Made by a program: the position numbers and the translations under genes. The notes under the pieces are model-generated. The model was not told the origin of the DNA. It saw only the letters and a list, made by a program, of their open reading frames with translations, and did not search any database. DNA of 64,000 bases from Bacteroidota bacterium. GTDB lineage: Bacteria > Bacteroidota > Bacteroidia > Flavobacteriales > Flavobacteriaceae. This document shows positions 1 through 64,000 of the stretch, one piece after another (the stretch's first letter is position 1; each line of letters starts with the position of its first letter). The DNA lies in the NCBI GenBank assembly GCA_039715085.1, contig JBDLIB010000001.1, positions 691 through 64,690 on the forward strand. Reading direction: 5' to 3'.

Positions 1-1
1 A

Positions 2-334
2 GAAGATTTTAAATTAAAATGGAATGACAAGTACTCTTATGCTGTAGACTCATGGTACAAGAACTGGAATGAATTAACTGCATTTCTCGATTTTCCTGTT
101 CAAATTAGGCGGATTATTTACACAACAAACCTAATTGAAAACCTTAATGGAAAAATTAGAAAATACACTAAAAATAAGCTTTCATTCCCAACAGATGATG
201 CTGTGAAAAAATCAGTGTTTTTGGCTCTGGGTGAGGTGACTAAAAAATGGACTATGCCTATTAGAAATTGGGGAGTAATTTTAAACCAATTTATGACTAT
301 ATTTGAAAATAGGATTCAACCTATGAAAAATTGA
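2..334 (+). mobile_element. IS256-family (mutator-type) transposase, C-terminal ~110 aa; the gene runs off the left edge
   Basis: Frame-2 translation [59 protein letters not shown]... ends at TGA 332-334. The YTTNxIExxNxxxRK block is the conserved IS256 transposase C-terminus. Confidence 0.8.
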
Positions 335-390
335 TTTCTATGATTTTATGTTTACACACTTTACGGGATAGTGTCTGTTATATATAGTTT

Positions 391-1068
391 TTATTTCTTT
401 TTTTTCAATGGAGGCTTTCCAATTTCTTCAAGTTTCAAATTCAATTCTTCTCTTCTTCTTTCAAGTTTTAAAGGTTGTATGAATACAAAGTCAAATAACG
501 CTTCAATAACTTCAATTATCCACTCTGCTTCTCCTTTTTCTACTGCAACAATTTCTCCAGTATTAATGTTCTTTGTTGGATGAGCTGCCAAATTTCCAAT
601 ATTCCTTACAGCGTCTATAGCATCTGTCAAGTGTGATGGAACTCCGTCAAGTTCAATAAATGCCTGAATTTCTTGAGCAAGAGTCTTTTTTTTTATTTTA
701 AACTTGTCTCTTAAAAGACTTTGTAAAAGACGTCTACTTAATGCTGCGGAGGCTTTTGAACTAGCTGAAAGTACTTTAATTGCCTCTTCATAATCTTCTA
801 GATATATTTCAGGGATATCTTGTGAATTTTCGAAATTTGATTTTTTAGGATAAATTGTTTTTTCCCACTCAATGCGGTAAACACTATAATCATGTGTAAT
901 ATCATTATAGTCTAGGTCTCCATATTTTAGTATAACAACTAGTTTTGAACAATTTAAACAGTCCGAATATTGTAGTTGTTTTCCTTTTTTGTTTCCATTG
1001 CTATATTCAAATACTTTAGTTGTGTACCAGTCAAATTTCACGACTGTGGAACAATGTGGACAAATCAT
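391..1068 (-). CDS. Zn-ribbon plus DUF4145-like (HEPN-superfamily-like) protein
   Basis: N-terminal CPHC...CLNC zinc ribbon. The C-terminal block SAALSRRLLQSLL...IDAVRNIGNLAAHP is typical of DUF4145, a domain common next to restriction and abortive-infection genes. Confidence 0.55.
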   Translation of the reverse strand: MICPHCSTVVKFDWYTTKVFEYSNGNKKGKQLQYSDCLNCSKLVVILKYGDLDYNDITHDYSVYRIEWEKTIYPKKSNFENSQDIPEIYLEDYEEAIKVLSASSKASAALSRRLLQSLLRDKFKIKKKTLAQEIQAFIELDGVPSHLTDAIDAVRNIGNLAAHPTKNINTGEIVAVEKGEAEWIIEVIEALFDFVFIQPLKLERRREELNLKLEEIGKPPLKKKK

Positions 1069-1132
1069 AGAGTTTTTCTTTTTCAGTTAAATTATGAACG
1101 GTTTGGCTATGAGTAGTAGCGGTTTGAAACTA

Positions 1133-1570
1133 CTACGTTGTCTTATTTTCAGATACTTTCTTAGGAGCAATGACTTTATCTTTACCTCTATCCCCGCTAT
1201 TACTTATAGCTTTTATTAGCTGGCGTATTTCCTTATCTAAATCAGTTTCAATATTGGGTTCCTTAATATTTTTTCCTGACTCAATTTCCTTTGTTACGAC
1301 TTCTTTCACTTTCTTTGAAGTATTTTTTAAATTATACTCAGAGGCATTAAGGTCTTTGTATATCAAGCTTACTACGAGATACTTGTTTATAGTTTTATTC
1401 GTTCCATATTCTTCAATGTCTGCTGTAAGGATTGAAGTAGAATGATTTACATAAACATTGTTTTCTTCACTTAAGAAGTCATTAATTCTATCCTGTGTTT
1501 TTTTATCAAAATCAAATTTTGAATTTTCAGAAATTTTGATTTTAAATATTTCGAGCTTAGTTTGTGACAT
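1133..1570 (-). CDS. hypothetical protein, last gene of the OLD operon
   Basis: Open frame 1133..1594. The ATG at 1570 (MSQTKLEIF...) overlaps the OLD stop by 14 nt. No recognisable domain. The N-terminal half weakly resembles the 76-aa ORF at 3338..3568. Confidence 0.4.
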   Translation of the reverse strand: MSQTKLEIFKIKISENSKFDFDKKTQDRINDFLSEENNVYVNHSTSILTADIEEYGTNKTINKYLVVSLIYKDLNASEYNLKNTSKKVKEVVTKEIESGKNIKEPNIETDLDKEIRQLIKAISNSGDRGKDKVIAPKKVSENKTT

Positions 1571-3338
1571 GCTTTTCAATCTTTTTGTATGCAATAATAA
1601 TTTTATCTAATAATTTAAATGCACTTAATAATGCATGTTCTTTTTCCGAAGCTTCCATTTCATCAATAATATCCAAAACATTTCTAATAACGTCCTGCTT
1701 TGTAATACTATTTTCTTTTTTTCGTTCGTCACTTATAAATGAGAAGAAATGCTCTTCTAATACGTTAATTATTGGAAGTTTTATCGGTTCTTTGTATTCA
1801 AAGCTTGTGTAAGCATTGTCAAAAACACCAATGTCTTTAATTGAGTTGCAATAATCATTGAAAGCCTTAACATATATTTCCTGAGGGAACAAATCCTCAA
1901 ATGTTCGTTCTTCTTTGTCAGAGAAAACATCATTTATTTCGATTGAAGCCCATTTCTTGTTTTTAATAGCTTTTGTATATCCTTTTTTCTTCTTCTCCTT
2001 TATAGCTTCTTCATCACTATCAAAAATTGCAAGACCTGCTAAATCTAAATTATTATCACCTAAATAATTAAGTGTTTGTGAGATATTCGTTACTCCACCA
2101 GCATTGTATATATTTAACCATTCAAGCTTTTTATACTTTTCATTTTGAAAAAGTCTATGAAAAGCAAGTTTCTCAGTATTACCTTCCACAACAAGATTAA
2201 TATCACCTAACAAAAAACTATCATTTAATAGAATACCTAATTCCTTTCTTAAAACTTGATATTTATTCAAAAAAGGTTTGTGATTAATTTTTGTTCCATC
2301 TTTTGGCGATTTTGATACAAAAGTTAAAGCATCTACATTGTTTCTTATTGTTAAAAATGGATTGTGAGTTGTATATAATAGTTGTGAGTTTTCGGCAATT
2401 TCATTAAAAGAAATAAGCAAATCTTTTGAGCCATTTGGATGTAAGTTATTACCAGGTTCATCAAGCAATAGGATTGTCTTTCTATTTCCGTTTTTTGTCT
2501 TAGAGTATAATTTGTTTATTAGAAATGAAAAATAATATTTAAATCCAGGACTTCGTTCATCTATGGCAAAGCTTAGCTTTGTATTATCCCTTATAACCAA
2601 GCTCAACTTATTTCCTCTAATTGTCTGAATTCTTACATTGATGCTCTCATCTTGTTTATAGTGCTTTTTCAATATTTCATTAAATGTATCTTCTAACTTT
2701 GATAGGTAAGTAGAAATAAAATTATCATCATCTGTATCTAAGATAGATAAGTCATCGCAGCCTGAGATATATAATAGCCTCCTAAAGGTTTCATATTTCT
2801 TGTCATTGCTTAATAATTGTTCTACTGTAGCAGGTTCCAACAACAATTCTTCATTTTCAAAATACTCTATGTTCGGATAAATATTTTCATAAAAGTCATT
2901 CCAAAATGTAGCTTTATTTTCAACTTGCTCACTTAAATTTACCGAGTAACTCACTTTATCAGTTAGCACAAGAGACATGTTTGAAATCCCATTTCCCCAC
3001 CTTTTGAGTTGAATATATGAATTTTCAGAATTTTCAGGCAAGGCTTTTATTAAATCTATTTCATCTGATAATATTTCAATAAGCTTTGCATAAGACTCTT
3101 TTGAAACACTAAACAAACCAATCAGAACCGGAAGACCTTTGGGGTAAGATTTTGAGCTTTTATTTAAATTTTTATGAGATAGTTCATAATTTAAAAAATT
3201 CAGATGACTTATAGCCTGAATTATGCTAGATTTTCCGCATTCATTTTTACCAACAAAACAGAGTTGCCCTCCGTTTAAAATAATCTTTTCCTTCTTTACG
3301 GATTTAAAGTCATGTATTTCAGCTTCTAGTAATTTCAT
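1557..3338 (-). CDS. OLD-family ATP-dependent endonuclease (ABC-type ATPase plus TOPRIM)
   Basis: Walker A GKNECGKSS, Walker B LLLDEPGNNLHP, TOPRIM Glu in NLVVEGNTEKLAF and DxD in IFDSDEE. Length 593 aa. Confidence 0.8.
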   Translation of the reverse strand: MKLLEAEIHDFKSVKKEKIILNGGQLCFVGKNECGKSSIIQAISHLNFLNYELSHKNLNKSSKSYPKGLPVLIGLFSVSKESYAKLIEILSDEIDLIKALPENSENSYIQLKRWGNGISNMSLVLTDKVSYSVNLSEQVENKATFWNDFYENIYPNIEYFENEELLLEPATVEQLLSNDKKYETFRRLLYISGCDDLSILDTDDDNFISTYLSKLEDTFNEILKKHYKQDESINVRIQTIRGNKLSLVIRDNTKLSFAIDERSPGFKYYFSFLINKLYSKTKNGNRKTILLLDEPGNNLHPNGSKDLLISFNEIAENSQLLYTTHNPFLTIRNNVDALTFVSKSPKDGTKINHKPFLNKYQVLRKELGILLNDSFLLGDINLVVEGNTEKLAFHRLFQNEKYKKLEWLNIYNAGGVTNISQTLNYLGDNNLDLAGLAIFDSDEEAIKEKKKKGYTKAIKNKKWASIEINDVFSDKEERTFEDLFPQEIYVKAFNDYCNSIKDIGVFDNAYTSFEYKEPIKLPIINVLEEHFFSFISDERKKENSITKQDVIRNVLDIIDEMEASEKEHALLSAFKLLDKIIIAYKKIEKHVTN

Positions 3339-3568
3339 TATTTTTTCGGATAATAGGTTAATTGAATTACTACCATAACATTGTTAATATGGTTATTTGA
3401 AGGATTACCAGAAATAATCTTAATATCTTCACTATCTATCTTTCCTATTAAAGATTTATTTTCTGCAAGAAAATCATCTCTCTTTACCTTGGCATCATCA
3501 ACACAAGTTTTTAGACCAGCTGCATTAAAAGTACCATTAATACTTGTAAAATATTCTGTTTTTTTCAT
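3338..3568 (-). CDS. small hypothetical protein translationally coupled to the OLD gene
   Basis: Its TAA stop overlaps the OLD ATG by 1 nt (TAATG). 76 aa, no known domain. Confidence 0.4.
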   Translation of the reverse strand: MKKTEYFTSINGTFNAAGLKTCVDDAKVKRDDFLAENKSLIGKIDSEDIKIISGNPSNNHINNVMVVIQLTYYPKK

Positions 3569-3634
3569 TATATATCTTTTATTATTCGATTTTTATGTTT
3601 GCTCATATGTTCGTTAAGTTATGCCAGCTAACTT

Positions 3635-3857
3635 GTTTATATGCATAATCCTGTTGTTATTTACAACCATTATTTTGAGTCTGCAAACAGCAGGTTGGGT
3701 TATTTTTAATAAAGTATGGTATAATTGATTTATTTTATCAAATATCAACAATATAAATTATTTAAACGGCATCATTGATCACACTTTTATGTGTTATATG
3801 TTTATGTTGGCAATTTATAGCATATATTTTGAGTTGGGGTGGGGGTTATCCTTTATG
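3635..3857. repeat. junction element A, copy 1 (~225 bp)
   Basis: Direct repeat of 8908..9150, roughly 75-80% identical by eye. Includes an identical 31-mer TTGATTTATTTTATCAAATATCAACAATATA (3725-3755) and GTTGGCAAT (3806-3814). Lies 67 nt upstream of the minus-strand OLD operon. Confidence 0.85.
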
Positions 3858-4107
3858 TTTTGATGGGGAAATCTTACTTTTGATGGGCTAAGCCACTGTA
3901 AATTTTAACTTTTGTTATGTGCTAAATTGCTTTTATTCCATCTTCCAAAGTTTTTCTCTTGTTTCTTTGTCAATTGATGTTTTTTATGTGCCAACTTTTG
4001 GTTTATAATTGACCTTTATATTAATATTCTTTTGTTTAAGTACTAAAACCGCAATATTTCATAGGGCAAGTTGTTGTACAGCGTCTTTCTTTGTCTTGTT
4101 TTATAAA

Positions 4108-5199
4108 TTATTCCTTACTATCATTAATTTTAGGGTTTTCAGGTTTAAAATTACCTAGCTGACCTTTATAATTATCAATAAAAGAAAAGTCGGGGATTCT
4201 CGCCTTTGGAAATGTTAGAAATGATAAATCAGGGACTTTTACAGGTGGAGTAATATGTTTTATAGTCGGAAATGTAATATTGTCCAATGCAGGATTGATA
4301 ACAGTATTGAATATTTTTTCACTATTTGGAATTAGGTTATGATTTATTTTGGGAGGAGCAATAATCTTATCAAGCTGGCGATTAAATATAGAATTTTCGT
4401 TGGGCTCTAGTTCTAAACCATTAACTTTTTCCTTTAATTGTGAGATAATTTTCGTTTTTTCTTCTACCTGTTCCCTATTTCTTCTTTCAATTTCTGCTAA
4501 TTCTTTATTTAGAAACTGTACATAAGACCCCATTTCATCGGCACTTCCAGATAACCTGTTAAACATTACAAGAAATTGATTTAATAACCCATTATCAAGG
4601 TTGTTTGGATATCTTACTTTATGATCTATTTCACTCCATGCTTCCTCAAATATTGTTCTCACTTGAATTTCTGCTACATATTCAGTTTTATCTGGTTTAG
4701 TGGAAATAAGATAATGAACTGACCTGTATCCAAACTGATGCTCTTTGACATCGCAATCTAACTTTTCAAATCCTTCAATGTATTCAACAGGATCTCCTTT
4801 TCGATAATAGGCAGTTTGTTTTTCTTTAAGCACCCATTTGTTAATTATATATTCGTGAATAGGGAACCAATCTTCTTTAAATAGATGAAGAATTCTTATT
4901 CCTATTAAATCCGTGATTTCGGTTTTATAATTAGTAACATCAATAACCCTTTCTGGCGAATTGATTCTTTTCCTAATTATCTTAGTCACTAAATGATCGG
5001 GGTTTTTAATCCTATATCTAACAGAGTGAACTTTTTTAATGTTGAACAATGATTCAACTAGGTATCTAGCAGGCCCCTCCAGATCTTTTAGATGACTAAC
5101 ATAATCATCTCTAATTAGCATTAATTCCTCCCATGTTAATCCCGTAGAGGTGAATTGTTCTTCATCTATTTTGTATTCGGATAGAAATTCTTTTATCAT
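4108..5199 (-). CDS. RelA/SpoT-domain protein (small alarmone-synthetase / toxSAS-like) with a C-terminal extension
   Basis: Synthetase motifs DLIGIRILHLF, GYRSVHYLI and EIQVRTIFEEAWSEIDHKVRYP. No HD, TGS or ACT domains. The track start at 5208 is TTG; the first ATG is at 5199. Confidence 0.85.
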   Translation of the reverse strand: MIKEFLSEYKIDEEQFTSTGLTWEELMLIRDDYVSHLKDLEGPARYLVESLFNIKKVHSVRYRIKNPDHLVTKIIRKRINSPERVIDVTNYKTEITDLIGIRILHLFKEDWFPIHEYIINKWVLKEKQTAYYRKGDPVEYIEGFEKLDCDVKEHQFGYRSVHYLISTKPDKTEYVAEIQVRTIFEEAWSEIDHKVRYPNNLDNGLLNQFLVMFNRLSGSADEMGSYVQFLNKELAEIERRNREQVEEKTKIISQLKEKVNGLELEPNENSIFNRQLDKIIAPPKINHNLIPNSEKIFNTVINPALDNITFPTIKHITPPVKVPDLSFLTFPKARIPDFSFIDNYKGQLGNFKPENPKINDSKE

Positions 5200-5404
5200 T
5201 GTCTTCAAATTTTATTAATAGTTGCTACAAAATCATTTTATGAGGTACTGTTTTTATACTGCCCAACGTTGAATATAAGAATAGTAGACGACAGTGTGGC
5301 ACTTTTACTATCAAGTTAAAAAAGTTGAAGTTGGCTACAATCCTTTAATTTACTACTATTCTGGCTAGTGCTTTTCATAGGACACATTGTTACCATTTGT
5401 TATT

Positions 5405-7969
5405 TTATAATATTCTAAATATTTCGTCATATTCAAGTGTGTCATTTCTAAACTCTGACAGAATTAAATTTTTATTTACACTTTTTAATTTTCCATCTTC
5501 TATGTTAAGAGCTAGCCTACATTTACGATAAATTGCTAATGAAGTATGTCTTGATAGGCCGATGTTTTGAAGTGCAATAGCTATTCTATTTTGAGTGCCA
5601 TATTCAAGTAATGAAGCCCAATTTTCTCCCGCTAAATCCTCTCCTAAAATATTTGCAATTACTTGATAGTAATGGTTGAAATATTTTTCAAAAAGAAAAC
5701 GTAAAACGTACTCTATATTATCAATTATGTTTTCTATGACAATATTGATATGCTTTTTATTGCCTTTTTCGAAAGGAGCATATTCGTTAAAGTCTACTAA
5801 AATTTGGATATTATTGTTCTCATGATATTCAATTGATTGCTTTATAATTTGACTTAGACTTATGCCATTTATCCATTGGTTCATAAGGAGAGCATAATAT
5901 GAAAAACTATTTCTGTTTTTCAGTTTCTTTTCTGCATTTTCCCATTCATATATATTGAACATAGTTTCCAATACATCTAGGCAAGTATTATAATTTATTG
6001 ATGAGCTATTTGGTAATGTTATGCTTTTTCCTTCTTTATGTTGTTTTGATAATTCTAAAAATACTTTGTTTTGAATTTTAAGATTTATGGATTGGTTTGA
6101 GTTCAATATGTAGGAAGGAATTGTAAAGTCCTTTACCTTACTTTTCGCAAGTTCAATAATCTTTTCCTTTTTTTTCTCTATTAACTTTTCGATTAAAGGG
6201 CTTTTGTAATTTGATTCTATTTCTAATGTATCGACACTTATGATATTTGCAATATATCTTAAAATTGCTTTTTCTTCCTCCGTTCCTGAAATGTCTTGCT
6301 CGTTCAGTAATTTTTCGATTCGTTGTAAGTTCCTATCGACTTTAGTTATAACTGTTGGTGTTAATGTGATCTCTGATTTATTTAATACTTCTTTATTGTC
6401 CCAAACACAGTTTTCGTGTTGGATGCAAAAAATATTTCCATATAGCTCTCTTGATAAACGACCTGCTCTACCCGATAAATTCCAAAAATCAATTGGAAGT
6501 AATTTTTTTAAACCGTTTTTATTATTTAAAATAAAGATGTTCTGAGTTGGCATATTAACACCCTCCAGCAGTGTAGAAGTACAAAAAACATTTCTTATTT
6601 CTTCATTTTTATATAAATCTTCAACAAGATTTCTAATTAATTGAGGAAGTTTTCCATAATGAAAAGCAACTTTATGCTCTAATAAATTAGCCAAATAGTA
6701 ATCTGGATGTATGTAATCTTTAATTTGTTTTATTGCTTTTCTCAAAGTTTCATTCACTTCAATCCCTGTAACCGTTTTTGAGAATTCATTAGCTTCATAA
6801 ATGGTCTTAGACTTACTATTACAGTAAATTAAATTGTTTTTATTTTTACCTAAATGTTGAATAAGTGTAGTTGTAGAATTTGCTACTTGAAATAAATGTG
6901 AATTTTCAATTGTTACAATATTATCTCCTTGTATTAATTCAATATTTTGACTTAATAAATCAATAAAGAACAAATTTTGGGAAACAGGAGATTCGTTTGT
7001 TTTGAATGTACTATTGGGTTTGTTCCTATCAAATAACTTTAGAAAAACCTCTGGATTGGATACGTTTGGTGAGGAAAAATACAGCTTTATATTACCATAT
7101 CTTTTTATAGTTTTTTCTATTGCAGTATATGTTGTTACACTTCTCGAATCCTTTTCATTGGCTAATTTGTGGGCTTCATCTAGAAAGACAAACCCAATTG
7201 GTGGATTATTTTCTTGGGATAAATAACTAATAAGTCTTTCGGGTGTTAAAACTAAAATATAGTTATGAGGTTGTTCGCCAATGAAATCATTAACATTTGA
7301 ATTTGTTAAAATACGATACTTGTATTGTTCTGATAATTCTCTGATTTCATCTTTTAAATCAAGTGTGAATTGGTTTATCAAAGCCCTAGTTGGAACCAAT
7401 ATGACCAAGTTTTCTGGAGGGCTATTTCTCATAACTTTTTTTATAAAAGCTTTAATAATAAATGATTTACCCATTGATGTTGGACCAGAAAAACTATATT
7501 CAAGTGTATTGCTTAATTGAGTGTATAACTCAAATTGTGAATCTGTGAAAACGGAACCACTAGAATCGGGAACTTTTTGAATGATTTTTTTTGCTTCAAC
7601 TTCTAGACTTCTAAAAAGAGGTAAAGTTGCAAAATTTTCGTTGTAATTAATTAAATAATTAATAGCGGGAAAATTCCCCAATTTTGAATAGATAGCTTTT
7701 GAAAAGGTTCTATAAATTTCATCATTCTGATATTGATGGTTTAGATATGTTATTATTTGATATGCTTTGTTCCTTGCTTCCGAACTTTTTGAATTGGATA
7801 AGATATCAGAGAATCTTAAAGCATCTTTAAACTCTTTATCTGTCAAAATAATTTCTGATAGTTCAGTTTTGAGGTTATACCCCGCTGATATTAAAGAACA
7901 TTTATTGAATATTAAATTAAAATATTCATTATGCAATACATCCGTTGTTAACTTTTCTATTATAGTCAT
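5405..7969 (-). CDS. hamB: Hachiman HamB, SF2 DExH helicase
   Basis: Motif I GPTSMGKSF, motif II FLDEAHKL, 854 aa. Lies immediately downstream (8-nt gap) of a DUF1837-like gene. Confidence 0.8.
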   Translation of the reverse strand: MTIIEKLTTDVLHNEYFNLIFNKCSLISAGYNLKTELSEIILTDKEFKDALRFSDILSNSKSSEARNKAYQIITYLNHQYQNDEIYRTFSKAIYSKLGNFPAINYLINYNENFATLPLFRSLEVEAKKIIQKVPDSSGSVFTDSQFELYTQLSNTLEYSFSGPTSMGKSFIIKAFIKKVMRNSPPENLVILVPTRALINQFTLDLKDEIRELSEQYKYRILTNSNVNDFIGEQPHNYILVLTPERLISYLSQENNPPIGFVFLDEAHKLANEKDSRSVTTYTAIEKTIKRYGNIKLYFSSPNVSNPEVFLKLFDRNKPNSTFKTNESPVSQNLFFIDLLSQNIELIQGDNIVTIENSHLFQVANSTTTLIQHLGKNKNNLIYCNSKSKTIYEANEFSKTVTGIEVNETLRKAIKQIKDYIHPDYYLANLLEHKVAFHYGKLPQLIRNLVEDLYKNEEIRNVFCTSTLLEGVNMPTQNIFILNNKNGLKKLLPIDFWNLSGRAGRLSRELYGNIFCIQHENCVWDNKEVLNKSEITLTPTVITKVDRNLQRIEKLLNEQDISGTEEEKAILRYIANIISVDTLEIESNYKSPLIEKLIEKKKEKIIELAKSKVKDFTIPSYILNSNQSINLKIQNKVFLELSKQHKEGKSITLPNSSSINYNTCLDVLETMFNIYEWENAEKKLKNRNSFSYYALLMNQWINGISLSQIIKQSIEYHENNNIQILVDFNEYAPFEKGNKKHINIVIENIIDNIEYVLRFLFEKYFNHYYQVIANILGEDLAGENWASLLEYGTQNRIAIALQNIGLSRHTSLAIYRKCRLALNIEDGKLKSVNKNLILSEFRNDTLEYDEIFRIL

Positions 7970-7976
7970 ATATTAT

Positions 7977-8864
7977 TTAAGTTAACTCTTGAATAATTTC
8001 TTTCCTCTTCTCTGCTAAATTTGAAAAAGGAATAATATAGATATGGAAATTATAACCTGTAAATTCTGACTTGTTGATTTGGAAATTTATTGAATCAACC
8101 ATGCTCTCAACTTCCTCTTTAATTTTCTGTCTAATATGAGTTCTAAATTCACTATTCGATTTATTACTTTCTTCTTCACTTATTTCAACATCATAGCCGA
8201 GAAAGATGCCAAAAGAATAATCTGTATTTATTTCACTTTCTCTAGCATTTGGTATAATTACTTTTTTTAGAAATTTATATAATTCAGGATTAGCTGTTTC
8301 CTTAATTAATTGACTATTGATTAAACTAATTTCAAATTCAATTTTATTTTCACTTAATAGCTTTGATAGAGAACCAAATGCCTCATATATACCTGTTTGT
8401 AAGCTTGAATTTAGTTTTGATTCTCCAAATATTAATTGATAATCGGTTTCTGATATTTTCAATAAGTGTACTCCATCTGCTCCTTTTACATAATCATTTT
8501 TTGCTGTTTTAATTTCTAGTTTTGTTAGGATTTTTGGAGCATTTAAGTGTGACTCTAAAAAGCAGTAAAGCAAAATTTCACCTAACTCTCCTTCATTTGA
8601 AGAGTATCTTCTAAGCTTATCTTGTGCTTTAGATACTAATGTTGCATATTCCTGTGCACCAATTAGTTGTTGAACCTCTGTTCTAGATAATGCAAAATGA
8701 TAGAGTTGATTTGATAAGAGTTTTACAAGTTCATCATAAGCAAATGCATTATTTTTCACTTTTAAAATAAAGACATTAACCTTATTTGCCTTGGCTAATT
8801 CTAAATTTTCTATATCGTTATAAAATAAATCTAAAAAAGTTTTTTTTACGTTAGTTTCTATCAT
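7977..8864 (-). CDS. hamA: Hachiman HamA (DUF1837-like, PD-(D/E)xK-type)
   Basis: GELGEILLYCFLESHL...GADGVHLL...LIFGESKL pattern, 295 aa, paired with the helicase. Confidence 0.75.
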   Translation of the reverse strand: MIETNVKKTFLDLFYNDIENLELAKANKVNVFILKVKNNAFAYDELVKLLSNQLYHFALSRTEVQQLIGAQEYATLVSKAQDKLRRYSSNEGELGEILLYCFLESHLNAPKILTKLEIKTAKNDYVKGADGVHLLKISETDYQLIFGESKLNSSLQTGIYEAFGSLSKLLSENKIEFEISLINSQLIKETANPELYKFLKKVIIPNARESEINTDYSFGIFLGYDVEISEEESNKSNSEFRTHIRQKIKEEVESMVDSINFQINKSEFTGYNFHIYIIPFSNLAEKRKEIIQELT

Positions 8865-8907
8865 AAACTGTGAGGGGTCTTTAGGTTTTTTTAAAGAATG
8901 GTGACTC

Positions 8908-9150
8908 GTTTATATGCGTAATACTGTTGTTGTTTACAGCGATTATAAATCTGTAAACAAGCAGTTTGGGTTATTTAATTAAGGTAGGGTAGAGTTGATT
9001 TATTTTATCAAATATCAACAATATATCTTATATAATTGGCAACATATATCACTTTTTTGTTTGATACGTGTTTATGTTGGCAATGTATAGTATATGTTTT
9101 AGTTTGAGGTGAGGGTTATCCCTATAAAAAGTAAGGGATATCCTTTATTT
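8908..9150. repeat. junction element A, copy 2
   Basis: Homologous to 3635..3857. Same 31-mer at 8995-9025 and GTTGGCAAT at 9076-9084. Ends in the hairpin TATCCCT(9117-9123)/AGGGATA(9134-9140) followed by a T-rich run. Lies 44 nt upstream of hamA. Confidence 0.85.
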
Positions 9151-9260
9151 GGTGTTAGTACGTTTAGCTACTTTTGGAGGGAAATGCAAATTGCAAGTAA
9201 CTTGATTAATTTAAAAAGAAAAAGAAAGAACATATGACTTTGTTTTGGCATCTATTTCGT

Positions 9261-9390
9261 TCAATTTACACCAGACTAGACGCATTTTTAGGAAATTTTA
9301 AATGTTTTCTCTTTTTGGAATTGCAAACGAATAAAATTCCTATTTTTAACATAAAATAGACGGGGTTATTACACGAACTCCCGTTGGCAG
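9261..9390 (+). repeat. junction element B, copy 1 (~130 bp), ends GTTGGCAG
   Basis: Direct repeat of 11133..11264, roughly 85% identical by eye. Terminal hairpin ACGGGG-N13-TCCCGT runs into GTTGGCAG (9383-9390), 30 nt before the ATG at 9420. Confidence 0.85.
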
Positions 9391-9419
9391 CAACCGAAAA
9401 TACATAAAGATAAAATACA

Positions 9420-11102
9420 ATGACAAGAGTTTGGTTAAGTGAAATTCAATTTAGTGATGATAGTAAAATTGAAATAAACAAAAATGACATTGTTGTTCTT
9501 GTTGGCCCCAATAATGCGGGAAAGAGTGCAACCTTAAAAGAGGCTGCTAGTTTTTTACGAGCCAAAAACAGTAGTGGAAAAGTATTAAAAGATATTTCTA
9601 TTCAAAAAAGTGGTAATAAAGATGAACTCATTTCGTTTTTAGGAAATTTTGCACAGAAAAAATTCTCAGGAAGTCCAAAACCTTCATATGAAGGTTTTGG
9701 ATTTAATATTTATGAATCCAATGCAGAATCTTATTGGAATAGAACTGAAAATGGATTATCTGAACTTGCCAATATTTTTGTAAATACATTATCTACAGAG
9801 CAAAGATTATCTGCGGCAAATCCACCTCAAAGCATTAAAATAACATCTCAAGCTCCTCAACATCCTATTCATTTTTTACAAAAAAATGACAGCTTAGAAA
9901 AAAAGTTCAGTGAATACTTTAAGCAAGCTTTTGGAAGTGACTTGATTGTCCATCGAAATGCAGGAAATGAAGTGCCTTTATATGTTGGAGAAAAACCAAT
10001 TCCAAAAGCTGGGGAAGATAGAGTTTCTGAAGGATATTTAAATGAATTGGAAAAACTTGATTTACTTCATCAGCAAGGTGATGGAATGAGAAGTTTTGTT
10101 GGTGTTTTGTTAAACACATTTATTTCAAATCATTCTATTTTATTTATAGATGAGCCAGAAGCTTTTTTACACCCACCGCAAGCTAGATTGCTTGGAAAAA
10201 TGCTCGCAAAAGACCTACCAACAGAAAGGCAACTATTCTTGGCTACACATAGTGAAGATTTTTTAAAAGGTTTATTAGACACAAACCTTGCAAATCTTAA
10301 AATTATAAGAATTCAAAGAAATGAAGCCGTTAATAAAGTAAGTGTTTTAGATAGTGATGATATAAATGAAATATGGTCAGATTCACTTTTAAGACATTCA
10401 AATATACTAAGTGGCTTATTTCATTCTAAAGTAGTCATTTGTGAAAGTGACTCGGATTGCAGATTTTTTTCAGCTATTCTGTCTGCTCAATATGAAGAAG
10501 TTGGAGAAATTTCACCTGACATACTATTTATTCATTGTGGCGGAAAGCACAGAATCCCAACAGCAATTAAAGCTTTGAAAAAGTTAGAAGTTCCATTAAC
10601 TGTTGTTTCAGATTTTGACGTCTTAAATGATATTAATCCAATAAAACTCATTGTGGAAGACTTAGGAGGTGATTGGTCTGGTATTGAAGACGATTGGAAG
10701 CAAGTAAAAAAAGCAATTGAACAAAAAAGACCTGAATTTCTAACTTCAGATTTAAAAATAGAATTAGAAGATATATTAAGCTCTACAACTAATAGAATTT
10801 TTCCAAAAGCAAAAATATCAGAAATAAAAAGAGCTTTAAAAAAAGCTTCTGCTTGGACAGAAGCAAAAGAATTAGGAAAAGCATATATACCAAGCGGAAA
10901 TGCTACACAAGCTTTTGAACGAATACAAGTGAAATTTAAGGAAATAGGTTTTTTTATTCTTGAAGTTGGTGAATTAGAGTGCTTTGTCAAAAGTATTGGA
11001 AATCACGGACCAAAATGGGTAAGTGAAGTACTTGCAAAAAACTTAAAAACTGATCTAGAATTAGAAATAGCAAGAAAATTTGTTAAAGAATTTACAGCAT
11101 AA
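9420..11102 (+). CDS. fused ABC-type ATPase plus TOPRIM/DUF4435-like protein (OLD-family / PARIS AriA-AriB-like fusion)
   Basis: Walker A GPNNAGKSA, Walker B ILFIDEPEAFLHPPQ, TOPRIM-like VVICESDSDCRFF and VVSDFDVLND. Confidence 0.7.
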   Translation: MTRVWLSEIQFSDDSKIEINKNDIVVLVGPNNAGKSATLKEAASFLRAKNSSGKVLKDISIQKSGNKDELISFLGNFAQKKFSGSPKPSYEGFGFNIYESNAESYWNRTENGLSELANIFVNTLSTEQRLSAANPPQSIKITSQAPQHPIHFLQKNDSLEKKFSEYFKQAFGSDLIVHRNAGNEVPLYVGEKPIPKAGEDRVSEGYLNELEKLDLLHQQGDGMRSFVGVLLNTFISNHSILFIDEPEAFLHPPQARLLGKMLAKDLPTERQLFLATHSEDFLKGLLDTNLANLKIIRIQRNEAVNKVSVLDSDDINEIWSDSLLRHSNILSGLFHSKVVICESDSDCRFFSAILSAQYEEVGEISPDILFIHCGGKHRIPTAIKALKKLEVPLTVVSDFDVLNDINPIKLIVEDLGGDWSGIEDDWKQVKKAIEQKRPEFLTSDLKIELEDILSSTTNRIFPKAKISEIKRALKKASAWTEAKELGKAYIPSGNATQAFERIQVKFKEIGFFILEVGELECFVKSIGNHGPKWVSEVLAKNLKTDLELEIARKFVKEFTA

Positions 11103-11116
11103 ATAAAATAAGGAAG

Positions 11117-11264
11117 CTGCCAACAATATAGGTCAATTTACACCAAACCAGAAACATTTTTAGGCAATTTTAAATGTTTTCTCTTTTTAGATTATCAGAC
11201 TAATAAAATTCCTATTTTTAACATAAAATATACGGGGTTATTACACGAACCCCCGTTGTATGCA
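11117..11264 (+). repeat. junction element B, copy 2, from CTGCCAAC to GTTGTATGCA
   Basis: CTGCCAAC (11117-11124) is the reverse complement of GTTGGCAG at 9383-9390. It is followed by the conserved body, then the hairpin ACGGGG-N13-CCCCGT and GTTGTATGCA (11255-11264). Confidence 0.85.
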
Positions 11265-11435
11265 ATCCCCCTTCGATGAATATTTTAGATAACGTCGGGG
11301 AAAACCAAAAAAAGAGTTAAAAATAAGAAATAATAAAAATTCATAAACAATTGAAAACCAATGACTAATATTGATGTTGGTTGGAATGCTGAGAACGATA
11401 ATCACGATAATTTAAAAATATAAAAGTTAGAAATA

Positions 11436-12647
11436 ATGAAACCAAGAATTGCTCTTTTTGGATTACCTCCATTAAGCTCAGGAGAAATTAAAATATGGGC
11501 TTTTGCAAATCCTTCAGGAGGTAGTGCGGGCGATGAAATCTTCCAATCGGCTAATAACGAGGGTGGTAAAATATTAGACTTTGCTCATACTGACGTGGAA
11601 TTGGGCTGTACAATTACAATTCGGATTATGTCATCTGGCATATGTGAATACTCACACGAAATAATATATAATGGAGCTGACATCAGCCATGTTCCGAACT
11701 TTCGCAAGGAAACAAATACAACCGAAAAAGATGTTTCAAAAGATTGGGACATAAATTTATGGAAAAGTTGGAATCCACAAAAAGAACATCATGATGGATT
11801 AGAAGATGAGAAAAAATTTATCATGTTAAAAATTATATCTGTAGCTCCATTATGGGAATCATACTATGCGGATAGTAACATTGATTATTTAGAAAAATTT
11901 CATAAACTATGGATAGGTCTAAATTCTTTTGCGTCTCAATATTCAACTGAAACAGGAGACAAGAATAAAATTCTTGCACTAGTACAGTCTGATTTGCGTC
12001 AAGAATTTAATATGAAAATTAGCTCATTGACTAACCAAAAATCAGCAGATAAATGGAGAGAATTACAACGTGGAACTGGTCTTAATATGACCTCAGAAAT
12101 TGTACGTGATGAAATTAACACAACGTGTTCTAGCTTCGATTTTCTCGAATTAGCTAAGACAGCAACTGGACTATTCTCGGATATTTCAAAAGAACTTGAT
12201 GGATTGATTTTCTTAGATAAAAATATAGGTAAGGACGTTTTTCGTGATATTTTTTCTAGATATCATCAATATATGGCATCTGCTGAAGGAATTGTTCATC
12301 CTTTTATCCTTTCAGAAGCTTTTGCAAATCCAAGAGCTCCAGAATCTATAGTAAGAATTGGAAGACTAGTTTTTCATAATCCATATCTTTCATCTGATCC
12401 TGGAAACCTATTTAATTTAGGTGATTATTTTGGATCTGATTATTCTGCTGACACTTACCTAGGTCAAAGCATTCAAAAATTGAAAGATTGGGAGATCATC
12501 GATCCACTTTTTTTTAAATACCTGCTTGTCTTGTACAAGTTTCGTTGTGCATATTTTCATGGAGATTTGCCACCAAATAGGCAGAATAATGAATTGGCAA
12601 AGTCCGCTTATCAAAGTTTATATGAGATTTTTCCAGCTATACTTTGA
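11436..12647 (+). CDS. HEPN-motif protein (possible ApeA/Abi-like RNase)
   Basis: C-terminal helical region with Rx4H in YKFRCAYFHGDLPPN. The beta-rich N-terminal domain is unassigned. 403 aa. Confidence 0.45.
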   Translation: MKPRIALFGLPPLSSGEIKIWAFANPSGGSAGDEIFQSANNEGGKILDFAHTDVELGCTITIRIMSSGICEYSHEIIYNGADISHVPNFRKETNTTEKDVSKDWDINLWKSWNPQKEHHDGLEDEKKFIMLKIISVAPLWESYYADSNIDYLEKFHKLWIGLNSFASQYSTETGDKNKILALVQSDLRQEFNMKISSLTNQKSADKWRELQRGTGLNMTSEIVRDEINTTCSSFDFLELAKTATGLFSDISKELDGLIFLDKNIGKDVFRDIFSRYHQYMASAEGIVHPFILSEAFANPRAPESIVRIGRLVFHNPYLSSDPGNLFNLGDYFGSDYSADTYLGQSIQKLKDWEIIDPLFFKYLLVLYKFRCAYFHGDLPPNRQNNELAKSAYQSLYEIFPAIL

Positions 12648-12665
12648 TAAAGTAATCAAAGGCAC

Positions 12666-12768
12666 TGCATACAACAAAGAACTGAGGCAAAAACCAAATT
12701 TAATTTGGATAATTTTTGCATATAATTTTCATGGTAATACAGGTATTTTACGAAGGAGAGGTTAGTAT
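12666..12768 (+). repeat. degenerate third copy of junction element B
   Basis: Starts with TGCATACAAC (reverse complement of 11255-11264). Ends ACAGGTATTTTACGAAGGAGAGGTTAGTAT, which resembles ACGGGGTTATTACACGAACCCCCGTTG. Confidence 0.45.
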
Positions 12769-12842
12769 ATAGTTTTTTATAAGCAATATTGAAAGAGAGG
12801 TAATTAATATATTAAATTGAATTAGTTTGAAGAATCATACCA

Positions 12843-13664
12843 TCATTTAGATAATGTAATTCCTAAGTCCCTCTCCCCTCCATCTTCATTCAACTCCACA
12901 AAAACATTCTTCTCCTTTCCAACAGAAAACTTCGGTAAAACAATCACAAATTCAGACTTAGAATTTGCTCTTATTCTTTCAGGAAATTGATGTTTGTAAA
13001 GTGGTTTTATCTGGAGCATTTGAGAAGATTTTTTTGTTAAACTCGATTTGTTTTCAGTGAAAAATCGAAGGTAATTTACATCATAATCAATCTTGGATTT
13101 GTTATGAATTTCAACTAAATAATATAATGTATTTTTATGATAAGCTATATCCTTAATGACTAACCTGATCTGGTATTTTTGTTTGGATTTATTTAGATTT
13201 CTTCGTGAATTTTTTAGAAATGAAGCACAGTTTTTAGCATATTGATCTTTAGCCTTTACTATTGTCTTCTTAATTGTGTTTGGGTGTTTTTGAAATGCTT
13301 GTACCTTCTTCTCTTTGGGAATTTCATTTCCGATACTCTCTTCTATTTTGATAAAATAATTGAGTTTTGGAAGTGTCTTTGAATACTTTAAAATATAGGA
13401 ATATACCTGTCCGTCATTGGTGATTGTTAACAGGTTACTTTTCAATCCCGGTGTTGCTTGTAATAATCCAAAATATTGCTCTTTTTCTTTATTATGTGTA
13501 AATACAAAATTGGATCTTCCAACAATTCCCTGGCGAATTGGTTTCGGAAAGAACAGGGATACTGTTTTATTATTATTAGCATAGATCGTATCTAATGATC
13601 TGGTATTTTGTGCTTGTGTTATTGCTGTTATTAATAGTAGTATAATGCTTGTTGATATTTTCAT
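12843..13664 (-). CDS. traN: conjugative transposon protein TraN-like (DUF4138-like), secreted
   Basis: Signal peptide ending TQAQ. Size and position after TraM fit a CTnDOT-type gene order. Confidence 0.7.
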   Translation of the reverse strand: MKISTSIILLLITAITQAQNTRSLDTIYANNNKTVSLFFPKPIRQGIVGRSNFVFTHNKEKEQYFGLLQATPGLKSNLLTITNDGQVYSYILKYSKTLPKLNYFIKIEESIGNEIPKEKKVQAFQKHPNTIKKTIVKAKDQYAKNCASFLKNSRRNLNKSKQKYQIRLVIKDIAYHKNTLYYLVEIHNKSKIDYDVNYLRFFTENKSSLTKKSSQMLQIKPLYKHQFPERIRANSKSEFVIVLPKFSVGKEKNVFVELNEDGGERDLGITLSK

Positions 13665-14584
13665 AATTTTTGTTTTAGTAAAAGTTTATAATTATTTGTT
13701 ATTGTAACTTTTGTATTTCTGTTGGAGCGTTGGAATACATTCTTAAAGACATCTACCGACGGTATCCCCGGGATATTGATATTATCAACTACATCACCCA
13801 CAATTGCCTTGGAAACATCTATCTTAAAATTGTTTACAGCGTAGATTCCTTCATTACCGTCCTGCAGGTCAAAAGCTTTTAAGCTTACCGATTTGTTCTG
13901 GATATTGGTAATGTGTATCATCACTCTGTTGGGTTTGAAACTGACAAACCCATAGAGGTAAGTGTTTTTAGGAATTAGTCTATTATTTATAGTTGCTGTC
14001 TCTGTCAACCTTAGTCTCAATCGACTATGTGTTTTTACCATTTGCTCCCCTGAAACAACTACCGGAATAAACTCATCCGTCTCTTTATTTGTGTTTTGAT
14101 TTTCATCTTTAGGTACTGATATAAAAAAAGATTGGTGGGATTCTTTAATTCTTTTTGTACTATTTTCCTGAAAATTCTTAATACTGTCATTTGTGGATTT
14201 TTTAAATGGGGGTAAACTTGTTTTTGGTGTTCTTCTATACCTGCTTTCAGTATAATTTATTCTCCCCTGATTGTAAATGCTATCTACAATTCGCTGTTTC
14301 TCTTTATCTAACAGATCCGGATCAAATACTCCGGAAGAATCCAATAACCTTTCATCATAGATGCTGGGCGCATTTCTTTTTTGTATTTCTTTCAGGTCAT
14401 TAATGGCATCCAGTTTAGAACTGTATTCTTCCTGTTCATCTTGTAGTTCCGGGATTGGAATTTTATTGGAATCTAATTCAGTTTCCTCTTCATCCTGAAA
14501 GACCATCATGGAGTATGTGATTATAAAAAGGATCACAATTCCTATGATCATCCCAAATACTATTTTATTCTTTTCAATTTTCAT
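13661..14584 (-). CDS. traM: conjugative transposon protein TraM-like
   Basis: N-terminal TM helix. C-terminal beta domain (VVSGEQMVKTHSRLRLRL...LQDGNEGIY). Overlaps both traK and traN. Confidence 0.7.
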   Translation of the reverse strand: MKIEKNKIVFGMIIGIVILFIITYSMMVFQDEEETELDSNKIPIPELQDEQEEYSSKLDAINDLKEIQKRNAPSIYDERLLDSSGVFDPDLLDKEKQRIVDSIYNQGRINYTESRYRRTPKTSLPPFKKSTNDSIKNFQENSTKRIKESHQSFFISVPKDENQNTNKETDEFIPVVVSGEQMVKTHSRLRLRLTETATINNRLIPKNTYLYGFVSFKPNRVMIHITNIQNKSVSLKAFDLQDGNEGIYAVNNFKIDVSKAIVGDVVDNINIPGIPSVDVFKNVFQRSNRNTKVTITNNYKLLLKQKL

Positions 14585-15188
14585 CTTCTATCTTTTTTAA
14601 AGTGTTTTCATAAAAATCTGTGATCAATAAGCCATGTGTGTTCTTTGGGAAATTCCTGTCTACATGGATTATTTTTCCTGAAGTTTTAAGTTCATATTTA
14701 TCAATTGTGGCTCCTCGATTGATCTCAAAAATTACTGTGGTTTGAAATTGGTAAGGATCTTTTTGAATTTCAATTCTTGAGCTAATACTTTTTACTTTTT
14801 GAACCAATGAATATTGGAGCAACCTGTTGTAAACTCCATCTGATTTTTTCTGACGGTAGAGTTCATCCACCGTACTATTTCCCAGCCATAATGCTTTGTC
14901 CAGATTCTTTTCATAATTGCTCGCATCTATGTTGTAGAAATATCGATGGAAAAGTTCCAGGTGTGCTAAAACTTCGACTTCTAAGTTCTCGTATTGGGTT
15001 ACAACTTTTAAGGGAAGGATACTGCCATCTGTATTAATGGCAAAAGCATTGTTCAAGTTCTGTTGGTGTAATTTATATACGATGACTGATGAAACAATAC
15101 TTAATACCGTGGCTCCCAGTATTACCGTTAGGACAATAAACCGGTTCAGCTTCAATACCGTGTAGATATTTTTATAGGGTGTTTTCAT
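14574..15188 (-). CDS. traK: conjugative transposon protein TraK-like
   Basis: 204 aa with a single N-terminal TM helix. Position between TraJ and TraM. Confidence 0.7.
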   Translation of the reverse strand: MKTPYKNIYTVLKLNRFIVLTVILGATVLSIVSSVIVYKLHQQNLNNAFAINTDGSILPLKVVTQYENLEVEVLAHLELFHRYFYNIDASNYEKNLDKALWLGNSTVDELYRQKKSDGVYNRLLQYSLVQKVKSISSRIEIQKDPYQFQTTVIFEINRGATIDKYELKTSGKIIHVDRNFPKNTHGLLITDFYENTLKKIEDEN

Positions 15189-15234
15189 AAATATTTTTTT
15201 TACTTCTTTCTACTTACTTTTTACTTCTCACTTC

Positions 15235-16065
15235 TTATGCACTGAATAACCGTAAAACAAATGAGGTTGCCCTTTTGTATAATTTGAATTTCAGGAATAC
15301 GATAAACATAATAGATCCCATTTCTACGATGATCTTTATCGTACCGTTATTGGTGGAAGCTCCTAACAGGTTGGACCAAAAATTGGTGTTGATCTCCGCA
15401 TAAAGTGTATTGACAAAAACATTGACCAGGAAAAATGCCGGCACCAGCATATACACTCCCGCATAGAGTTTGAAAAAAGTATAGGCCATCGTTCTGAACT
15501 TTTCAAAAACGGATAAAGCAATAATTAGCGGAAAAAATGCCTGCATGATTCCCAAAAGGAAAAACCGCTCTGCTAAGAAGAGGGGGTAAATGAATAAGTC
15601 CAATACCCATAAAAACAATCCGATGATGAAAGACAAGATCTTTACTCCGTAAAGCGGTGTAACCAAAGCTTCAAATAATAAGGCCATTGCCTTTTTGGTA
15701 GCTTCCAGAGCTCCTACGTCCTGTTCAATTTCTATGTCCTGCATTTGTAAAGGGATCAATGCCGGAGCTGTATTTCTATACTGTGATTCTATAGACACCA
15801 AAATATTGTCAAAAACATCCAGAACCTGTGTCGAGAATATGACTATAATCACAATGGCAAAATTCTTTATCAGGTCTGTAGGGCTTAATCCCCATGTGTA
15901 ACCGTCCTTATCGGCTGCTCCTTCGTAATATTTTTTAAGGATATTGATCAAAAAGAAAAGTACTGCCAGGGTTTTCATCCCGGTAATGGTGTATTGTGAG
16001 AAATCACTATCCTTTATTGTAGTAAAAACAGCATCTACATATTCTAATCCTATACTTAAAAACAT
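15235..16065 (-). CDS. traJ: conjugative transposon protein TraJ-like (polytopic membrane, VirB6-like role)
   Basis: 276 aa with multiple TM helices. Follows the VirB4-like ATPase and the DUF4141-like gene. Confidence 0.7.
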   Translation of the reverse strand: MFLSIGLEYVDAVFTTIKDSDFSQYTITGMKTLAVLFFLINILKKYYEGAADKDGYTWGLSPTDLIKNFAIVIIVIFSTQVLDVFDNILVSIESQYRNTAPALIPLQMQDIEIEQDVGALEATKKAMALLFEALVTPLYGVKILSFIIGLFLWVLDLFIYPLFLAERFFLLGIMQAFFPLIIALSVFEKFRTMAYTFFKLYAGVYMLVPAFFLVNVFVNTLYAEINTNFWSNLLGASTNNGTIKIIVEMGSIMFIVFLKFKLYKRATSFVLRLFSA

Positions 16066-16098
16066 GGTTTGGTTAGTTGTTTGTTTAGGTTATATTAT

Positions 16099-16668
16099 TT
16101 AATTGATCGCAATCCTGTTATTGATCTTTTCCTGCATTTCCCTAAAGGAGATGATCTCCTGGTAGATCCTTGTTTTCTGGTCAATTTCAGCAACCATTTC
16201 TTTAGATGCTAGTTCCTTTTCTTTTAAGATTACTGTACGCTCCGCGTCGGTCATTTTAAAATAATCACTGGAAAGGATCTGGTTGATATATTCCAGGTCT
16301 TCCAAAGACATTTCTATAATGGCATTAAAGGAGTCGGATATTCTTAGGATCTCATCGGGTTTGATATATGGAGAGTTTAATATCTGTCTTAATTCATCTC
16401 TTACCTTATTGAATAATCGTTGGTTATTTCGGTAGAGCTCTTGTACAGCTTTGAGCTGTTTTACCACATTACTTACCTTTTCAATTCTTTCTTTTTGCTC
16501 TTTTAGAAATTTTACGGTCTTAAATAGTTCAGATGTCTGTTTTGCAGATTCTATCAATGATTTTCCCAATGCTATAAAATTGGTATTATCATAAACAAGC
16601 ATCCCTTGGGCTTGAACTTGTGCAGACAAAAAGAGTATTATCATTAATGTTATAAATTTTGTTTTCAT
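16099..16668 (-). CDS. DUF4141/TraI-like secreted coiled-coil conjugation protein
   Basis: Signal peptide ...SAQVQAQ, coiled-coil-rich, 189 aa. Position between traG and traJ. Confidence 0.55.
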   Translation of the reverse strand: MKTKFITLMIILFLSAQVQAQGMLVYDNTNFIALGKSLIESAKQTSELFKTVKFLKEQKERIEKVSNVVKQLKAVQELYRNNQRLFNKVRDELRQILNSPYIKPDEILRISDSFNAIIEMSLEDLEYINQILSSDYFKMTDAERTVILKEKELASKEMVAEIDQKTRIYQEIISFREMQEKINNRIAIN

Positions 16669-16700
16669 AATCTTTTGGTTTTATTTGTTGTTTGATTGAT

Positions 16701-19100
16701 TTAGATCTTATTAAATTCAAGTATGGCTTTTTTCATATTTTTTGTTTTATTATAAATGGCCATTATTGCCTCGTTTTCGGCTCCGTCAGTAAGATATGCT
16801 GCATATACTTCTTTGGGAACTTCCAATCGAAAGATGTTACTTTCCTTACCTATCTTGATGAACATCTCTGTATATTTTCTCTTTCCACTAAGGTCATTCT
16901 TGATGGATCTTAATTGGTTAAGGTCATGATTAGTGAGGCTTAACCTCTTTTGTAATTCATCATATCCCTTTTCATTATTTAAGCTGTAGATCACCTGCGT
17001 ATTCTCTAAAATACTTGCCGATGTTGCATTATTGGGAAGTTGATTGATGGATTGCAGGATAATACCAATAGCTCCATTCTGTTTTCTAATGGCCTGGTAA
17101 TAGAATTCTACACTTTCCAATACATTGTCAAACTTGAGTTGTTTGGCAAATTCATCAAATAAGATAATTCCTTTTTCTGCTTTGTTTCTCCATATGGTTC
17201 TCTGAATAGCTGACTTGATCAGTTTTAGCATTACCGAAAGGATCTCTTTATTATCCTTGATCTCATCCAATTCAAAGACGATCATTTTTTTGTCTTCTAT
17301 TTTATAGGTCTGGTCTTCATTCACTTCAAACAAAAAACTATACAATCCGTCTCCTACATATTCCGACAGGATATGTAAAAAATCTTCAATGTTAAAATGT
17401 TCTTTTTGTATATGTAATTCCTGTAAAAGTGTTTGCTTTTCCCTTTCTATAAAATCATAAAGGCTGCTTAAAGAATGATTATCCTTAGTGTCTTTATAAT
17501 AAAAACGAAGGATTTTCTTTAAAGACACTTCCTGTGCTTTGGTAATATCTACACCTGTAGCATACAGTTCAAAGAGGAAAGTAGCTAAGTCTTCCAAGCG
17601 TTCCGGGCAGACATCGCCTGCCTTTGATATGTAAAATGGATTAATTCCCAAGTTTTTACCTTGTTCATACCTTAAAATGATATGGTCTTCCGGATACAGC
17701 TTGGCAAACTTAGCATAAGATCCCCCCAGATCAATAATGACCAACCTAACCTCACTTTCAAAATATTGTCTTAATATATTATTTGCTAAAAAGGATTTAC
17801 CTTCTCCCGTTGGTGCGAAAATGGCAAAGTTCCTGGCTTTTATTCTTTTCTTTTTTTCATCCCAGACATCCTTCAGTACAGGGATATTATTTTGCCTGTC
17901 GTTAAATATGATCCCCTTTTCATCCGATTTGTAATTGGTATTATTAATGTATAAACACAAAGCGTGTTTAAGATCGGTTACATACAGGTCTTCATTGGAA
18001 AAATTAGAAGAAAAACAGAAATAACTATTCATAATAAAGTTTTTTCTTTCTTCTCCTTTTGGATAATATGGTACTATGTCCAATTCTTTGAATTCTGTCT
18101 TTATCTTAGAGGCAATCGTTTTTAGGTGTCGAGCTTCTCGACTCCAGAAGATGATATTTAAATGACCTCGAATAATTCTGGAAGTATCATCACTGTTTAT
18201 CTGGTCAACGATGTGTTCGATCTTTTTAAGTACTACCTTGTTTTGTGTGCCAAAATTGGAACTCTTGTTGAGGTCCTCTATTTTTTTGTCTAAGATCTTT
18301 CGCCATTTTTGTTTGTCATCTAAATAGATAATCTGGTTAATAATATGATTTTCTTGTAGATCAAGTCCTAAACCATCGATAAAGCCTTGGTGAAAGATAA
18401 AATCGTCGGAAGTGAATTTATCATTGGTTTTACTGCTCTGTACATTTTCACCAAAACACAGTTCACTGTTTACTGCCAATACATCAAAATAATTATCCCC
18501 AATAGCAATATTGGATTTGTTTAATAAAATGTCCGTATCAAAACCTTCATTAAATCCATTAAAATAATCAAAGGTGAGGTCTAAGGCCTCCTCTTCAACT
18601 AAAGGGGTAAGTGTCATTTTCTTTGTGTTATTGATATAGGAAACAGCATCGTTTACAGCCGCAATAAATTCCTGTACTTTATGATCTATCTTCTTATGAA
18701 CTCCTTTTTCAACTTCTACAAAAGGGTTGGTATATTTTGCAGTATTCATAGCTTTATTAAATGGAAGAATAAAAAATAAACAAGAATTGTGTTTTAAGTG
18801 CTCTCTTCCTTTAAAGTGATCATGGGTAGCTTTTTCTAAAAAGCTTTTATTTGGAAGTATCTCTGCTGTATATTCCTTTCTTTGATAGATATCTTGTTTG
18901 TGTATTATCGATGTATTTGGCAATGATTTTAATGCCTGGAACCAGGAGGTATGGATATCTTCAAAATCTTTTTCCGATAAAGAATATATCTCAGGCAGGT
19001 CTGCTTTATAGCAAACAACTACATTTCCATTAGCGGCGAACACAATGTTTTCTTCCATTGCCAAAATGGGAAAATATCCGGATAGATTAATCTTCTTCAT
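16701..19100 (-). CDS. traG: TraG-family conjugative transposon ATPase (VirB4-like)
   Basis: 799 aa, Walker A FAPTGEGKSF, Walker B-like GIILFDEF. Preceded by two small TM proteins. Confidence 0.85.
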   Translation of the reverse strand: MKKINLSGYFPILAMEENIVFAANGNVVVCYKADLPEIYSLSEKDFEDIHTSWFQALKSLPNTSIIHKQDIYQRKEYTAEILPNKSFLEKATHDHFKGREHLKHNSCLFFILPFNKAMNTAKYTNPFVEVEKGVHKKIDHKVQEFIAAVNDAVSYINNTKKMTLTPLVEEEALDLTFDYFNGFNEGFDTDILLNKSNIAIGDNYFDVLAVNSELCFGENVQSSKTNDKFTSDDFIFHQGFIDGLGLDLQENHIINQIIYLDDKQKWRKILDKKIEDLNKSSNFGTQNKVVLKKIEHIVDQINSDDTSRIIRGHLNIIFWSREARHLKTIASKIKTEFKELDIVPYYPKGEERKNFIMNSYFCFSSNFSNEDLYVTDLKHALCLYINNTNYKSDEKGIIFNDRQNNIPVLKDVWDEKKKRIKARNFAIFAPTGEGKSFLANNILRQYFESEVRLVIIDLGGSYAKFAKLYPEDHIILRYEQGKNLGINPFYISKAGDVCPERLEDLATFLFELYATGVDITKAQEVSLKKILRFYYKDTKDNHSLSSLYDFIEREKQTLLQELHIQKEHFNIEDFLHILSEYVGDGLYSFLFEVNEDQTYKIEDKKMIVFELDEIKDNKEILSVMLKLIKSAIQRTIWRNKAEKGIILFDEFAKQLKFDNVLESVEFYYQAIRKQNGAIGIILQSINQLPNNATSASILENTQVIYSLNNEKGYDELQKRLSLTNHDLNQLRSIKNDLSGKRKYTEMFIKIGKESNIFRLEVPKEVYAAYLTDGAENEAIMAIYNKTKNMKKAILEFNKI

Positions 19101-19371
19101 AATTTAAAAGGCTTGATTTTTTATTACTGATACTTTTTGGAAAAACTTTTTTTAAGTGTAATAGTGTCGGGTTGTTTGTTAGCTGAATCAATACTACAAA
19201 GAGTAATGCATTCAATAGTAAGACTGCCATAATTCCATAAAGGCTGAAGGAAAATATGATGAATAACAAAGAACCTATGACAGCCAACATCATTAAAGCA
19301 AACAGGGAAATTGGCAATCCCATGATAAGTGCCTGTTTTCGGATATTTTTATATACTTCAAACTTTTTCAT
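19087..19371 (-). CDS. traF: TraF-like small membrane protein (DUF4133-like)
   Basis: 94 aa with two or three TM helices. Overlaps the traG start. Confidence 0.6.
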   Translation of the reverse strand: MKKFEVYKNIRKQALIMGLPISLFALMMLAVIGSLLFIIFSFSLYGIMAVLLLNALLFVVLIQLTNNPTLLHLKKVFPKSISNKKSSLLNYEED

Positions 19372-19661
19372 TAGACAACGATTCCAATTAAATAAGTAAA
19401 GATTCCAACTACAGCTCCGGCAATGAGAACGAAGACCAAAACACGGGTAATTCCTTTTTTCAGATCGGCATTTTCACCGAAGAAATGCCCGGCATTGAAT
19501 AGGAATCCAATAAGGAAGATAATACCTAATACAATTGGAAAAATGGATCGGATGGTACCGGCAATATCATCCACGGAAGCTTCGATGCCCCCGATTTGTG
19601 CAAAGGTGGAAATAGAAATAAATAAGAATAGCAGGAATAAATAGGTTGATTTTTTCATCAT
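19371..19661 (-). CDS. traE: TraE-like small membrane protein (DUF4134-like)
   Basis: 96 aa, signal peptide plus TM helices. First gene of the block. Confidence 0.6.
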   Translation of the reverse strand: MMKKSTYLFLLFLFISISTFAQIGGIEASVDDIAGTIRSIFPIVLGIIFLIGFLFNAGHFFGENADLKKGITRVLVFVLIAGAVVGIFTYLIGIVV

Positions 19662-19851
19662 AAAAAAGTTTAAGGTTTTTAAAAATTCAATATGATAAAA
19701 TTAGATTATATTAGTATTCAAAACACTGTATATCAATGAATTGTTGATAAAATAATTTTTGTATCATTTTGTATTTATCTGGTATCAAAATGGATTAAAA
19801 TTCATTTAAATCAGCTTATTTTTTCTTGATGTTCCAAAATAAAAATTCAAA

Positions 19852-20499
19852 ATGAAGCTTAAAAAAATCTTATTTCTGCTTATTCTTATGAAAATATGTT
19901 TGGGTTTTGCTCAAATTGATCAGAGTAAAATAAGAATTGTGATCGATCCCGGTCATGGCGGATTGGATCCGGGTGCAATTGGAATCAACAGGGGTCTTGA
20001 AAAAAATATCGTATTGGATGTTGCTAAAGAAATTGTAAAGCTTAATAAATCTATACTGGATGATAAGTTTGATATTTATCTTACTCGTTATGGGGATACT
20101 TTTGTTTCCCTTTCTGATAGAAGTGAATTGGCCGTTGTTCTAAAGGCTGATCTGTTTGTCTCGTTACATTGCAATGCTTCTAAAAACTATTCTCAGGGAA
20201 TGGAAATTTATGTTTATTCCGGCACCGGTAATAAAGAAAAGATTAAACAATCTATTTCCTTAGGTTTTGAAGTTATTTTTGAAAGTAACAGGAATCTTGG
20301 TATCAAAAATCGGGGAGTAAAGTTTGCTAATTTTCAGGTACTTCGTGAAACAATTAATTACTGTCCGAGTATTCTAATTGAAACCGGGTTTATTTCAGAT
20401 AAAGATGAATCTGGTTATTTATCTGAAGACTCTAATGTTAGGGCAGTTGCTTTAGTGATTCTTTTATCTATTAAAAATTCTTACATTGAAATATTATGA
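19852..20499 (+). CDS. N-acetylmuramoyl-L-alanine amidase (Amidase_3)
   Basis: IVIDPGHGGLDPGAIG and LFVSLHCNA motifs, with a signal peptide. Confidence 0.8.
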   Translation: MKLKKILFLLILMKICLGFAQIDQSKIRIVIDPGHGGLDPGAIGINRGLEKNIVLDVAKEIVKLNKSILDDKFDIYLTRYGDTFVSLSDRSELAVVLKADLFVSLHCNASKNYSQGMEIYVYSGTGNKEKIKQSISLGFEVIFESNRNLGIKNRGVKFANFQVLRETINYCPSILIETGFISDKDESGYLSEDSNVRAVALVILLSIKNSYIEIL

Positions 20500-20535
20500 T
20501 TGTAATATATGTGAGATTTTTTGTTAATGAGATAA

Positions 20536-20775
20536 TTAATTATATAACTTATCTACATCAATAGCATGATAGCCACTTTCATTATCTATGCGATGTTCTA
20601 TCCTACAGAGATCATTGCCTTCTTTATCTTTATATAAGTCAGTAATTACAGTACAGGTAAAATTTCTTTTGTTATCTGTTACACCAATATTGAAGCTGCG
20701 ACGTTCATTCACTTTTTTTATTTCACCTTTGTTAGCTTTTCCCTCTAAAAACGTAACTAATTCCTTTGTTTCCAT
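20536..20775 (-). CDS. hypothetical small protein
   Basis: 79-aa ORF with no recognisable domain. Confidence 0.3.
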   Translation of the reverse strand: METKELVTFLEGKANKGEIKKVNERRSFNIGVTDNKRNFTCTVITDLYKDKEGNDLCRIEHRIDNESGYHAIDVDKLYN

Positions 20776-20916
20776 ATTATTCTAATACTTTTATTTAAAG
20801 ATACAAAAATTAATTTCTATAATTAATATTTGTTTATAAGTAGATTATTTTGTTGATAAAAAATATCACATATGATGATATAATAAAAATGTTAAAATTA
20901 TATTTGTAACTGAAAA

Positions 20917-20928
20917 ACAAATATTTGT
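20917..20928. promoter_or_regulatory. perfect 12-bp palindrome ACAAATATTTGT abutting the repressor start codon (candidate operator)
   Basis: Self-complementary 12-mer at 20917-20928. A half-site-like TATTTGT also occurs at 20901-20907. The ATG of the XRE-S24 gene is at 20930. Confidence 0.4.
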
Positions 20929-20929
20929 A

Positions 20930-21529
20930 ATGAATCGAATTAAAGAAATATTAGAGCTTAGAGGGGTAAAACAAACTTGGTTAGCTGAAAAGCTAAACAA
21001 GAGTTATAACATGGTAAATTCGTATGTTCAAAACCGAAGACAACCAAGCATTGAAATTCTTTACGAAATCGCAGTTTTATTACAAGTTGAAGTAAGAGAA
21101 TTACTAGATACTAATCAATCAATAATTAAAGAAAATAATACTAACGATACTGTAGAAATTCCATTAATTGGCTCTGTTTCTTGTGGACTACCAATTTTTG
21201 CAGAAGAAAATATTGAAGCTAAAATACCTGTATCAACAAAATTAATTAGAAAATCTAGTGATTACTTTCTTTTAAGAGCTTCTGGAGATTCAATGGATAA
21301 AAAAGGTATCAATAGTGGAAATTTACTTTTGATAAAACAACAGAATGTTGCTGAAAATGGAGATATAGTACTTGCACTAATAGATGATGATGCAACTGTA
21401 AAAGAGTTTATAAATAATACAGATACTATTGTTCTAAAACCCCATTCTACTAATCCAAAACATCAACCAATAATACTTACTTCCGACTTTAGAATTCAAG
21501 GTATTATTAAAACCGTAATAAAATTATAA
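20930..21529 (+). CDS. XRE-family HTH fused to an S24 (LexA/CI-like) self-cleaving peptidase domain
   Basis: N-terminal HTH (KQTWLAEKLNKSYNMVNSYVQNRRQPS). C-terminal LRASGDSMDKKGINSGNLLLIK...DIVLALIDDDATVKEF, giving an S24 Ser/Lys dyad context. Confidence 0.8.
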   Translation: MNRIKEILELRGVKQTWLAEKLNKSYNMVNSYVQNRRQPSIEILYEIAVLLQVEVRELLDTNQSIIKENNTNDTVEIPLIGSVSCGLPIFAEENIEAKIPVSTKLIRKSSDYFLLRASGDSMDKKGINSGNLLLIKQQNVAENGDIVLALIDDDATVKEFINNTDTIVLKPHSTNPKHQPIILTSDFRIQGIIKTVIKL

Positions 21530-21540
21530 ATTTAATATAA

Positions 21541-22551
21541 ATGGCTACAAATAAAAACGAACATCTTCAAAAAGTACTTGATACCCACGATATAAACAAA
21601 GTAGAAAATCTGGATAAGTTTATTGCAAAGAAAAATGCGGTAAAGAATGCTTTAAATGACAAATTTTCTGACACCAAGGCATCTAACTCTATAGATTCTG
21701 GATCATATGCAAAGCATACAGCTATAAATACAAAGTTTGATATAGATTGTTGTATTCCTTTTAAAAAGAAAGAGGAAGAAGAAGATAAAGGTTATAGTAA
21801 TCTTAAGGATATGTTTGAAGACGTATATAAGTATTTAAAAAATGAATATACAGAGAATGACGATGAAATATCAAAAGATGATGTTAGAAAACAGAAAGTA
21901 TCTGTCGGTATGAAATTTAATATTGATGGAGAAGAATTTGATATGGATGTAGTTCCTGGACGAGAAAGACCCCATAACAATAATTATAAAACTAATAACA
22001 CAGATTTAAGTTTATATATTCACCCTCCGAATCGTTCAAAAAAAGAGGTTGATGATAATAAAACTCGAATTAAAACAAATATTAAGAAACACGTTGATTT
22101 GTTAGGTGGTTCAGAAAGAACTCACGAACGTAAAATATCCAAACTGCTTAAGGTTTGGAAAACAGAAAGAAAGAATCAAAATGGCGGTAAATTGATAAAG
22201 TCTTTTATGATGGAATTATATACTAAAGAATCTTTTGATCAAGCAATTGAAATACCAAATGGGTTATGGGAAAAAGTGAAAATGGTAATGAATCATATTA
22301 TTGATAACATAACCGAAAATGATTTAGTAGACCCTGTCAATTCTAGCAATATAGTGTCAGATTCAATGAGTGATACTGCTAAATCTGACACTAAACGTGA
22401 TATGAAAAAGACAATAAAAGAGGTAGATGAAGATTCTGATAAGATAAAAGAATATTTCCCTATAAATGAAGATTATGATAATGATGAAGATGATGATTCA
22501 AGTTCTAAAGCATCTTCAGTATCAATTTTAAGCACAAGTAAGTTTGGATAA
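21541..22551 (+). CDS. CD-NTase (cGAS/DncV-like nucleotidyltransferase, SMODS-type) with an acidic tail ending in Gly
   Basis: GSYAKHTAINTKFDIDCCI (GS...DxD) and third acidic residue in FDMDVVPG. OAS-like helix LLKVWK...KSFMMELY. C-terminus ...DDDSSSKASSVSILSTSKFG. Confidence 0.8.
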   Translation: MATNKNEHLQKVLDTHDINKVENLDKFIAKKNAVKNALNDKFSDTKASNSIDSGSYAKHTAINTKFDIDCCIPFKKKEEEEDKGYSNLKDMFEDVYKYLKNEYTENDDEISKDDVRKQKVSVGMKFNIDGEEFDMDVVPGRERPHNNNYKTNNTDLSLYIHPPNRSKKEVDDNKTRIKTNIKKHVDLLGGSERTHERKISKLLKVWKTERKNQNGGKLIKSFMMELYTKESFDQAIEIPNGLWEKVKMVMNHIIDNITENDLVDPVNSSNIVSDSMSDTAKSDTKRDMKKTIKEVDEDSDKIKEYFPINEDYDNDEDDDSSSKASSVSILSTSKFG

Positions 22552-24694
22552 TACAAAAGAAAAGAATAAAATTATAAAAAGAATAAATGGATTAATTAAA
22601 AAAGATAAAGATGTAGAAATTGTTGAAAAATTCGAAAAAAAGGATAATCATTTTTCTGGAAAAATTAAAGTAAATCATTTAAATGAAAATCTACTTTTTG
22701 ATATACATATACCACATCATTACCCATTAACTCATCCAAATTCAGATAATATTTCCATAATCTTTAGGAATAAAGATTACATTGGATTGAATCATATTAA
22801 TTTAGACGGTTCAGTGTGTTTTCATCCAGATAAGGGAGATGATTTTGATAGAAAACTTCTTTATGAATTAAAATGTCTTAAACAATGGATTAGGGATTAT
22901 TACATTTTTAATAAGGAGGATGACAATTACGACTATTTAGTTCATACTAGTGAAAGAGGCAGGATAGATAAACTATATTTTACAAATACGGAGAACAACT
23001 TCGCCAAAAATTCTTTTGGAATATTTAATTATTCCATTTTTTCTGACGAGAAATATGGTGACTCCAAATTACCAATCAAAAAAATGTTTAGGTTGGGTTT
23101 TAATAATGGAGAAACGGATAATTGGTCGAAAACTTTTACCGACGAATTAAAAAGCAAAACTTGTAAAAAAGGTCTTTATTATTTCATTGAAGAAGAACCA
23201 ATTCGTAAAAAGTTAAAAGGAAGAAAAAGTATCGAAACATGGAATGAGGTTAAAGGTTTTCTGTCTGATGAATTCATTGAGTATTTATATCGAGGATTAA
23301 AGCGAGGATTTAGCAAAGGTTTTTATAATGAAAACTACCTATTCTTGTTAATTGGTTATAAAATCCCAAACGACGAAAGTTATGAGGAGCATTGGGATTT
23401 AATTAGAATATCTAAAAGAAACCTACCTATTGATTACAAAAGGATTCCTAAAAAGGAACAAGTCGATTCAAAAAAAAGTTTCGAGTATATTCTTAAAAAA
23501 AATAAAATTAATTGGGGAAATACAGAGAATATAGATTATTCTCGCTTTTTTGGAAGAGGAAAACTGGATAAAAAAATTACTGAATCAAAAATTCTGATAA
23601 TTGGGTGTGGAGCTTTAGGGAGTTCATTAGCAGAGATTTTAGTAAGAGGAGGAGCAAAGAACATTATTCTTGAAGATTTTGATAATATAAGAGGTGGTAA
23701 TCTCTGTAGGGCGAATTATGATCTTGAGGATATGATTTTCTTTAAAACTGATAGCTTAATAAAAAGACTAAAATCAATTTCTCCATTTGTTAATTTGGAT
23801 GCAATTTCTGTTAAATTGAATAATTATGATTTAAAAATTGTTGGAGAATATTTTGATAAAAATATTGATATAATTTTTGATTGTTCAACAGATAATGAAG
23901 TAACTTATATTATTGATAAATTAAATTTTACGGGAGAAACTTTTAGTTTGGCTATAACAAACAATGCAAAATCATTTGTCTCATTAACTGGCAAATATTT
24001 AACCAAACAAGCAAATACCATTTTTGAATATATAGAAAATGAACCTCCAACTTATTTTGAAGGTACCGGTTGTGGTTATCCAACTTTTGAAGCAAATTTC
24101 AACGATATCAATGCCTTACTTAATATTGGTTTAAAGATTATTAATGATAATTTTTCAAAAGATAAAGTAAATGAATCTTTTATAATAACACCAGATTTTG
24201 AAGATCAATTCAGAATAGATATTGAAGAATATGAATATTATTATTGTGATTATAATAAAAGTTCAATACACATTTCGAAAAGTGTTTTAAGCGAAATAGA
24301 AGAAATTACAAATGTTCATTATCCGAAAGAATTTGGAGGTGTTTTTGTCGGTTTTAAATCAGAAGTAGGTTTTATTATAACAAATATTCTTGTGCCAGAT
24401 GAATATAAAAATGGAAGAACAATTTTTGTTAGACATCCAGGAGCGTTAAATGAAAGGTTAAGAGAAATACATGATATAACAAATGGTAAAATTCAATATT
24501 TAGGAGAATGGCATTCTCACCCTGATGGTCCAACAACCCCTAGTAATACTGATATCAATGCTATGAAAGATATAGCAAAAGACAAAAAAGTTAATGTAGA
24601 TAAACCATTATTAATGATTGCAGAAGTTGGACAAATACCTTTTGACAAAGACCTCTATATATATTCAAATAAAAAATTAAGAAAATATGAGTAA
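22544..24694 (+). CDS. E2-E1-JAB triple-domain protein (Cap2-like fused to Cap3-like)
   Basis: E2-like HINLDGSVCFHPD. E1/ThiF Rossmann ILIIGCGALGSSLAEILVRGGAKNIILEDFD. JAMM motif EWHSHPDGPTTPSNTD preceded by PKEFGGVFVG. Confidence 0.8.
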   Translation: MDNTKEKNKIIKRINGLIKKDKDVEIVEKFEKKDNHFSGKIKVNHLNENLLFDIHIPHHYPLTHPNSDNISIIFRNKDYIGLNHINLDGSVCFHPDKGDDFDRKLLYELKCLKQWIRDYYIFNKEDDNYDYLVHTSERGRIDKLYFTNTENNFAKNSFGIFNYSIFSDEKYGDSKLPIKKMFRLGFNNGETDNWSKTFTDELKSKTCKKGLYYFIEEEPIRKKLKGRKSIETWNEVKGFLSDEFIEYLYRGLKRGFSKGFYNENYLFLLIGYKIPNDESYEEHWDLIRISKRNLPIDYKRIPKKEQVDSKKSFEYILKKNKINWGNTENIDYSRFFGRGKLDKKITESKILIIGCGALGSSLAEILVRGGAKNIILEDFDNIRGGNLCRANYDLEDMIFFKTDSLIKRLKSISPFVNLDAISVKLNNYDLKIVGEYFDKNIDIIFDCSTDNEVTYIIDKLNFTGETFSLAITNNAKSFVSLTGKYLTKQANTIFEYIENEPPTYFEGTGCGYPTFEANFNDINALLNIGLKIINDNFSKDKVNESFIITPDFEDQFRIDIEEYEYYYCDYNKSSIHISKSVLSEIEEITNVHYPKEFGGVFVGFKSEVGFIITNILVPDEYKNGRTIFVRHPGALNERLREIHDITNGKIQYLGEWHSHPDGPTTPSNTDINAMKDIAKDKKVNVDKPLLMIAEVGQIPFDKDLYIYSNKKLRKYE

Positions 24695-25514
24695 AAAAGT
24701 TGATTTAAAAGGTCTATTTAATGGCATGCAATCTCAAATGATTTCAGAAATGAAAACGAATAGAGACCATATCGAGCATTCTACAACAAAAGGTGATGCT
24801 TTTGAGGATATTTGGATTGATTATTTAAGGACATATTTACCAAACAGATATTGCGTTGATAAGGCGATTATTATAGATTCTAAAGGAAACAAAAGCCAAC
24901 AAATAGATTTAGTAATTTATGATCAAACTTATACACCTTTCGTCTTTATTCAAAAAAACACAAAATATATTCCAGCAGAGGGAGTTTATGCTGTTTTTGA
25001 AGTCAAACCAGAACTAAATAAAAAGTATATACTTTATTCAGGTGAAAAAGTTGAAAGTGTTAGAAAACTATATAGAACATCAGCAAGTATAATTGATAGA
25101 GGACAAAAGAAAGATCCAATTAGTCTTACAAAAATATTAGGAGGAGTTTTGTCTTTTGAATCCAAATTAAAAAAAGATGAAACGATTGAAGGTCATGTTA
25201 AATCATTAAAAGGGCTGAAATCTATTGATATTGGATGTGCTGTGAATTACAAAAGCTTTTATGTTGATTATGATAAAGATGATAGTATTTTAAAGAATAA
25301 GGCAGATACAGCAGAAATATATAACAAACAGTTTTTGGCCTTTTATAAAGATAGGAAATTTGATTCTATAGAGTTTAGTTTTAAGTATAACTCTTTAGTT
25401 ACATTTTTCCTGCAATTATCAAGATATTTACAACAAAGTATTGGAACAGTTGCAGCGATAGATTTGGGAGCTTATGCTGAAGCAATAAATTTTGATATTG
25501 ATGAAGAGATATGA
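24687..25514 (+). CDS. nucC: NucC-like restriction-endonuclease-fold effector nuclease
   Basis: KGDAFEDIWIDYLRTYLPNRY, QQIDLVIYD then exactly 30 residues to EVK (ID-x30-ExK), VESVRKLYRTS, ILGGVLSFES. By my recollection this is colinear with NucC. Confidence 0.75.
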   Translation: MSKKVDLKGLFNGMQSQMISEMKTNRDHIEHSTTKGDAFEDIWIDYLRTYLPNRYCVDKAIIIDSKGNKSQQIDLVIYDQTYTPFVFIQKNTKYIPAEGVYAVFEVKPELNKKYILYSGEKVESVRKLYRTSASIIDRGQKKDPISLTKILGGVLSFESKLKKDETIEGHVKSLKGLKSIDIGCAVNYKSFYVDYDKDDSILKNKADTAEIYNKQFLAFYKDRKFDSIEFSFKYNSLVTFFLQLSRYLQQSIGTVAAIDLGAYAEAINFDIDEEI

Positions 25515-26050
25515 TGGAAAATAATTATTGGATATTTGGGTATGGTTCTATTATTTGGGATAATAATGACATTAAGCCTGTTAAATCAATTGATTCAAAG
25601 CTAGTTGGAGCACATAGAAGTTTCAATAAGAAATCTACTTTGAATAGAGGAACTAAAAAGTTTCCTGGCTTGGCTTTAGGACTCGAATATGGTGGAGAAT
25701 GTCATGGAAAAGCATTTCTTATTAACCAAGAATCCTTTGAAGTGCTTAAAAAGAGGGAAGGAGGTTACAAAGAAATTAAGACTCCTAATAGAGATATTGA
25801 AATTTTAGATTCCCAAGGAAATATAATTGAAGATTGTATTGTTTTTTTTCCAAATTCTACAGGTAAAAATTATCTCCCTCCAAACACTAGTTTAAAAGAA
25901 AAAGCAAATATTATAATAGTTGGAAAAGAAGGCACAAAGAGTAATGCTAAAGATTATTTGAAACAAATCAAAAATTTCCTAAATGAATATGGAATTGAAG
26001 ATAATGAGGTTGAGGGTTTATATAAACTAGTATTTAAAAATATTTTGTAA
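25511..26050 (+). CDS. ChaC-like gamma-glutamylcyclotransferase family protein
   Basis: WIFGYGSIIW, HRSFNKKSTLNRGT, PGLALGLEYGGECHGKAF, LKKREGGY. This is the ChaC/GGCT signature order. Confidence 0.75.
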   Translation: MMENNYWIFGYGSIIWDNNDIKPVKSIDSKLVGAHRSFNKKSTLNRGTKKFPGLALGLEYGGECHGKAFLINQESFEVLKKREGGYKEIKTPNRDIEILDSQGNIIEDCIVFFPNSTGKNYLPPNTSLKEKANIIIVGKEGTKSNAKDYLKQIKNFLNEYGIEDNEVEGLYKLVFKNIL

Positions 26051-26052
26051 AG

Positions 26053-27126
26053 ATGAAAAGGAAATCCATTAAGTATGGTAAGAATGGATTGCTGATTTTT
26101 GGATTTAGTAATGCTTTTATAAATGCAGTTCAACAATTGAATTCTATCAAAGAAAATCCTGAGCAAAAATTTGATTGGACACGATTAATAAAAGCTGGAG
26201 GTAAAGGCGCTCTAATTGGAGGAATAGGAGGAGCGTTTGTTGGTGAACTTGCAGATATAGAGAATTCTAAAGAAAAGCCTCTTAACACAAGTTCTATATT
26301 GTTAAAAGTTGTTTCTAATGTCAGACTTAACAAAAAGAATCCTAAGTATCTGATAATGTCTAATAAAGGTAGTAGAATATCACGATTAATACAAACAAAT
26401 TTTAAATCCAAATTGAGTGGATCTCCAATTAAAATTGGTTCTACAGAAGATGGCACTTCCTTATCCGATGAATTTGATATAGATATTACAGTTGCGTTTA
26501 ACTCTAACAGTTATAATTCTACGAACGAGATGTTTGACACTATGTATAAGTTTTTAGATATAAACTATACGGATTATGATTTAATTAAAATTAGAAAACA
26601 GAAAAAATCAATTGGTATTTTATATGAAATTGAGGGAGATGATTACAAGATTGATATTGTCCCTTATAAAATAAGTAAAAATATAAGGAATAAAACTCAA
26701 GGTTACTTATTTGTAAATAATAATTCCCTTTTTAAAAATGATAGTTATACAAAAACAGATATAACTAGTCTCAAGGGTATTAGTTTGAATAACAGTCAAC
26801 AGAAATTATTAATTGCTTTTAAGAATTGGAAAAAAGAATATTCAATACCAATTAGTTCACATTTGCTAAAAATGTTCATTATTGATGCCTATGATTTTAA
26901 TAGAGGTTTTATTCCAAGAGATTTTACAAATAAAATAATAATGATAGTCAAATATATTAAAGATAACATTTTGACAAGGCGAATTGTTAGTGTGGAGAAT
27001 ACCAATAATATTCTGACCAATTTTGATGATTCTGACAAATTATTAATAGAAAAAGAGTGTTCAATGGTTTTATGTGATTTTGATTATCAACCTAATTCAA
27101 TTTTAAAATATTTTAGTGTCCAATAA
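26053..27126 (+). CDS. second nucleotidyltransferase (SMODS/CD-NTase-like) with an N-terminal glycine-zipper segment
   Basis: GGKGALIGGIGGAFVG glycine zipper. GSTEDGTSLSDEFDIDITVAF (GS...DxD) and KIDIVPYK. LLIAFKNWKK...SSHLLKMFIIDAY helix pair. Confidence 0.65.
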   Translation: MKRKSIKYGKNGLLIFGFSNAFINAVQQLNSIKENPEQKFDWTRLIKAGGKGALIGGIGGAFVGELADIENSKEKPLNTSSILLKVVSNVRLNKKNPKYLIMSNKGSRISRLIQTNFKSKLSGSPIKIGSTEDGTSLSDEFDIDITVAFNSNSYNSTNEMFDTMYKFLDINYTDYDLIKIRKQKKSIGILYEIEGDDYKIDIVPYKISKNIRNKTQGYLFVNNNSLFKNDSYTKTDITSLKGISLNNSQQKLLIAFKNWKKEYSIPISSHLLKMFIIDAYDFNRGFIPRDFTNKIIMIVKYIKDNILTRRIVSVENTNNILTNFDDSDKLLIEKECSMVLCDFDYQPNSILKYFSVQ

Positions 27127-27471
27127 AGGTACCCTAAATATTATGTAAATAGAATCTCGATGTTAAACTTGGTCTCATAGAATTTTGGTCAAAATAATAG
27201 GAGAAATAAGCGTTTATATTTTCGGTGTTTAATAATATAGTTTCTAAAGAGTTCTATTTAAAATAATATTAAAGAGTTAAATTTATTCTTGATAATTTAG
27301 TTTAATAGTAATCTTAAGAAGATAGATTGCTTACTTAAACATAATGTAACGAGATATCAATTATTCCAAAAAGAAAAGAGAAAACGAAGTTAAGCACTGT
27401 CGTGCTTGGTATTCTTGCTTTCTCTTTTCTTTTTTTCTCGTTTTTTCATTTCTCTTTTGAAAAATAATGGA

Positions 27472-28128
27472 TTAAAGGCGTTTGTCTTTTGTGTCCTTGC
27501 TAAAGGAGATCAAATTGAACATTTCTTTCATTCTTGAACGTACACGGTTTCCGTAATAACTTTCCAATTCTTCCGCATTTAGATTGGTTGTTGCATGGGT
27601 TATGACTCTTTTTGTGATAAACAGATCATACCGGCTTAACAGGATCTCTCCAATAACATTGCAATCATTTCCGTAACGTTTCAGGTTCTTTTCCAACCCA
27701 AGGTCGTCAAAACAAAAGGTTTTTGTACTACTGTAATCTGTTATTACCCCGTGTCCATCCTTAATAAATTCAAAAGAGATGATCCTGGTTGACTTTATAT
27801 CATAATTATATTTCCTGATAGAGATATACCTGACTAAATTCATCAAGGTGGTTTTTCCGGAACCGACAGGCCCGGAAAGTAAGACTCCCCTGTTGAGATC
27901 TATCTTATGTTTTTTGCTGTTCTTTTTATCCCTGACGATATAGACCAACAGTTTGAAAATTACATGATGATCCTTTCTGTGGATTTTGAATTTACTTCCG
28001 TAAATGTACTTTCCTTTCGTTTCTAAAAACCGGATCATCTGGTTAAAATTATAATCAATCTTATTTCCGGAAATATTCCCTATGGTAAATTCTTCTCCCT
28101 GGTGGTTTATTTTATAAGGGGATGTCAT
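27472..28128 (-). CDS. DnaC/IstB-like AAA ATPase of the mobile element
   Basis: Walker A LLSGPVGSGKTTL, Walker B CFDDLG. Overlaps the upstream gene. Confidence 0.6.
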   Translation of the reverse strand: MTSPYKINHQGEEFTIGNISGNKIDYNFNQMIRFLETKGKYIYGSKFKIHRKDHHVIFKLLVYIVRDKKNSKKHKIDLNRGVLLSGPVGSGKTTLMNLVRYISIRKYNYDIKSTRIISFEFIKDGHGVITDYSSTKTFCFDDLGLEKNLKRYGNDCNVIGEILLSRYDLFITKRVITHATTNLNAEELESYYGNRVRSRMKEMFNLISFSKDTKDKRL

Positions 28129-28801
28129 AATCTTTGTCGTTATTTACGTGTAAGTAGTTTGAATTTTGGTCAACTGCATTTTCGATTTTTTCTTTTCTTT
28201 TTTCATCGGCTTTAATAATCCAGTTTCGGGCTGCAGCTTGCCAATTTTTAATTTCAGCCTTTCCTCCGATTTTCCATCCCGTGGATTCATAATAATTGAA
28301 AAATATTTCCGCTTCTGCTTCCGTACTTTTATTTTCTAAAAAGAATTTTTTAACATTTTCAAATTCTATATATATAGAAAGTTTATGTTTATTTTGTTTA
28401 TAGTTTTTATATGTTTTAGAAGGTACCTGTACTTGTACATTATTAGTACTAGAGCGTATCAGAGCTTGTTTGTTATCCGGACGGTTGCGTACCGGTACTT
28501 GTTTTGAACCTGTCCCTAAATTGAACAAGACAACTTTGCTACCTTTGAACGGATTATAAGAGGGATAATATCTGATGTAATTCCATCGGTGCAGATCTTT
28601 AATGCATTTATGATAGGTAGATTTGGAACCGATCTTGGATAAGGCCATAATCTCCCCTCTGCTTATGGAAACAGGGTTGGAGAAACGGTTTAAATTCCAA
28701 TATTGAAATAATGCGAGATACATACTTATGTGGGTGGTATTCAGCCTGTCGTCTTTTGAAAATACATGTAGTGCTTTTGTAAGGTGTTTGATGTAGTTCA
28801 T
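28112..28801 (-). CDS. winged-helix, Rep/DnaD-like mobile-element protein
   Basis: 229 aa between an xis-like HTH gene and a DnaC-like ATPase. No strong motif; context-based call. Confidence 0.35.
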   Translation of the reverse strand: MNYIKHLTKALHVFSKDDRLNTTHISMYLALFQYWNLNRFSNPVSISRGEIMALSKIGSKSTYHKCIKDLHRWNYIRYYPSYNPFKGSKVVLFNLGTGSKQVPVRNRPDNKQALIRSSTNNVQVQVPSKTYKNYKQNKHKLSIYIEFENVKKFFLENKSTEAEAEIFFNYYESTGWKIGGKAEIKNWQAAARNWIIKADEKRKEKIENAVDQNSNYLHVNNDKDYDIPL

Positions 28802-28812
28802 ATCCGGAGCAT

Positions 28813-29091
28813 TTAAAAATTATTTTCAACTTTATTGATCTCCAATACTTTCAGAATTTCCTCTTTGTCGTAGAAAATGATCCCGTTGATCTTCGAGAAA
28901 GGCAGAGTTCCGTTATTCCTTAGATTTTGCAATGTTCCCGGTGAAATCCCTAAGAGCTTTTTTACTTCATTGGATTTGATCCACTTCTTGGATTTTTTAC
29001 CGTATTTGCCTTCTAGTAATTTTTCAATATCTTCTAATAATCCAATTTTGAATTCATAAAGATCTTCTGTGGTGATAATTGTTGCTGCCAT
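28813..29091 (-). CDS. excisionase-family (MerR-like) HTH DNA-binding protein
   Basis: KKWIKSNEVKKLLGISPGTLQNLRNNGTLPFSKINGIIFYDKEEI. Confidence 0.6.
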   Translation of the reverse strand: MAATIITTEDLYEFKIGLLEDIEKLLEGKYGKKSKKWIKSNEVKKLLGISPGTLQNLRNNGTLPFSKINGIIFYDKEEILKVLEINKVENNF

Positions 29092-29218
29092 TTGTAAAGT
29101 TTTTTAGATGAAGAAAAATCATTTCATAACCAACTGATATTATTCGATGATTTCTAATTCGATTTGTTAATTCTTCTGCAAACTTCTGACGGGAAAATGG
29201 ATTTTATTCACAAGCTCT

Positions 29219-29231
29219 CCCCAAGTTGGGG
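29219..29231. promoter_or_regulatory. palindrome CCCCAAGTTGGGG, one of three related sites in the xis/RteC spacer
   Basis: Perfect 13-bp palindrome. Related CCCAAGTTGGGG at 29345-29356. Inverted pair CCCCATGTTGAG (29722-29733) / CTCAATATGGGG (29747-29758). Confidence 0.4.
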
Positions 29232-29773
29232 GAAATATTTTGATATTAATTTTAGGCTTTTTTGATGCAATTTGGATGTGTAGATTTAAAATTTAGTTGC
29301 TAAAACAGTATAAAATTTATGAAAAGTTGAACATTTTTAAAATACCCAAGTTGGGGAGACCTTGGGTGTTTTTATTCAAATCTTAATAAGCAAGTAAGTG
29401 GATATTTGAAAATATACAATGAATCATCACCTGTCCTATCTTTGGATGAATCCGTAATGATAATAAGTAGTATATAATATAAATTGATTAATGATTTAAT
29501 ATGTTATTTGAATTCAATACTGTGATAATCCTTACTTATAGTAAGTAATATTATTATTATCATTCAGTCAAATAGTAATATATTTAACTTATGAAAATCA
29601 ATTTTATATTATGGATAGTAAGCAAAAAATATTAGTAAAAACGAGTTTAATTTCATTAGTGCTTTTATTAATGTTCCTTAGAGGATAATATTCCTTTTAA
29701 ATTGACTTTTTTAGAAGGTATCCCCATGTTGAGAATTTTGAAAACACTCAATATGGGGAAGGTTTGGGTATTC

Positions 29774-30598
29774 TTATTCCTCTGATTGATCCATGCGTTG
29801 TATCAACGAATTTTTAAGTTTTTCTATGAATTTTGTCCTGTCTTTTTTTCTGCCTTTTAATTCTATGTATGTCCTGTAAATATCCCCCATATCTATATTT
29901 AAAAGTTTTTCTATAGCTGAAGCTAGTTCTTTAATGTCTGAAGAACCATTATCTATAACTTTACAAGTATGAAGTGCATAAACAAGTTCTGTTATTTCTG
30001 CTTTTGACCCTGTCCATTTCAAATTAGATTTGAATCCGGGTTCTGATTTATTGTTTTTTAAATCATTTAGTTTTTGATGTAAATAGGTAATATATAGTTC
30101 AAATGCTTTTACTTTAGCTAATAATGCATCATGTGATGTGCTGAATTTTGGGGAGAAACAATAGGTTTTAGAATTAGTGAAATTTAGATTATCGCTATTC
30201 TTTGATGTGAAATACAAGGAGTCTAAATGACTCTTGCCGAGATTAATGTATTGAATGAAGTCAATATTGTAAGTATTGAATTTATCAATTTTTTCAATCT
30301 TACGTTTGATGTATTTCTTTTGTTTTCGAATATTTACTTTTGGATATTCGATTTCAAAAGTTCTGATCTTACTGTAATAAATGATTTGACTCAGGGGGAA
30401 ACTTTTGATATTCTTAAAGAAATTTATTTCATCTTCTTCATAGGTGAAAGAAGAAATCAGGATACTCCTGTTCATGTATTCCAGTGAGTTTCTACATGCT
30501 AAAATTGATTTGTTTGCCATGCATACAATATTGTTGTTTTTGCACTTTATTTTCTCTAATTCTAACTTTAATTTCTCTAGTTGTTCTTTGTATTCCAT
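29774..30598 (-). CDS. rteC: RteC-domain regulatory protein
   Basis: C-terminal LKWTGSKAEITELVYALHTCKVI...IKELASAIEKLLNI block typical of Bacteroidota RteC. 274 aa. Confidence 0.7.
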   Translation of the reverse strand: MEYKEQLEKLKLELEKIKCKNNNIVCMANKSILACRNSLEYMNRSILISSFTYEEDEINFFKNIKSFPLSQIIYYSKIRTFEIEYPKVNIRKQKKYIKRKIEKIDKFNTYNIDFIQYINLGKSHLDSLYFTSKNSDNLNFTNSKTYCFSPKFSTSHDALLAKVKAFELYITYLHQKLNDLKNNKSEPGFKSNLKWTGSKAEITELVYALHTCKVIDNGSSDIKELASAIEKLLNIDMGDIYRTYIELKGRKKDRTKFIEKLKNSLIQRMDQSEE

Positions 30599-30876
30599 TC
30601 TCTAATTTTTAAAGGTTATAGCTATAAGTTTGTGTTTCAACTAGGATTGATTAATACTTATAGGAAGATTAATTGATAAATAAAGGAATACAGAACTGTA
30701 TCTGATTAAAGGGTGGGTTAATTGATGTTTTTTGATGTGATTGACTTATTAATAATCAATTCTATGAATAGAAGAATAGTAAAGCCAATAAATAGAACTA
30801 TGGAATAAAAATATATTTATTATTATAAAACATGCATTTTTTTTCCGTAAAAAAATTACGGGAAATCCCTATTTTT

Positions 30877-31551
30877 TTAGATAAATCCTTTCTCTTTAGC
30901 AATATGTATTAACTCCCTGTCATTTCTCTTTTTAATATCAAATATATTTTTTAATCTTCGCTTTCTTTTTTCTATTCCGCCAATGGATAAAGGGAGTAAC
31001 TTTGGCAGATCCTTCATTTTTGCTCCGTTTGAGAGTTCGTAAAGTAATAGCCTGTCTATTTTATCAAGACAGTGCCTGTGGGAAATACGTTTTCGCATTA
31101 ATTTTAACACAGATTTGCTATAGAAGGGAGGATCTTCAATAACAGAATTTATAGCAGAGACCAGATCTTCATACCGGAGATCATGCTTGATCAGAAAACC
31201 GTCAGGATCAATATTTTCCAGTATATTATATATTAAAAAATTATCATCGAAATTTGTTGAAATAATGATTTTTATATTTGGAATAAGTTGTCTGATCATG
31301 AAAGCCAAGTCTTCCCCGGAAAGAATCTTATGATCTTTTGAGGGAGGAATGCTTATGTCTATGAGAGCAAAATCCAGGTCTTTCTTCTTAGAATGATATT
31401 TGATCTTTTCAATGGCAGAATCACTATTTTTTGCTATTTTTATGTTGAATTCTATCTCTTTATTGTTTGAGCTGACTCTTGAAAAGCTGTTTTTATAGGC
31501 CTCTGAAATTATAGGGCAATCATCAATAATAAGAACAGAATAAGTTTTCAT
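30877..31551 (-). CDS. LuxR/NarL-type response regulator (paralog 1), orphan
   Basis: REC domain (VLIIDDCPIISEAY...FALIDISIP) plus LuxR HTH (LLYELSNGAKMKDLPKLLPLSIGGIEKRKRRLKNIF). Start taken at the internal ATG (MKTYSV). Confidence 0.8.
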   Translation of the reverse strand: MKTYSVLIIDDCPIISEAYKNSFSRVSSNNKEIEFNIKIAKNSDSAIEKIKYHSKKKDLDFALIDISIPPSKDHKILSGEDLAFMIRQLIPNIKIIISTNFDDNFLIYNILENIDPDGFLIKHDLRYEDLVSAINSVIEDPPFYSKSVLKLMRKRISHRHCLDKIDRLLLYELSNGAKMKDLPKLLPLSIGGIEKRKRRLKNIFDIKKRNDRELIHIAKEKGFI

Positions 31552-31983
31552 AATATATTTTTTCAGGAATTGATAATGCCATTTATTGACCTGAGGAATA
31601 GAAAACATCCAAAATGGATGCATCTTTCAAAGCGAAAATTAAATATATAATTTTGGAATATAGTATTGTTTTTCCTTGAAAATGGTAGGGAAAAATTATA
31701 ATTATTAAATGTAGAATGAAATGAGAATTAATATTAACTATTCATTGAAATATTAACTTAATGAAGGGGGTGAAAAACCTTACAGATAGCAAGTGAAAAC
31801 ATTACTAAATTCATGCGAGAAAGTTGTAAATTTAATCGTGTAAAGTATTAATTGATAATGATGTGTTGAAATGGGGGTCTTGATATAAGTCTCTTTTAGT
31901 AAATGATTTATGTAATATGACTAATAATTTCTAATAGATATAAAGGTTGTTCATAAAAAAATTATGACATAAAATTAAGAACA

Positions 31984-32595
31984 ATGCAAGAACTAAATAT
32001 GATTTCCAATAGAGATAATATGATACCAATTATTGTAGATGTTGAAAGAAATATAGATGGGCATCAAATGGTTAGATGTTCCTACTTTTCGGTTCAATCT
32101 GACGAGCCGTTATTGAATTGGAAAATAAATATTAGATCGTCAAATTCTCCAATAGTATTGCTTAATCTGGAAGCAATATTAGTAGGTTCACCCAGTAACC
32201 CAAATGATTTTAAAACTATTGAAGATATTAATGAGATGTATGATTTTATTGAAGATAGTAATGAAGGGCTATTTGTGGATATTAATGATATCTGGATTCC
32301 TGTTGAAATGTTTGGGAAAACTGATATAGAGCAAGGTATGGTTTTCAGAATACCAGATGAACAATTTATACTGTTGTGGAAATTTAGAAACGATAGAATT
32401 TCCATTGAAGAGTTGTTTTCAGATGAAGAAAGATTTGTACATAAGATGATGCCTGATTTGAAACAAAAACCACCTGTATATTTTTCAGAAGAAGAAACTA
32501 TGGCTTTTCAAAAATGGACATATAAACAAATAGAGCAATCACGTATGAGATATAATGAAAACAAGAAGCATGTATTAAAAAAAATAAAAAAATGA
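31984..32595 (+). CDS. hypothetical protein, coupled to the MBL hydrolase gene
   Basis: 203 aa with no recognisable domain. Its stop overlaps the next ATG (ATGA). Confidence 0.45.
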   Translation: MQELNMISNRDNMIPIIVDVERNIDGHQMVRCSYFSVQSDEPLLNWKINIRSSNSPIVLLNLEAILVGSPSNPNDFKTIEDINEMYDFIEDSNEGLFVDINDIWIPVEMFGKTDIEQGMVFRIPDEQFILLWKFRNDRISIEELFSDEERFVHKMMPDLKQKPPVYFSEEETMAFQKWTYKQIEQSRMRYNENKKHVLKKIKK

Positions 32596-33413
32596 GTCAA
32601 CTTAAAATTGTTCTTATAGACGTGGCTTGGGGAGACTCAATCTTTTTAGAAGCCAAAGATAATCAAGGAAAAGAATCTTATGCATTGATTGATTCTAATG
32701 ATAGCACTAATTATAAGTCTACCTTGATATTTCTTCGTAAGTATTTTCAAAAAAAGTTTGGAACGAGTAAAATTGATAAACCTTTATTAGATTGGGTGAT
32801 GCTTTCCCATGCTCATCTTGATCACGGGCAGGGATTAAAAGAAATAATGCGATTTTTTGGTGCAAAAAGATTTTATTACCCAAAAAGTATTCAAAACTCA
32901 AGTTTAGCACACCTTCAGCATTATGCCAATAGAGTGGGGATAATACATCAGGCAATTGATAATAATAGGAATTTTCCTGATTTTGGAGATGCAAAAGTAA
33001 AAATATTGTGGCCGCAAGAAGATGAAGATTTATCTGACAATGAAAATAATAATTCAATTATACTAGCAATTACTCAAGATAACAAATCAGCCATTTTTAC
33101 TGGAGATGCAGAAGAGGAAGTATGGAACTCCATAAAGAACAATATTCCAAATAATACGGCTTTCTTTAAGGTTCCTCATCATGGTTCAATAAACGGAACG
33201 TTGGATCATTCAGGAAATGGTACATGGACTACTAAATGCGCCAATTCTGTCTTTCTTGGAATGAGTACTCATAACCGTCCTTATAACCACCCTCATCAGG
33301 AAGTGCTGAATGTTCTAAATAATAGCGGGTATTCGTTTGCTAGGACTGATGAAAATTATCATATTGAGGTTGTTATCAGTTCTGGTCCTTTGAAAAGTAA
33401 ATATTCGGTGTAA
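32592..33413 (+). CDS. ComEC/Rec2-type metallo-beta-lactamase-fold hydrolase (stand-alone)
   Basis: MLSHAHLDHGQG (HxHxDH), later TGDAEEE and KVPHHGS. Confidence 0.75.
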   Translation: MSQLKIVLIDVAWGDSIFLEAKDNQGKESYALIDSNDSTNYKSTLIFLRKYFQKKFGTSKIDKPLLDWVMLSHAHLDHGQGLKEIMRFFGAKRFYYPKSIQNSSLAHLQHYANRVGIIHQAIDNNRNFPDFGDAKVKILWPQEDEDLSDNENNNSIILAITQDNKSAIFTGDAEEEVWNSIKNNIPNNTAFFKVPHHGSINGTLDHSGNGTWTTKCANSVFLGMSTHNRPYNHPHQEVLNVLNNSGYSFARTDENYHIEVVISSGPLKSKYSV

Positions 33414-33505
33414 GATTATTTGTTGTAAAAGATGCAGGTGAATTAGGGAAATACTAATTCAGTCATAAAAACACAAATATGTGATATTTATATAAATTAA
33501 AAATA

Positions 33506-35152
33506 ATGGAAAATAATTTTGAACCATTTGGCAGTATAGGATTATGCTTTAGTGGTGGTGGCTATCGTGCTACATTTTTTTCTTTAGGTGTAGTTTCCTA
33601 CTTAAATAGAATTCAATTAAGAAATAAATCACTTTTGGATAATGTTGAAGCTATAAGTACAGTTAGTGGAGGGACATTGCTAGGTGTTGCATTTGCTAAA
33701 GCAACTCAAGAAACAGATTTTAAGTTTGAGACTTTTTATAAAGAGTTTTATAATACATTTATTCCTGAATCTGATAGCCTTCTGCAGAATTCTCTTTCAA
33801 AATTGAGGGACGATTTTACATGGAAAGAAAATTATCATAAAAAAAGATCTTTAATAAATGCCTTTGCTTTAGCTTATTCAGATTTAAATCTTTTTAAGGG
33901 GGAGTTTGAAATGTTTAAGGATATGAAATCTTCTAATCTTAAACATGTTTGTTTTAATGCTACAGAATTTTCATATGGATTGGCTTTTAGGTTCCAAAAT
34001 ACTGGTAAGTTTGGTAACAATCCATTGAATTGTAAAGAACTTGAAAAAAATAAAGATAAAATTAAACTGTCAGATATTGTGGCATCTTCTTCTTGTTTCC
34101 CATTAGGTTTTGAGCCATTGGTTTTTCCGGACGACTATATTAAAGAAAAAGACAATGATGACTATAAAGCTCTAAAAAGATTGGATGATTTTATCAATGG
34201 TGTAGGTGTTATGGATGGGGGAATAATAGATAATCAAGGTATTGGAAGTATGATTAACATTAGTAAATCAAAGAAGCGTCAAAAACCATTAGATTTGTTT
34301 ATCGTAAATGATGTTGGAAGTTATAAGATGGACCCCTGGCAAACAGATGACTCAAAATCTTTTACAAAAAAATCATTGAAGGAGACATTTCTGGGATACC
34401 TAAAATATTTCAAAATAAATTGGATTTATTGGACTATATTGTTATTTGGAGTTCTTTTAATGGTTGTAAATTCTTTAGAGTTAATTAAGGGAAAATCATG
34501 GATATCCTTGTATGTGTTAGGAGGGATAATTACCGGTATTGGTATTTCTTTGACTATGTTAGGAATGGTTACTGGGCTAATAAAAGCAAATTTACTTAAA
34601 GGGCTTAAGTTAACTCTAAGAAGAGTTGTTCCTAAGAGCTTATTTGAAGAAGTTATTTCATTTCATAGATTAAATTTCGGGTTAATTAAATGGATGCTAA
34701 ATGAACGTTTGACATCCACAGTGAAAATGGTAAGTGAGGTTTTCTTGAAACAATTAAGAAGAATGAATTATGATCTTTTATACTCCAAAGGTCATTTACA
34801 AAATAAAATAATAACTTCAACTGTTTATGAATTGAATGATCAGGAAACACTTTATAATAAGAAAAAGCGCTTCAATGAGAAAATAAAACCAGCCCCTGGT
34901 AAACAATTAAAAAAAGTTGCTCTATTAGCTTCTGACGCTCCAACATCTCTTTGGTGGGATGAAAATGATAAATCACATGATAGGATGGATTGTCTCATAG
35001 CATGTGGTCAATTTACTACTTGTTACAACCTGATGGATTATATCTTGAAGTTGAAGAAAAGTGAAATAACTTCAAAGGAAATTGATGATATGTATTCTTT
35101 GCTGGAAAAAGATTGGAAAGAATTTAATAAAAACCCATTATTTATAGTTTAA
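33506..35152 (+). CDS. patatin-like phospholipase with two predicted TM helices
   Basis: Oxyanion FSGGGYRA, nucleophile elbow TVSGG, catalytic Asp in MDGGIIDNQG. Hydrophobic helices WIYWTILLFGVLLMVV and LYVLGGIITGIGISLTMLGMVTGLI. Confidence 0.8.
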   Translation: MENNFEPFGSIGLCFSGGGYRATFFSLGVVSYLNRIQLRNKSLLDNVEAISTVSGGTLLGVAFAKATQETDFKFETFYKEFYNTFIPESDSLLQNSLSKLRDDFTWKENYHKKRSLINAFALAYSDLNLFKGEFEMFKDMKSSNLKHVCFNATEFSYGLAFRFQNTGKFGNNPLNCKELEKNKDKIKLSDIVASSSCFPLGFEPLVFPDDYIKEKDNDDYKALKRLDDFINGVGVMDGGIIDNQGIGSMINISKSKKRQKPLDLFIVNDVGSYKMDPWQTDDSKSFTKKSLKETFLGYLKYFKINWIYWTILLFGVLLMVVNSLELIKGKSWISLYVLGGIITGIGISLTMLGMVTGLIKANLLKGLKLTLRRVVPKSLFEEVISFHRLNFGLIKWMLNERLTSTVKMVSEVFLKQLRRMNYDLLYSKGHLQNKIITSTVYELNDQETLYNKKKRFNEKIKPAPGKQLKKVALLASDAPTSLWWDENDKSHDRMDCLIACGQFTTCYNLMDYILKLKKSEITSKEIDDMYSLLEKDWKEFNKNPLFIV

Positions 35153-35823
35153 ATAAACCCTTTCTCCTTTGCTATTTGAATCAATTCACGGTCACTGTCT
35201 CCTAAGACTCCAAAAATATCTTTAAGCCTGCGTTTTCTTTTTTCAATGCTGGCTATGGATAAACCAACAATATCAGGCAGTTCCTTCATTTTTGCTCCAT
35301 TTGATATTTCATGAAGAATTATCCTATCTTGCTTATCAAGTTTATCCTCACTTGCCACCTGGCTTCTTACAAACCTCAAAACAGATTTGCTATAATAAGG
35401 AATATCACCTAAAATTGAATTTATCGCCTTAACCAATTCTGCTAAGTTTATATCGTTTTTAATCAAGAATCCGTCAGGATTGATACTCTTAAAAATAGTA
35501 TTCATCAGAAAACTGTCATTATGTGTAGTTGAAACGATGATCTGTGCTTTGGGATGCTGTTCCCGTATTAACTTCCCTATATCTTCCCCCGATAAGATTT
35601 TACCATCCTTTGATTCCGGGAGGTTTAAGTCTAATATTACGATGTCTAGTTTTCCTTTTTTAGTATAACAATTAATTTTATCTACTGCGGAGTCACTGTC
35701 TACAGCTATATCAACTTGAAAATCAATATTATCATTTTCTGATTTTAACTTGTTGAGAGCGATTTGGTAAGTGTCTGCAATTAACGGGTGATCATCAACA
35801 ATGAGGACAGTATGTTTTTTCAT
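35149..35823 (-). CDS. LuxR/NarL-type response regulator (paralog 2)
   Basis: About 50% identical by eye to 30877..31551 and shares the ...DRELIQIAKEKGFI end. Its 3' end overlaps the patatin stop by 4 nt. Confidence 0.8.
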   Translation of the reverse strand: MKKHTVLIVDDHPLIADTYQIALNKLKSENDNIDFQVDIAVDSDSAVDKINCYTKKGKLDIVILDLNLPESKDGKILSGEDIGKLIREQHPKAQIIVSTTHNDSFLMNTIFKSINPDGFLIKNDINLAELVKAINSILGDIPYYSKSVLRFVRSQVASEDKLDKQDRIILHEISNGAKMKELPDIVGLSIASIEKRKRRLKDIFGVLGDSDRELIQIAKEKGFI

Positions 35824-35838
35824 GATTGGTTTTACTTT

Positions 35839-37878
35839 TTATAATGGGACTGATATATTTATAGTTGTTCCTGTATTAATAATGGAGTCTATTTGAATAG
35901 TTCCTCCCAATTTTTTTACTCTTGAGGCCATATTCTTTAATCCAATTCCTTTTTTGTTGTTTTGAGTGTCAAATCCAACTCCATTATCTTTGATTATCAA
36001 ATGTAGCATTTCTTTTTCTAAAGTAAAATGAATTTCTACAAATGAAGCTTTTGCATATTTGTTAATATTCTGAATCGTTTCCTGAATAATACGGTAAATA
36101 TTTGTTTTAATTTCTGTGTCAACATCTTCCCATACTATTTGATCATCATGACTTAGGTTAAATTCAAAATTGGAGATCTTGCTTTGTTTTTCTAATAGTT
36201 CTTTGACGATTTCAAAATAACTGTCATCGGAACTATGTATATTACTTTTTAATTCATGTGAGATATTACGGATCTCCAGTTCCGTATTATTAATTTCATC
36301 TTTATAAGTCTGATATTTCTTTTTTGTTCCTTCATCACCTTTGATGTCGAAAATATCGAGGCCTAGCCTAATTGCAAATAAACTGCCGAGTACGCCGTCA
36401 TGAAGATCTTCCGAAATTCTTTTTCTTTCCTTTTGTTTGGCTTCATTCATTTTTGAATGCTGAGAAAGCATCAGTTTATAGATTTCCTGGTTGGATTTTT
36501 CCTGTTCTGTTTCCAGTAACAGCTCTTTATTCTTTGCTTTTTGTCTCATGATAAAGGATATCAACAAAACAATAGAAAGTAATAGGAAACTTGTAGCAAT
36601 GATCCAATTTCTTTGTCTGGACAGTTCTTTGGTTTCTTCAATATATTCATCGGTTTCAAATTGAATTCGGGTGAATTTATCCCTGATCTTTCGTTCTTCT
36701 TTTTGAAGGCTGTCTGTTAAAGAAATGTAGTTTCCTAAGTATGTGTCGCTATTGACTTTATCTATTGAGGAAAGTAATTTTAAAGAGGACAATATATCCC
36801 GATTATTGTTTACTTCCTTAGACAAATAAAGGGCATCTTTAGCGTATTCGATTGCTTTTAATGTGTCGGTGTATTTTGTAAAATATTCCGCTAGATGTAA
36901 TTTACTGATTGCTACAGCCGATTTGTTATTAAGGCTATCTCTGATTACTAATGACTTGTAAAACTCTTGAGGTAAGTTTGTGGTATCACCATTCAAAAAT
37001 TTGTTATAAGCTAAATTATCTATTAATCTGGCATATAGATTAATATTTTTAATTCTAACACTATCATTTTTTAATGCTTTTTCAAAATATTTAATTGCTA
37101 TACTAAAAAGACCTTTATACTGATATACTAAACCAATATTATTTAAACTCCATTCTTTATATGTTTTTTTATTTTTTACTTTTCTTAAATAGAATAAGGC
37201 GTTTTTGTGATAATTTATTGATTTATCGTATTCTTCCATATCTTTGAAAGTAATCCCGACTTGATTATAACATCTATAAAGATTAAGGTATTTTTTTAAA
37301 GGTTTAAACTTTGAGATAGCATGGAAAGTTAATTTTTCACTAGCTGTATAGTTTTTAACTCTACCCTGAATAAAGGCCATATTGTACAACATTTTTCCCG
37401 AGTAATATTCATTATTTATGGAGTTGAAGTTTAATAATGCTTTATGATAATGGTAATAGGCACTATCCAATTTTTCTTCTTTCACAAAGAAGTTTCCATA
37501 ATTCCAATGACTATCTGCAATACCAAAAGTATCTTTTAATTTTTTAGATAATATAAATGCATCGCTATTAGTTTTTTTAAAAAAAGGAGTGTCTATATTT
37601 TTGTATGCTTCATAAGCAATTATTGATAAATTTTTATATTTAACAGAATCAATCTTATTTTTGTTATTCAATTGATATGCTTTAAGCAAGTATGATTTTC
37701 TTTTTTCTAATACTAAATTCTTTTTTTTAGCTAAATCTATCCAAATTGTAACACTATCTACTTCAGCAATACTATTACTGATATTTATATTGCTCTTAGG
37801 ATTACAACCGATAGATAAATTTAGTGCAATAAATAAAAATAAATATAAACTAAACCTATTATCCTTTTCTAGTATCAT
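35839..37878 (-). CDS. TPR-containing sensor histidine kinase (HisKA_3 + HATPase_c)
   Basis: N-terminal lipoprotein-like signal, TPR-like repeats, one TM helice (WIIATSFLLLSIVLLISFI), H-box RISEDLHDGV, ATPase DNGVGF...GIGLKNM. Confidence 0.8.
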   Translation of the reverse strand: MILEKDNRFSLYLFLFIALNLSIGCNPKSNINISNSIAEVDSVTIWIDLAKKKNLVLEKRKSYLLKAYQLNNKNKIDSVKYKNLSIIAYEAYKNIDTPFFKKTNSDAFILSKKLKDTFGIADSHWNYGNFFVKEEKLDSAYYHYHKALLNFNSINNEYYSGKMLYNMAFIQGRVKNYTASEKLTFHAISKFKPLKKYLNLYRCYNQVGITFKDMEEYDKSINYHKNALFYLRKVKNKKTYKEWSLNNIGLVYQYKGLFSIAIKYFEKALKNDSVRIKNINLYARLIDNLAYNKFLNGDTTNLPQEFYKSLVIRDSLNNKSAVAISKLHLAEYFTKYTDTLKAIEYAKDALYLSKEVNNNRDILSSLKLLSSIDKVNSDTYLGNYISLTDSLQKEERKIRDKFTRIQFETDEYIEETKELSRQRNWIIATSFLLLSIVLLISFIMRQKAKNKELLLETEQEKSNQEIYKLMLSQHSKMNEAKQKERKRISEDLHDGVLGSLFAIRLGLDIFDIKGDEGTKKKYQTYKDEINNTELEIRNISHELKSNIHSSDDSYFEIVKELLEKQSKISNFEFNLSHDDQIVWEDVDTEIKTNIYRIIQETIQNINKYAKASFVEIHFTLEKEMLHLIIKDNGVGFDTQNNKKGIGLKNMASRVKKLGGTIQIDSIINTGTTINISVPL

Positions 37879-37968
37879 TTTTATAATTGAAAATAATTCA
37901 AACAAATCTATAAAAAAAGCCCTAATCAAATTGATTAAGGCAAATTTTATAATTTTATATCAAAATTA

Positions 37969-38130
37969 TTAATCTTTTTCATCATCAATTTCATCAGCAT
38001 CATCCTCACCAGTCGCAACAACTTCCATGGTAGTACTGTTAATTTCTTCTTCTGTAATATCATCTGCTGTACAAGCGAAAAAAAGGTTTGAAAATATTAT
38101 GAACGCAATAAAGTAAATTGTTTTTTTCAT
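37969..38130 (-). CDS. small acidic lipoprotein-like peptide (53 aa)
   Basis: MKKTIYFIAFIIFSNLFFAC lipobox-like signal, then an Asp/Glu-rich tail (TGEDDADEIDDEKD). Directly upstream of the kinase on the same strand. Confidence 0.4.
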   Translation of the reverse strand: MKKTIYFIAFIIFSNLFFACTADDITEEEINSTTMEVVATGEDDADEIDDEKD

Positions 38131-38370
38131 TGTTAAAAATTTTATAATTATTAAATGTTTTTTGTGCCGGAAACCGGCCAATTCTTTATTGTGCACAATG
38201 AAAAGTATAAGAGAGGTTTTATGTTTTAATACTCTGATACTTAAATAGGAAGCTTCTTTATTCGGGTCAAAAGTATGTAGGATGAATATTAAAAACTGTT
38301 AAAAAAACCAAGCTTTAGTGAAAGTGTAGATTCTATTAGTGAAACACCAAGTTTTGATAGGGAAACAATA

Positions 38371-39093
38371 TTAGTTAGCAGAAGTTTGAGATAATTTATT
38401 GTTTAATAATTCGATACTGTCCAGGTAAGTCTTTGTAAAAGGAATTACGCAATCGCACTTTCTAATAATACACACCTTTTTCCCGTAATTGATTCTTTTT
38501 ATATAATCGCTGTTTACAATATAGCTTTTATGAACTCTGATGAAATTTTTGGGTAAAGATTTTTCAAATGTTTTTAGTGTTTTAAATGCACTTATGGTAT
38601 TTCCGTCTTTCATATGGAAGTCGGTAGAGTTGTTATCTGCTTCTAGATAGAGAATTTCATCAGTTTCTAAGTATTGATAGTCCTGGTAAGATTTTAAACA
38701 AATGGTTTTTTGGGTTTGGGAGGTTTGGGGATAATGCTTTTGGAATTTTTTTATTGCTATTCTAATGTCTACTTCTTTCAGGGGGCTGAGTAAGTAGTCA
38801 AAAAAATTACTTTTGATAGCAAAATATGCATTATCCCCTGTTGATGAGATACCTATAAACTTTGGCAATTCTTCTAAATATTGATGTAATTCACTTATGA
38901 ATTGAAATGGATTTTCTAATGCGTTATCGATATTAAAAAACACCAGATCAGGTGATCTTTTTAGTATAAGATTCAGTGAGTTATCACGATCATCAGTCAC
39001 TCCAACACATCTGAAATCCATGTAGTCTTCCATAACTTCTTTGATGTTATTGACGGAGTCATTATCCTTTTCGATGATCAAATAACTACTCAT
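38371..39093 (-). CDS. LytTR-family response-regulator-like protein
   Basis: REC-like N-terminus (DLVFFNID) and a LytTR C-terminus (EILYLEADNNSTDFHMKDGN...FIRVHKSYIVN). Confidence 0.75.
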   Translation of the reverse strand: MSSYLIIEKDNDSVNNIKEVMEDYMDFRCVGVTDDRDNSLNLILKRSPDLVFFNIDNALENPFQFISELHQYLEELPKFIGISSTGDNAYFAIKSNFFDYLLSPLKEVDIRIAIKKFQKHYPQTSQTQKTICLKSYQDYQYLETDEILYLEADNNSTDFHMKDGNTISAFKTLKTFEKSLPKNFIRVHKSYIVNSDYIKRINYGKKVCIIRKCDCVIPFTKTYLDSIELLNNKLSQTSAN

Positions 39094-39216
39094 TGTCCGG
39101 TGATGATATTAAGGAGCACAATTTAAATATAAGGCACTGATTGGTGGTTTTTGTTTTCCGTAGAATAAATAGTGGAAAACAATATATACATGAGGGTTGT
39201 TGTATGTGAAGTTAAA

Positions 39217-39238
39217 AATAGATGTGTGAAATAGATGT
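39217..39238. promoter_or_regulatory. direct repeats AATAGATGT x2 (13-bp phase) in the divergent LytTR / TM-MBL promoter region
   Basis: AATAGATGT at 39217-39225 and 39230-39238, each preceded by TGTGAA. LytTR regulators classically bind paired ~9-bp direct repeats. Confidence 0.3.
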
Positions 39239-39444
39239 AATATATATGGGAAAACCTTATGGATTTTATGGAGTGTCACTACCTCTTGTTTGTTGAGATG
39301 TTGTTTTTTTATTGGGAGAATAGGGTGTAGTAGATGAATAAATTTAGGTATTAATGTTATATGATAAATGGTGTTTATAAAATTGAAAATTTGTCGTATA
39401 ACGAGTTAAAACAATGCTAATGGAACATTTCAAAAGAATAAATA

Positions 39445-39930
39445 ATGAAAGAATTATTGGAAAAATTATCATCTTACAATATTTTTAATTATCTGTTTCC
39501 AGGGATAATATTTTCATTAATAGCATCAAAAATATCAGAATTGAACTTGATCCAATCTGATTATATGATTGGTGTATTTATGTATTACTTCGTTGGATTA
39601 ATAATCAGTAGATTAGGTTCATTAGTAATAGAGCCAATGTTAAAAAAAGTGAATTTTTTAAAGTTTGCCAAGTATGAAGACTTTGTTAATGTCGCGGAAA
39701 AGGATAGAAAACTTGAAATTTTATCTGAAACCAATAATATGTACAGGACAATAATAGCAATGTTTTTATTATTAATTCTGGTTAAAATTTATTTTTTAAT
39801 TGCTTCAAAATGGACATTATTAAACGATTATTGGAATTGTCTATTAATAGGACTACTTCTAATTATGTTTGTTTTTTCATATCGGAAGCAAACAAATTAT
39901 ATTACAAAACGAATTAAATCATCAAAATAA
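39445..39930 (+). CDS. small polytopic membrane protein (about 4 TM helices)
   Basis: 161 aa, strongly hydrophobic segments. Its stop overlaps the next ATG (TAATG). Confidence 0.5.
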   Translation: MKELLEKLSSYNIFNYLFPGIIFSLIASKISELNLIQSDYMIGVFMYYFVGLIISRLGSLVIEPMLKKVNFLKFAKYEDFVNVAEKDRKLEILSETNNMYRTIIAMFLLLILVKIYFLIASKWTLLNDYWNCLLIGLLLIMFVFSYRKQTNYITKRIKSSK

Positions 39931-40802
39931 TGGAACAAGTTTGTACAGTTGTTTTTTGGGATGTTCAACACGGACATTCAACTTATATCAAAACACCAAA
40001 TAATAGACACATTGTTGTTGACCTTGGAACTGGAGATTATTCAGGGAAAAATATTGAATTTAGTCCATTACGACATCTAAAATATAGTTATGGAGTTAAT
40101 CAACTGGATTACGTGATAGTTACACATCCTCATCTTGACCACATAGATGATATATTAAATTTCGATTTAATGGATCCTAAAATATTTCATAGACCGAGGC
40201 ATCTAACAGATAACGAAGTTATGGATGGTGTTCAAGAAACGGATAAAGAAAAGTTTGAAAAATATTGTAAGATTAATGATAGATATAATTCACCAATAGG
40301 CCCAACCAGTATAGACAATACATCTAAACCTGAAAATTGGGGAGGACTTAAAATCCAATCATTCACACCATCATCTTGTAATCATAATAATTTTAATAAT
40401 CATAGTATTGTTTTTGTCATTGAATTTGCTTCCACAAAAATTGTAATACCAGGGGACAATGAAAAATGTTCATATGATGAATTGTTAGAAAGACCTGGTT
40501 TTTTAACTGCTATCAAAAATGCCGATATATTGTTAGCCCCACACCATGGAAGGGAATCGGGATACAATGTTGACTTTGTGAATCAAGTTAATCCCAAATT
40601 AACTGTTGTTTCTGATGGACGATTTTGTGAAACAAGTGCTAATGCAAGATATTCTGCTAAAAGTAGTGGTTGGACTGTTCATAAAAAAAATGGGAGATCA
40701 GAAACTAGAAAATGTTTGACAACAAATTCTGATGGTGAGATTTTAGTGAGTTTTGGATATAATTCTGAAAACAGACCATATTTGTCAGTAACAATCGAAT
40801 AA
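39930..40802 (+). CDS. ComEC/Rec2-type metallo-beta-lactamase-fold hydrolase (second copy of the family)
   Basis: VIVTHPHLDHIDD (HxHxDH), IPGDNEK, LAPHHGRESG. Confidence 0.75.
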   Translation: MEQVCTVVFWDVQHGHSTYIKTPNNRHIVVDLGTGDYSGKNIEFSPLRHLKYSYGVNQLDYVIVTHPHLDHIDDILNFDLMDPKIFHRPRHLTDNEVMDGVQETDKEKFEKYCKINDRYNSPIGPTSIDNTSKPENWGGLKIQSFTPSSCNHNNFNNHSIVFVIEFASTKIVIPGDNEKCSYDELLERPGFLTAIKNADILLAPHHGRESGYNVDFVNQVNPKLTVVSDGRFCETSANARYSAKSSGWTVHKKNGRSETRKCLTTNSDGEILVSFGYNSENRPYLSVTIE

Positions 40803-40946
40803 GGTAAATCTATAATAAAGTATTAGATGATAGTCGAGATTGTAGTAGATGAGAGCATTGTAATCCCCCAAATCTAAGTTGCTATTTGAAAATGTGAGTT
40901 TCGAAGTTGGCTACTATTCTTACGCAAAATATTAGCATTAAAACCA

Positions 40947-43736
40947 TTGAAGTTAAATGGGAATAAAAAAGAAACCCTAATGAAGAAAAAAATTAAAATT
41001 ATATTATACCCAGAAGAACACAAATCTAAGAATGGAGTATTTTTTGAAGACTTAATGCGTAACATTCTTGACAAAGAAGGATATATACTTAATCAAAACA
41101 TTAATTTCACTGGTTTAGAAATAGACTTGTTAGCAAAACATAAAACGAGAAATGAAACATTAATTGTTGAATGTAAGGCGAAAGAGAAAGTAAAATCAAC
41201 AGAGTTGAAAAACTTTGCTTTTAATGTAATGGATAAGGAAGTTGATTATGGGTATTTTGTTCATACAGAAGAATTAGATCATCAGGCAGCAGGATTGAGA
41301 GATGAGTGGAAGAATAAAGCAAAATATAAAAATTTAACATTTCTTGGTCCAGACAAAATAATTGAACTTTTAATTGATGCAAATAAAATTAAAACCCTTG
41401 ATATTTCTAAAATTCCTAGCCAAGAAGCAATTGATGAGATTGTATTAGCTTATGCTTTTTTTGGAATTTTTTATATTATAATTCCTTATGATGGTACTAA
41501 GAAAACATTTTTTTATTTAGTTGATGCTGTCACAGGTCTGATATATAGTAATGTAAAGGAGTTGGCTAACTCAGACATATCAGATAATTTGACAAAAGAA
41601 AATATATTAAAAAAAGAAGTTAAGGAAATAGCAAATTTATCTTTTGTCGATTTAAACCAGACTAAGAAGCATGATACTACTCCAGAAATTCAAAAATTTA
41701 CTTGTGATTACCCTGTAGAATTATCAAATTGGGTTGGCAGAAAACAAGAATTAAAGAATATAGAATTAAAAAACTTCAATGTTGTTTTTATAACAGGCAT
41801 TGGAGGACAAGGAAAATCTGCGCTGGCTTCATATTATATACAGAATATTGTTTCATTCGATAATTATTGGGAATATTGGGATTGGAGAGATTTGAAAGAA
41901 GAAGGTAACCGGTTGCACACAAAAGTAATTTCAATAATTGAGCGATTGACACTTGGGAAAGTAAATCCAGTAAATATCAAAGACGAGCCACTTGAGATTT
42001 TACTAGAGATGGTTTTTAAATATCTTAAAGACAGAAAAATTGTTTTTGTTTTTGATAATGTTGATAAGTATATAGATTTAGAAGAATTTACATTAACAGG
42101 AGGATTAAAAACCTTATATGATTTTATAAAAAGATCTCCTCATTCTTCAAAATTTATTTTTACATGTAGACCTTCTGTGATGATTGCAGATGTTGATTTT
42201 TATCAAATAAAATTAGATGGTATATCGGAAGATGAGACAATAGAGTTATTCAAGAAAAGTGATATAAACTTTAAAGAAGAGGAGTTGGAGAGAATAGCAA
42301 AAGAAACTTATAAAATTACAAATGGACATCCACATTGGATTAAGCTATTTATAGGCCAATCATATAGTGGTAAAGAAGAACTATTTAAGTTTATTAAAAT
42401 TGTTAAAGATAAAACCAATTTTAAAGAGGATAATTTATCAGCAATATATTCAGTAAATATATTAAATGCTATTTGGGATACACTCAATGATAATCAAAAA
42501 GTTCTTTTAAGAAGTTTAGCGGAGACCGTAAAAGCTGAAATAGAAAAGGATTTAGGTAAAATAGTTAATCCTGAATTAAATTATAATCGTTTTCATAGGG
42601 CTATGAAAAAATTAAAACGTTTAAATTTAATAGTAACAAAAGTGTTAAAAGATGAAAAAGATCAGTTAGAATTACATCCTCTTGTTAAAGAATTTGTATT
42701 ACAAAAATATCCTCTTCAAAATGAACGTTCAAAATTTATCACACTATTTGTTAATTATTACGACAATGTAATTTGTGTTCTTAGAGAACGGCTTAATTGG
42801 AATATGTCATTTAAAGATTTTGAGCAATGGACAAGTAAAATTGAATTAGAAGTGAATAATCATGATTTTAAATCAGCTTTAATTACTTTAAAGGAAGTTG
42901 AGGATCCATTATTAACGGCAGGTTATTTAACAGAGTTCATAAGAGTATCAAACTTGATATTCTCAAATATTGATTGGCGTAATGCAGTTAGTGAGGAATA
43001 TAGTTACTTTAATGAATTGTTAAAAGTATATATTACTACATTAACAGAGTTGGGTAGAACTGTAAAAGCAAACGACTTAATTGCAAAATATTCAAATACT
43101 ATTCATGGAAAAGGTGGAAATTATATTAACTACTGTGAAATTAACTGTTATTACCATTGGTTTAGTGGAGATTATGAAAATGCAATAAAATGGGGAGAAC
43201 GTATAGTTGAACTAAAAAAGAGTGAAAATGGCAATCATATAATTAATTCATTGGCACTTGCATGGCGAGATAGTAAGGAAGATAAGAATATTGATAAGGC
43301 TATTAAATTTTTTCTTGAAGGAGAAGATATCAAGGAAGTAATAAAACCGCAAATAATTAAGAATGAGTTAAATGGTCCTTTTTATGGTAATATAGGAAGG
43401 TGTTTATTTTTTAAAAAAGACTATGATAACGCTATAACATGCTATAGAAAATCATATCAAATGCTTGATAAAGAAAAGGTAACAGATACCGATATGAATA
43501 AAGGTTTTGCGTTTCTCTGGATATGTGAAGCTTTGTTTGAAAAAAAAGATTATAAATCAGCTTTATTTTTTGCTAAAAATGCAAGTCATTTATGGGAAAA
43601 TATATCTCCTCCAAAAGCCAAAATTGCAAATAATTTAATTGAAAATATTAAGAAATTGTATGTGTCTCACAACAACATAAATACCTTGGGAGAAGATGAG
43701 ATAAATGATTTTTGTAGAAAATGGATTAATAACTAA
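40947..43736 (+). CDS. Mrr-like nuclease + STAND (NB-ARC-like) NTPase + TPR protein (Avs-like)
   Basis: Mrr_cat-like FEDLMRNILDKEGY...GLEIDLLAKH...LIVECKAK. P-loop GIGGQGKSALA, Walker B IVFVFDNVD, TNGHPHWIKLF. C-terminal TPR-like repeats. An alternative ATG lies at 40980. Confidence 0.75.
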   Translation: MKLNGNKKETLMKKKIKIILYPEEHKSKNGVFFEDLMRNILDKEGYILNQNINFTGLEIDLLAKHKTRNETLIVECKAKEKVKSTELKNFAFNVMDKEVDYGYFVHTEELDHQAAGLRDEWKNKAKYKNLTFLGPDKIIELLIDANKIKTLDISKIPSQEAIDEIVLAYAFFGIFYIIIPYDGTKKTFFYLVDAVTGLIYSNVKELANSDISDNLTKENILKKEVKEIANLSFVDLNQTKKHDTTPEIQKFTCDYPVELSNWVGRKQELKNIELKNFNVVFITGIGGQGKSALASYYIQNIVSFDNYWEYWDWRDLKEEGNRLHTKVISIIERLTLGKVNPVNIKDEPLEILLEMVFKYLKDRKIVFVFDNVDKYIDLEEFTLTGGLKTLYDFIKRSPHSSKFIFTCRPSVMIADVDFYQIKLDGISEDETIELFKKSDINFKEEELERIAKETYKITNGHPHWIKLFIGQSYSGKEELFKFIKIVKDKTNFKEDNLSAIYSVNILNAIWDTLNDNQKVLLRSLAETVKAEIEKDLGKIVNPELNYNRFHRAMKKLKRLNLIVTKVLKDEKDQLELHPLVKEFVLQKYPLQNERSKFITLFVNYYDNVICVLRERLNWNMSFKDFEQWTSKIELEVNNHDFKSALITLKEVEDPLLTAGYLTEFIRVSNLIFSNIDWRNAVSEEYSYFNELLKVYITTLTELGRTVKANDLIAKYSNTIHGKGGNYINYCEINCYYHWFSGDYENAIKWGERIVELKKSENGNHIINSLALAWRDSKEDKNIDKAIKFFLEGEDIKEVIKPQIIKNELNGPFYGNIGRCLFFKKDYDNAITCYRKSYQMLDKEKVTDTDMNKGFAFLWICEALFEKKDYKSALFFAKNASHLWENISPPKAKIANNLIENIKKLYVSHNNINTLGEDEINDFCRKWINN

Positions 43737-43899
43737 AGATACTAACTTTTTTTATAGGTAATGTTAATGACAGTGAGATGTCTATTAAGGTTTGTAAGTA
43801 GTAAACTTAGTATTAGGATAGGCATGTGGGGGCTAATCAATCTAACAATCCTTAGTTCATCTGATTTACTATTATGCTATAAAATAAAAAAACAAATAA

Positions 43900-44786
43900 A
43901 TGAGTACATTCATAACAGGAAAAGACTTAGAAGAAAAATTGACAGACATTATATGGAACGCTAATAAGTATGTCATAATAATTTCACCTTTTATCAAATT
44001 GGATAATCATGTAAAAAGATTTTTGATAAACTTAAGGCTACCCATGAAGTCAATATCATATTAATCTTTGGTAAAAACGAAGGTTATAAACAAAAGAGTT
44101 TTAATAAGGATGATTTTGAATATTTTAAAGAATTTAAAAATATATCAATTTTATATAACAAAGATTTACACGCAAAACATTATTGTAATGAAAAAGAAGC
44201 CCTAATTACTTCATTAAATTTATATGATTACTCAATGATCAACAATATTGAATATGGAGTGCATTTCACCAGAAACATTCTCAATCCAACAGATAAATTA
44301 TTTGATGAAACTAAGGAATTTACTGATGAATTGATTTTAGAGAAAAGTGAGGTAGTTTTTGTAAAAAAGCCACAGTATAAGAAAAAAATATTTGGGCTAA
44401 CTAAATCATATCAAGATTCAACAGTATTATTTGATATATCAGATGATTTTTTCAGAGGTAGGAGATACGAAGTGAAATACTTAAAAGAATTTGATTACGA
44501 GGATTCTACTGATGTAGATAAACTTTACGAGACAAAACCTCAACGAGGTTCTGTAGATCTTAATTGGAATAAAAGAAAAAATGGTGCTAGAAATGTTTCT
44601 ATAAAACATGGATACTGCATAAGGACTGGGGGTCAAATTCCATTTAATCCCCAAAGACCCTATTCTTATGATGCATATAAAACATGGAGTCAATTTGAGA
44701 ATCCAGATTACGAAGAAAATTACTGTCATAGAACGGGACGTAAAAGTAATGGAAAAACAAGCATGAGACAACCTGTATTGTATTAG
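43900..44786 (+). pseudogene. PLD-family (single HKD) nuclease-like gene interrupted by a 1-nt frameshift in an A-run
   Basis: Frame 1 gives MSTFITGKDLEEKLTDIIWNANKYVIIISPFIKLDNHVK. Frame 0 continues (K)IFDKLKATHEVNIILIFGKNEG...LHAKHYCNEKEALITSLNL (HxK...N motif). The switch occurs at A5 (44013-44017). Confidence 0.65.
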
Positions 44787-44957
44787 GGAGCTATTGCATA
44801 ACTATGATTATTATCTTTAAGGGTTATTGGTTTTTAAAAAAGTGATAGAATTTAAATTATGAAACTTTATAAGATTATGAGTTAAACTGATAAGTATTTA
44901 TTAATGAGGTTTGCTAATATATAAAACCCTATAGAATAGCTAGAATTCTTTAAGATT

Positions 44958-45329
44958 TTATTCATTAACAGTAGGTGTAAAATTTTTAAACCTATTAAAG
45001 ACTTTTAAAAGATTGATAAGGTTTTCAAATCTTTCAGCCTGTACTTTGACTTTAGGAATTCTATCATGTTCAGATACATCCTCTTTCTGCAATTTTAATT
45101 GATTCTCTAAACTGGATTTAGCTTTTTTAAGATCATCTAACAAAGCATCAATATTATTATTATAAAGGAAATCAATAAGTTCATCGGTAACTTTATTTTT
45201 TTCATAAATGAATGAGCCCTTAGGAGCTGTAAGTTCGGTATTGGCCTTGAATATAAAAGAATATGTTAATCCGTCTGATGATATCTCAACTTCCAGATTT
45301 TGATCTTTATTTGAAATAATAGAATCCAT
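44958..45329 (-). CDS. hypothetical protein
   Basis: 123-aa ORF, tightly followed by the 79-aa ORF. Confidence 0.35.
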   Translation of the reverse strand: MDSIISNKDQNLEVEISSDGLTYSFIFKANTELTAPKGSFIYEKNKVTDELIDFLYNNNIDALLDDLKKAKSSLENQLKLQKEDVSEHDRIPKVKVQAERFENLINLLKVFNRFKNFTPTVNE

Positions 45330-45341
45330 GATATTTCAATT

Positions 45342-45581
45342 TTATAGAATTGATTTGCGTTTTGCTATGGCTAATTTTTTTCTTCTCACTAATTCGTAAA
45401 TTGCATCTTCAACATCCTCGTTGTTGTTTTGTCCATTGAGTACTTTAGTTATGTATACAGAATTATGAGATTTGTTCTGCTTATTCACAACTCCTCTTTC
45501 ATTTAAAATCTGTAAAACTTCTTTGCTGTATTCCCTCCCAATAACTTTTTTTATCTTATTTCTTTCCGATTTTGAAATCAT
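45342..45581 (-). CDS. small basic, probably DNA-binding, protein
   Basis: 79 aa, Lys/Arg-rich ends. Divergent from an HTH gene. Confidence 0.35.
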   Translation of the reverse strand: MISKSERNKIKKVIGREYSKEVLQILNERGVVNKQNKSHNSVYITKVLNGQNNNEDVEDAIYELVRRKKLAIAKRKSIL

Positions 45582-45690
45582 AGTTAAACACTATTGTTTT
45601 TAATTTTTATAGTTCCTATATTGTTCCTATATTGATAATACAAAATAAAGGAAATATCCTATAAAAAACAAGGAAATATCCAATATAATT

Positions 45691-46047
45691 ATGAGTCCGA
45701 AAGAGAAAATACGCTTATATATTGAGACAAAAGGTATTACCTTGTATCAGTTTGAAAAAATGATTGGTATTAGTCATGGAACAATGCGTAAAGGAAAAGA
45801 CTTTGGAGTAAGTATATTGCCAAAAATACGTGAATATTTCCCCGATTTGAATATTGGCTGGTTAGTTTATGATGAAGGTGAAATGATTTTGGATAGGGAA
45901 GGAGTTGTTACTAATAAATATGATTTAGGACAGCATGATAAAGAAAATCTCATTTCAGAAGAATTAATCAAACTACAAAAGGAACTTATTAATGTACAAC
46001 AAGATCTTATTAAGTGCCAAAAGGAAAATGCCAGTATGAAAAAATAA
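45691..46047 (+). CDS. XRE-like HTH protein with a C-terminal coiled coil
   Basis: IRLYIETKGITLYQFEKMIGISHGTMRKGK HTH, then LIKLQKELINVQQDLIKCQKE. Confidence 0.55.
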   Translation: MSPKEKIRLYIETKGITLYQFEKMIGISHGTMRKGKDFGVSILPKIREYFPDLNIGWLVYDEGEMILDREGVVTNKYDLGQHDKENLISEELIKLQKELINVQQDLIKCQKENASMKK

Positions 46048-46897
46048 TAAAGTAGGATTACTATTTTGAAGAATATAGTAACTGTTTATAAAGACTAGCT
46101 TTTGTTTAAAAAGTTCTTATCCTCTTTTTATTTATACTGCAACTACAATTCAATTTTTGTAAGGAATTTCTTATGAGGGTATTGTCTAATTCAATAATCA
46201 TATTTGTGTTATTATTGAGATAATATCTTAAAGTGCCTTAATATCTTCCAAAGAAACTCTGCTTTAGAGAATAAACAAATAATGCTCGAACCACAAATAA
46301 TTTTACTCTCTGTTTAAATTTTTTAAATATTGAAAATATGACCCCTTATAAAAGAAAAAAGTTGGAATATCACTCAAAATATCAAAACCAGAGAATTGAC
46401 GAAATTTCTAAAAAGGTTTCATGGGCAAGAATATTTCCTAATTGATTGGTTTATTTATGATATTGGTTATTTAAGTAATAGTTTTTTGATTATAAATAGA
46501 TTAAAATAAAAGGTTGCGCCTTACTTATTATATGGCATAGCCTTACTTTAAAGAAAAAATTAAATATTATTTTTTAAAAGTTTTGAGAAAATTAAATTTT
46601 GTCAAACAGTTTTTTTCTTTTAAGTTTGAGAATTGAAAACTAAGGTATTAGGGGGTAATTAACTTTAGTATTTTTACAAAAATGATAAGTAGATGATTAT
46701 GTCTAAAGATGACAAAATCCTCCAATTAAAGTAAATAAAATAAATATACACAAATATGTTTAATTTAAAACCAATGCCTATGAAATAGTTATCAGCCTTC
46801 AACCAGAGGAAAGTATTGCAAAAGTAGTACACCTTGTAGTTTTTACAAAATTATAATGAGCTTAATGTTCAATTAACAAATTTAAATTATAAAAATC

Positions 46898-47185
46898 ATG
46901 AAAAATACATTTTTAACATTCGTATTATTACTAACCGTTTCGTTTGCTTTTGCAACAAATGAATTGGAAAATATTTCAACTTTATCAAATTATAGTCTCG
47001 AAAAAAATGATAAGACAGATGGAAATATAATTGTTAAAACGGAAATTTTAGACAAAATTCTTAAAGATAATAAAGTTTTAGAATGTAGTATGGTTATAAA
47101 TTATTATGATGTACATGGAGATCTTATAAGCACAAGACATTATTATACTAGTGGATCATGTGAATCTCTATTAGCTATGATGTAA
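46898..47185 (+). CDS. small secreted protein
   Basis: Signal peptide MKNTFLTFVLLLTVSFAFA. 95 aa. Confidence 0.35.
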   Translation: MKNTFLTFVLLLTVSFAFATNELENISTLSNYSLEKNDKTDGNIIVKTEILDKILKDNKVLECSMVINYYDVHGDLISTRHYYTSGSCESLLAMM

Positions 47186-47341
47186 CTAATAGACTGAAAA
47201 TTCATATGGAATATTGATGAACCTGTTAAATGCAAATTATTATTTAGCAGGTTCTCAAAATATTCAGCAAGAACAAGAGATTCGAGTTCTTCTAAACTTA
47301 TGCTTTTAAAATTTTGAGATTTTAACTAATAATAAATAACT

Positions 47342-48094
47342 ATGAAAAAAATTAAAACGAGTATACTTTTTATATTTATATTTTTCTCTGCTTTTTCACA
47401 AACTAAATTAGAAATTCATTATAACGTTTATTTTAATTTTGGTTTACCTATCGAAAAATTAGGGGTATTAAAAATTACTGAAAATAAATCACTATTCGAA
47501 ATACAAACAAAAAATGCAAATTCAAGTCTTAAATTAAATGAAAATGGAGAATATACAAAGGTCGTTTCTTTTACAGAAAAGGGGTTTATTGATTCTTATT
47601 TTATAGATTTTGAAAAACAAATATTTGTATTAGAAGAAAATATATTGGGAGAAACTTATGTCGTTACAAGAGGGCTACATAATATTGATTGGATAGTTAT
47701 GGAGAAAACAAAAAAAATAGGTTCTTTTGATTGTCAATTGGCTACAGGTGAATTTAGAGGTAGAATATATAATGTTTGGTTTACAACTAAAATTCCAATA
47801 ATATCTGGTCCATGGAAATTATACGGTTTACCAGGATTAATTTTAGAGGCAACGGATAGTTTAAATCAAGTTCAATTTGTAATGGAATCTATTAAAACCA
47901 TAGATGATCCAATAAATTTCAAATCATTAAAAGGAAGTAAAGAAATAACTTTTGAGGAATATGTTTATAAAAAAGAGAATTATAAAAAAGAGTTTTCAAA
48001 AAAAGTTGATTCAAAATTACCCAGAGAAATAAGAGGAGAATCTGTAATATCTAAATCAAAAGGCCTAGAAGTCTTTGACAATACAAATAATTAA
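47342..48094 (+). CDS. GLPGLI family protein
   Basis: Signal peptide plus the eponymous YGLPGLILEA motif. Confidence 0.8.
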   Translation: MKKIKTSILFIFIFFSAFSQTKLEIHYNVYFNFGLPIEKLGVLKITENKSLFEIQTKNANSSLKLNENGEYTKVVSFTEKGFIDSYFIDFEKQIFVLEENILGETYVVTRGLHNIDWIVMEKTKKIGSFDCQLATGEFRGRIYNVWFTTKIPIISGPWKLYGLPGLILEATDSLNQVQFVMESIKTIDDPINFKSLKGSKEITFEEYVYKKENYKKEFSKKVDSKLPREIRGESVISKSKGLEVFDNTNN

Positions 48095-50782
48095 TATATT
48101 ATTTTAAGAATACAATATATATTTTACCTAATAATTGCATTATCAGCTAATTATGCTTTTGCCCAAACTATTATACATGGTGTTGTAAGAGATAGTATAG
48201 GTAGTCACATCCCTTTAGTAAATGTATTTGTAACAGAAGAAAGTAATAATAATAAAGTATTTGCCTATACCTATGGTAATGAAGAAGGTAAGTATAAGTT
48301 GAAAATTCATGATTCAGGTGTTTTTACAATTAATTTTAGTGCACTAAGTTATAACACTGGTAAATCCACTATTATTATTGACAGTCTTAAACCTCCTAAA
48401 GAAATAACTCTTGACTATGTTTTAAATTATAAAAATTTAATATTAAGCGAGGTAATTATTCATGATAGTAAACCTATAATAATAAAAAAGGATACTATAA
48501 TCTACAAGGTTAAAAATTTTATTAAAGGAAATGAGCAGGTTGTTGAAGATTTGCTGAAAAATATTCCGGGTATTAATATTGATTCTGATGGTACAATTAA
48601 AGCAGGTAATAAAGAAATAGAAAAATTGATGATTGATGGTGATGACTTCTTTGAAAAAGGGTATAAAATTCTTTCAAAAAATATGCCTCCAGATCAGATA
48701 GAAAATATTGAATTATTACAAAGATTCTCTAATAACAAGTTACTTACAGGAGTTGAAAAAAGTGATAAAGTTGCCTTAAACCTTGTTTTAAAGGAAGATG
48801 CTAAAAGAAACTGGTTTGGGAATATTAATTTAGGTTATGATATTACGTTTAAAAATCGTTATAATTTTCAAAGTAATTTAATGAATTTTGGCAAGAAGAA
48901 TAAATATTATTTTTTAACTAACTTTAATAATATTGGTTATGATGCCACTGGTGACATCAACCATTTAATTAGACCTATTCGTTATGGAGAACCTTCAAGT
49001 ATTGGTGATAATGAGAATGCGAATAGCTTACTTAGTTTAAATTCTGCTACTCCAAATTTCAAAGCATCAAGAACTAATTTTAATAGCGAAAAATTAGTAT
49101 CTCTTAACGCTATTTTTACACTTTCAAAAAAAGTAAAACTAAAAACTCTGGGTTTATTTAATTGGGATATAAATGATTTTTATAGAAACCAGGCACAAGT
49201 ATATGGAACAAGTGAAAATGGTTTTACAAATACTGAAGATTATCAATTACGGAAGAAAAAGTATATTGGTTTTGGTAAAGTAGATTTAACCTATGATATT
49301 TCAAAAACTAAAATGCTTGAAGTTACTTCTAAATATAATAATCAGGAGACAAACAGTGTAAGCAATTTGATTTTTAATGAAGAAGAAACTAATGAAAGGT
49401 TAAAAACATTAAATGAACTTTTTGATCAGAAAATAACTTTTACAAATAGGATAAAAAAGAATAAAGTTTATTTATTAACTGGAAGATATATTTATGAAAA
49501 AACACCTCAAGACTATAATATCAACCAGTTCTTTTATCAAAATCTATTTCCAGATATAACCAATACAAATAATGTAAGTCAATTAAGCGAAAACCAGATG
49601 CAGTTTGTTGGGTTTGAGTCACATTTATTAGACAGAAAAGAAAATGGAAACCTTTTAGAATTACAATTGGGAAATCAATTTAGAAAAGATAAATTACTTT
49701 CTTCATTTTTCCTTAAAGAAGATAGTGCTATTATAGAAACACCCAACGATTATCAAAATAATACTATTTATATTTCCAATGATTTATATTTTAATACTAA
49801 ATATAGAATAAAAGTGAAAAATCTTGCTTTTACAGGTAAGTTGGACTTCCATCAATTAATCAATCAGTTAGAACAAAATAATATTACAAAACAACAACCT
49901 TTTTTTATAAACCCTAGAATAAGTTTTGACTGGGAAATAAATAAAAAGAATAAAATACTTGGATCTTATGCTTACAATATAACAAATTCAAAAATATTAG
50001 ACGTTTATAGAAACTATGTATTATCGGATTATTGGTCATTTGAAAAAGGGACTGGAAATTTTAATCAATTAAATGCTTCAACATTATTTTTTAATTATCA
50101 ACTTGGTAATTGGAGTGATATTTTTTTTGCAAATGCTTTTATAATTTATAATAAGAATCATAATTTTTTCTCTACTAATACTTTCATCACACAAAATTAT
50201 TCACAATCAAAAAAAATAATAATAAATGATAGAGAAATGTTCAATATTTCATCTAACATGGATAGGTATTTTAAATCTATCTCATCAAATTTGAAACTTA
50301 ATTTAGGCTATACAAAGACAAATTATAAAAATATAATCAATGATTCTGATTTTAGAGAAATAAAGTCAACAAATTATAGTTATGGTGTTGAGTTACGTTC
50401 GGGTTTTACTGGTGTATTTAATTATCATATTGGTACAAAATGGAAAACAAATCAAATTGAAACTACCATTGTTGATGCTTATACAAATAACACATCATTT
50501 TTAGATTTGTCTTATGTTTTTACCGATAAATTAAGTGTCTACCTTCAAGCTGAACGATATTATTTTGGCAATGTAGATAAAAATAATAATACTTATTATT
50601 TTGCAGATTTACAAGCCAGATATAAGTTTAAAGATAATAAGTTAACCTTTTCACTGTCAGGAAAAAATCTTTTCAATACTGAAAGGTTTAAAATATATAC
50701 TATTGATGATATTAGCTCCACAACAACAGAATATAGACTTCTACCAAGAAACATACTTTTGAAAATGGAATATAGATTTTAA
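48095..50782 (+). CDS. TonB-dependent-receptor-like outer membrane protein with a CarboxypepD_reg-like N-terminal domain; start codon unclear
   Basis: The frame is open from 48095 and encodes a signal-like ...LIIALSANYAFAQ, then TIIHGVVRDSIGSHIPLVNVFV upstream of the track start (TTG 48299). The C-terminal beta-barrel ends in ...KMEYRF. Confidence 0.65.
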   Translation, partial: YIILRIQYIFYLIIALSANYAFAQTIIHGVVRDSIGSHIPLVNVFVTEESNNNKVFAYTYGNEEGKYKLKIHDSGVFTINFSALSYNTGKSTIIIDSLKPPKEITLDYVLNYKNLILSEVIIHDSKPIIIKKDTIIYKVKNFIKGNEQVVEDLLKNIPGINIDSDGTIKAGNKEIEKLMIDGDDFFEKGYKILSKNMPPDQIENIELLQRFSNNKLLTGVEKSDKVALNLVLKEDAKRNWFGNINLGYDITFKNRYNFQSNLMNFGKKNKYYFLTNFNNIGYDATGDINHLIRPIRYGEPSSIGDNENANSLLSLNSATPNFKASRTNFNSEKLVSLNAIFTLSKKVKLKTLGLFNWDINDFYRNQAQVYGTSENGFTNTEDYQLRKKKYIGFGKVDLTYDISKTKMLEVTSKYNNQETNSVSNLIFNEEETNERLKTLNELFDQKITFTNRIKKNKVYLLTGRYIYEKTPQDYNINQFFYQNLFPDITNTNNVSQLSENQMQFVGFESHLLDRKENGNLLELQLGNQFRKDKLLSSFFLKEDSAIIETPNDYQNNTIYISNDLYFNTKYRIKVKNLAFTGKLDFHQLINQLEQNNITKQQPFFINPRISFDWEINKKNKILGSYAYNITNSKILDVYRNYVLSDYWSFEKGTGNFNQLNASTLFFNYQLGNWSDIFFANAFIIYNKNHNFFSTNTFITQNYSQSKKIIINDREMFNISSNMDRYFKSISSNLKLNLGYTKTNYKNIINDSDFREIKSTNYSYGVELRSGFTGVFNYHIGTKWKTNQIETTIVDAYTNNTSFLDLSYVFTDKLSVYLQAERYYFGNVDKNNNTYYFADLQARYKFKDNKLTFSLSGKNLFNTERFKIYTIDDISSTTTEYRLLPRNILLKMEYRF

Positions 50783-50849
50783 AAACGACACTAGTTCAAT
50801 GATTACATTACTACTGAAAAGAAAAAACTTATATATGTCTGAGATTTTG

Positions 50850-50996
50850 TTATTTCACCTTTTTTGATAAATTTCTTAAATATATTTTAAAAAAACCTCT
50901 TTCTTTTGCATTTTTTATTAATTTCTTATCTCCACCATCTATCGCATCAAATATCTACAGCTCTTGTTTTCTCTTTCTGAAGTTTGTTGTTTAATT
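50850..50996 (-). pseudogene. remnant of the C-terminus of a third LuxR-type response-regulator paralog
   Basis: Minus-strand frame reads FRKRKQEL*IFDAIDGGDKKLIKNAKERGFF. Compare IEKRKRRLKNIFDIKKRNDRELIHIAKEKGFI in the intact paralogs. It has an in-frame stop and no N-terminus. Confidence 0.4.
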
Positions 50997-50999
50997 TAC

Positions 51000-51167
51000 T
51001 TATTGAAGATACTCCTTTAAACGACTTTTTGATAACACGCTTTCTGTCGTCCCATCTTTTTCATTCACAAAATGTCTTAATGAAATGGAGGTGGTTTTCC
51101 TAAGATGACTTAACCTGAGAATAGCTGGAAAAGTATTATATTTCTTTTTTCTTCTGATTATGACAGA
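51000..51167 (-). pseudogene. remnant of a tyrosine-integrase N-terminal arm-binding domain
   Basis: SVIIRRKKKYNTFPAILRLSHLRKTTSISLRHFVNEKDGTTES. This resembles the ...IILRxxKxNKxGxYPLxIRITKDRKSxFIxLGxxLKExDWD N-termini of Bacteroidota integrases. It has no start codon and no catalytic domain. Confidence 0.35.
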
Positions 51168-51480
51168 TTACGGATATATAATTTATTCTTAAAGTCAAAT
51201 TAAATTAGAAGAGTATTTATTTTGGTATTAAATCGTGATAACAAGCATGAAGACTTGGGCCAAAAATAGGACTTATTAACAAGGTTTCATTTAAATAAAA
51301 AATGGAACAAGCATTTTAAATAAATTTTATTAAAATCAAAATTTTATTAGCAATTAGAATATTTTTATAAATAATAGTGAAAATAATAGTAATTAAATCC
51401 AATTATATTCAAATAAATTCAATAATTATGGAGTCTAAAAAAAATTAAAATGTTGTACCTATGTTGTACCTAAACAAAAA

Positions 51481-51504
51481 AAGTTGAGAATGAATCCTCA
51501 ACTT
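51481..51504 (-). terminator. rho-independent terminator downstream of the tRNA
   Basis: 8-bp perfect stem AAGTTGAG/CTCAACTT followed (on the minus strand) by a T-run. Confidence 0.6.
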
Positions 51505-51519
51505 TCCTTATTTTATCAG

Positions 51520-51593
51520 TAGCGAGGAGCAGAATCGAACTGCCGACCTCCGGGTTATGAATCCGACGCTCTAACCATCTGAGCTACCTCGCC
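51520..51593 (-). tRNA. tRNA with anticodon CAT (elongator Met or lysidine-modified Ile2); CCA not encoded
   Basis: Reverse complement GGCGAGGTAGCTCAGATGGTTAGAGCGTCGGATTCATAACCCGGAGGTCGGCAGTTCGATTCTGCTCCTCGCTA folds as a cloverleaf: D stem GCTC/GAGC, anticodon loop TTCATAA, T loop TTCGATT. Confidence 0.85.
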
Positions 51594-51751
51594 GTTGTTT
51601 TATCAAAAAATCAATAAAAATATTGTCAATTTTCGAGGTGCAAATATAAAAACAAAATTAGTTGCTGCAACAAACTTTTATAATTTTTTTCAAAAAAAAA
51701 TTTTTTTAAAGATGAGATATTATATATATTGTCACTCAAAATATTTTAGAT

Positions 51752-52135
51752 ATGTCAGATAAGAAAAAAATTGAACTAGAATTTCCTATTCATGCATCTC
51801 CCTCATTCTTATATCAATATGTGTCAACACCGGATTCTTTGGGCGAATGGTTTGCAGATAACGTGAATTCACGTGGTCAGGTTTATACTTTTATTTGGGA
51901 TGATTCAGAAGAATTAGCAAAAAGAATTTCCCAAAGACATGATGAATATATTAAATTCAGGTGGGAAGAAGATGATGATGACGATACATATTTCGAGTTT
52001 AGAATTCAGGTTGATGATCTGACAAAAGATGTTTCATTGATCGTAGTTGATTTTGCTGAAGAAGATGAATTGGATGAAACTAAAATGTTTTGGGAAAACA
52101 AAGTTTCAGATTTAAAGCATGTTATTGGGGGCTAA
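51752..52135 (+). CDS. START/SRPBCC-like domain protein
   Basis: 127 aa with an acidic insert. This pattern is typical of flavobacterial START-like proteins. Followed by a terminator. Confidence 0.5.
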   Translation: MSDKKKIELEFPIHASPSFLYQYVSTPDSLGEWFADNVNSRGQVYTFIWDDSEELAKRISQRHDEYIKFRWEEDDDDDTYFEFRIQVDDLTKDVSLIVVDFAEEDELDETKMFWENKVSDLKHVIGG

Positions 52136-52158
52136 TCAGATAAAACTATATAATTTTA

Positions 52159-52186
52159 CCTCGAGTTAATCCCTCGGGGTTTTTTA
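52159..52186 (+). terminator. rho-independent terminator
   Basis: Stem CCTCGAG/CTCGGGG (one G-U pair), 7-nt loop, then TTTTTTATTT. Confidence 0.6.
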
Positions 52187-52204
52187 TTTCAAATATTACT
52201 ATTG

Positions 52205-53035
52205 ATGGTTGAAATTAATGTAAATGGTAAATTACTTCCTGAAAATGAAGTTAAAATAAGTCCGTATAACCGCGCTTTAAAATTTGGAGATGCAATTTTT
52301 GAAACATTAAAAGCAAATAAAGAAAATATATACTTTCTTGAAAATCATTATTTTAGAATTATGTCATCGATGCGTATGTTGCGTATGAAAATTCCGATGC
52401 ATTTTACTTTAGAATTTTTTAAAACTGAGATTCAAAAAACTATTAAGGCAAATGGCCTAAAGGATATTTCAAGAGTAAGGTTTACTGTTTTTAGAAAGGA
52501 TGGAGGGTTGTACCTGCCTGAGACAAATGAAATTTTGTTTATAATAGAAGTAGCCGATTTACATATTCCTTTATATACTGATTATGAGATAGAGATATTC
52601 AAAGATTTTTCTGTCTCTTCCGGAAAACTATCCAACCTGAAGACAAATAATAGAGTTTTAAATGTAGTAGCCAGTATTTTTGCCGATGAGAATGATTATC
52701 AAAATAGTATCTTGATTAATGAAAAGAAGAATATTGTAGAAGCTGTTAATGCGAATATTTTTTTGGTAAAAGAAAATGTGATTTCAACACCTGCTTTGAG
52801 TGAAGGGTGTGTTAATGGGATAATCAGGAAAAAGTTGATTGAAATGATTTCTTCAACAACCAGGTTTGATATTCGGGAAACCGGTATTTTACCAATGGAA
52901 CTTTTGCAAGCTGATGAGGTATTTCTAACCAATTCGATTGTTGAAATACAAAGTGTAACTAAATATAGGAAGAAGAATTACGAAGTAAGAGTTGCAAGTA
53001 AATTACGTGATTTGCTAAGGGCTGAGATCAGTTAA
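52205..53035 (+). CDS. class IV aminotransferase / aminodeoxychorismate-lyase-like protein
   Basis: Fold-type IV pattern (RALKFGDAIFETL...; NIFLVKENVISTP...GCVNGIIR). Confidence 0.65.
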   Translation: MVEINVNGKLLPENEVKISPYNRALKFGDAIFETLKANKENIYFLENHYFRIMSSMRMLRMKIPMHFTLEFFKTEIQKTIKANGLKDISRVRFTVFRKDGGLYLPETNEILFIIEVADLHIPLYTDYEIEIFKDFSVSSGKLSNLKTNNRVLNVVASIFADENDYQNSILINEKKNIVEAVNANIFLVKENVISTPALSEGCVNGIIRKKLIEMISSTTRFDIRETGILPMELLQADEVFLTNSIVEIQSVTKYRKKNYEVRVASKLRDLLRAEIS

Positions 53036-53589
53036 TTGAAACTCGGATTTTCAGGAGCATTAGCCCAAATTTGATAGATACCTCCAAATTTTGACATCTC
53101 ATCTTTCCAAAAATCATCGTGACTTATCTTAAATAAATTGTTGAATTTATTTTCGGTAACAATCCACGAGTAAGTTGAAAGTTCATCTTCTAATTGATTG
53201 TTACTCCATCCACTGTATCCAAGGAAAAAACGAATGTCATTTTTTGAAATAGAATCTTCCTGCAATAATTCGGTTACAGTATCAAAATCGCCACCCCAAT
53301 AAAAGCCATTTGTTATTTCTACACTATCAGGTATCAATTCCGGAATCTTATGTACGAAATAAAGATTGTCACTTGAAACAGGACCTCCATAAAAAATAGG
53401 TAATTCCGAATTTATGTCAGGAATGACATCTGTTAAAGTATATTCTGTTGGCTTATTAAAAATAAAACCTACCGATCCACTTTCATTGTGTTCGGTCAAG
53501 AAAATCACAGAACGATTAAAAGAACTATCATTTAAAATGCTAGGTTCTGCAATTAACAACTTCCCTTTTGAAGGTTTTACTTTTATCAT
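53032..53589 (-). CDS. yqgE: YqgE/AlgH family protein
   Basis: GKLLIAEPSILNDSSFNRSVIFLTEHNESGSVGFIFNKP. Start taken at the internal ATG. Confidence 0.75.
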   Translation of the reverse strand: MIKVKPSKGKLLIAEPSILNDSSFNRSVIFLTEHNESGSVGFIFNKPTEYTLTDVIPDINSELPIFYGGPVSSDNLYFVHKIPELIPDSVEITNGFYWGGDFDTVTELLQEDSISKNDIRFFLGYSGWSNNQLEDELSTYSWIVTENKFNNLFKISHDDFWKDEMSKFGGIYQIWANAPENPSFN

Positions 53590-53635
53590 GGTTAGGTTAT
53601 AGATTTTAAATGTACAAAAAAATATCAAATAAAAA

Positions 53636-53658
53636 AAGACTGTTTATCAAACAGTCTT
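53636..53658. terminator. bidirectional hairpin terminator
   Basis: AAGACTGTTT-atc-AAACAGTCTT, flanked by an A-run and a T-run. Confidence 0.6.
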
Positions 53659-53687
53659 TTTTTTAACATTTGGTAAATTAAGATCTA

Positions 53688-53960
53688 TTAATTTACTGCA
53701 TCTTTTAATTCAGAACCTGGTTTAAAGCCAACAACTTTTCTTGCAGGTATTTTTATAGTTGCTCCGGTTTGAGGATTTCTACCGTCTCTTGCAGCTCTTT
53801 GTTTAACTGTAAAAGAACCGAAACCTACTAAAGCTACTTTATTCCCACCTTTAAGAGTTGATTTTACATTCCCCATAAATGAATCTAGTGCTTTTCCGGC
53901 AGCAGCTTTTGAGATACCTGCATCAGAAGCCATTGCTTCAATTAAATCTGATTTGTTCAT
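53688..53960 (-). CDS. hup: HU family DNA-binding protein
   Basis: [11 protein letters not shown]...[21 protein letters not shown]. Confidence 0.9.
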
Positions 53961-54153
53961 AATTAAAATTTTAAATTGATTATTATTTATTTTCATTAAA
54001 TGCTTTTCATAAGCATAACAAATATAGATTTTATAAGGGTTTGCGCAAGTTTTTGGATAAAAAAATCAGCTGTTTGTTGATAACTTAATCTAAATTGTTG
54101 ATAAACAGAGGTGAAAAAGCTATTTTTTCTGCAATCCTTGTAAAATAAGGTGT

Positions 54154-55098
54154 TTACGACATACTAGCTTTTTCTGAAAAATTAAAACCATTTAAAAAAC
54201 TTATTGTATCCATTTTCCGCTTTCCGGAAATTTTTAAAGATGTAATTTTTATAAACCCTTTCGCAACAGCAACTTTAAGTTCCTTTTTGTCGGTTATGAT
54301 CTTGCCGGGTTCAAAATTATGTTCTTTTACCACTTTCTCAGCCTGATATATCTTTACATCAATTTCTTCTCCATCATTATTAATAATTGACCAACTTGCT
54401 GGGTAAGGTGACAAGCCTCTTATCATATTATATATATTGGTTAGAGAATCACTCCAATCAATTCTGCAATTTTCTTTATTGAGTTTTGGAGCTGATTTAA
54501 GATCTTTTTTTGGTTGAGGAATTGTACTAATTTTATTGTCTGCTATTAGTTCTGTAGTTTCGAGAACTAATTTACTTCCTGTTTCCATTAATTTATCATG
54601 TAATTCTCCTGCATTTTCAGTTGGGGATATTTCAATTTCCTTTTGCAGAATTATTTCACCGGTATCAATTTTTTCATCCAGAAAGAAAGTGGTTACACCT
54701 GTTCTGGTTTCACCATTAATAATAGCCCAGTTTATTGGAGCGGCACCCCGGTATTCAGGAAGCAGGGAAGCGTGTAAATTAAAAGTGCCATATTTTGGCA
54801 TAGACCAGACTTCTTTTGGTAACATTCTGAAAGCTACAATAATTTGCAGGTCGGCTTGTAAATTCTCAAGTGTTTTTAAAAAAGAAGGGTCTTTTAAATT
54901 GGTAGGTTGAAGAACATTTAAATTGTGCTGTACCGCAAATTTTTTCACAGCAGATTGATTGAGTTTTCTTCCTCTTCCGGCAGGCTTGTCCGGAGCTGTA
55001 ATCACTCCAACTATATTGTAATCATTTTTTAACAGAGTTTTTAAAGAGGCAACTGCAAAATCAGGAGTCCCCATAAAAATGATGCGTAAGTCTTTCAT
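54154..55098 (-). CDS. fmt: methionyl-tRNA formyltransferase
   Basis: IIFMGTPDFAV...NLHASLLPEYRGAAPINWAIINGE. Confidence 0.9.
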   Translation of the reverse strand: MKDLRIIFMGTPDFAVASLKTLLKNDYNIVGVITAPDKPAGRGRKLNQSAVKKFAVQHNLNVLQPTNLKDPSFLKTLENLQADLQIIVAFRMLPKEVWSMPKYGTFNLHASLLPEYRGAAPINWAIINGETRTGVTTFFLDEKIDTGEIILQKEIEISPTENAGELHDKLMETGSKLVLETTELIADNKISTIPQPKKDLKSAPKLNKENCRIDWSDSLTNIYNMIRGLSPYPASWSIINNDGEEIDVKIYQAEKVVKEHNFEPGKIITDKKELKVAVAKGFIKITSLKISGKRKMDTISFLNGFNFSEKASMS

Positions 55099-55104
55099 AA
55101 GATA

Positions 55105-57003
55105 TTAAAGCTTAGTGAATTTATTTTGCGAAGTTAAGCCTAATGTGTTCTTTTCGAGTAGGAATTGTAGAGTTTTTAATATGTTTTTTTCATCAAAACT
55201 GAGCTGCGAAACAATTTCTTTTGAATTTAATTCATCATTTTTATTGAAAAGGTCTAAAATATTATTTGCAATTACCTGATAGTCAACAGTTACTTTGTTG
55301 TTCTTTAGGCAAACATCACAATTATTACATGGCTTGATCTTGTCTGTTTCACCAAAATACTGTAGTAATTGTACACTTCTGCAAATACTGTCATTTTCAA
55401 CGAACCTGACAACTTCTTTTACTTTGTTGATCTTTAGGTTATTTCTCTTATTGATATTCTCAGAGATACGATTAATGACAAAATTATCTTCTCTAGGGAC
55501 TAAGAATTTTAATTCTGATGTGTTTTTGTATGATTTGTAGATTAAAATCTTATCATTATCTAATTGATTGAGTATGGATACAACTTCTACTTTCCTTTTT
55601 TGAAATCTCTTTGCAAGAAAATACTCATTAATAGGTGTAAATTGCTCGAAAATACCTCCGTAATTTCTTAAAAGTAGTTTAACGAACTTATCTAAATTCG
55701 GATTTCTGTCCAGATAGGCAAACAAGGAATCATTATCGATTGTAATTTTCACAACCGATTTTTTATTAATATTTTGATCGAATTCAATTATATTTTCAAG
55801 TCCTAATGTGGTAAGAGCATTATAAGTTGACAGAACAGGTAATTTATATGCAGAACAAAATTCCTGTAAATTAAAAAGGTAATTTTTTTCAAAAATTTCA
55901 CCCGGTGATATCTGGTAATATTTATTGAGATTCATATAAACATTTTTGCAAATATCAACAGTTGCCATTCCTTTTTTAAACATATTTTTAAAATCAAAAA
56001 TAGTAGTGTTATTAAAGAGTAAAAAGGCATAAGATTCTTTACCATCTCTTCCGGCTCTTCCGGTTTCCTGTAGGTAATTTTCTATACTGTATGGTAAGTT
56101 AAGGTGGATTACCGTTCTTACATTGGCCTTATCTATACCCATGCCGAAAGCATTAGTGGCAACCATGACAGGCCTTTTTTCTGAGATCCAACTCTCAAAA
56201 GCTTCTTCTTTTTCATCGAAAGTTAGTCCGCCGTGATAATAAGAACTTTTAATGTTGTTCTTATTGAGGTAGTTTGAAATATTAACCGATGCTTTTCTGG
56301 TACCCGTATAAACTATAGCAGGTTCGTTGTTTTTTTGTAAGATATCAAATAAATTACCAAGGATATCTTCGGTGAATTTTATTCGGTAATTGATATTATT
56401 CCTGGAAAAGGATCTTTTAAAAACGGAGGGATTTATCAGATCTAAATTTTTAACAATATCTTGTAAAACAACAGGAGTAGCCGAAGCAGTTAAAGCTATG
56501 ATATTTGCTTCAGGCTGAATTTTCTGTAAAGTATCTATCTTTAAGTATGAGGGCCTGAAGTCATGTCCCCATTCGGAGATACAATGTGCTTCGTCAATAG
56601 CTATTAAGTTGACACTTAATTGCTTGATCTTTTCCTGAATTAATTCCGACTGTAATTTTTCGGGAGACAGGTATAAAAATTTATAGTTGCCGAATCTTAA
56701 GTTGTCAAATGCTGTAATTGTATCGTTAAATGAAAGTTTTGATGTTACTGCAATAGCATTGATCCCCTTTTTCTTTAAATTCTCTACCTGGTCGTTCATC
56801 AATGCGATTAATGGTGAAATCACGATGCATACTCCTTCATTTATCAAGGTTGGTATTTGGAAGCAGAGTGATTTTCCCCCACCAGTAGGCAGAAGTGCAA
56901 CAACATTTTGTTTTTTTAGAACAGTCTCAATTATTTCTTTTTGAGGTTTTCTAAAACTGTCAAAGTTCCAATACTTTTTTAAGATCTCTTCGGGTGAAGT
57001 CAA
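55105..57003 (-). CDS. recQ: RecQ-family ATP-dependent DNA helicase
   Basis: LLPTGGGKSLCFQIP, DEAHCISEWGHDFRP, ATNAFGMGIDK, QETGRAGRDG. Confidence 0.85.
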   Translation of the reverse strand: MTSPEEILKKYWNFDSFRKPQKEIIETVLKKQNVVALLPTGGGKSLCFQIPTLINEGVCIVISPLIALMNDQVENLKKKGINAIAVTSKLSFNDTITAFDNLRFGNYKFLYLSPEKLQSELIQEKIKQLSVNLIAIDEAHCISEWGHDFRPSYLKIDTLQKIQPEANIIALTASATPVVLQDIVKNLDLINPSVFKRSFSRNNINYRIKFTEDILGNLFDILQKNNEPAIVYTGTRKASVNISNYLNKNNIKSSYYHGGLTFDEKEEAFESWISEKRPVMVATNAFGMGIDKANVRTVIHLNLPYSIENYLQETGRAGRDGKESYAFLLFNNTTIFDFKNMFKKGMATVDICKNVYMNLNKYYQISPGEIFEKNYLFNLQEFCSAYKLPVLSTYNALTTLGLENIIEFDQNINKKSVVKITIDNDSLFAYLDRNPNLDKFVKLLLRNYGGIFEQFTPINEYFLAKRFQKRKVEVVSILNQLDNDKILIYKSYKNTSELKFLVPREDNFVINRISENINKRNNLKINKVKEVVRFVENDSICRSVQLLQYFGETDKIKPCNNCDVCLKNNKVTVDYQVIANNILDLFNKNDELNSKEIVSQLSFDEKNILKTLQFLLEKNTLGLTSQNKFTKL

Positions 57004-57025
57004 ATGTTATAATTTTAGTTGATTA

Positions 57026-57565
57026 TTACCCCAAATTAAGTGTTTTTAAAATAAACTCTACTCTATTATCTGTAGAACTTAATGGGATGTCTGTTAAGGT
57101 ATATTCTAACTGCTTATAAGTGTTCTCCAGGTGATTATGTATAGCCATAGCCTGTTCAAAATCTTCATAACGCTCAGTGTCTTGTCTGTAGATCTTTTCC
57201 CAGGGAGGTGTAAGAAAAACCTTTGTATAGCGTAATGATATACTTTTATTGATAAACAGGTCATCATACTTTACTCCTAAATAATTTAAGTAGGCAGGAA
57301 TATCAGGGATGCCCCTGTCGAAAAAAACAAATTTCTCTTCTGTTCTGTCTGCAAGGTGGTATTGATTTTCTCTTCCTTCCAGTAGCATTTCACTAAACAT
57401 TTGCGGATCTTGTAAAAATAACTGTTCGGTACCTTTTTTACGTGCTTCTAAAGTTATTTCTCTCGAAATCTCAGGCAAACAAAAAAACCCAAGTTCTTTA
57501 AGAGCTTCAATAATTGTTGATTTTCCTGTTCCGGGACCTCCTGTTATGATGATTTTTTGTTGCAT
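57026..57565 (-). CDS. AAA_28-type ATPase
   Basis: IIITGGPGTGKST P-loop. 179 aa. Confidence 0.6.
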   Translation of the reverse strand: MQQKIIITGGPGTGKSTIIEALKELGFFCLPEISREITLEARKKGTEQLFLQDPQMFSEMLLEGRENQYHLADRTEEKFVFFDRGIPDIPAYLNYLGVKYDDLFINKSISLRYTKVFLTPPWEKIYRQDTERYEDFEQAMAIHNHLENTYKQLEYTLTDIPLSSTDNRVEFILKTLNLG

Positions 57566-57635
57566 ACCGTTAAAATAAAGTATTTTTCAAAATTAAGAAA
57601 ATAATAATTGTAATTTTGCAGCTAATTTATTTCTT

Positions 57636-57923
57636 ATGGGCATGGATAAAGAAGAGGAATTTTATAAGAAGTTAAAAAATAGTTTATTGGAAACGACAAA
57701 GTTTCCAACAGATTATTTATATAAATTTATTGTTCCATCTTCGGTTGAGAAAGTGAAAGCAATCGAAATGATGTTTGACAATACAGGTGCTGTAATAAAT
57801 ACAAAACCATCTAAAACAGGAAAATATACAAGTATTTCGATTTATGTAAAAATGAAGTCACCAGATGATATTATTAGGAAGTATAAAGAAGTTTCTAAAG
57901 TTGAAGGGGTTATTTCTTTGTGA
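57636..57923 (+). CDS. DUF493 (YbeD-like) protein
   Basis: FPTDYLYKFIVP motif. 95 aa. Confidence 0.6.
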   Translation: MGMDKEEEFYKKLKNSLLETTKFPTDYLYKFIVPSSVEKVKAIEMMFDNTGAVINTKPSKTGKYTSISIYVKMKSPDDIIRKYKEVSKVEGVISL

Positions 57924-58005
57924 TTTTTTTAACATTGCATTTTAGAAATAAGAAATATTTTTGACCAAATTTAATTAGACTTATCTTTCCAGACTAAAAT
58001 TTATA

Positions 58006-59913
58006 TTGTTTGTAATTACTACCATGATACAAAAAATTTTCATTTTCAGCTTTATCTTATACACATTAACATCTTTTTCACAATCAAAAGATGAAATTTT
58101 ATTTACTATAGATAAAGAACCTGTTTATACCTCAGAATTTTTGAGAGTGTATCAAAAGAATAAGGACCTGATAGTTGATGAGAACCAAAAAGATATTGAT
58201 GATTACTTAGATATGTTTATTGATTTTAAATTAAAGATCAAACAGGCATATGACAATAAATTAGATGAAGACCCTGCTTTTAAAAAAGAACTGGCTAAGT
58301 ATAGAGAGCAACTGGTTGTTCCCTATATGGGAAACAAGGAGGTGACAGAGAGTCTGGTTAGAGAGGCTTATGAAAGAACTGTAAATGAAGTAAATGCGAG
58401 TCATATTTTGATCAGGATTCCTCAAAATGCTAAACCTGCCGATACACTTGCTGCCTTCCAAAAAATATCTGAAGCATACAATAAAGCAACTAGTGGTATT
58501 CCGTTCGATCAGGTTGCCAAAGAATATTCACAAGATCCTTCGGTTGCACAAAATGGAGGTAATTTGGGTTATTTTTCTGCATTTTCAATGGTCTATTCTT
58601 TCGAGAATGCAGCTTATACAACCGAAATAGGTAATGTTTCAGAGCCTTTTAGAACACAATTTGGATATCATATTTTAAAAGTAAATGATAAGCGTCCATC
58701 AAAAGGTGAAATTAAGGTTGGACATATTTTTATTAAGAATAAACCTGAAGATTCTACTTATGCCGGTTCACAAATTCAGGAGATCTATCAAAAATTACAA
58801 CAAGGTGAAGATTTTGCATTTTTGGCAAAAAACTATTCCGATGATAAATCGAGTGCACAAAAGGGCGGTGAAATGCCAAAATTTGGAACCGGAAAATTAA
58901 TAAAACCTCTTGAAAATATTGCATTTTCTTTAAAAGATACAGGAGATGTTTCGAAACCATTCTCAACAAAATATGGGTGGCATATATTAAAGCTATTAGA
59001 AAAATATCCTGTTGCAAATTATGATGCTTTAAAAGAAAATTTAACACAACAAATCAAAAATGGAAACAGGGCTGTTGTTTTACATAATGCTTTTGCTGAA
59101 AAGTTGGAGGAACAATATAAAGTTGTTGAAAATAAAGAGGTATTAGCACAATTGTTTTTACATTCATTGACCGATGATTCACCTGATAAGGTTCTATTTA
59201 CAATTGAAGATCGGAATTATACTTTATCTCAATTTGAGGATTATTTAAAAGCTAAATCCAAAACATCTTCCAAAGTTACTTTTGTTAATTTTAAATCGGA
59301 TAAGATCATAGAGTATCATAAAGATCATTTAGAGGAAACAAACCAGGACTTTGCAGCAACTATAAACGAATATACAGATGGTTTGTTGTTATTTGATCTT
59401 CTTCAAAAAAATATCTGGGATGAAGCTGAAAAAGATTCAATTGGATTAGAGAAATATTTTGAAAATAATATTGATAAATACCAATGGAAAACCCGTTTAA
59501 ATGTTGTCCTTGCCAATTGTACCAAATCAGATAAAGCTGCTATCGTAAGGGATTACATGATACAAGGAAAAAGTATAGACCAGATAAAAGAACAGGTAAA
59601 TGAAGGAGCAACCATTCATGTGCTTTTTAGCAAGGCTATCGTTGAAGAGAACAGTAATAAACTACCCGAAGGTTTTGAAATAAAAATAGGAGTTTCACCT
59701 GTTATTGAAGAAGACAAAACACATTACACAATTGTTGATGTACGGAAAATAATTCCTGCAGAGCCAAAACAATTATCCGAATCCAAAGGCCAGGTTTTGA
59801 ATGATTATCAAAACTATCTTGAAGAAGAATGGGTTGAGGAACTTAGAAATGAATATAAAGTAAAAATTAACAAAAGAGCTTTAAAACATTTAAAGCAGGA
59901 TTTGAATGAATAA
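58006..59913 (+). CDS. PpiC-type peptidyl-prolyl isomerase (SurA/PpiD-like), two parvulin domains
   Basis: ASHILIRIP...FGYHILKV and VGHIFIKN...YGWHILKL. An alternative ATG lies at 58024. Confidence 0.8.
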   Translation: MFVITTMIQKIFIFSFILYTLTSFSQSKDEILFTIDKEPVYTSEFLRVYQKNKDLIVDENQKDIDDYLDMFIDFKLKIKQAYDNKLDEDPAFKKELAKYREQLVVPYMGNKEVTESLVREAYERTVNEVNASHILIRIPQNAKPADTLAAFQKISEAYNKATSGIPFDQVAKEYSQDPSVAQNGGNLGYFSAFSMVYSFENAAYTTEIGNVSEPFRTQFGYHILKVNDKRPSKGEIKVGHIFIKNKPEDSTYAGSQIQEIYQKLQQGEDFAFLAKNYSDDKSSAQKGGEMPKFGTGKLIKPLENIAFSLKDTGDVSKPFSTKYGWHILKLLEKYPVANYDALKENLTQQIKNGNRAVVLHNAFAEKLEEQYKVVENKEVLAQLFLHSLTDDSPDKVLFTIEDRNYTLSQFEDYLKAKSKTSSKVTFVNFKSDKIIEYHKDHLEETNQDFAATINEYTDGLLLFDLLQKNIWDEAEKDSIGLEKYFENNIDKYQWKTRLNVVLANCTKSDKAAIVRDYMIQGKSIDQIKEQVNEGATIHVLFSKAIVEENSNKLPEGFEIKIGVSPVIEEDKTHYTIVDVRKIIPAEPKQLSESKGQVLNDYQNYLEEEWVEELRNEYKVKINKRALKHLKQDLNE

Positions 59914-60754
59914 GAACTATATATATTATTTAGGGTTAATTTTGGGGGTTTTATCAGTTGCATGTGAGCAAAAGGCTGATGATGAAAATGCAATTGCCAG
60001 GGTTAATAAAACATATCTTTATGAAGAGGATTTTGTTAGATCTCTTCCCGACAATATAACAAAAGAAGACAGCGCTTTATTCAGGGCAAATTACATCAAT
60101 TCCTGGGCTACGAAGCAATTATTACTTCAAAAAGCACAATTGAATATTGATGAGGAAGCATCTGAAATCAATGACCTGGTAAGAGAATACAGAACAGAAT
60201 TGCTTATTGACAGGTATAAGGAAGCAGTTTTAAAACAGGAACTCGATACTGTCGTAACCTCTTATGATATAGATCAGTACTATGAAAAAAACAAAAACAT
60301 TTATCGGTTGAATGAAGATCTTGTAAAAATAAAATTCATTTCTTTTCATAAAGACATTAATAAAAGTAAGGATTTGATCGACTTTTTTAAATCTAAAGAT
60401 TCAACAGATTTTACTAGATTGATTGACAGGAGTTTAGAATTGAACTCTTTTAATTTTAATGATTCTATTTGGGTAAGATATCCTTCTGTTTTAAATAAAA
60501 TTCCAATACTTAAGGAAACGGAATTAAAAAAGGTAAAATTTTTACAAAAAGAAGATTCATTAGGAGTATATTTGGTGACTGTTAAAGATGTGCTTTACAG
60601 GAATGAGATAGCACCCCAAAGCTATGTTAAAAATACTATAAAGCAAATGATCTTGCATAAGCATAAGCTGGAGTTATTAAAAACACTGGAAAAAACATTG
60701 TTGGAGGATGCAACAAAAAACAAACAATTTGAAACGATTAATAAGGATGATTAA
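59906..60754 (+). CDS. lipoprotein, SurA-N-like chaperone domain protein
   Basis: Lipobox LGVLSVAC. Sits between two PPIase genes. Confidence 0.45.
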   Translation: MNKNYIYYLGLILGVLSVACEQKADDENAIARVNKTYLYEEDFVRSLPDNITKEDSALFRANYINSWATKQLLLQKAQLNIDEEASEINDLVREYRTELLIDRYKEAVLKQELDTVVTSYDIDQYYEKNKNIYRLNEDLVKIKFISFHKDINKSKDLIDFFKSKDSTDFTRLIDRSLELNSFNFNDSIWVRYPSVLNKIPILKETELKKVKFLQKEDSLGVYLVTVKDVLYRNEIAPQSYVKNTIKQMILHKHKLELLKTLEKTLLEDATKNKQFETINKDD

Positions 60755-62093
60755 AAAAATATTATTTTTTGTATTTATTGGCTTGGCAATTCAATTACAA
60801 GCTCAGGAAAAGGTGAAGATCGACGGAGTTGCCACAGTGGTAGGTAAGAACATAGTACTTGATTCGGAAGTTGATGCTTTTAAACTTGAAATGTTACAGC
60901 AGAGTGATGGAAAGGCCGATGTTAATGATTGTGATATGCTTGAAAAAATTATGCGTAGAAAATTATTGGCTCATCACGCGGTGATTGATAGTGTGGTGGT
61001 TTCTGAGGCTGAAATTAATCAGCAAGTGCAACGTAAGATTCAATACTTCTCTCAACAATTAGGTTCTGAGGAAAAAATGCTGGAATTCTATGGTTTCGAA
61101 TCTATGAAAGACATGAACGAGGAGTTGTATCAGGTTGAAAAAGAAAATATGCTTATCAACAGAGAGCAACAACAAATTACTGCCGATATTGATATCACTC
61201 CCGAAGAAGTTAAAAGGTATTTTTATAGTTTAAAAGAAGAAGGAAATTTACCGGAATTCGGTTCTGAAATTGAACTGGCACAGATAGTATTGAATATTGA
61301 GCCATCAGAGGAGGAAAAACAACGTGTAATAGACAGATTGAATGAAATTAGAGGGCAGGTTGAACAGGGCGAAAGCTTTAAGATGAAAACTATTTTATAT
61401 TCAGACGATCCAGGAGTAAGTCAAAATAGTGGTGAATATACGATTGATAGAAACAGTCCGTTTGTTAAAGAGTTTAAAGAGGCTGCTTTTAGTTTAGATG
61501 AAGGAGAAATGTCTGAGCCATTTAAATCCGATTTCGGTTATCATATCTTACAGGTAGAAAAAATTAAGGGAAAAGAAAGAGTTGCACGCCATTTATTGAT
61601 GCAACCAAAGATCAGTGATGCGGTTTTGGATAAATCAAAAGACTCTTTAAATAAAATTCGTGAGGATATCTTAAAGCATGAAATTACTTTCGAAGAAGCT
61701 GTGCTAAAATATTCAAATGATAAAGATACAAGACAAAATAAAGGATTGATCGTAAACCCACAATCCGGAGATACACATTTTGAATTAACCAGGATGGACC
61801 CAGAGCTTTACTCAAAAGTAAGTAATTTAAAAGCTGGAGAATACAGCAGTGTTTTTTATGAAGAATCCCGTGAAGGGAAAAAAATGTTCAAGTTTCTGTT
61901 GTTAAAATCAAAAACGGAGGCTCATAAAGCAGATCTCGCTATTGACTTTGTAAAAATTAAAAATCTGGCATTGCAGAAGAAAAAAGAGGAAGAGATAGAT
62001 GAATGGGTAAAGGATAAAATTGGAGATACTTATATTAAAATTAATAAAAAGTTCAAGGACTGTAAATTTGAAAATAACTGGACAAAAAATTAG
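60747..62093 (+). CDS. surA: peptidyl-prolyl isomerase SurA-like
   Basis: Signal peptide MIKKILFFVFIGLAIQLQAQ. Parvulin FGYHILQVEK. Confidence 0.75.
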   Translation: MIKKILFFVFIGLAIQLQAQEKVKIDGVATVVGKNIVLDSEVDAFKLEMLQQSDGKADVNDCDMLEKIMRRKLLAHHAVIDSVVVSEAEINQQVQRKIQYFSQQLGSEEKMLEFYGFESMKDMNEELYQVEKENMLINREQQQITADIDITPEEVKRYFYSLKEEGNLPEFGSEIELAQIVLNIEPSEEEKQRVIDRLNEIRGQVEQGESFKMKTILYSDDPGVSQNSGEYTIDRNSPFVKEFKEAAFSLDEGEMSEPFKSDFGYHILQVEKIKGKERVARHLLMQPKISDAVLDKSKDSLNKIREDILKHEITFEEAVLKYSNDKDTRQNKGLIVNPQSGDTHFELTRMDPELYSKVSNLKAGEYSSVFYEESREGKKMFKFLLLKSKTEAHKADLAIDFVKIKNLALQKKKEEEIDEWVKDKIGDTYIKINKKFKDCKFENNWTKN

Positions 62094-62101
62094 GTAATTA
62101 G

Positions 62102-63055
62102 ATGTCGGATGTAGATCAGATCAAAAAATTAGTCCAAAATCAACAATTATTAAAGCAGGAAATTGCCAAAATTATTGTTGGCCAGGAACATGCCGTAAAC
62201 AGTGTTCTACTTTCGGTTCTTTGTGGTGGACATTCTTTGCTGATAGGGGTGCCAGGCCTGGCAAAAACACTTTTGGTACATACAGTTTCACAGGCTTTAG
62301 GATTAGATTTTAAACGTATCCAATTTACACCTGATTTGATGCCATCTGATATTTTGGGAAGTGAGATCTTAGATGAGAACAGGCATTTTAAATTTATTAA
62401 AGGCCCTGTTTTTTCGAATATAATTTTAGCCGATGAGATCAATCGAACCCCACCCAAGACCCAGGCAGCCTTATTAGAAGCGATGCAGGAGCGATCGGTT
62501 ACTGTTGCCGGACATCATTATAAATTAGATAAGCCATTTTTTGTTCTGGCAACCCAAAATCCTATTGAGCAGGAAGGGACTTACCCTTTACCGGAAGCAC
62601 AACTGGATAGATTTATGTTTTCAATTTACCTGGATTACCCAAGTTTCGAAGAAGAGGTTTTGGTGGCAAAAATTACTACAACGGATGATAAAGTAGAGGT
62701 CAACCCTATATTTAATGCAGAAGAAATTAATAATTATCAGCACCTGATAAGAAGAATTCCTATAGCCGATAATGTAGTGGAGTACGCTGTGAATCTGGTT
62801 TCTAAAACACGGCCCAATTCCGATAAGGCTACCGAACTCGTAAAAAATTATATAGATTGGGGTGCAGGTCCAAGGGCTTCACAAAGTTTAGTTCTCGCTG
62901 CAAAAGCCCATGCTGCAATTAATGGTAAATTTTCACCCGATATTGAGGATGTTCAGGCTGTTGCCCCCGGAATTTTACATCACAGAATTGTAAAGAACTA
63001 CAAAGCTGAAGCGGAAGGAATTACCGAAAATGATATCATTAGTTCGCTTTATTAA
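62102..63055 (+). CDS. moxR: MoxR-family AAA+ ATPase
   Basis: LLIGVPGLAKT, ILADEINRTPPKTQAALLEAMQE. Confidence 0.9.
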   Translation: MSDVDQIKKLVQNQQLLKQEIAKIIVGQEHAVNSVLLSVLCGGHSLLIGVPGLAKTLLVHTVSQALGLDFKRIQFTPDLMPSDILGSEILDENRHFKFIKGPVFSNIILADEINRTPPKTQAALLEAMQERSVTVAGHHYKLDKPFFVLATQNPIEQEGTYPLPEAQLDRFMFSIYLDYPSFEEEVLVAKITTTDDKVEVNPIFNAEEINNYQHLIRRIPIADNVVEYAVNLVSKTRPNSDKATELVKNYIDWGAGPRASQSLVLAAKAHAAINGKFSPDIEDVQAVAPGILHHRIVKNYKAEAEGITENDIISSLY

Positions 63056-63095
63056 ATATCACATTTCCACTACAAAAAAACCAATAATTTTCTTG

Positions 63096-63125
63096 TTGCT
63101 AAATCGTTAATTATGTGTATCTTTG
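63096..63125 (+). promoter_or_regulatory. Bacteroidota sigma-A type promoter (TTG-N19-TATCTTTG)
   Basis: TTG at 63096-63098 and TAnnTTTG at 63118-63125, about 120 nt upstream of the ATG at 63244. Confidence 0.5.
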
Positions 63126-63243
63126 CACACCTTTTTGACGAGCTCAGATTCCAAAAAGGTTTTTTATTGATTAAGTAAAATCGCTCTTATTGATTTTTTT
63201 CGTGTAAGAATCTGAAAAACAATAAGATACAAAACAATTGTAT

Positions 63244-64000
63244 ATGTCATCATTACAAGAAAAATTAGAATTATACACAGCTAATGCTAAGGAGTTAGGT
63301 GTAGAAGTTGAAGCAGATCTGTTTAAATTGGTAACCAAAGGATTAGGGCCATCAATTTACAAAGAAGATGCTGAATTAGTTTCATGTTCACAGGAATCAG
63401 AACTTGAAACTGTAAAGAAAAATTTCCTTATCAAAAAATTAGGATTGGAAGACGGTGAGAAATTAGATGCAGCCATTGCTTCAGTTTGTGAAAAAATGGG
63501 TAAATCTAACAAGTCTAAATACCGTGCAATTTTTTACTATTTATTAGTAAAAGAATTAGGAGCAGAAGCTGTTTACGAAGTGGTAGAAGAAAAAGAGGAA
63601 GAAGCTCCAAAAGCAAAAAAAGAAACTGCTGAGAAAGAAGAGAAAAAAGAGGAAAAAGTTGTGGAAGAAGTGAAAGAGGAGGTTAAAGAAGAAGTAAAAG
63701 AAGTTGAAACTGTTGAAGCTAAAGATCCACAAGAATTTTTAGATAGTTTTGATTGGGAAAAATACCAGGAAGGTATTGAACCAATTGATGAAGAAGAATA
63801 TTCTGCTTTTGAAAAAGCTTTGGAAGGAACTGTAGGGTTTGTTGAAGAAAGAGAAGTAATTGAGGGAACTGTTGTGAGAATGACAGATCGTGAAGCAATT
63901 ATTGATACCAACTCGAAATCTGAAGGTGTAATTTCTTTAAATGAATTTAGATACAACCCACACTTAAAAGTTGGTGACAAAGTTGAGGTAAAGGTTGAAA
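63244..64000 (+). CDS. rpsA: 30S ribosomal protein S1 with an in-frame N-terminal DUF2853-like domain and a Glu/Lys linker; truncated by the window end
   Basis: One continuous frame reads MSSLQEKLELYTANAKELGV...KYRAIFYYLLVKELGAEAVY (DUF2853-like), then an EEKEEEAPKAKKE... linker, then DPQEFLDSFDWEKYQEGIEP...VIEGTVVRMTDREAIIDTNSKSEGVISLNEFRYNP (S1 N-terminus). Confidence 0.8.
   Translation, partial: MSSLQEKLELYTANAKELGVEVEADLFKLVTKGLGPSIYKEDAELVSCSQESELETVKKNFLIKKLGLEDGEKLDAAIASVCEKMGKSNKSKYRAIFYYLLVKELGAEAVYEVVEEKEEEAPKAKKETAEKEEKKEEKVVEEVKEEVKEEVKEVETVEAKDPQEFLDSFDWEKYQEGIEPIDEEEYSAFEKALEGTVGFVEEREVIEGTVVRMTDREAIIDTNSKSEGVISLNEFRYNPHLKVGDKVEVKVE

Follow-up and report, generated by a model that had tools for sequence, protein, structure and literature searches.

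Positions 9246-12675 of the window, a 64-kb stretch of DNA from a marine Bacteroidota MAG, probably (with a likelihood of about 75%) form the plus-strand arm of a ~12-kb defense island (377-12675) that is built of integron-type cassettes and lies beside traN of a CTnDOT-like ICE. Sequence comparisons support the assignment of ORF1 and ORF2 in this arm as two putative single-gene, integron-style cassettes, separate and independent of each other. The island uses two unusual junction elements in place of classical attC hairpins. B1 and B2, the copies of a direct repeat that precede the two ORFs, stand at the exact place of an attC site, between ...CAAC and GTTG..., and appear to derive from attC.

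Results

B1 (9246-9393) and B2 (11118-11265) are 148 nt long and 85% identical, becoming nearly identical in their 3' halves, which agrees with the ~135-bp, ~85% identical direct repeat described in a sequence-only reading of this DNA. They are the sole copies within the window. As junction elements on the plus strand, B1 occupies the attC position at 9246..9382 and runs into the crossover GTT, and B2, 85% identical to it, covers 11125..11254. The hairpin of each copy leads directly into GTTG. The sequence-only reading gave this hairpin as ACGGGG-N13-CCCCGT in both copies; it is exact in B2 (11232-11256), but the 3' arm in B1 (9360-9384, ACGGGG-N13-TCCCGT) reads TCCCGT, leaving one G.T pair. 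The hairpin core, 19 nt including the loop, is 100% conserved, whereas the 25 nt upstream are just ~55% identical.

The bases that follow GTT are exactly reverse-complementary to the 3' box of the downstream ORF, at 9/9 positions in cassette 1 and 10/10 in cassette 2. On the plus strand, the cassette 1 5' box GTTGGCAGC (an R'-type core, 9383..9391) and 3' box GCTGCCAAC (an R''-type inverse core, 11116..11124) enclose ORF1 (560 aa, 9420..11102). The pair reported earlier, GTTGGCAG (9383-9390) and CTGCCAAC (11117-11124), is exact and extends to 9 nt. Cassette 2, also on the plus strand, has the 5' box GTTGTATGCA (11255..11264), ORF2 (403 aa, 11436..12647) and the 3' box TGCATACAAC (12666..12675), exactly as reported. 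The 3' boxes begin 13 nt (cassette 1) and 18 nt (cassette 2) past the stop codons. The B2 site is delimited by the inverse core GCTGCCAAC, ending in AAC, and the core GTTGTATGCA, starting with GTT; the left end of B1, TTTGGCATC, is a degenerate R''-like box that reads ATC instead of AAC. Unconstrained inverted pairs of GTT-9-mers occur at chance level in the window (79 seen versus 70 expected), so the significance of the boxes rests in their register, with GTT at the repeat end and the partner just past a stop codon. With the start fixed, the chance expectation is ~40 x 4^-9 for the cassette 1 box and ~40 x 4^-10 for that of cassette 2. Among the 52 ORFs in the window, ORF1 and ORF2 have the best or joint-second-best complementarity between 5' and 3' flanks, and the same box geometry is found again in a second organism.

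That organism is a marine Cryomorphaceae MAG, in which a search for further copies of the element, suggested in the sequence-only reading, yielded two more hairpin modules, each ahead of another, unrelated cassette. One of these cassettes has a perfect 10-nt complement of its own, GTTGTAAGCA ... TGCTTACAAC. In all four known copies of the module, similarity ends exactly at CGT|T.

Homologues of ORF1 with 77-87% amino acid identity retain the same boxes. The ORF1 cassette is present with conserved boxes in L023/L025, L013, L012 and L084, and the same cassette thus occurs in different arrays. The L023/L025 boxes are GTTGGCAGCAACC ... GGCAGCTGCCAAC, with a 5' box identical to that of cassette 1; those of L013, GTTGGTAGC/GCTACCAAC, carry one compensatory C>T/G>A change; and L012 has three uncompensated differences, all of them G.T(U) wobbles. 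A homologue of ORF2 in L029 (69% identity) shares the boxes GTTGTATGCA/TGCATACAAC unchanged. As the proposed comparison of homologous loci would predict for cassettes, homology (L023, L013, L012 and L084 for ORF1; L029 for ORF2) spans GTTGG to CCAAC and gives way to complete divergence beyond the boxes. Homologues of ORF1 and of ORF2 each occur elsewhere without the other and are therefore independent units rather than a two-gene system, as had been suggested. The negative controls, namely distant OLD homologues on viral contigs and, for ORF2, homologues from other phyla, have no boxes, as expected.

The ATPase homologues sit within same-strand arrays whose 110-180-nt spacers fold as canonical attC sites, with the arrangement R''-(1-3 nt)-L''...L'-(4-6 nt)-R'. 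In a comparison covering 15 distinct cassettes, 79/90 positions pair between boxes of the same cassette, versus 2.4/6 for non-own boxes (permutation p<=1e-5). Together with the conserved boxes and the canonical spacers, this result supports the integron-like reading. In L010, the cassette behind a B-type site bears its own canonical attC, 31 nt of which are identical to L086 sites, suggesting that B-type and canonical sites function side by side. A group II intron D5/D6 remnant adjoins one 3' box, and an IS is inserted immediately past CAAC in two unrelated cassettes; both kinds of element at such sites are known attC parasites.

B1 and B2 themselves lack the R-L bulged hairpin that is recognized by IntI and do not form the attC palindrome. 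Folding and the profile search agree here with the earlier description of B as something other than a classical palindrome, since neither copy matches profile HMMs of canonical sites. The left end of B consists of CAAC-AAT followed by a stem (TTCGTTCAATT/AATTG-CA-AACGAA in B1), and the right end is similar to the L'-spacer-R' portion of canonical Flavobacteriia sites. The L-type stem begins 3 nt past R'', and 38-52 nt, including the hairpin, separate it from the GTT of R'. A resemblance to one canonical site type is seen in pairwise alignment alone (z=4.9, 30 comparisons).

Cassettes likewise make up the remainder of the island (377-9250, minus strand), which the sequence-only reading had missed, and some of the sites there are of the canonical attC-like kind. 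All features from here to the DUF4145 cassette are on the minus strand. The two divergent cassette blocks meet at a 'leader' junction element (8897..9121) upstream of Hachiman, which ends ...GCATATAAACGA|GTCACCATT and is a paralogue of 3623-3851. The two-gene Hachiman cassette (5389..8905) comprises the 5' box GTCACCATT (8905-8897), HamA (8864-7977; DUF1837, PADLOC 9e-117), the helicase HamB (7969-5405; DEAD, ResIII and Helicase_C) and the 3' box AATGGTAAC (5397-5389), with 8/9 box positions complementary; the pairing of HamA DUF1837 with the HamB helicase identifies the system. It is followed by a canonical-type attC-like site (5259..5397; R'' AATGGTAAC ... L'' GAATAGTAG / L' CTACTATTC ... 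R' GTTGGGCAG) that a profile HMM of canonical sites matches at 5262-5391 (nhmmer, E=0.02) and that has just an L-like 9-bp inverted repeat ~27 nt from R''. Next is a RelA/SpoT-domain cassette (4073..5267; 5' box GTTGGGCAG, ORF 5208-4108, 3' box CTGTACAAC, 7/9 positions complementary) and a short attC-like site (3987..4081; R'' CTGTACAAC ... AAGGTCAATTATAAACCAAAA | R' GTTGGCACA).

The second 'leader' copy (3623..3851) ends ...GCATATAAACAA|GTTAGCTGGC and precedes a three-gene cassette (1215..3632) with the boxes GTTAGCTGGC and GCCAGCTAAT, complementary at 9/10 positions. Its ORFs are a small ORF (3568-3338), an OLD-like ATPase/TOPRIM (3338-1557) and a 145-aa ORF (1569-1133). The site behind it (1091..1224; L'' GCTATAAGTAATAGCGG / L' CCGCTACTACTCATAGC - AAACC - R' GTTCATAAT) is canonical attC-like, forms the imperfect palindrome of attC as the sites of related arrays do, is homologous to Flavobacteriaceae array sites and is matched by the profile HMM at 1097-1219 (nhmmer, E=3e-4). 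The last cassette (377..1099) encodes a DUF4145 protein (ORF 1068-391) and shows weak box complementarity (GTTCATAAT / TATATAAC). Canonical attC-like sites thus bracket the Hachiman, RelA/SpoT, OLD-like and DUF4145 cassettes.

The distal end of the plus-strand array (12676..12842) is not a B copy, contains no recognizable site and abuts the stop of traN (DUF4138; 12843..13664, minus strand). This gene is the first of the ICE transfer operon, in which TraM, TraG and others come after it, and it marks the cargo insertion point. A third, degenerate copy of the repeat had been proposed at 12666-12768; this stretch aligns with B1/B2 no better than AT-rich background, and it shows neither an attC-like fold nor a profile match. 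The ORF2 3' box TGCATACAAC alone is real there, with no site behind it.

ORF1 has an N-terminal ATPase of the ABC type and a C-terminal OLD-like TOPRIM (AAA_21, AAA_15 and OLD-like_TOPRIM), and its best PADLOC match is Old (1.8e-24). The gene is solitary in 6 contexts and has the features of class 1 of the OLD family, making ORF1 a candidate class-1 OLD-like nuclease and single-gene defense system. Its earlier description as an ATPase/TOPRIM protein, like those of the traN neighborhood and the Bacteroidota host, is borne out. The HEPN label once given to ORF2 is not confirmed. Its sole basis is the motif R370-x4-H375, invariant in 32 sequences. The protein has a beta-sandwich at its N terminus and a helical domain that contains this motif; it has no family match in Pfam, PADLOC, NCBIfam or PHROG, and its AF2 model (pLDDT 89.6) yields no fold match for the helical domain in PDB or BFVD.

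No ORF in the 64-kb window matches Phage_integrase and tblastn detects no remnant, so that not only IntI, already reported missing, but any tyrosine recombinase is absent from it. The window accordingly holds no complete integron, with intI and attI adjacent to the array, and the array is at best of the CALIN type. Against TIGR02249, which has a cut-off of 265 bits, the recombinase adjoining two related arrays, L023 and L086, reaches 38 bits, and its relatives are also present without arrays.

Discussion

Each cassette is an ORF or small operon between a 5' box GTTxxxxxx and a reverse-complementary 3' box xxxxxxAAC. In integrons, such boxes are the R' and R'' arms of a single recombination site as long as the cassette is a free circle. 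Crossover by a tyrosine recombinase at G|TT then leaves the inserted cassette with the TT-proximal arm in front and the AAC arm at the back. In the island, recombination at G|TT would presumably be the work of a tyrosine recombinase acting in trans, either an ICE/island integrase or an IntI encoded elsewhere in the genome. B may formerly have been an active recombination site, and it may have promoter or 5'-leader activity. The R-L bulged hairpin of classical sites has been lost from B1 and B2, in which the L'-like TTATTACAC now serves as loop in a local G4/C4 hairpin stacked straight onto the box helix.

The array resembles an integron cassette array or CALIN in that same-strand ORFs are parted by sites starting with ...AAC and ending with GTT..., and in that each cassette opens with bases complementary to its own inverse core rather than to the one at the upstream site. 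Within an array, moreover, the cores of the sites are homogeneous; cassettes are common to several arrays, some sites overlap the 3' end of an ORF, and no integrase lies nearby. In contrast to such arrays, neither B1 and B2 nor the 'leader' elements form an R-L bulged hairpin, several of the cassettes hold operons of more than one gene (Hachiman; sORF-OLD-145 aa), and the array, in two divergent blocks, is cargo of a Bacteroidota ICE beside traN. Defense cassettes of Vibrio sedentary chromosomal integrons (bioRxiv 10.1101/2024.07.02.601686) are likewise compact anti-phage genes in individual cassettes with their own expression signals; the present array differs in its phylum, far smaller size, location on a conjugative element and lack of an IntI/attI platform. 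Vibrio cholerae repeats (VCRs) share with B a length of ~125-135 nt, 85-90% identity, a position between cassettes and limits of ...AAC-AA and ...GTT. However, VCRs fold as one long imperfect palindrome, whereas B adopts a three-way fold in which a conserved hairpin of 25 nt directly abuts the crossover point. As in the pdif/Xer modules of Acinetobacter plasmids, genes lie between inverted recombinase sites with no dedicated integrase in cis, but pdif sites are conserved 28-mers rather than gene-specific complements, and the window array has no 11-6-11 architecture. With integrons already described from Bacteroidota (PMC8618304), CALINs being common (PMC4889954) and defense systems frequent as integron cassettes (bioRxiv 10.1101/2024.07.02.601686), an integron-like array is less exotic here.

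Several observations count against the integron-cassette reading: the array-specific cores, the missing R-L hairpin of B and its lack of a profile match to canonical sites, the missing recombinase and the degenerate ends of the plus-strand arm. Under the standard integron model, a cassette should bring its own attC with it. The ATPase ORF keeps both boxes, yet in all four arrays compared the core lying between boxes is peculiar to the array, which requires extra assumptions, such as concerted evolution of cores or crossovers at both boxes.

It is possible, though doubtful, that these are former cassettes frozen in place, with B1 and B2 now dead attC sites remodeled into promoter/5'-leader modules that no longer recombine. 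Each module would combine a -33/-7 Bacteroidota promoter with a 5'-terminal stabilizing hairpin and drive its gene without a common Pc. Consistent with this possibility, a Bacteroidota-type -7 motif, TATTTTTA, lies ~10 nt upstream of the B hairpin, as TTG-N17-TATTTTTA in B1, and TACCTTTT occupies the equivalent position in a Cryomorphaceae copy. The lack of canonical L-box pairing and of a profile match in B, the recombinase-free window and the degeneracy of the arm at both ends (the ATC of B1; no site behind ORF2) point the same way, as does the placement of the second non-canonical repeat (3631-3851 / 8904-9121) 5' of two operons. However, four different cassettes, spread over two genomes, have the hairpin module in front of them, and similarity stops exactly at the crossover GTT, which requires that B-type sites recombined several times. 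The contrast between the invariant core and its upstream sequence looks like constraint on a protein-recognized site at least as much as on a promoter, and a sigma-70 promoter scan is uninformative for Bacteroidota.

An RNA-level role is improbable; here the boxes, stacked on the 5' hairpin, would pair the 5' and 3' UTRs of the mRNA so as to stabilize it, direct its processing or control its translation, and the integron likeness would be secondary. It would explain why the box helix coaxially abuts the hairpin, why the differences in L012 are all wobbles, and why boxes are conserved along with the ORF and the intervening site core is not. Yet the box logic holds in 15 cassettes with unrelated genes, directly adjoining canonical attC-type palindromes (after the 3' box and before the 5' box); AAC/GTT, which never varies, is the core at which integrons cross over; and the intron and IS insertions at box sites are typical of attC. 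The RNA fold of the B elements is moreover unremarkable (z = -1.0 and -2.0), with no family in Rfam.

Invertible gene switches, in which a recombinase would flip each ORF relative to a B promoter for phase-variable defense, are a still more remote prospect. Bacteroidota are rich in invertons, and 9-10 bp inverted repeats surround each ORF with a promoter-like motif outside. However, ORF orientation relative to site polarity is uniform in 6/6 ATPase-family and 2/2 ORF2-family cassettes and is unchanged in an independent assembly of the source sample, the repeats are gene-specific past GTTG, and the window contains no invertase. Finally, chance or a local inverted duplication, for which the background frequency of unconstrained pairs in this AT-rich window might speak, is refuted by the exact register of the boxes and its recurrence in other genomes, where their complementarity is conserved, by the compensatory change in L013 and by the own-box permutation test.

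Boxes and Repeats of the Two Plus-Strand Cassettes

The two junction elements, B1 and B2, precede the 560-aa ATPase/TOPRIM gene (ORF1, 9420-11102; cassette 1) and a 403-aa gene (ORF2, 11436-12647; cassette 2), respectively. The sequence-only reading had described them as a two-copy direct repeat of about 85% identity; sequence inspection and a repeat finder agree on 148 nt (9246-9393 versus 11118-11265) at 85% identity, with the 3' 70 nt nearly the same. The terminal hairpin and the AT-rich block preceding it occur just twice in the 64-kb window. The hairpin had been given as ACGGGG-N13-CCCCGT in both copies, which is exact for B2 and not for B1, whose 3' arm reads TCCCGT. The bases following the repeat-ending GTT had also been said to complement exactly those behind the next ORF's stop codon, and they do so in both cassettes, over 9 nt and 10 nt: GTTGGCAGC (9383-9391) matches the reverse complement of GCTGCCAAC (11116-11124) at every position, and GTTGTATGCA (11255-11264) likewise that of TGCATACAAC (12666-12675). 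When 52 window ORFs were ranked by complementarity of their 5' and 3' flanks, ORF1 came first and ORF2 joint second. Unconstrained GTT...AAC 9-mer inverted pairs occur in the window at chance frequency and are therefore of no use as a detector. The improbable part is the register: the box begins at the repeat's terminal GTT, and its partner lies just past the stop codon. A supposed third, degenerate copy (12666-12768) was rejected, as it cannot be aligned to B, lacks a site-like fold, and is not matched in the profile search.

attC-Like Sites in Outside Arrays and on the Minus Strand

Integrons in Bacteroidota (PMC8618304), attC arrays without a nearby integrase, or CALINs (PMC4889954), and defence genes as integron cassettes (bioRxiv 10.1101/2024.07.02.601686) have all been documented. 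In four outside arrays of integron type (L013, L023, L012, and L086), genes lie on the same strand, 150-190 nt apart, separated by spacers that run from ...CAAC to GTTG.... Each of these spacers adopts the fold R''(7-11 bp)-(1-3 nt)-L''...L'-(4-6 nt)-R', in which some bases are bulged and the tip varies. The own-box rule, complementarity between the two boxes of one cassette, holds in 13 further cassettes, for example GTTGTAAAAC/GTTTTACAAC, GTTAGCAAAC/GTTTGCTAAC, GTTGGGCAC/GTGCCCAAC, and GTTAGCATAC/GTATGCTAAC. Across 15 distinct cassettes, own boxes pair at 79 of 90 cells (positions 4-9), as compared to 2.4 of 6 for non-own boxes (permutation p ≤ 1e-5). Many canonical sites in L012, L013, and L086 share an internal motif, GTGCTTAACCGAAA / TTAAnCCGAAAA, within the variable tip, which points to one Flavobacteriia attC family. 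At the start of the L013-type array in L014, a Flavo-1 RNA (RF01705, 60.8 bits; 248-336, minus strand) and a terminator lie just 5' of the first cassette; a response-regulator gene is next, and no integrase is adjacent.

Profile HMMs built from 15 outside sites match the minus strand of the window at 1097-1219 (E=3e-4) and 5262-5391 (E=0.02). Both sites (1091-1224 and 5259-5397) lie between defence genes and are homologous to Flavobacteriaceae array sites. The first, which folds like a canonical attC, extends into the end of a 145-aa ORF; in the second, a 9-bp L-like inverted repeat is the only such feature. The minus strand upstream of ORF1 carries Hachiman (HamA/HamB), a RelA/SpoT-domain gene, a second OLD-like ATPase, and a DUF4145 gene, and boxes can be assigned to each. 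The Hachiman cassette runs from GTCACCATT (8905-8897) to AATGGTAAC (5397-5389), with 8/9 positions paired, and the RelA/SpoT cassette from GTTGGGCAG to CTGTACAAC (7/9). A segment containing no ORF is bounded by GTTGGCACA and ATTGCCAAC. The OLD-like operon (small ORF, ATPase, and 145-aa ORF) lies between GTTAGCTGGC and GCCAGCTAAT (9/10), and the DUF4145 ORF between GTTCATAAT and TATATAAC, where pairing is weak. The OLD-family ATPase/TOPRIM protein has 593 aa and belongs to an apparent three-gene cassette (1133-3632), with a 76-aa ORF upstream, joined by a TAATG stop/start overlap, and the 145-aa ORF overlapping its stop. A second repeat family (3631-3851 versus 8904-9121 in minus-strand sense, 77-86% identical) is placed 5' of this operon and 5' of the Hachiman operon. 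The repeat terminates in GCATATAAAC(G/A)A|GT, at the point where the 5' box of the cassette begins, and neither copy has an attC-like fold.

With the minus-strand cassettes so read, the island (377-12675) consists of two divergent cassette blocks meeting at ~8900-9250. A partial transposase at the window edge (1-330, plus strand), IS256-like by its translation, closes it on the left. Downstream of ORF2, traN, traM, and further transfer genes up to traG confirm that the array sits beside traN of an ICE, as first reported. These data support an integron-like reading: the region belongs to a CALIN-type array, carried by an ICE and made up of defence cassettes, in which two junction elements are non-canonical.

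ORF1, ORF2, and Their Homologues

ORF1 combines an ABC-type ATPase with an OLD-like TOPRIM domain, and has Old as its best PADLOC match; its family is very large and highly conserved. Among its homologues, the box regions in L023/L025 (GTTGGCAGCAACC and GGCAGCTGCCAAC) are identical to those of the window, those in L013 (GTTGGTAGC and GCTACCAAC) carry a compensatory change, and those in L012 (GTTGGTGGT and GCTGCCAAC) pair with three G.T wobbles. A further 5' box region, GTTGGCAGT, is present in L084, whose contig stops 30 nt past the stop codon. Homology among these loci extends from GTTGG to CCAAC, and the sequences beyond the boxes are unrelated. Two potential lines of evidence were rejected: L013-L022 as a polymorphism series, being one locus from ten samples, and L025 as a circular cassette, being a unitig with repeated sites at its ends. 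Viral contigs yielded nothing when scanned with single proteins; a profile scan picked up only distant prophage Old genes, which lack boxes and were used as a negative control.

Searches of Pfam, PADLOC, NCBIfam, and PHROGs place ORF2 in no family. Its AF2 model is confident (pLDDT 89.6) and shows an N-terminal beta-sandwich followed by a helical domain, which has no match in PDB or BFVD. The earlier assignment of ORF2 as a HEPN protein is thus unconfirmed by family or fold searches, and the invariant R370-x4-H375 motif is the sole feature that favors it. ORF2 has 42 homologues. In four longer contexts, which comprise toxin-antitoxin/defence neighbourhoods and a satellite-like element, it is solitary, without ORF1, B, or boxes. 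In L029, a homologue with 69% identity is flanked by exactly GTTGTATGCA and TGCATACAAC. That ORF2 is found without ORF1, and that both keep their own boxes elsewhere, bears out the proposal that they are independent units.

Structure and Distribution of the B-Type Element

B occupies exactly the position of an attC site. Its left end follows the family pattern CAAC-AAT and continues into a stem, which in B1 is 11 bp (TTCGTTCAATT/AATTG-CA-AACGAA). At the right end, GACGGGGTTATTACACGAACTCCC|GTTG is similar to the L'-spacer-R' portion of canonical sites such as GACGGTTATACGAGACC|GTTG (L086) and TTTTAATACACAACAAC|GTTG (L023). B1 is collinear with an L023-type site in a pairwise alignment (z=4.9, 1 of 30 comparisons), and such alignments are a suggestive lead to homology between B and canonical sites. 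The profile HMMs of the 15 outside sites match neither B1 nor B2. The L'-like sequence has no complementary partner beside R'' and instead occupies the loop of a local hairpin abutting the box helix, and the L-type stem lies 38-52 nt from R'. For these two reasons B fails the structural definition of attC, in agreement with the original description of it as other than a canonical palindrome.

A Bacteroidota -7-type motif can be read ~10 nt 5' of the hairpin in the window and in a Cryomorphaceae copy, and it may represent a promoter element. The two genomes share the same 19-nt hairpin core down to its loop, whereas the preceding 25 nt are only ~55% identical, which suggests that the hairpin is under constraint. 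An Rfam scan of the region and related loci yielded no family for B, its RNA fold is unexceptional, and blastn against plasmids and phages found nothing. A sigma-70 promoter/terminator scan is uninformative for Bacteroidota.

Exact 19-mer scans of genome and metagenome collections located the core elsewhere in one organism only, a marine Cryomorphaceae MAG (CAXBKQ01), together with the TARA contigs from which it derives; a viral match was due to chance. That these copies always lie at contig ends implies a multi-copy repeat; the full element is unreadable there. Copy 1 is followed by GTTGTAAGCA, a multicopper oxidase gene, and TGCTTACAAC 4 nt past the stop codon, a third perfect 10-nt own complement. 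Further copies, which the sequence-only reading had proposed to look for, exist, and this one has complementary flanks. Copy 2 is followed by GTGGGCA, a gene without assigned function, and GCCCAT. In all four B-type copies, similarity ends exactly at CGT|T. Past an IS behind the oxidase cassette, 31 nt are identical to the start of the L086 canonical sites, indicating that a classical site belongs to this cassette and that the B-type site lies upstream of the cassette.

A DUF772/DDE_Tnp_1 transposase IS is inserted at an equivalent point of two cassettes that are unrelated and come from separate samples (L010, 1790-3525; L029, 1480-3147), 7-10 nt after R'' CAAC (CAACAAyrGTAACyGwTGCACAA...), suggesting site-specific targeting of cassette recombination sites. 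In L001, a group II intron domain V/VI remnant (1024-1106, minus strand; RF00029, 35.8 bits, just under the gathering score) abuts the copy-2 3' box GCCCAT in reverse orientation, as has been described for group IIC introns that target attC.

Recombinase Candidates and Possible Cassette Exchange

No tyrosine or serine recombinase is present among the window ORFs, and tblastn detects no remnant, which upholds the reported lack of an IntI-type enzyme in the window. In L023/L024 and L086/L087, the first array site is separated by ~190 nt, which include GGTACAAC direct repeats, from a divergently oriented gene for a 405-aa tyrosine recombinase (Arm-DNA-bind_5, SAM_5, Phage_integrase). It was rejected as IntI because it scores 38 bits against TIGR02249 (cut-off 265) and has XerD as its best PDB match. 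It belongs to a mobile island and may be an island integrase that integrates at ...CAAC|A-type sites. Related integrases in L096, L097, and L099 have no array upstream, so the link between recombinase and array is facultative. The GGTACAAC-N4-GGTAYAAC direct repeats and GTGCAAT-N-GGTGCA motifs are conserved upstream of the Flavobacteriaceae enzyme (L023, 3652-3850; L086, 5670-6000) and also upstream of the integrase in L096, L097, and L099. Many metagenome contigs end 130-260 nt upstream of its gene.

In the standard integron model, a cassette carries its attC along. The ATPase ORF keeps both boxes, and the core between boxes is local, or array-typical, in the window, L023, and L013. Identical frames, 5' GTTGTGCGTCAGCTAAAAAA and 3' AAGCCGAACGCACAAC, surround unrelated genes in L012 (1960-2770) and L086 (~890-1760, reverse complement). 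The frame GTTGTGCGTCAGCTAAAAAA ... AAGCCGAACGCACAAC holds a Bro-N/BstA-like gene in the former and a glyoxalase plus DUF1801 in the latter. Concerted evolution of site cores, reuse of cassette frames, and crossovers at both boxes could each account for array-specific cores together with shared frames.

Crossovers at both boxes are one step of a broader reading, in which a marine Bacteroidota cassette system is integron-like only superficially. The exchanged unit would be a GTTxxxxxx-ORF-xxxxxxAAC module rather than an ORF plus attC. The catalyst would be a non-IntI tyrosine recombinase, with the 405-aa Arm-binding Flavobacteriaceae integrase or the ICE integrase as candidates. The B-type site, whose conserved hairpin stacks onto the box helix, would serve as a dedicated acceptor distinct from attC and would carry a promoter. 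Such a unit would explain the kept ATPase boxes with array-specific cores in four arrays, and the identical frames around unrelated genes in L012 and L086. Taken as a whole, we consider this combination unlikely, at roughly one chance in seven.

How cassettes and attC sites arise is a long-standing question, to which these comparisons are relevant: R boxes move together with the ORF, each array has its own site core, and different cargo sits in identical frames. The B-type site is a natural variant lacking the L-box hairpin that appears to have recombined several times, making it a ready test case for the real needs of a cassette recombinase. The own-box complementarity is a simple sequence rule that delimits single defence units, and it nominates ORF2 as a stand-alone candidate defence gene.

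Defence Cargo of the ICE

The window, from an NCBI MAG named 'Bacteroidota bacterium', contains a dense defence island on a Bacteroidota ICE, assembled cassette by cassette: Hachiman, two OLD-type nucleases, a RelA/SpoT-domain gene, a DUF4145 gene, and an Rx4H protein without assigned function. The idea of integron cassettes as defence libraries, which comes from Vibrio chromosomes, is extended to marine Flavobacteriia and their conjugative elements. Elsewhere on the ICE, an S24-peptidase/HTH regulator precedes a CBASS-like operon (20930-27126, plus strand) that encodes SMODS, a ThiF plus JAB fusion, DUF6602, a ChaC-like protein, and a second SMODS. Other defence-type cargo comprises a small nSTAND3-like ATPase (27472-28128, minus strand), a patatin-like phospholipase (33506-35152, plus strand), and an Mrr-nuclease/NB-ARC/TPR STAND protein (40947-43736, plus strand). 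The ICE also carries RteC at 29774-30598.

Follow-up and report, generated by a model that had tools for sequence, protein, structure and literature searches.

The stretch of DNA analysed here (the window, 64,000 nucleotides) originates from a marine metagenome and carries a CBASS-like operon in which the gene for the effector is followed by two more genes, coding for a ChaC-family protein and for a second nucleotidyltransferase (NTase). The question arises whether these two genes belong to the defence system and, if so, what they might contribute to it.

Organization of the operon and its surroundings

Positions 20930-27126 of the window are occupied by six genes on the plus strand, with gaps of at most 12 nt or with overlaps (Table 1). 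They code, in this order, for a LexA-type HTH-S24 repressor, a CdnC-like CD-NTase, an E2-E1-JAB (Cap2-Cap3) fusion protein, NucC, a ChaC protein, and a second CD-NTase. The junctions, which were checked in the sequence, are a 12-nt gap, two successive 8-nt overlaps, a 4-nt ATGA overlap and a 2-nt gap. As the motif TAnnTTTG was found 5 times in this AT-rich stretch, with about 6 occurrences expected by chance, the copy upstream of the first gene is considered only a candidate promoter. A palindrome in the promoter region is a candidate operator; an operator common to the related loci was looked for and not found.

Table 1 Features of the CBASS operon and its flanks (positions are those of the window).
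Feature	Residues	Position	Strand	Characteristics
Imperfect palindrome, 31 bp, ACAAAAATTAATT-n5-AATTAATATTTGT		20803-20833	.	promoter region; 13-nt arms, 92% complementary; candidate operator of the LexA-type repressor
Candidate -7 promoter TATATTTG		20899-20906	+	matches Bacteroidota consensus TAnnTTTG; starts 31 nt and ends 24 nt before first ATG
LexA/CI-type repressor (gene 1)		20930-21529	+	N-terminal HTH_3 and Peptidase_S24 autopeptidase (profile search)
Primary CD-NTase, CdnC-like (gene 2)		21541-22551	+	GS54-55, D67/D69, D134/D136 (FDMDVVP); acidic linker; C-terminal STSKFG (Cap2-substrate mark)
Cap2-Cap3 fusion (gene 3)	716 aa	22544-24694	+	TTG start codon; ThiF and Prok-JAB profile matches
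E2-like and E1 (ThiF) part	~10-563	22571-24232	+	PDLC00852 over 10-563
JAB/JAMM isopeptidase part	568-716	24245-24691	+	PDLC00890 over 568-716
NucC-family PD-(D/E)xK endonuclease, effector (gene 4)		24687-25514	+	DUF6602 match; D74, E105-V-K107 (D...ExK)
Defence-associated ChaC-family gamma-glutamylcyclotransferase, predicted (gene 5)		25511-26050	+	Y11-G12-S13 and catalytic Glu83, invariant in the clade
CBASS-terminal second CD-NTase (gene 6)		26053-27126	+	hairpin and CD-NTase core; without C-terminal Gly
N-terminal helical hairpin	4-72	26062-26268	+	invariant G52, G56, G60, G64 (GxxxGxxxGxxxG)
CD-NTase core	79-357		+	invariant G129-S130, D142, D144, D201
Terminator-like hairpin		27389-27410	+	3' of last gene; sole one on the + strand within 20400-27600

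The operon is surrounded by genes of an integrative and conjugative element (ICE), namely TraG (16701-19100), Amidase_3, an HTH_17 protein, and RteC (29774-30598). A previous sequence-only reading had described the operon as one tightly packed unit, and as the cargo of a Bacteroidota ICE, with a type II CBASS core and a NucC effector. The six ORFs and their junctions were recovered identically, the ICE context was confirmed, and the profile matches and intact motifs of the core agree with its assignment. That reading had also considered the gene content unusual, which holds for the two genes behind the effector. It does not hold for the combination of type II CBASS with NucC and a fused E2-E1-JAB protein: PADLOC has near-full-length models for all three core proteins, and Cap2/Cap3 are paired with this operon type in 13 retrieved loci.

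The CBASS core

That the core belongs to CBASS is close to certain and, judged from its proteins, it is a type II CBASS of the ordinary kind, with NucC as effector. The primary cyclase matches the PADLOC model PDLC00803 at 8e-66, and its nearest solved structure is CdnC (6p80). Its C-terminal FG is shared by 19 of 20 cyclases from Cap2/Cap3 operons and is missing in E2-only and type III operons. The fusion protein is covered over residues 8-716 of 716 by PDLC00827 (E1-E2 + JAB; 3.6e-260), and carries the GxGxxG (GCGALG) and HxHx7Sx2D (HSHPDGPTTPSNTD) motifs. NucC matches its model PDLC00745 at 3e-88 and the solved NucCs at 4e-44 to 3e-35 (6uxf at 3.9e-44). All four components of type II CBASS (CD-NTase, Cap2 E1/E2, Cap3 JAB, and effector) are represented, with intact motifs, the C-terminal Gly of the cyclase, and near-full-length PADLOC matches. 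Deviations in the window are the fusion of Cap2 with Cap3, the use of NucC as effector, a LexA-type repressor at the front, and two genes behind the effector.

A distinct clade of ChaC proteins at the end of defence operons

The ChaC-family enzyme that had been noticed in the operon is well supported. The protein matches PF04752 at 2.1e-22 (80.5 bits, cut-off 21 bits), contains the YGS and REGGY motifs and conserves the catalytic Glu, and its AF2 model (pLDDT 93) has a TM-score of 0.83 to human ChaC2 (6ky1). While the full-length Pfam match, YGS, Glu83, and the fold are shared with ChaC, ChaC2 and yeast Gcg1, the clade of the window consists of minimal proteins of 175-183 aa which, as far as seen, are confined to Flavobacteriaceae-type genomes and take the 3'-terminal position in defence operons. 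A sensor domain is absent from the protein.

NucC-ChaC is the closing pair of seven CBASS operons (window, L118, L001, L003, L006, L121, L124), with start and stop codons that overlap or abut. Three more operons, unrelated to these, end with a member of this clade: L002 codes for an unknown protein of 1268 aa, L005 for an SF2 helicase, and L120 for an MTase together with a UvrD-PD-(D/E)xK and a 323-aa protein. In all ten informative contexts, which represent four defence-like operon types, the ChaC gene is last and overlaps with the preceding gene or is at most 7 nt apart. We infer that this ChaC is a roaming defence accessory.

It is unlikely that ChaC merely hitch-hikes as a metabolic or cargo gene, plays no part in defence and landed by accident in a permissive 3' slot behind NucC. 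ChaC proteins at large serve in housekeeping glutathione turnover, PADLOC has no model that matches gene 5, the gene is missing from many homologous operons, and a link to defence was not found in the searchable literature. However, the proteins of this clade are at least 51% identical to each other and only about 30% to generic ChaC, for which CBASS neighbours were found at none of 82 loci (28-36% identity). Also, the catalytic residues are invariant, the terminal and tightly coupled position recurs in all contexts, and ChaC has been kept between nucC and the second NTase in both the window and L118, even though these have diverged (second NTases 67% identical). As for its activity, the reading that we favour, although at odds below even, is that of a metabolic co-effector that depletes glutathione. 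For the effector RipAY, a ChaC enzyme is reported to serve as a weapon (PMC4959522).

A second CD-NTase with an N-terminal hairpin

The second NTase belongs to a family of at least 190 clusters with about 355 aa, all from Bacteroidota. It matches PDLC00803 at 1.5e-30, while its Pfam SMODS score of 23.3 bits is below the gathering cut-off of 26.5. Both NTases have an intact GS...DxD motif, and for both the closest solved structure is the cA3 synthase CdnC. Throughout the family, neither the Gly zipper nor the catalytic residues vary, in agreement with the catalytically plausible Gly-zipper NTase postulated before. Outside the family, the hairpin was encountered in none of 1.84 billion representatives. 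It is only moderately hydrophobic, as its Kyte-Doolittle mean over 19 residues reaches about 1.3 at best, the conventional cut-off for a transmembrane segment being about 1.6 on that scale, and it is modelled at pLDDT 55-81, so that membrane insertion is no more than a possibility.

The second NTase is the last gene of the CBASS operon in all 24 genome loci that are informative, i.e. have upstream sequence, and a conserved gene downstream of it was not found in the loci compared. The operons are of type II (13), E2-only (3), type III (6), or truncated (2), and the primary cyclase is catalytically intact wherever the second NTase occurs. Effectors are NucC (18), Cap4 (3), and NARF-domain proteins (2), with one being degraded; 21 of the 24 loci have a nuclease effector (NucC, Cap4 or Mrr-like). 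Compared to the copy in the window, second NTases are 54-57% identical across operons with primary cyclases that are 26-64% identical, and they group by host group or effector and not by core type. This may indicate that the second NTase is a module added to CBASS with nuclease effectors, and that it travels with the effector end rather than with the regulatory core.

We tentatively propose that the second NTase is a cyclase which produces a signal for the effector, although the odds are somewhat against it. It accompanies NucC, Cap4 and NARF, effectors that should need different ligands, so a single fixed product fits awkwardly. Control of a cyclase by tethering to a membrane structure has a precedent in the type II CBASS of Bacillus cereus, where the cyclase is conjugated to membrane-associated PspA (PMC11153139). 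There, a single cyclase is tethered via isopeptide bonds made by Cap2, while the window has a separate paralogue with its own N-terminal hairpin and without a conjugation tail.

Two other roles have been considered. The second NTase might be a guard or decoy synthase as in Panoptes, where a second nucleotide synthase (OptS, mCpol) and a membrane effector (OptE), often beside CBASS, are triggered by the Acb2 sponge (PMC12657218). Its nucleotide would be made constitutively and would also be captured by phage sponges or nucleases, by which anti-CBASS proteins would be detected or titrated, and the hairpin would be a built-in membrane effector or anchor. Common to both are the second synthase near CBASS and a membrane-type element. 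The independence from the core type at an invariably terminal position, the lack of a tail for Cap2 conjugation, and the unique small-residue hairpin with its weak match to the Gly-zipper_YMGG family also fit. However, the second NTase has the Pol-beta/CD-NTase fold and not that of mCpol, its short hairpin is fused with no paired sensor-effector, a ligand-sensor domain (SAVED, CARF, S-2TMbeta) is lacking, and hydropathy is below that of usual transmembrane segments. The gene is located inside the CBASS operon and not in a two-gene unit of its own, and the strong bias for nuclease effectors, which would be unnecessary for a generic guard against sponges, counts against such a role. The likeness would thus be functional only and is hypothetical; we consider the guard improbable.

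MNT-type nucleotidyltransferases neutralise HEPN toxins by AMPylation, and the second NTase could similarly be an antitoxin-like brake or immunity factor which nucleotidylates or sequesters NucC, or consumes basal signal, so that leaky activation spares uninfected cells. It is tightly coupled behind a toxic effector, NucC being the preceding gene in 16 of 24 loci, and occurs almost exclusively with nuclease effectors. However, in fold and sequence it is nearest to true cyclases (CdnC, CdnB, CdnD) and not to MNT antitoxins, many closely related NucC operons manage without it, and in five loci other genes separate it from the effector. This role is quite improbable.

Independent and optional accessories

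Among about 35 loci, ChaC and the second NTase are found together in only two, the window and L118, which shows that they are not a pair. The two closest NucC operons on long contigs lack both: L122 comprises nothing beyond the core, and in L123 their place is taken by an unknown gene of 131 aa. ChaC and the second NTase are thus recurrent but optional accessories and are mutually independent, and there is a good chance that they are functionally linked to the CBASS operon. Neither was found in the searchable literature, and as CBASS accessories they seem to be undescribed, as the previous reading had supposed. That reading would have been refuted if both were lacking in essentially all homologous operons, but ChaC recurs at the same position in six others and the second NTase closes 24 of 24 informative CBASS loci. 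It is highly improbable that both genes (25511-27126) form an unrelated neighbouring system with its own promoter: a TAnnTTTG motif, which might be an internal promoter, lies within nucC (25459, 52 nt upstream of the ChaC start codon), and either gene can be present when the other, or this particular core, is not. However, the motif is no more frequent than by chance, the 4-nt overlap and 2-nt gap leave no intergenic space, a terminator-like site is seen only behind gene 6, ChaC and the second NTase are not a pair, and the latter was never encountered away from a CBASS operon (24 of 24).

A LexA-type repressor and the proposed mode of action

Gene 1, a LexA-type self-cleaving repressor that recurs upstream of CBASS elsewhere, had been left uninterpreted. 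It scores 116.4 bits against TIGR00498 (lexA; cut-off 110.95), and has a cleavage-site-like Cys85-Gly86 and an intact Ser/Lys dyad, Ser121 (GDSM) and Lys158 (TVKE). S24 homologues precede CBASS in four loci (L001, L007, L019, L023), with 61-66% identity and swapped DNA-binding domains, and in L033 one is found within the operon. Only some of the operons with ChaC have the repressor.

A precedent for the control of CBASS by DNA damage is CapH/CapP (bioRxiv 10.1101/2022.04.27.489752). The type III CBASS of E. coli MS115-1 (CdnC-HORMA-TRIP13-NucC with CapH/CapP) shares with the window a CdnC-like cyclase, NucC and, as predicted for the window, a DNA-damage-responsive repressor that is cleaved by a protease. 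It differs in having HORMA and TRIP13, which are replaced by Cap2/Cap3 regulation in the window, and in using a pair of CapH (HTH) and CapP (metallopeptidase) instead of a single HTH-S24 protein. By analogy to these families, the repressor would hold expression of the operon low and would cleave itself upon RecA*/DNA damage, and could then be regarded as the single-protein counterpart of CapH/CapP. Our best reading is that of a type II CBASS which can probably be derepressed by DNA damage.

From what is known of the core families, Cap2 would prime and Cap3 de-prime the primary CD-NTase via its C-terminal Gly. Upon infection, this cyclase would make a cyclic trinucleotide, most likely cA3, which assembles NucC into the active hexamer, so that DNA is destroyed and the infection aborted. 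The second NTase, presumably controlled via its hairpin (by membrane association or oligomerisation) and not by Cap2/3 or HORMA/TRIP13, might amplify the signal or be another input to this effector. ChaC, when expressed with the operon, might in the favoured reading degrade glutathione or a related gamma-glutamyl thiol, and this loss could reinforce growth arrest or starve redox-dependent steps of the phage. This explanation as a whole, an abortive-infection operon of the type II CBASS kind that is ICE cargo in Bacteroidota and has a regulator in front and two optional accessories behind, is considered likely, with a probability of roughly 0.6.

Organisation and setting of the operon

A reading based on sequence alone had proposed a transcription unit of six plus-strand genes, and both the ORFs and the junctions between them were reproduced exactly by ORF calling and from the junction sequences. 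Read in gene order, a gap of 12 nt is followed by two 8-nt overlaps, then by an ATGA overlap and finally by a gap of 2 nt. G+C content across the block is 27-29%, with positive GC skew. The only terminator-like hairpin on the plus strand within 20400-27600 is located 3′ of the last gene (27389-27410). A -7-like TAnnTTTG element begins 31 nt upstream of the first ATG; the same motif is present four times within the operon genes, which is close to the chance rate, and promoter calls are thus tentative only. A search of sequencing runs for RNA evidence of co-transcription found the locus in two runs only, both of marine-metagenome DNA.

Genes of the operon in the window
Gene	Position	Strand	Product	Basis
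1	20930-21529	+	repressor	ORF call
2	21541-22551	+	CD-NTase 1	ORF call
3	22544-24694	+	Cap2-Cap3 fusion	ORF call; TTG start
4	24687-25514	+	NucC	ORF call
5	25511-26050	+	ChaC	ORF call
6	26053-27126	+	second NTase	ORF call

That the operon is cargo of a Bacteroidota conjugative element, as had been claimed, is confirmed by its flanking genes, which code for TraG, an amidase, an HTH_17 protein and RteC. TraG, TraM, DUF4138 or RteC also adjoin homologous operons in three of the loci retrieved from other genomes and metagenomes (L003, L122, L124). Two minus-strand genes (27472-28801) are found directly downstream of the operon, before the HTH_17 and RteC genes. One product is a P-loop protein of 218 aa that matches nSTAND3/AAA weakly, and the other (229 aa) has no family match. 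The lowest G+C content of the window (22.6%, with negative GC skew) occurs at 37001-38000, where a minus-strand ORF of 696 aa (35839-37929) has its 5′ end.

The core is that of a type II CBASS

Gene 2 was identified as a CBASS cyclase by PADLOC profile search (PDLC00803, 8e-66). Its active site is intact, with GS54-55 and D67/D69 (GS...DxD) and the third Asp in the strand FDMDVVP. The protein ends with an acidic linker followed by ...STSKFG, and the terminal FG is kept in 19 of 20 cyclases from Cap2/Cap3 operons. Its closest solved relative is the cA3 synthase CdnC. In gene 3, Cap2 (E2+E1) and Cap3 (JAB/JAMM) are joined in one ORF, which matches the PADLOC E1-E2 model PDLC00827 (711 positions) end-to-end (3.6e-260, residues 8-716). 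It also matches separate models for E1-E2 (residues 10-563) and JAB (PDLC00890, residues 568-716), and carries the motifs GCGALG (GxGxxG) and HSHPDGPTTPSNTD (HxHx7Sx2D). Gene 4 codes for NucC (PDLC00745, 3e-88); it matches solved NucC proteins at 4e-44 to 3e-35 (6uxf, 3.9e-44; 6p7o, 6e-36) and has the PD-(D/E)xK catalytic residues D74 and E105-x-K107.

The operon thus combines the characteristics of a type II CBASS: an intact CD-NTase ending in Gly, Cap2 with Cap3, and a NucC homologue as effector. ORF, Pfam and PADLOC searches detected neither HORMA nor TRIP13 in 20930-27126, and an assignment to type III is ruled out. The type II core with its C-terminal Gly and the NucC-like effector had both been recognized correctly from the sequence. 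The content had also been called unusual. This does not hold for the Cap2-Cap3 fusion and its pairing with NucC, which already exist in PADLOC models, and the core is a known one; it does hold for the ChaC and second NTase genes (the extras), for which no description was found in the literature searched.

As a family, type II CBASS systems confer phage protection through abortive infection, and NucC enzymes assemble from trimers into hexamers when they bind cA3. Judged from these well-studied families, the operon would be repressed until DNA damage leads to derepression. Cap2 would then prime, and Cap3 de-prime, the cyclase via its terminal Gly. The CdnC-like cyclase would make cA3, upon which NucC would form hexamers and degrade DNA.

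A LexA-type repressor precedes the core

Gene 1 has an HTH_3 and a Peptidase_S24 domain, scores 116.4 bits against the NCBIfam lexA model TIGR00498 (cut-off 110.95), and carries a cleavage-site motif (C85-G86) and a Ser/Lys dyad (the serine in GDS121M and the lysine in TVK158E). By these sequence features it is therefore a predicted self-cleaving repressor of the LexA/CI/UmuD type, whose autocleavage would be stimulated by RecA*. In L001, L007, L019 (a type III operon) and L023, an S24 homologue (61-66% identity in the protease domain) lies ahead of the CBASS genes, and another one is located within the operon of L033. The DNA-binding domain of these repressors varies: the window's has HTH_3, that of L001 has LexA_DNA_bind. 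In the window, a palindrome of 31 bp (20803-20833) is a candidate operator. No common operator was found upstream of the LexA-like genes of the window, L001, L007, L019 and L023, each of which has its own palindromes or TGTAT-type repeats. This absence fits the swapped DNA-binding domains.

DNA-damage-induced expression of CBASS via a cleaved repressor has been described for the CapH/CapP pair (bioRxiv 10.1101/2022.04.27.489752), in a paper that mentions neither LexA nor S24. Gene 1 does not belong to such a pair: it matches capH weakly (1.4e-4) and through the HTH, and a metallopeptidase gene (ImmA/IrrE-type, as CapP) is absent from the operon. While CapH/CapP consists of a separate HTH repressor and a metallopeptidase, a single protein, predicted to cleave itself, is encoded in the window. 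Gene 1 would thus best be seen as a one-protein functional analogue of CapH/CapP, and would offer a single-protein path from DNA damage to CBASS expression.

A ChaC clade common to CBASS and other operons

Gene 5 codes for a full-length ChaC domain (Pfam 80.5 bits, cut-off 21). Its AF2 model (pLDDT 93) has the GGCT fold and superimposes on human ChaC2 (6ky1) with a TM-score of 0.83 and an rmsd of 2.1 Å. The YGS substrate motif (Y11-G12-S13) and R82-E83, which includes the catalytic Glu, are invariant in 28 members of the clade. Fold, profile and motifs all agree with the gamma-glutamylcyclotransferase assignment made from the sequence. A word-limited search found 29 clusters of this clade with 51-85% identity, all from Flavobacteriaceae by name; the clade is distinct from generic ChaC.

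Seven CBASS operons of the type found in the window have a NucC-ChaC end (the window, L118, L001, L003, L006, L121 and L124). ChaC is followed by the second NTase only in the window and in L118, and the two extras cannot be considered a pair. In L006:1-2455 and L121:238-3010, a gene for a protein of about 360 aa and a patatin-domain gene occur just upstream of the NucC-ChaC CBASS; together they are probably another CBASS arranged in tandem, of type I and CapV-like.

The clade is also found in operons of other kinds. In L005 (Flagellimonas, 5048-8543), ChaC shares 20 nt with the 3′ end of the gene for an SF2 helicase (ResIII/SWI2_SNF2) of 990 aa, and RadC adjoins this pair. In L120:2967-8528, an N6/N4 MTase, a 943-aa UvrD-PD-(D/E)xK helicase-nuclease and a 323-aa protein of unknown function are followed by an overlapping ChaC as the last gene, with HicAB further downstream; this four-gene cluster resembles a defence system to which ChaC is again attached at the end. 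In L002 (Galbibacter), ChaC (8001-8540) is located 7 nt downstream of a gene (4188-7994) for a 1268-aa protein without match in Pfam, PADLOC, NCBIfam or PDB, which may be an undescribed defence protein using the same accessory.

A metagenome scan with the ChaC alignment returned generic ChaC (28-36% identity) in 80 of 80 loci, its patterns being too general, and these loci served only as a negative control. CBASS genes were not found near generic ChaC at any of 82 loci in this control. Scans of viral contigs for ChaC, the Cap2-3 fusion and the second NTase found no relatives except for four ChaC matches in giant-virus bins.

According to PDB entry names, all characterized relatives degrade glutathione. 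Enzymes of this family convert glutathione to 5-oxoproline and Cys-Gly. By analogy, the ChaC of these operons may tentatively be considered a thiol-depleting co-effector. We prefer this to the less probable reading of ChaC as a hitch-hiker.

The second NTase closes CBASS operons of several types

Gene 6 matches the cyclase profile PDLC00803 (1.5e-30) and scores below threshold against Pfam SMODS (23.3 bits against 26.5). In its AF2 model (pLDDT 83) the CD-NTase core is modelled confidently, with CdnC (6u7b), CdnB (7ljo) and CdnD as the best Foldseek matches in PDB. Ahead of this core, two N-terminal helices (residues 4-34 and 42-72, pLDDT 55-81) form a hairpin. A protein search found at least 190 clusters in this family, with a length of about 355 aa; every one derives from a Bacteroidota-type source. 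Across an alignment of 46 members, the catalytic G129-S130, D142, D144 and D201, an ENTNN motif, and the zipper GxxxGxxxGxxxG in helix 2 (G52, G56, G60, G64) are all invariant. With its fold, profile match, catalytic GS and three acidic residues, the protein qualifies as a CD-NTase, and the view that it is a second, catalytically plausible NTase with a Gly-zipper has stood up well.

The hairpin is private to this family: when the 84-residue N-terminus alone was compared to 1.84 billion representatives, it matched the family or its fragments only and was never fused to other domains. Its most hydrophobic 19-residue stretch reaches a hydropathy of about 1.3, short of the value of about 1.6 that is classical for TM segments. 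A plasmid tblastn search gave one weak, partial match (Paracoccus), and relatives were absent from the viral contigs scanned. The protein ends with ...YFSVQ, and C-termini in the family are variable and follow directly upon the last helix. They lack the flexible tail ending in Gly or Ala that marks a Cap2 substrate cyclase.

Of 27 loci from a genome scan, three begin within the gene and give no information. In each of the other 24, the second NTase is the last gene of a co-directional CBASS cluster. The core is of type II with fused or split Cap2 and Cap3 in 13 cases, E2-only (PDLC00872) in three, type III with HORMA and TRIP13 in six (L012, L014, L016, L019, L022, L033), and truncated in two. 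The E2-only cyclases (L009:7559-8518, L010:7597-8553, L011:7556-8512) end with ...QKPWCDC, ...PWCNC or ...PWCKN rather than with Gly, and this Cys-containing C-terminus is conserved among them.

NucC is the effector in 18 of the 24 loci and directly abuts the second NTase in 16; Cap4 (nuclease-SAVED) occurs in three and a NARF-domain protein in two. The NARF proteins (PF20299; L018:9232-9987, L026:9154-10002) are the only effector-position genes of their two type II operons, and the one from L026 also matches the PADLOC Mem_03 2TM model. The remaining locus, L030 (Paraflavitalea, 4516-11006), is degraded by frameshifts; by tblastn, primary cyclase and second NTase are both split across reading frames, and the operon appears to be decaying. 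A small gene sometimes intervenes between effector and second NTase, coding for example for an Mrr-type nuclease of 254 aa (L015, L020, L023), a GNAT protein (L022), an S24 repressor (L033) or ChaC (window, L118). The 254-aa proteins (L015:9234-9998, L020:9233-9985, L023:9211-9975), which follow NucC or Cap4, have an N-terminal Mrr_cat nuclease domain and a C-terminal half without assigned family, and may be a second effector. No conserved gene was found downstream of the second NTase.

The second NTase does not substitute for a dead primary cyclase, since the primary cyclase retains GS...DxD in every operon that has a second NTase. When one operon each of type II, E2-only and type III is compared, the second NTase is 54-57% identical to the window copy, the primary cyclases being 64%, 41% and 26% identical to that of the window. 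UPGMA clusters of the second NTases track host group and effector, not core type.

We favour, with a probability of about 35%, that the second NTase is a second cyclase which responds to a different trigger and feeds or amplifies the same effector. This would be consistent with its active-looking fold, the private hairpin, the strict linkage to CBASS, the independence of core type and the bias towards nuclease effectors. That it acts as a guard resembling Panoptes seems improbable to us. Panoptes pairs an mCpol synthase with an S-2TMbeta, CARF-TM or SAVED-TM effector (PMC12657218), whereas the second NTase has a CD-NTase fold, lacks a sensor-effector partner and has no conserved downstream gene, so that it is not Panoptes itself. 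Slightly less probable still is a role as a brake on the effector. Membrane-linked control of CBASS cyclases does exist, as found in work on PspA (PMC11153139).

A variable accessory slot

To reduce bias, the surroundings of the three nearest NucC homologues located on long contigs were also inspected. L122 has the three-gene core only, L123 the core with an overlapping gene for a 131-aa protein, and L124 the core with ChaC. The 3′ end of this CBASS thus serves as a slot for varying accessories, neither extra being obligatory. In L123 (7815-8699, from a Tara metagenome), the closest NucC operon, the 131-aa protein has no family match and takes the place of ChaC or the second NTase. Downstream of it, a HAD_SAK_2 protein is encoded, and another one upstream of the Maribacter operon (L001:1999-2466).

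Absence of the extras from essentially all homologous operons had been named as grounds for rejecting their link to CBASS; ChaC is present in seven such operons and the second NTase in 24 of 24, counts which are not frequencies among all CBASS operons, as sampling was centred on the accessory genes with three NucC-centred look-ups added. In the literature searched, there is no description of a CBASS-terminal Gly-zipper cyclase family, of a defence-associated ChaC clade or of a link between S24 repressors and CBASS, each of which may be mentioned in CBASS censuses. Nothing relevant was found on ChaC or gamma-glutamylcyclotransferases in connection with CBASS or CD-NTases, on systems with a second CD-NTase, on a Gly-zipper combined with SMODS, or on NARF. 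This agrees with the initial claim that both extras are outside the described CBASS cores.

Genes, core, extras and ICE context are thus as originally observed, and the interpretation as a type II CBASS with two optional extras is supported, its CBASS function being predicted from sequence. A more far-reaching combination of proposals is doubtful. The second NTase might be a new class of CBASS accessory, a second nucleotide synthase independent of Cap2 and HORMA, whose role could be that of a second sensor associated with the membrane, of a feed-forward amplifier or, in the manner of Panoptes, of a guard against anti-CBASS proteins. At the same time, the ChaC clade might be the first effector of the gamma-glutamylcyclotransferase (thiol-depleting) kind in prokaryotic immunity, common to CBASS and helicase/nuclease systems.

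In eukaryotes, ChaC1 drives glutathione depletion in stress-induced cell death, and a ChaC effector, if real, would be a parallel to this. By moving among CBASS and unrelated helicase/nuclease operons, ChaC would add a new metabolic arm to phage defence, the depletion of gamma-glutamyl thiols. Descriptions of CBASS usually name a single cyclase with its regulators and a single effector. Second cyclases that form a conserved family, have an N-terminal module of their own and are attached only to the effector end of type II, E2-only and type III operons would imply an unrecognized layer of CBASS, which might supply a second input, amplify the signal, act as a brake or work against counter-defence.
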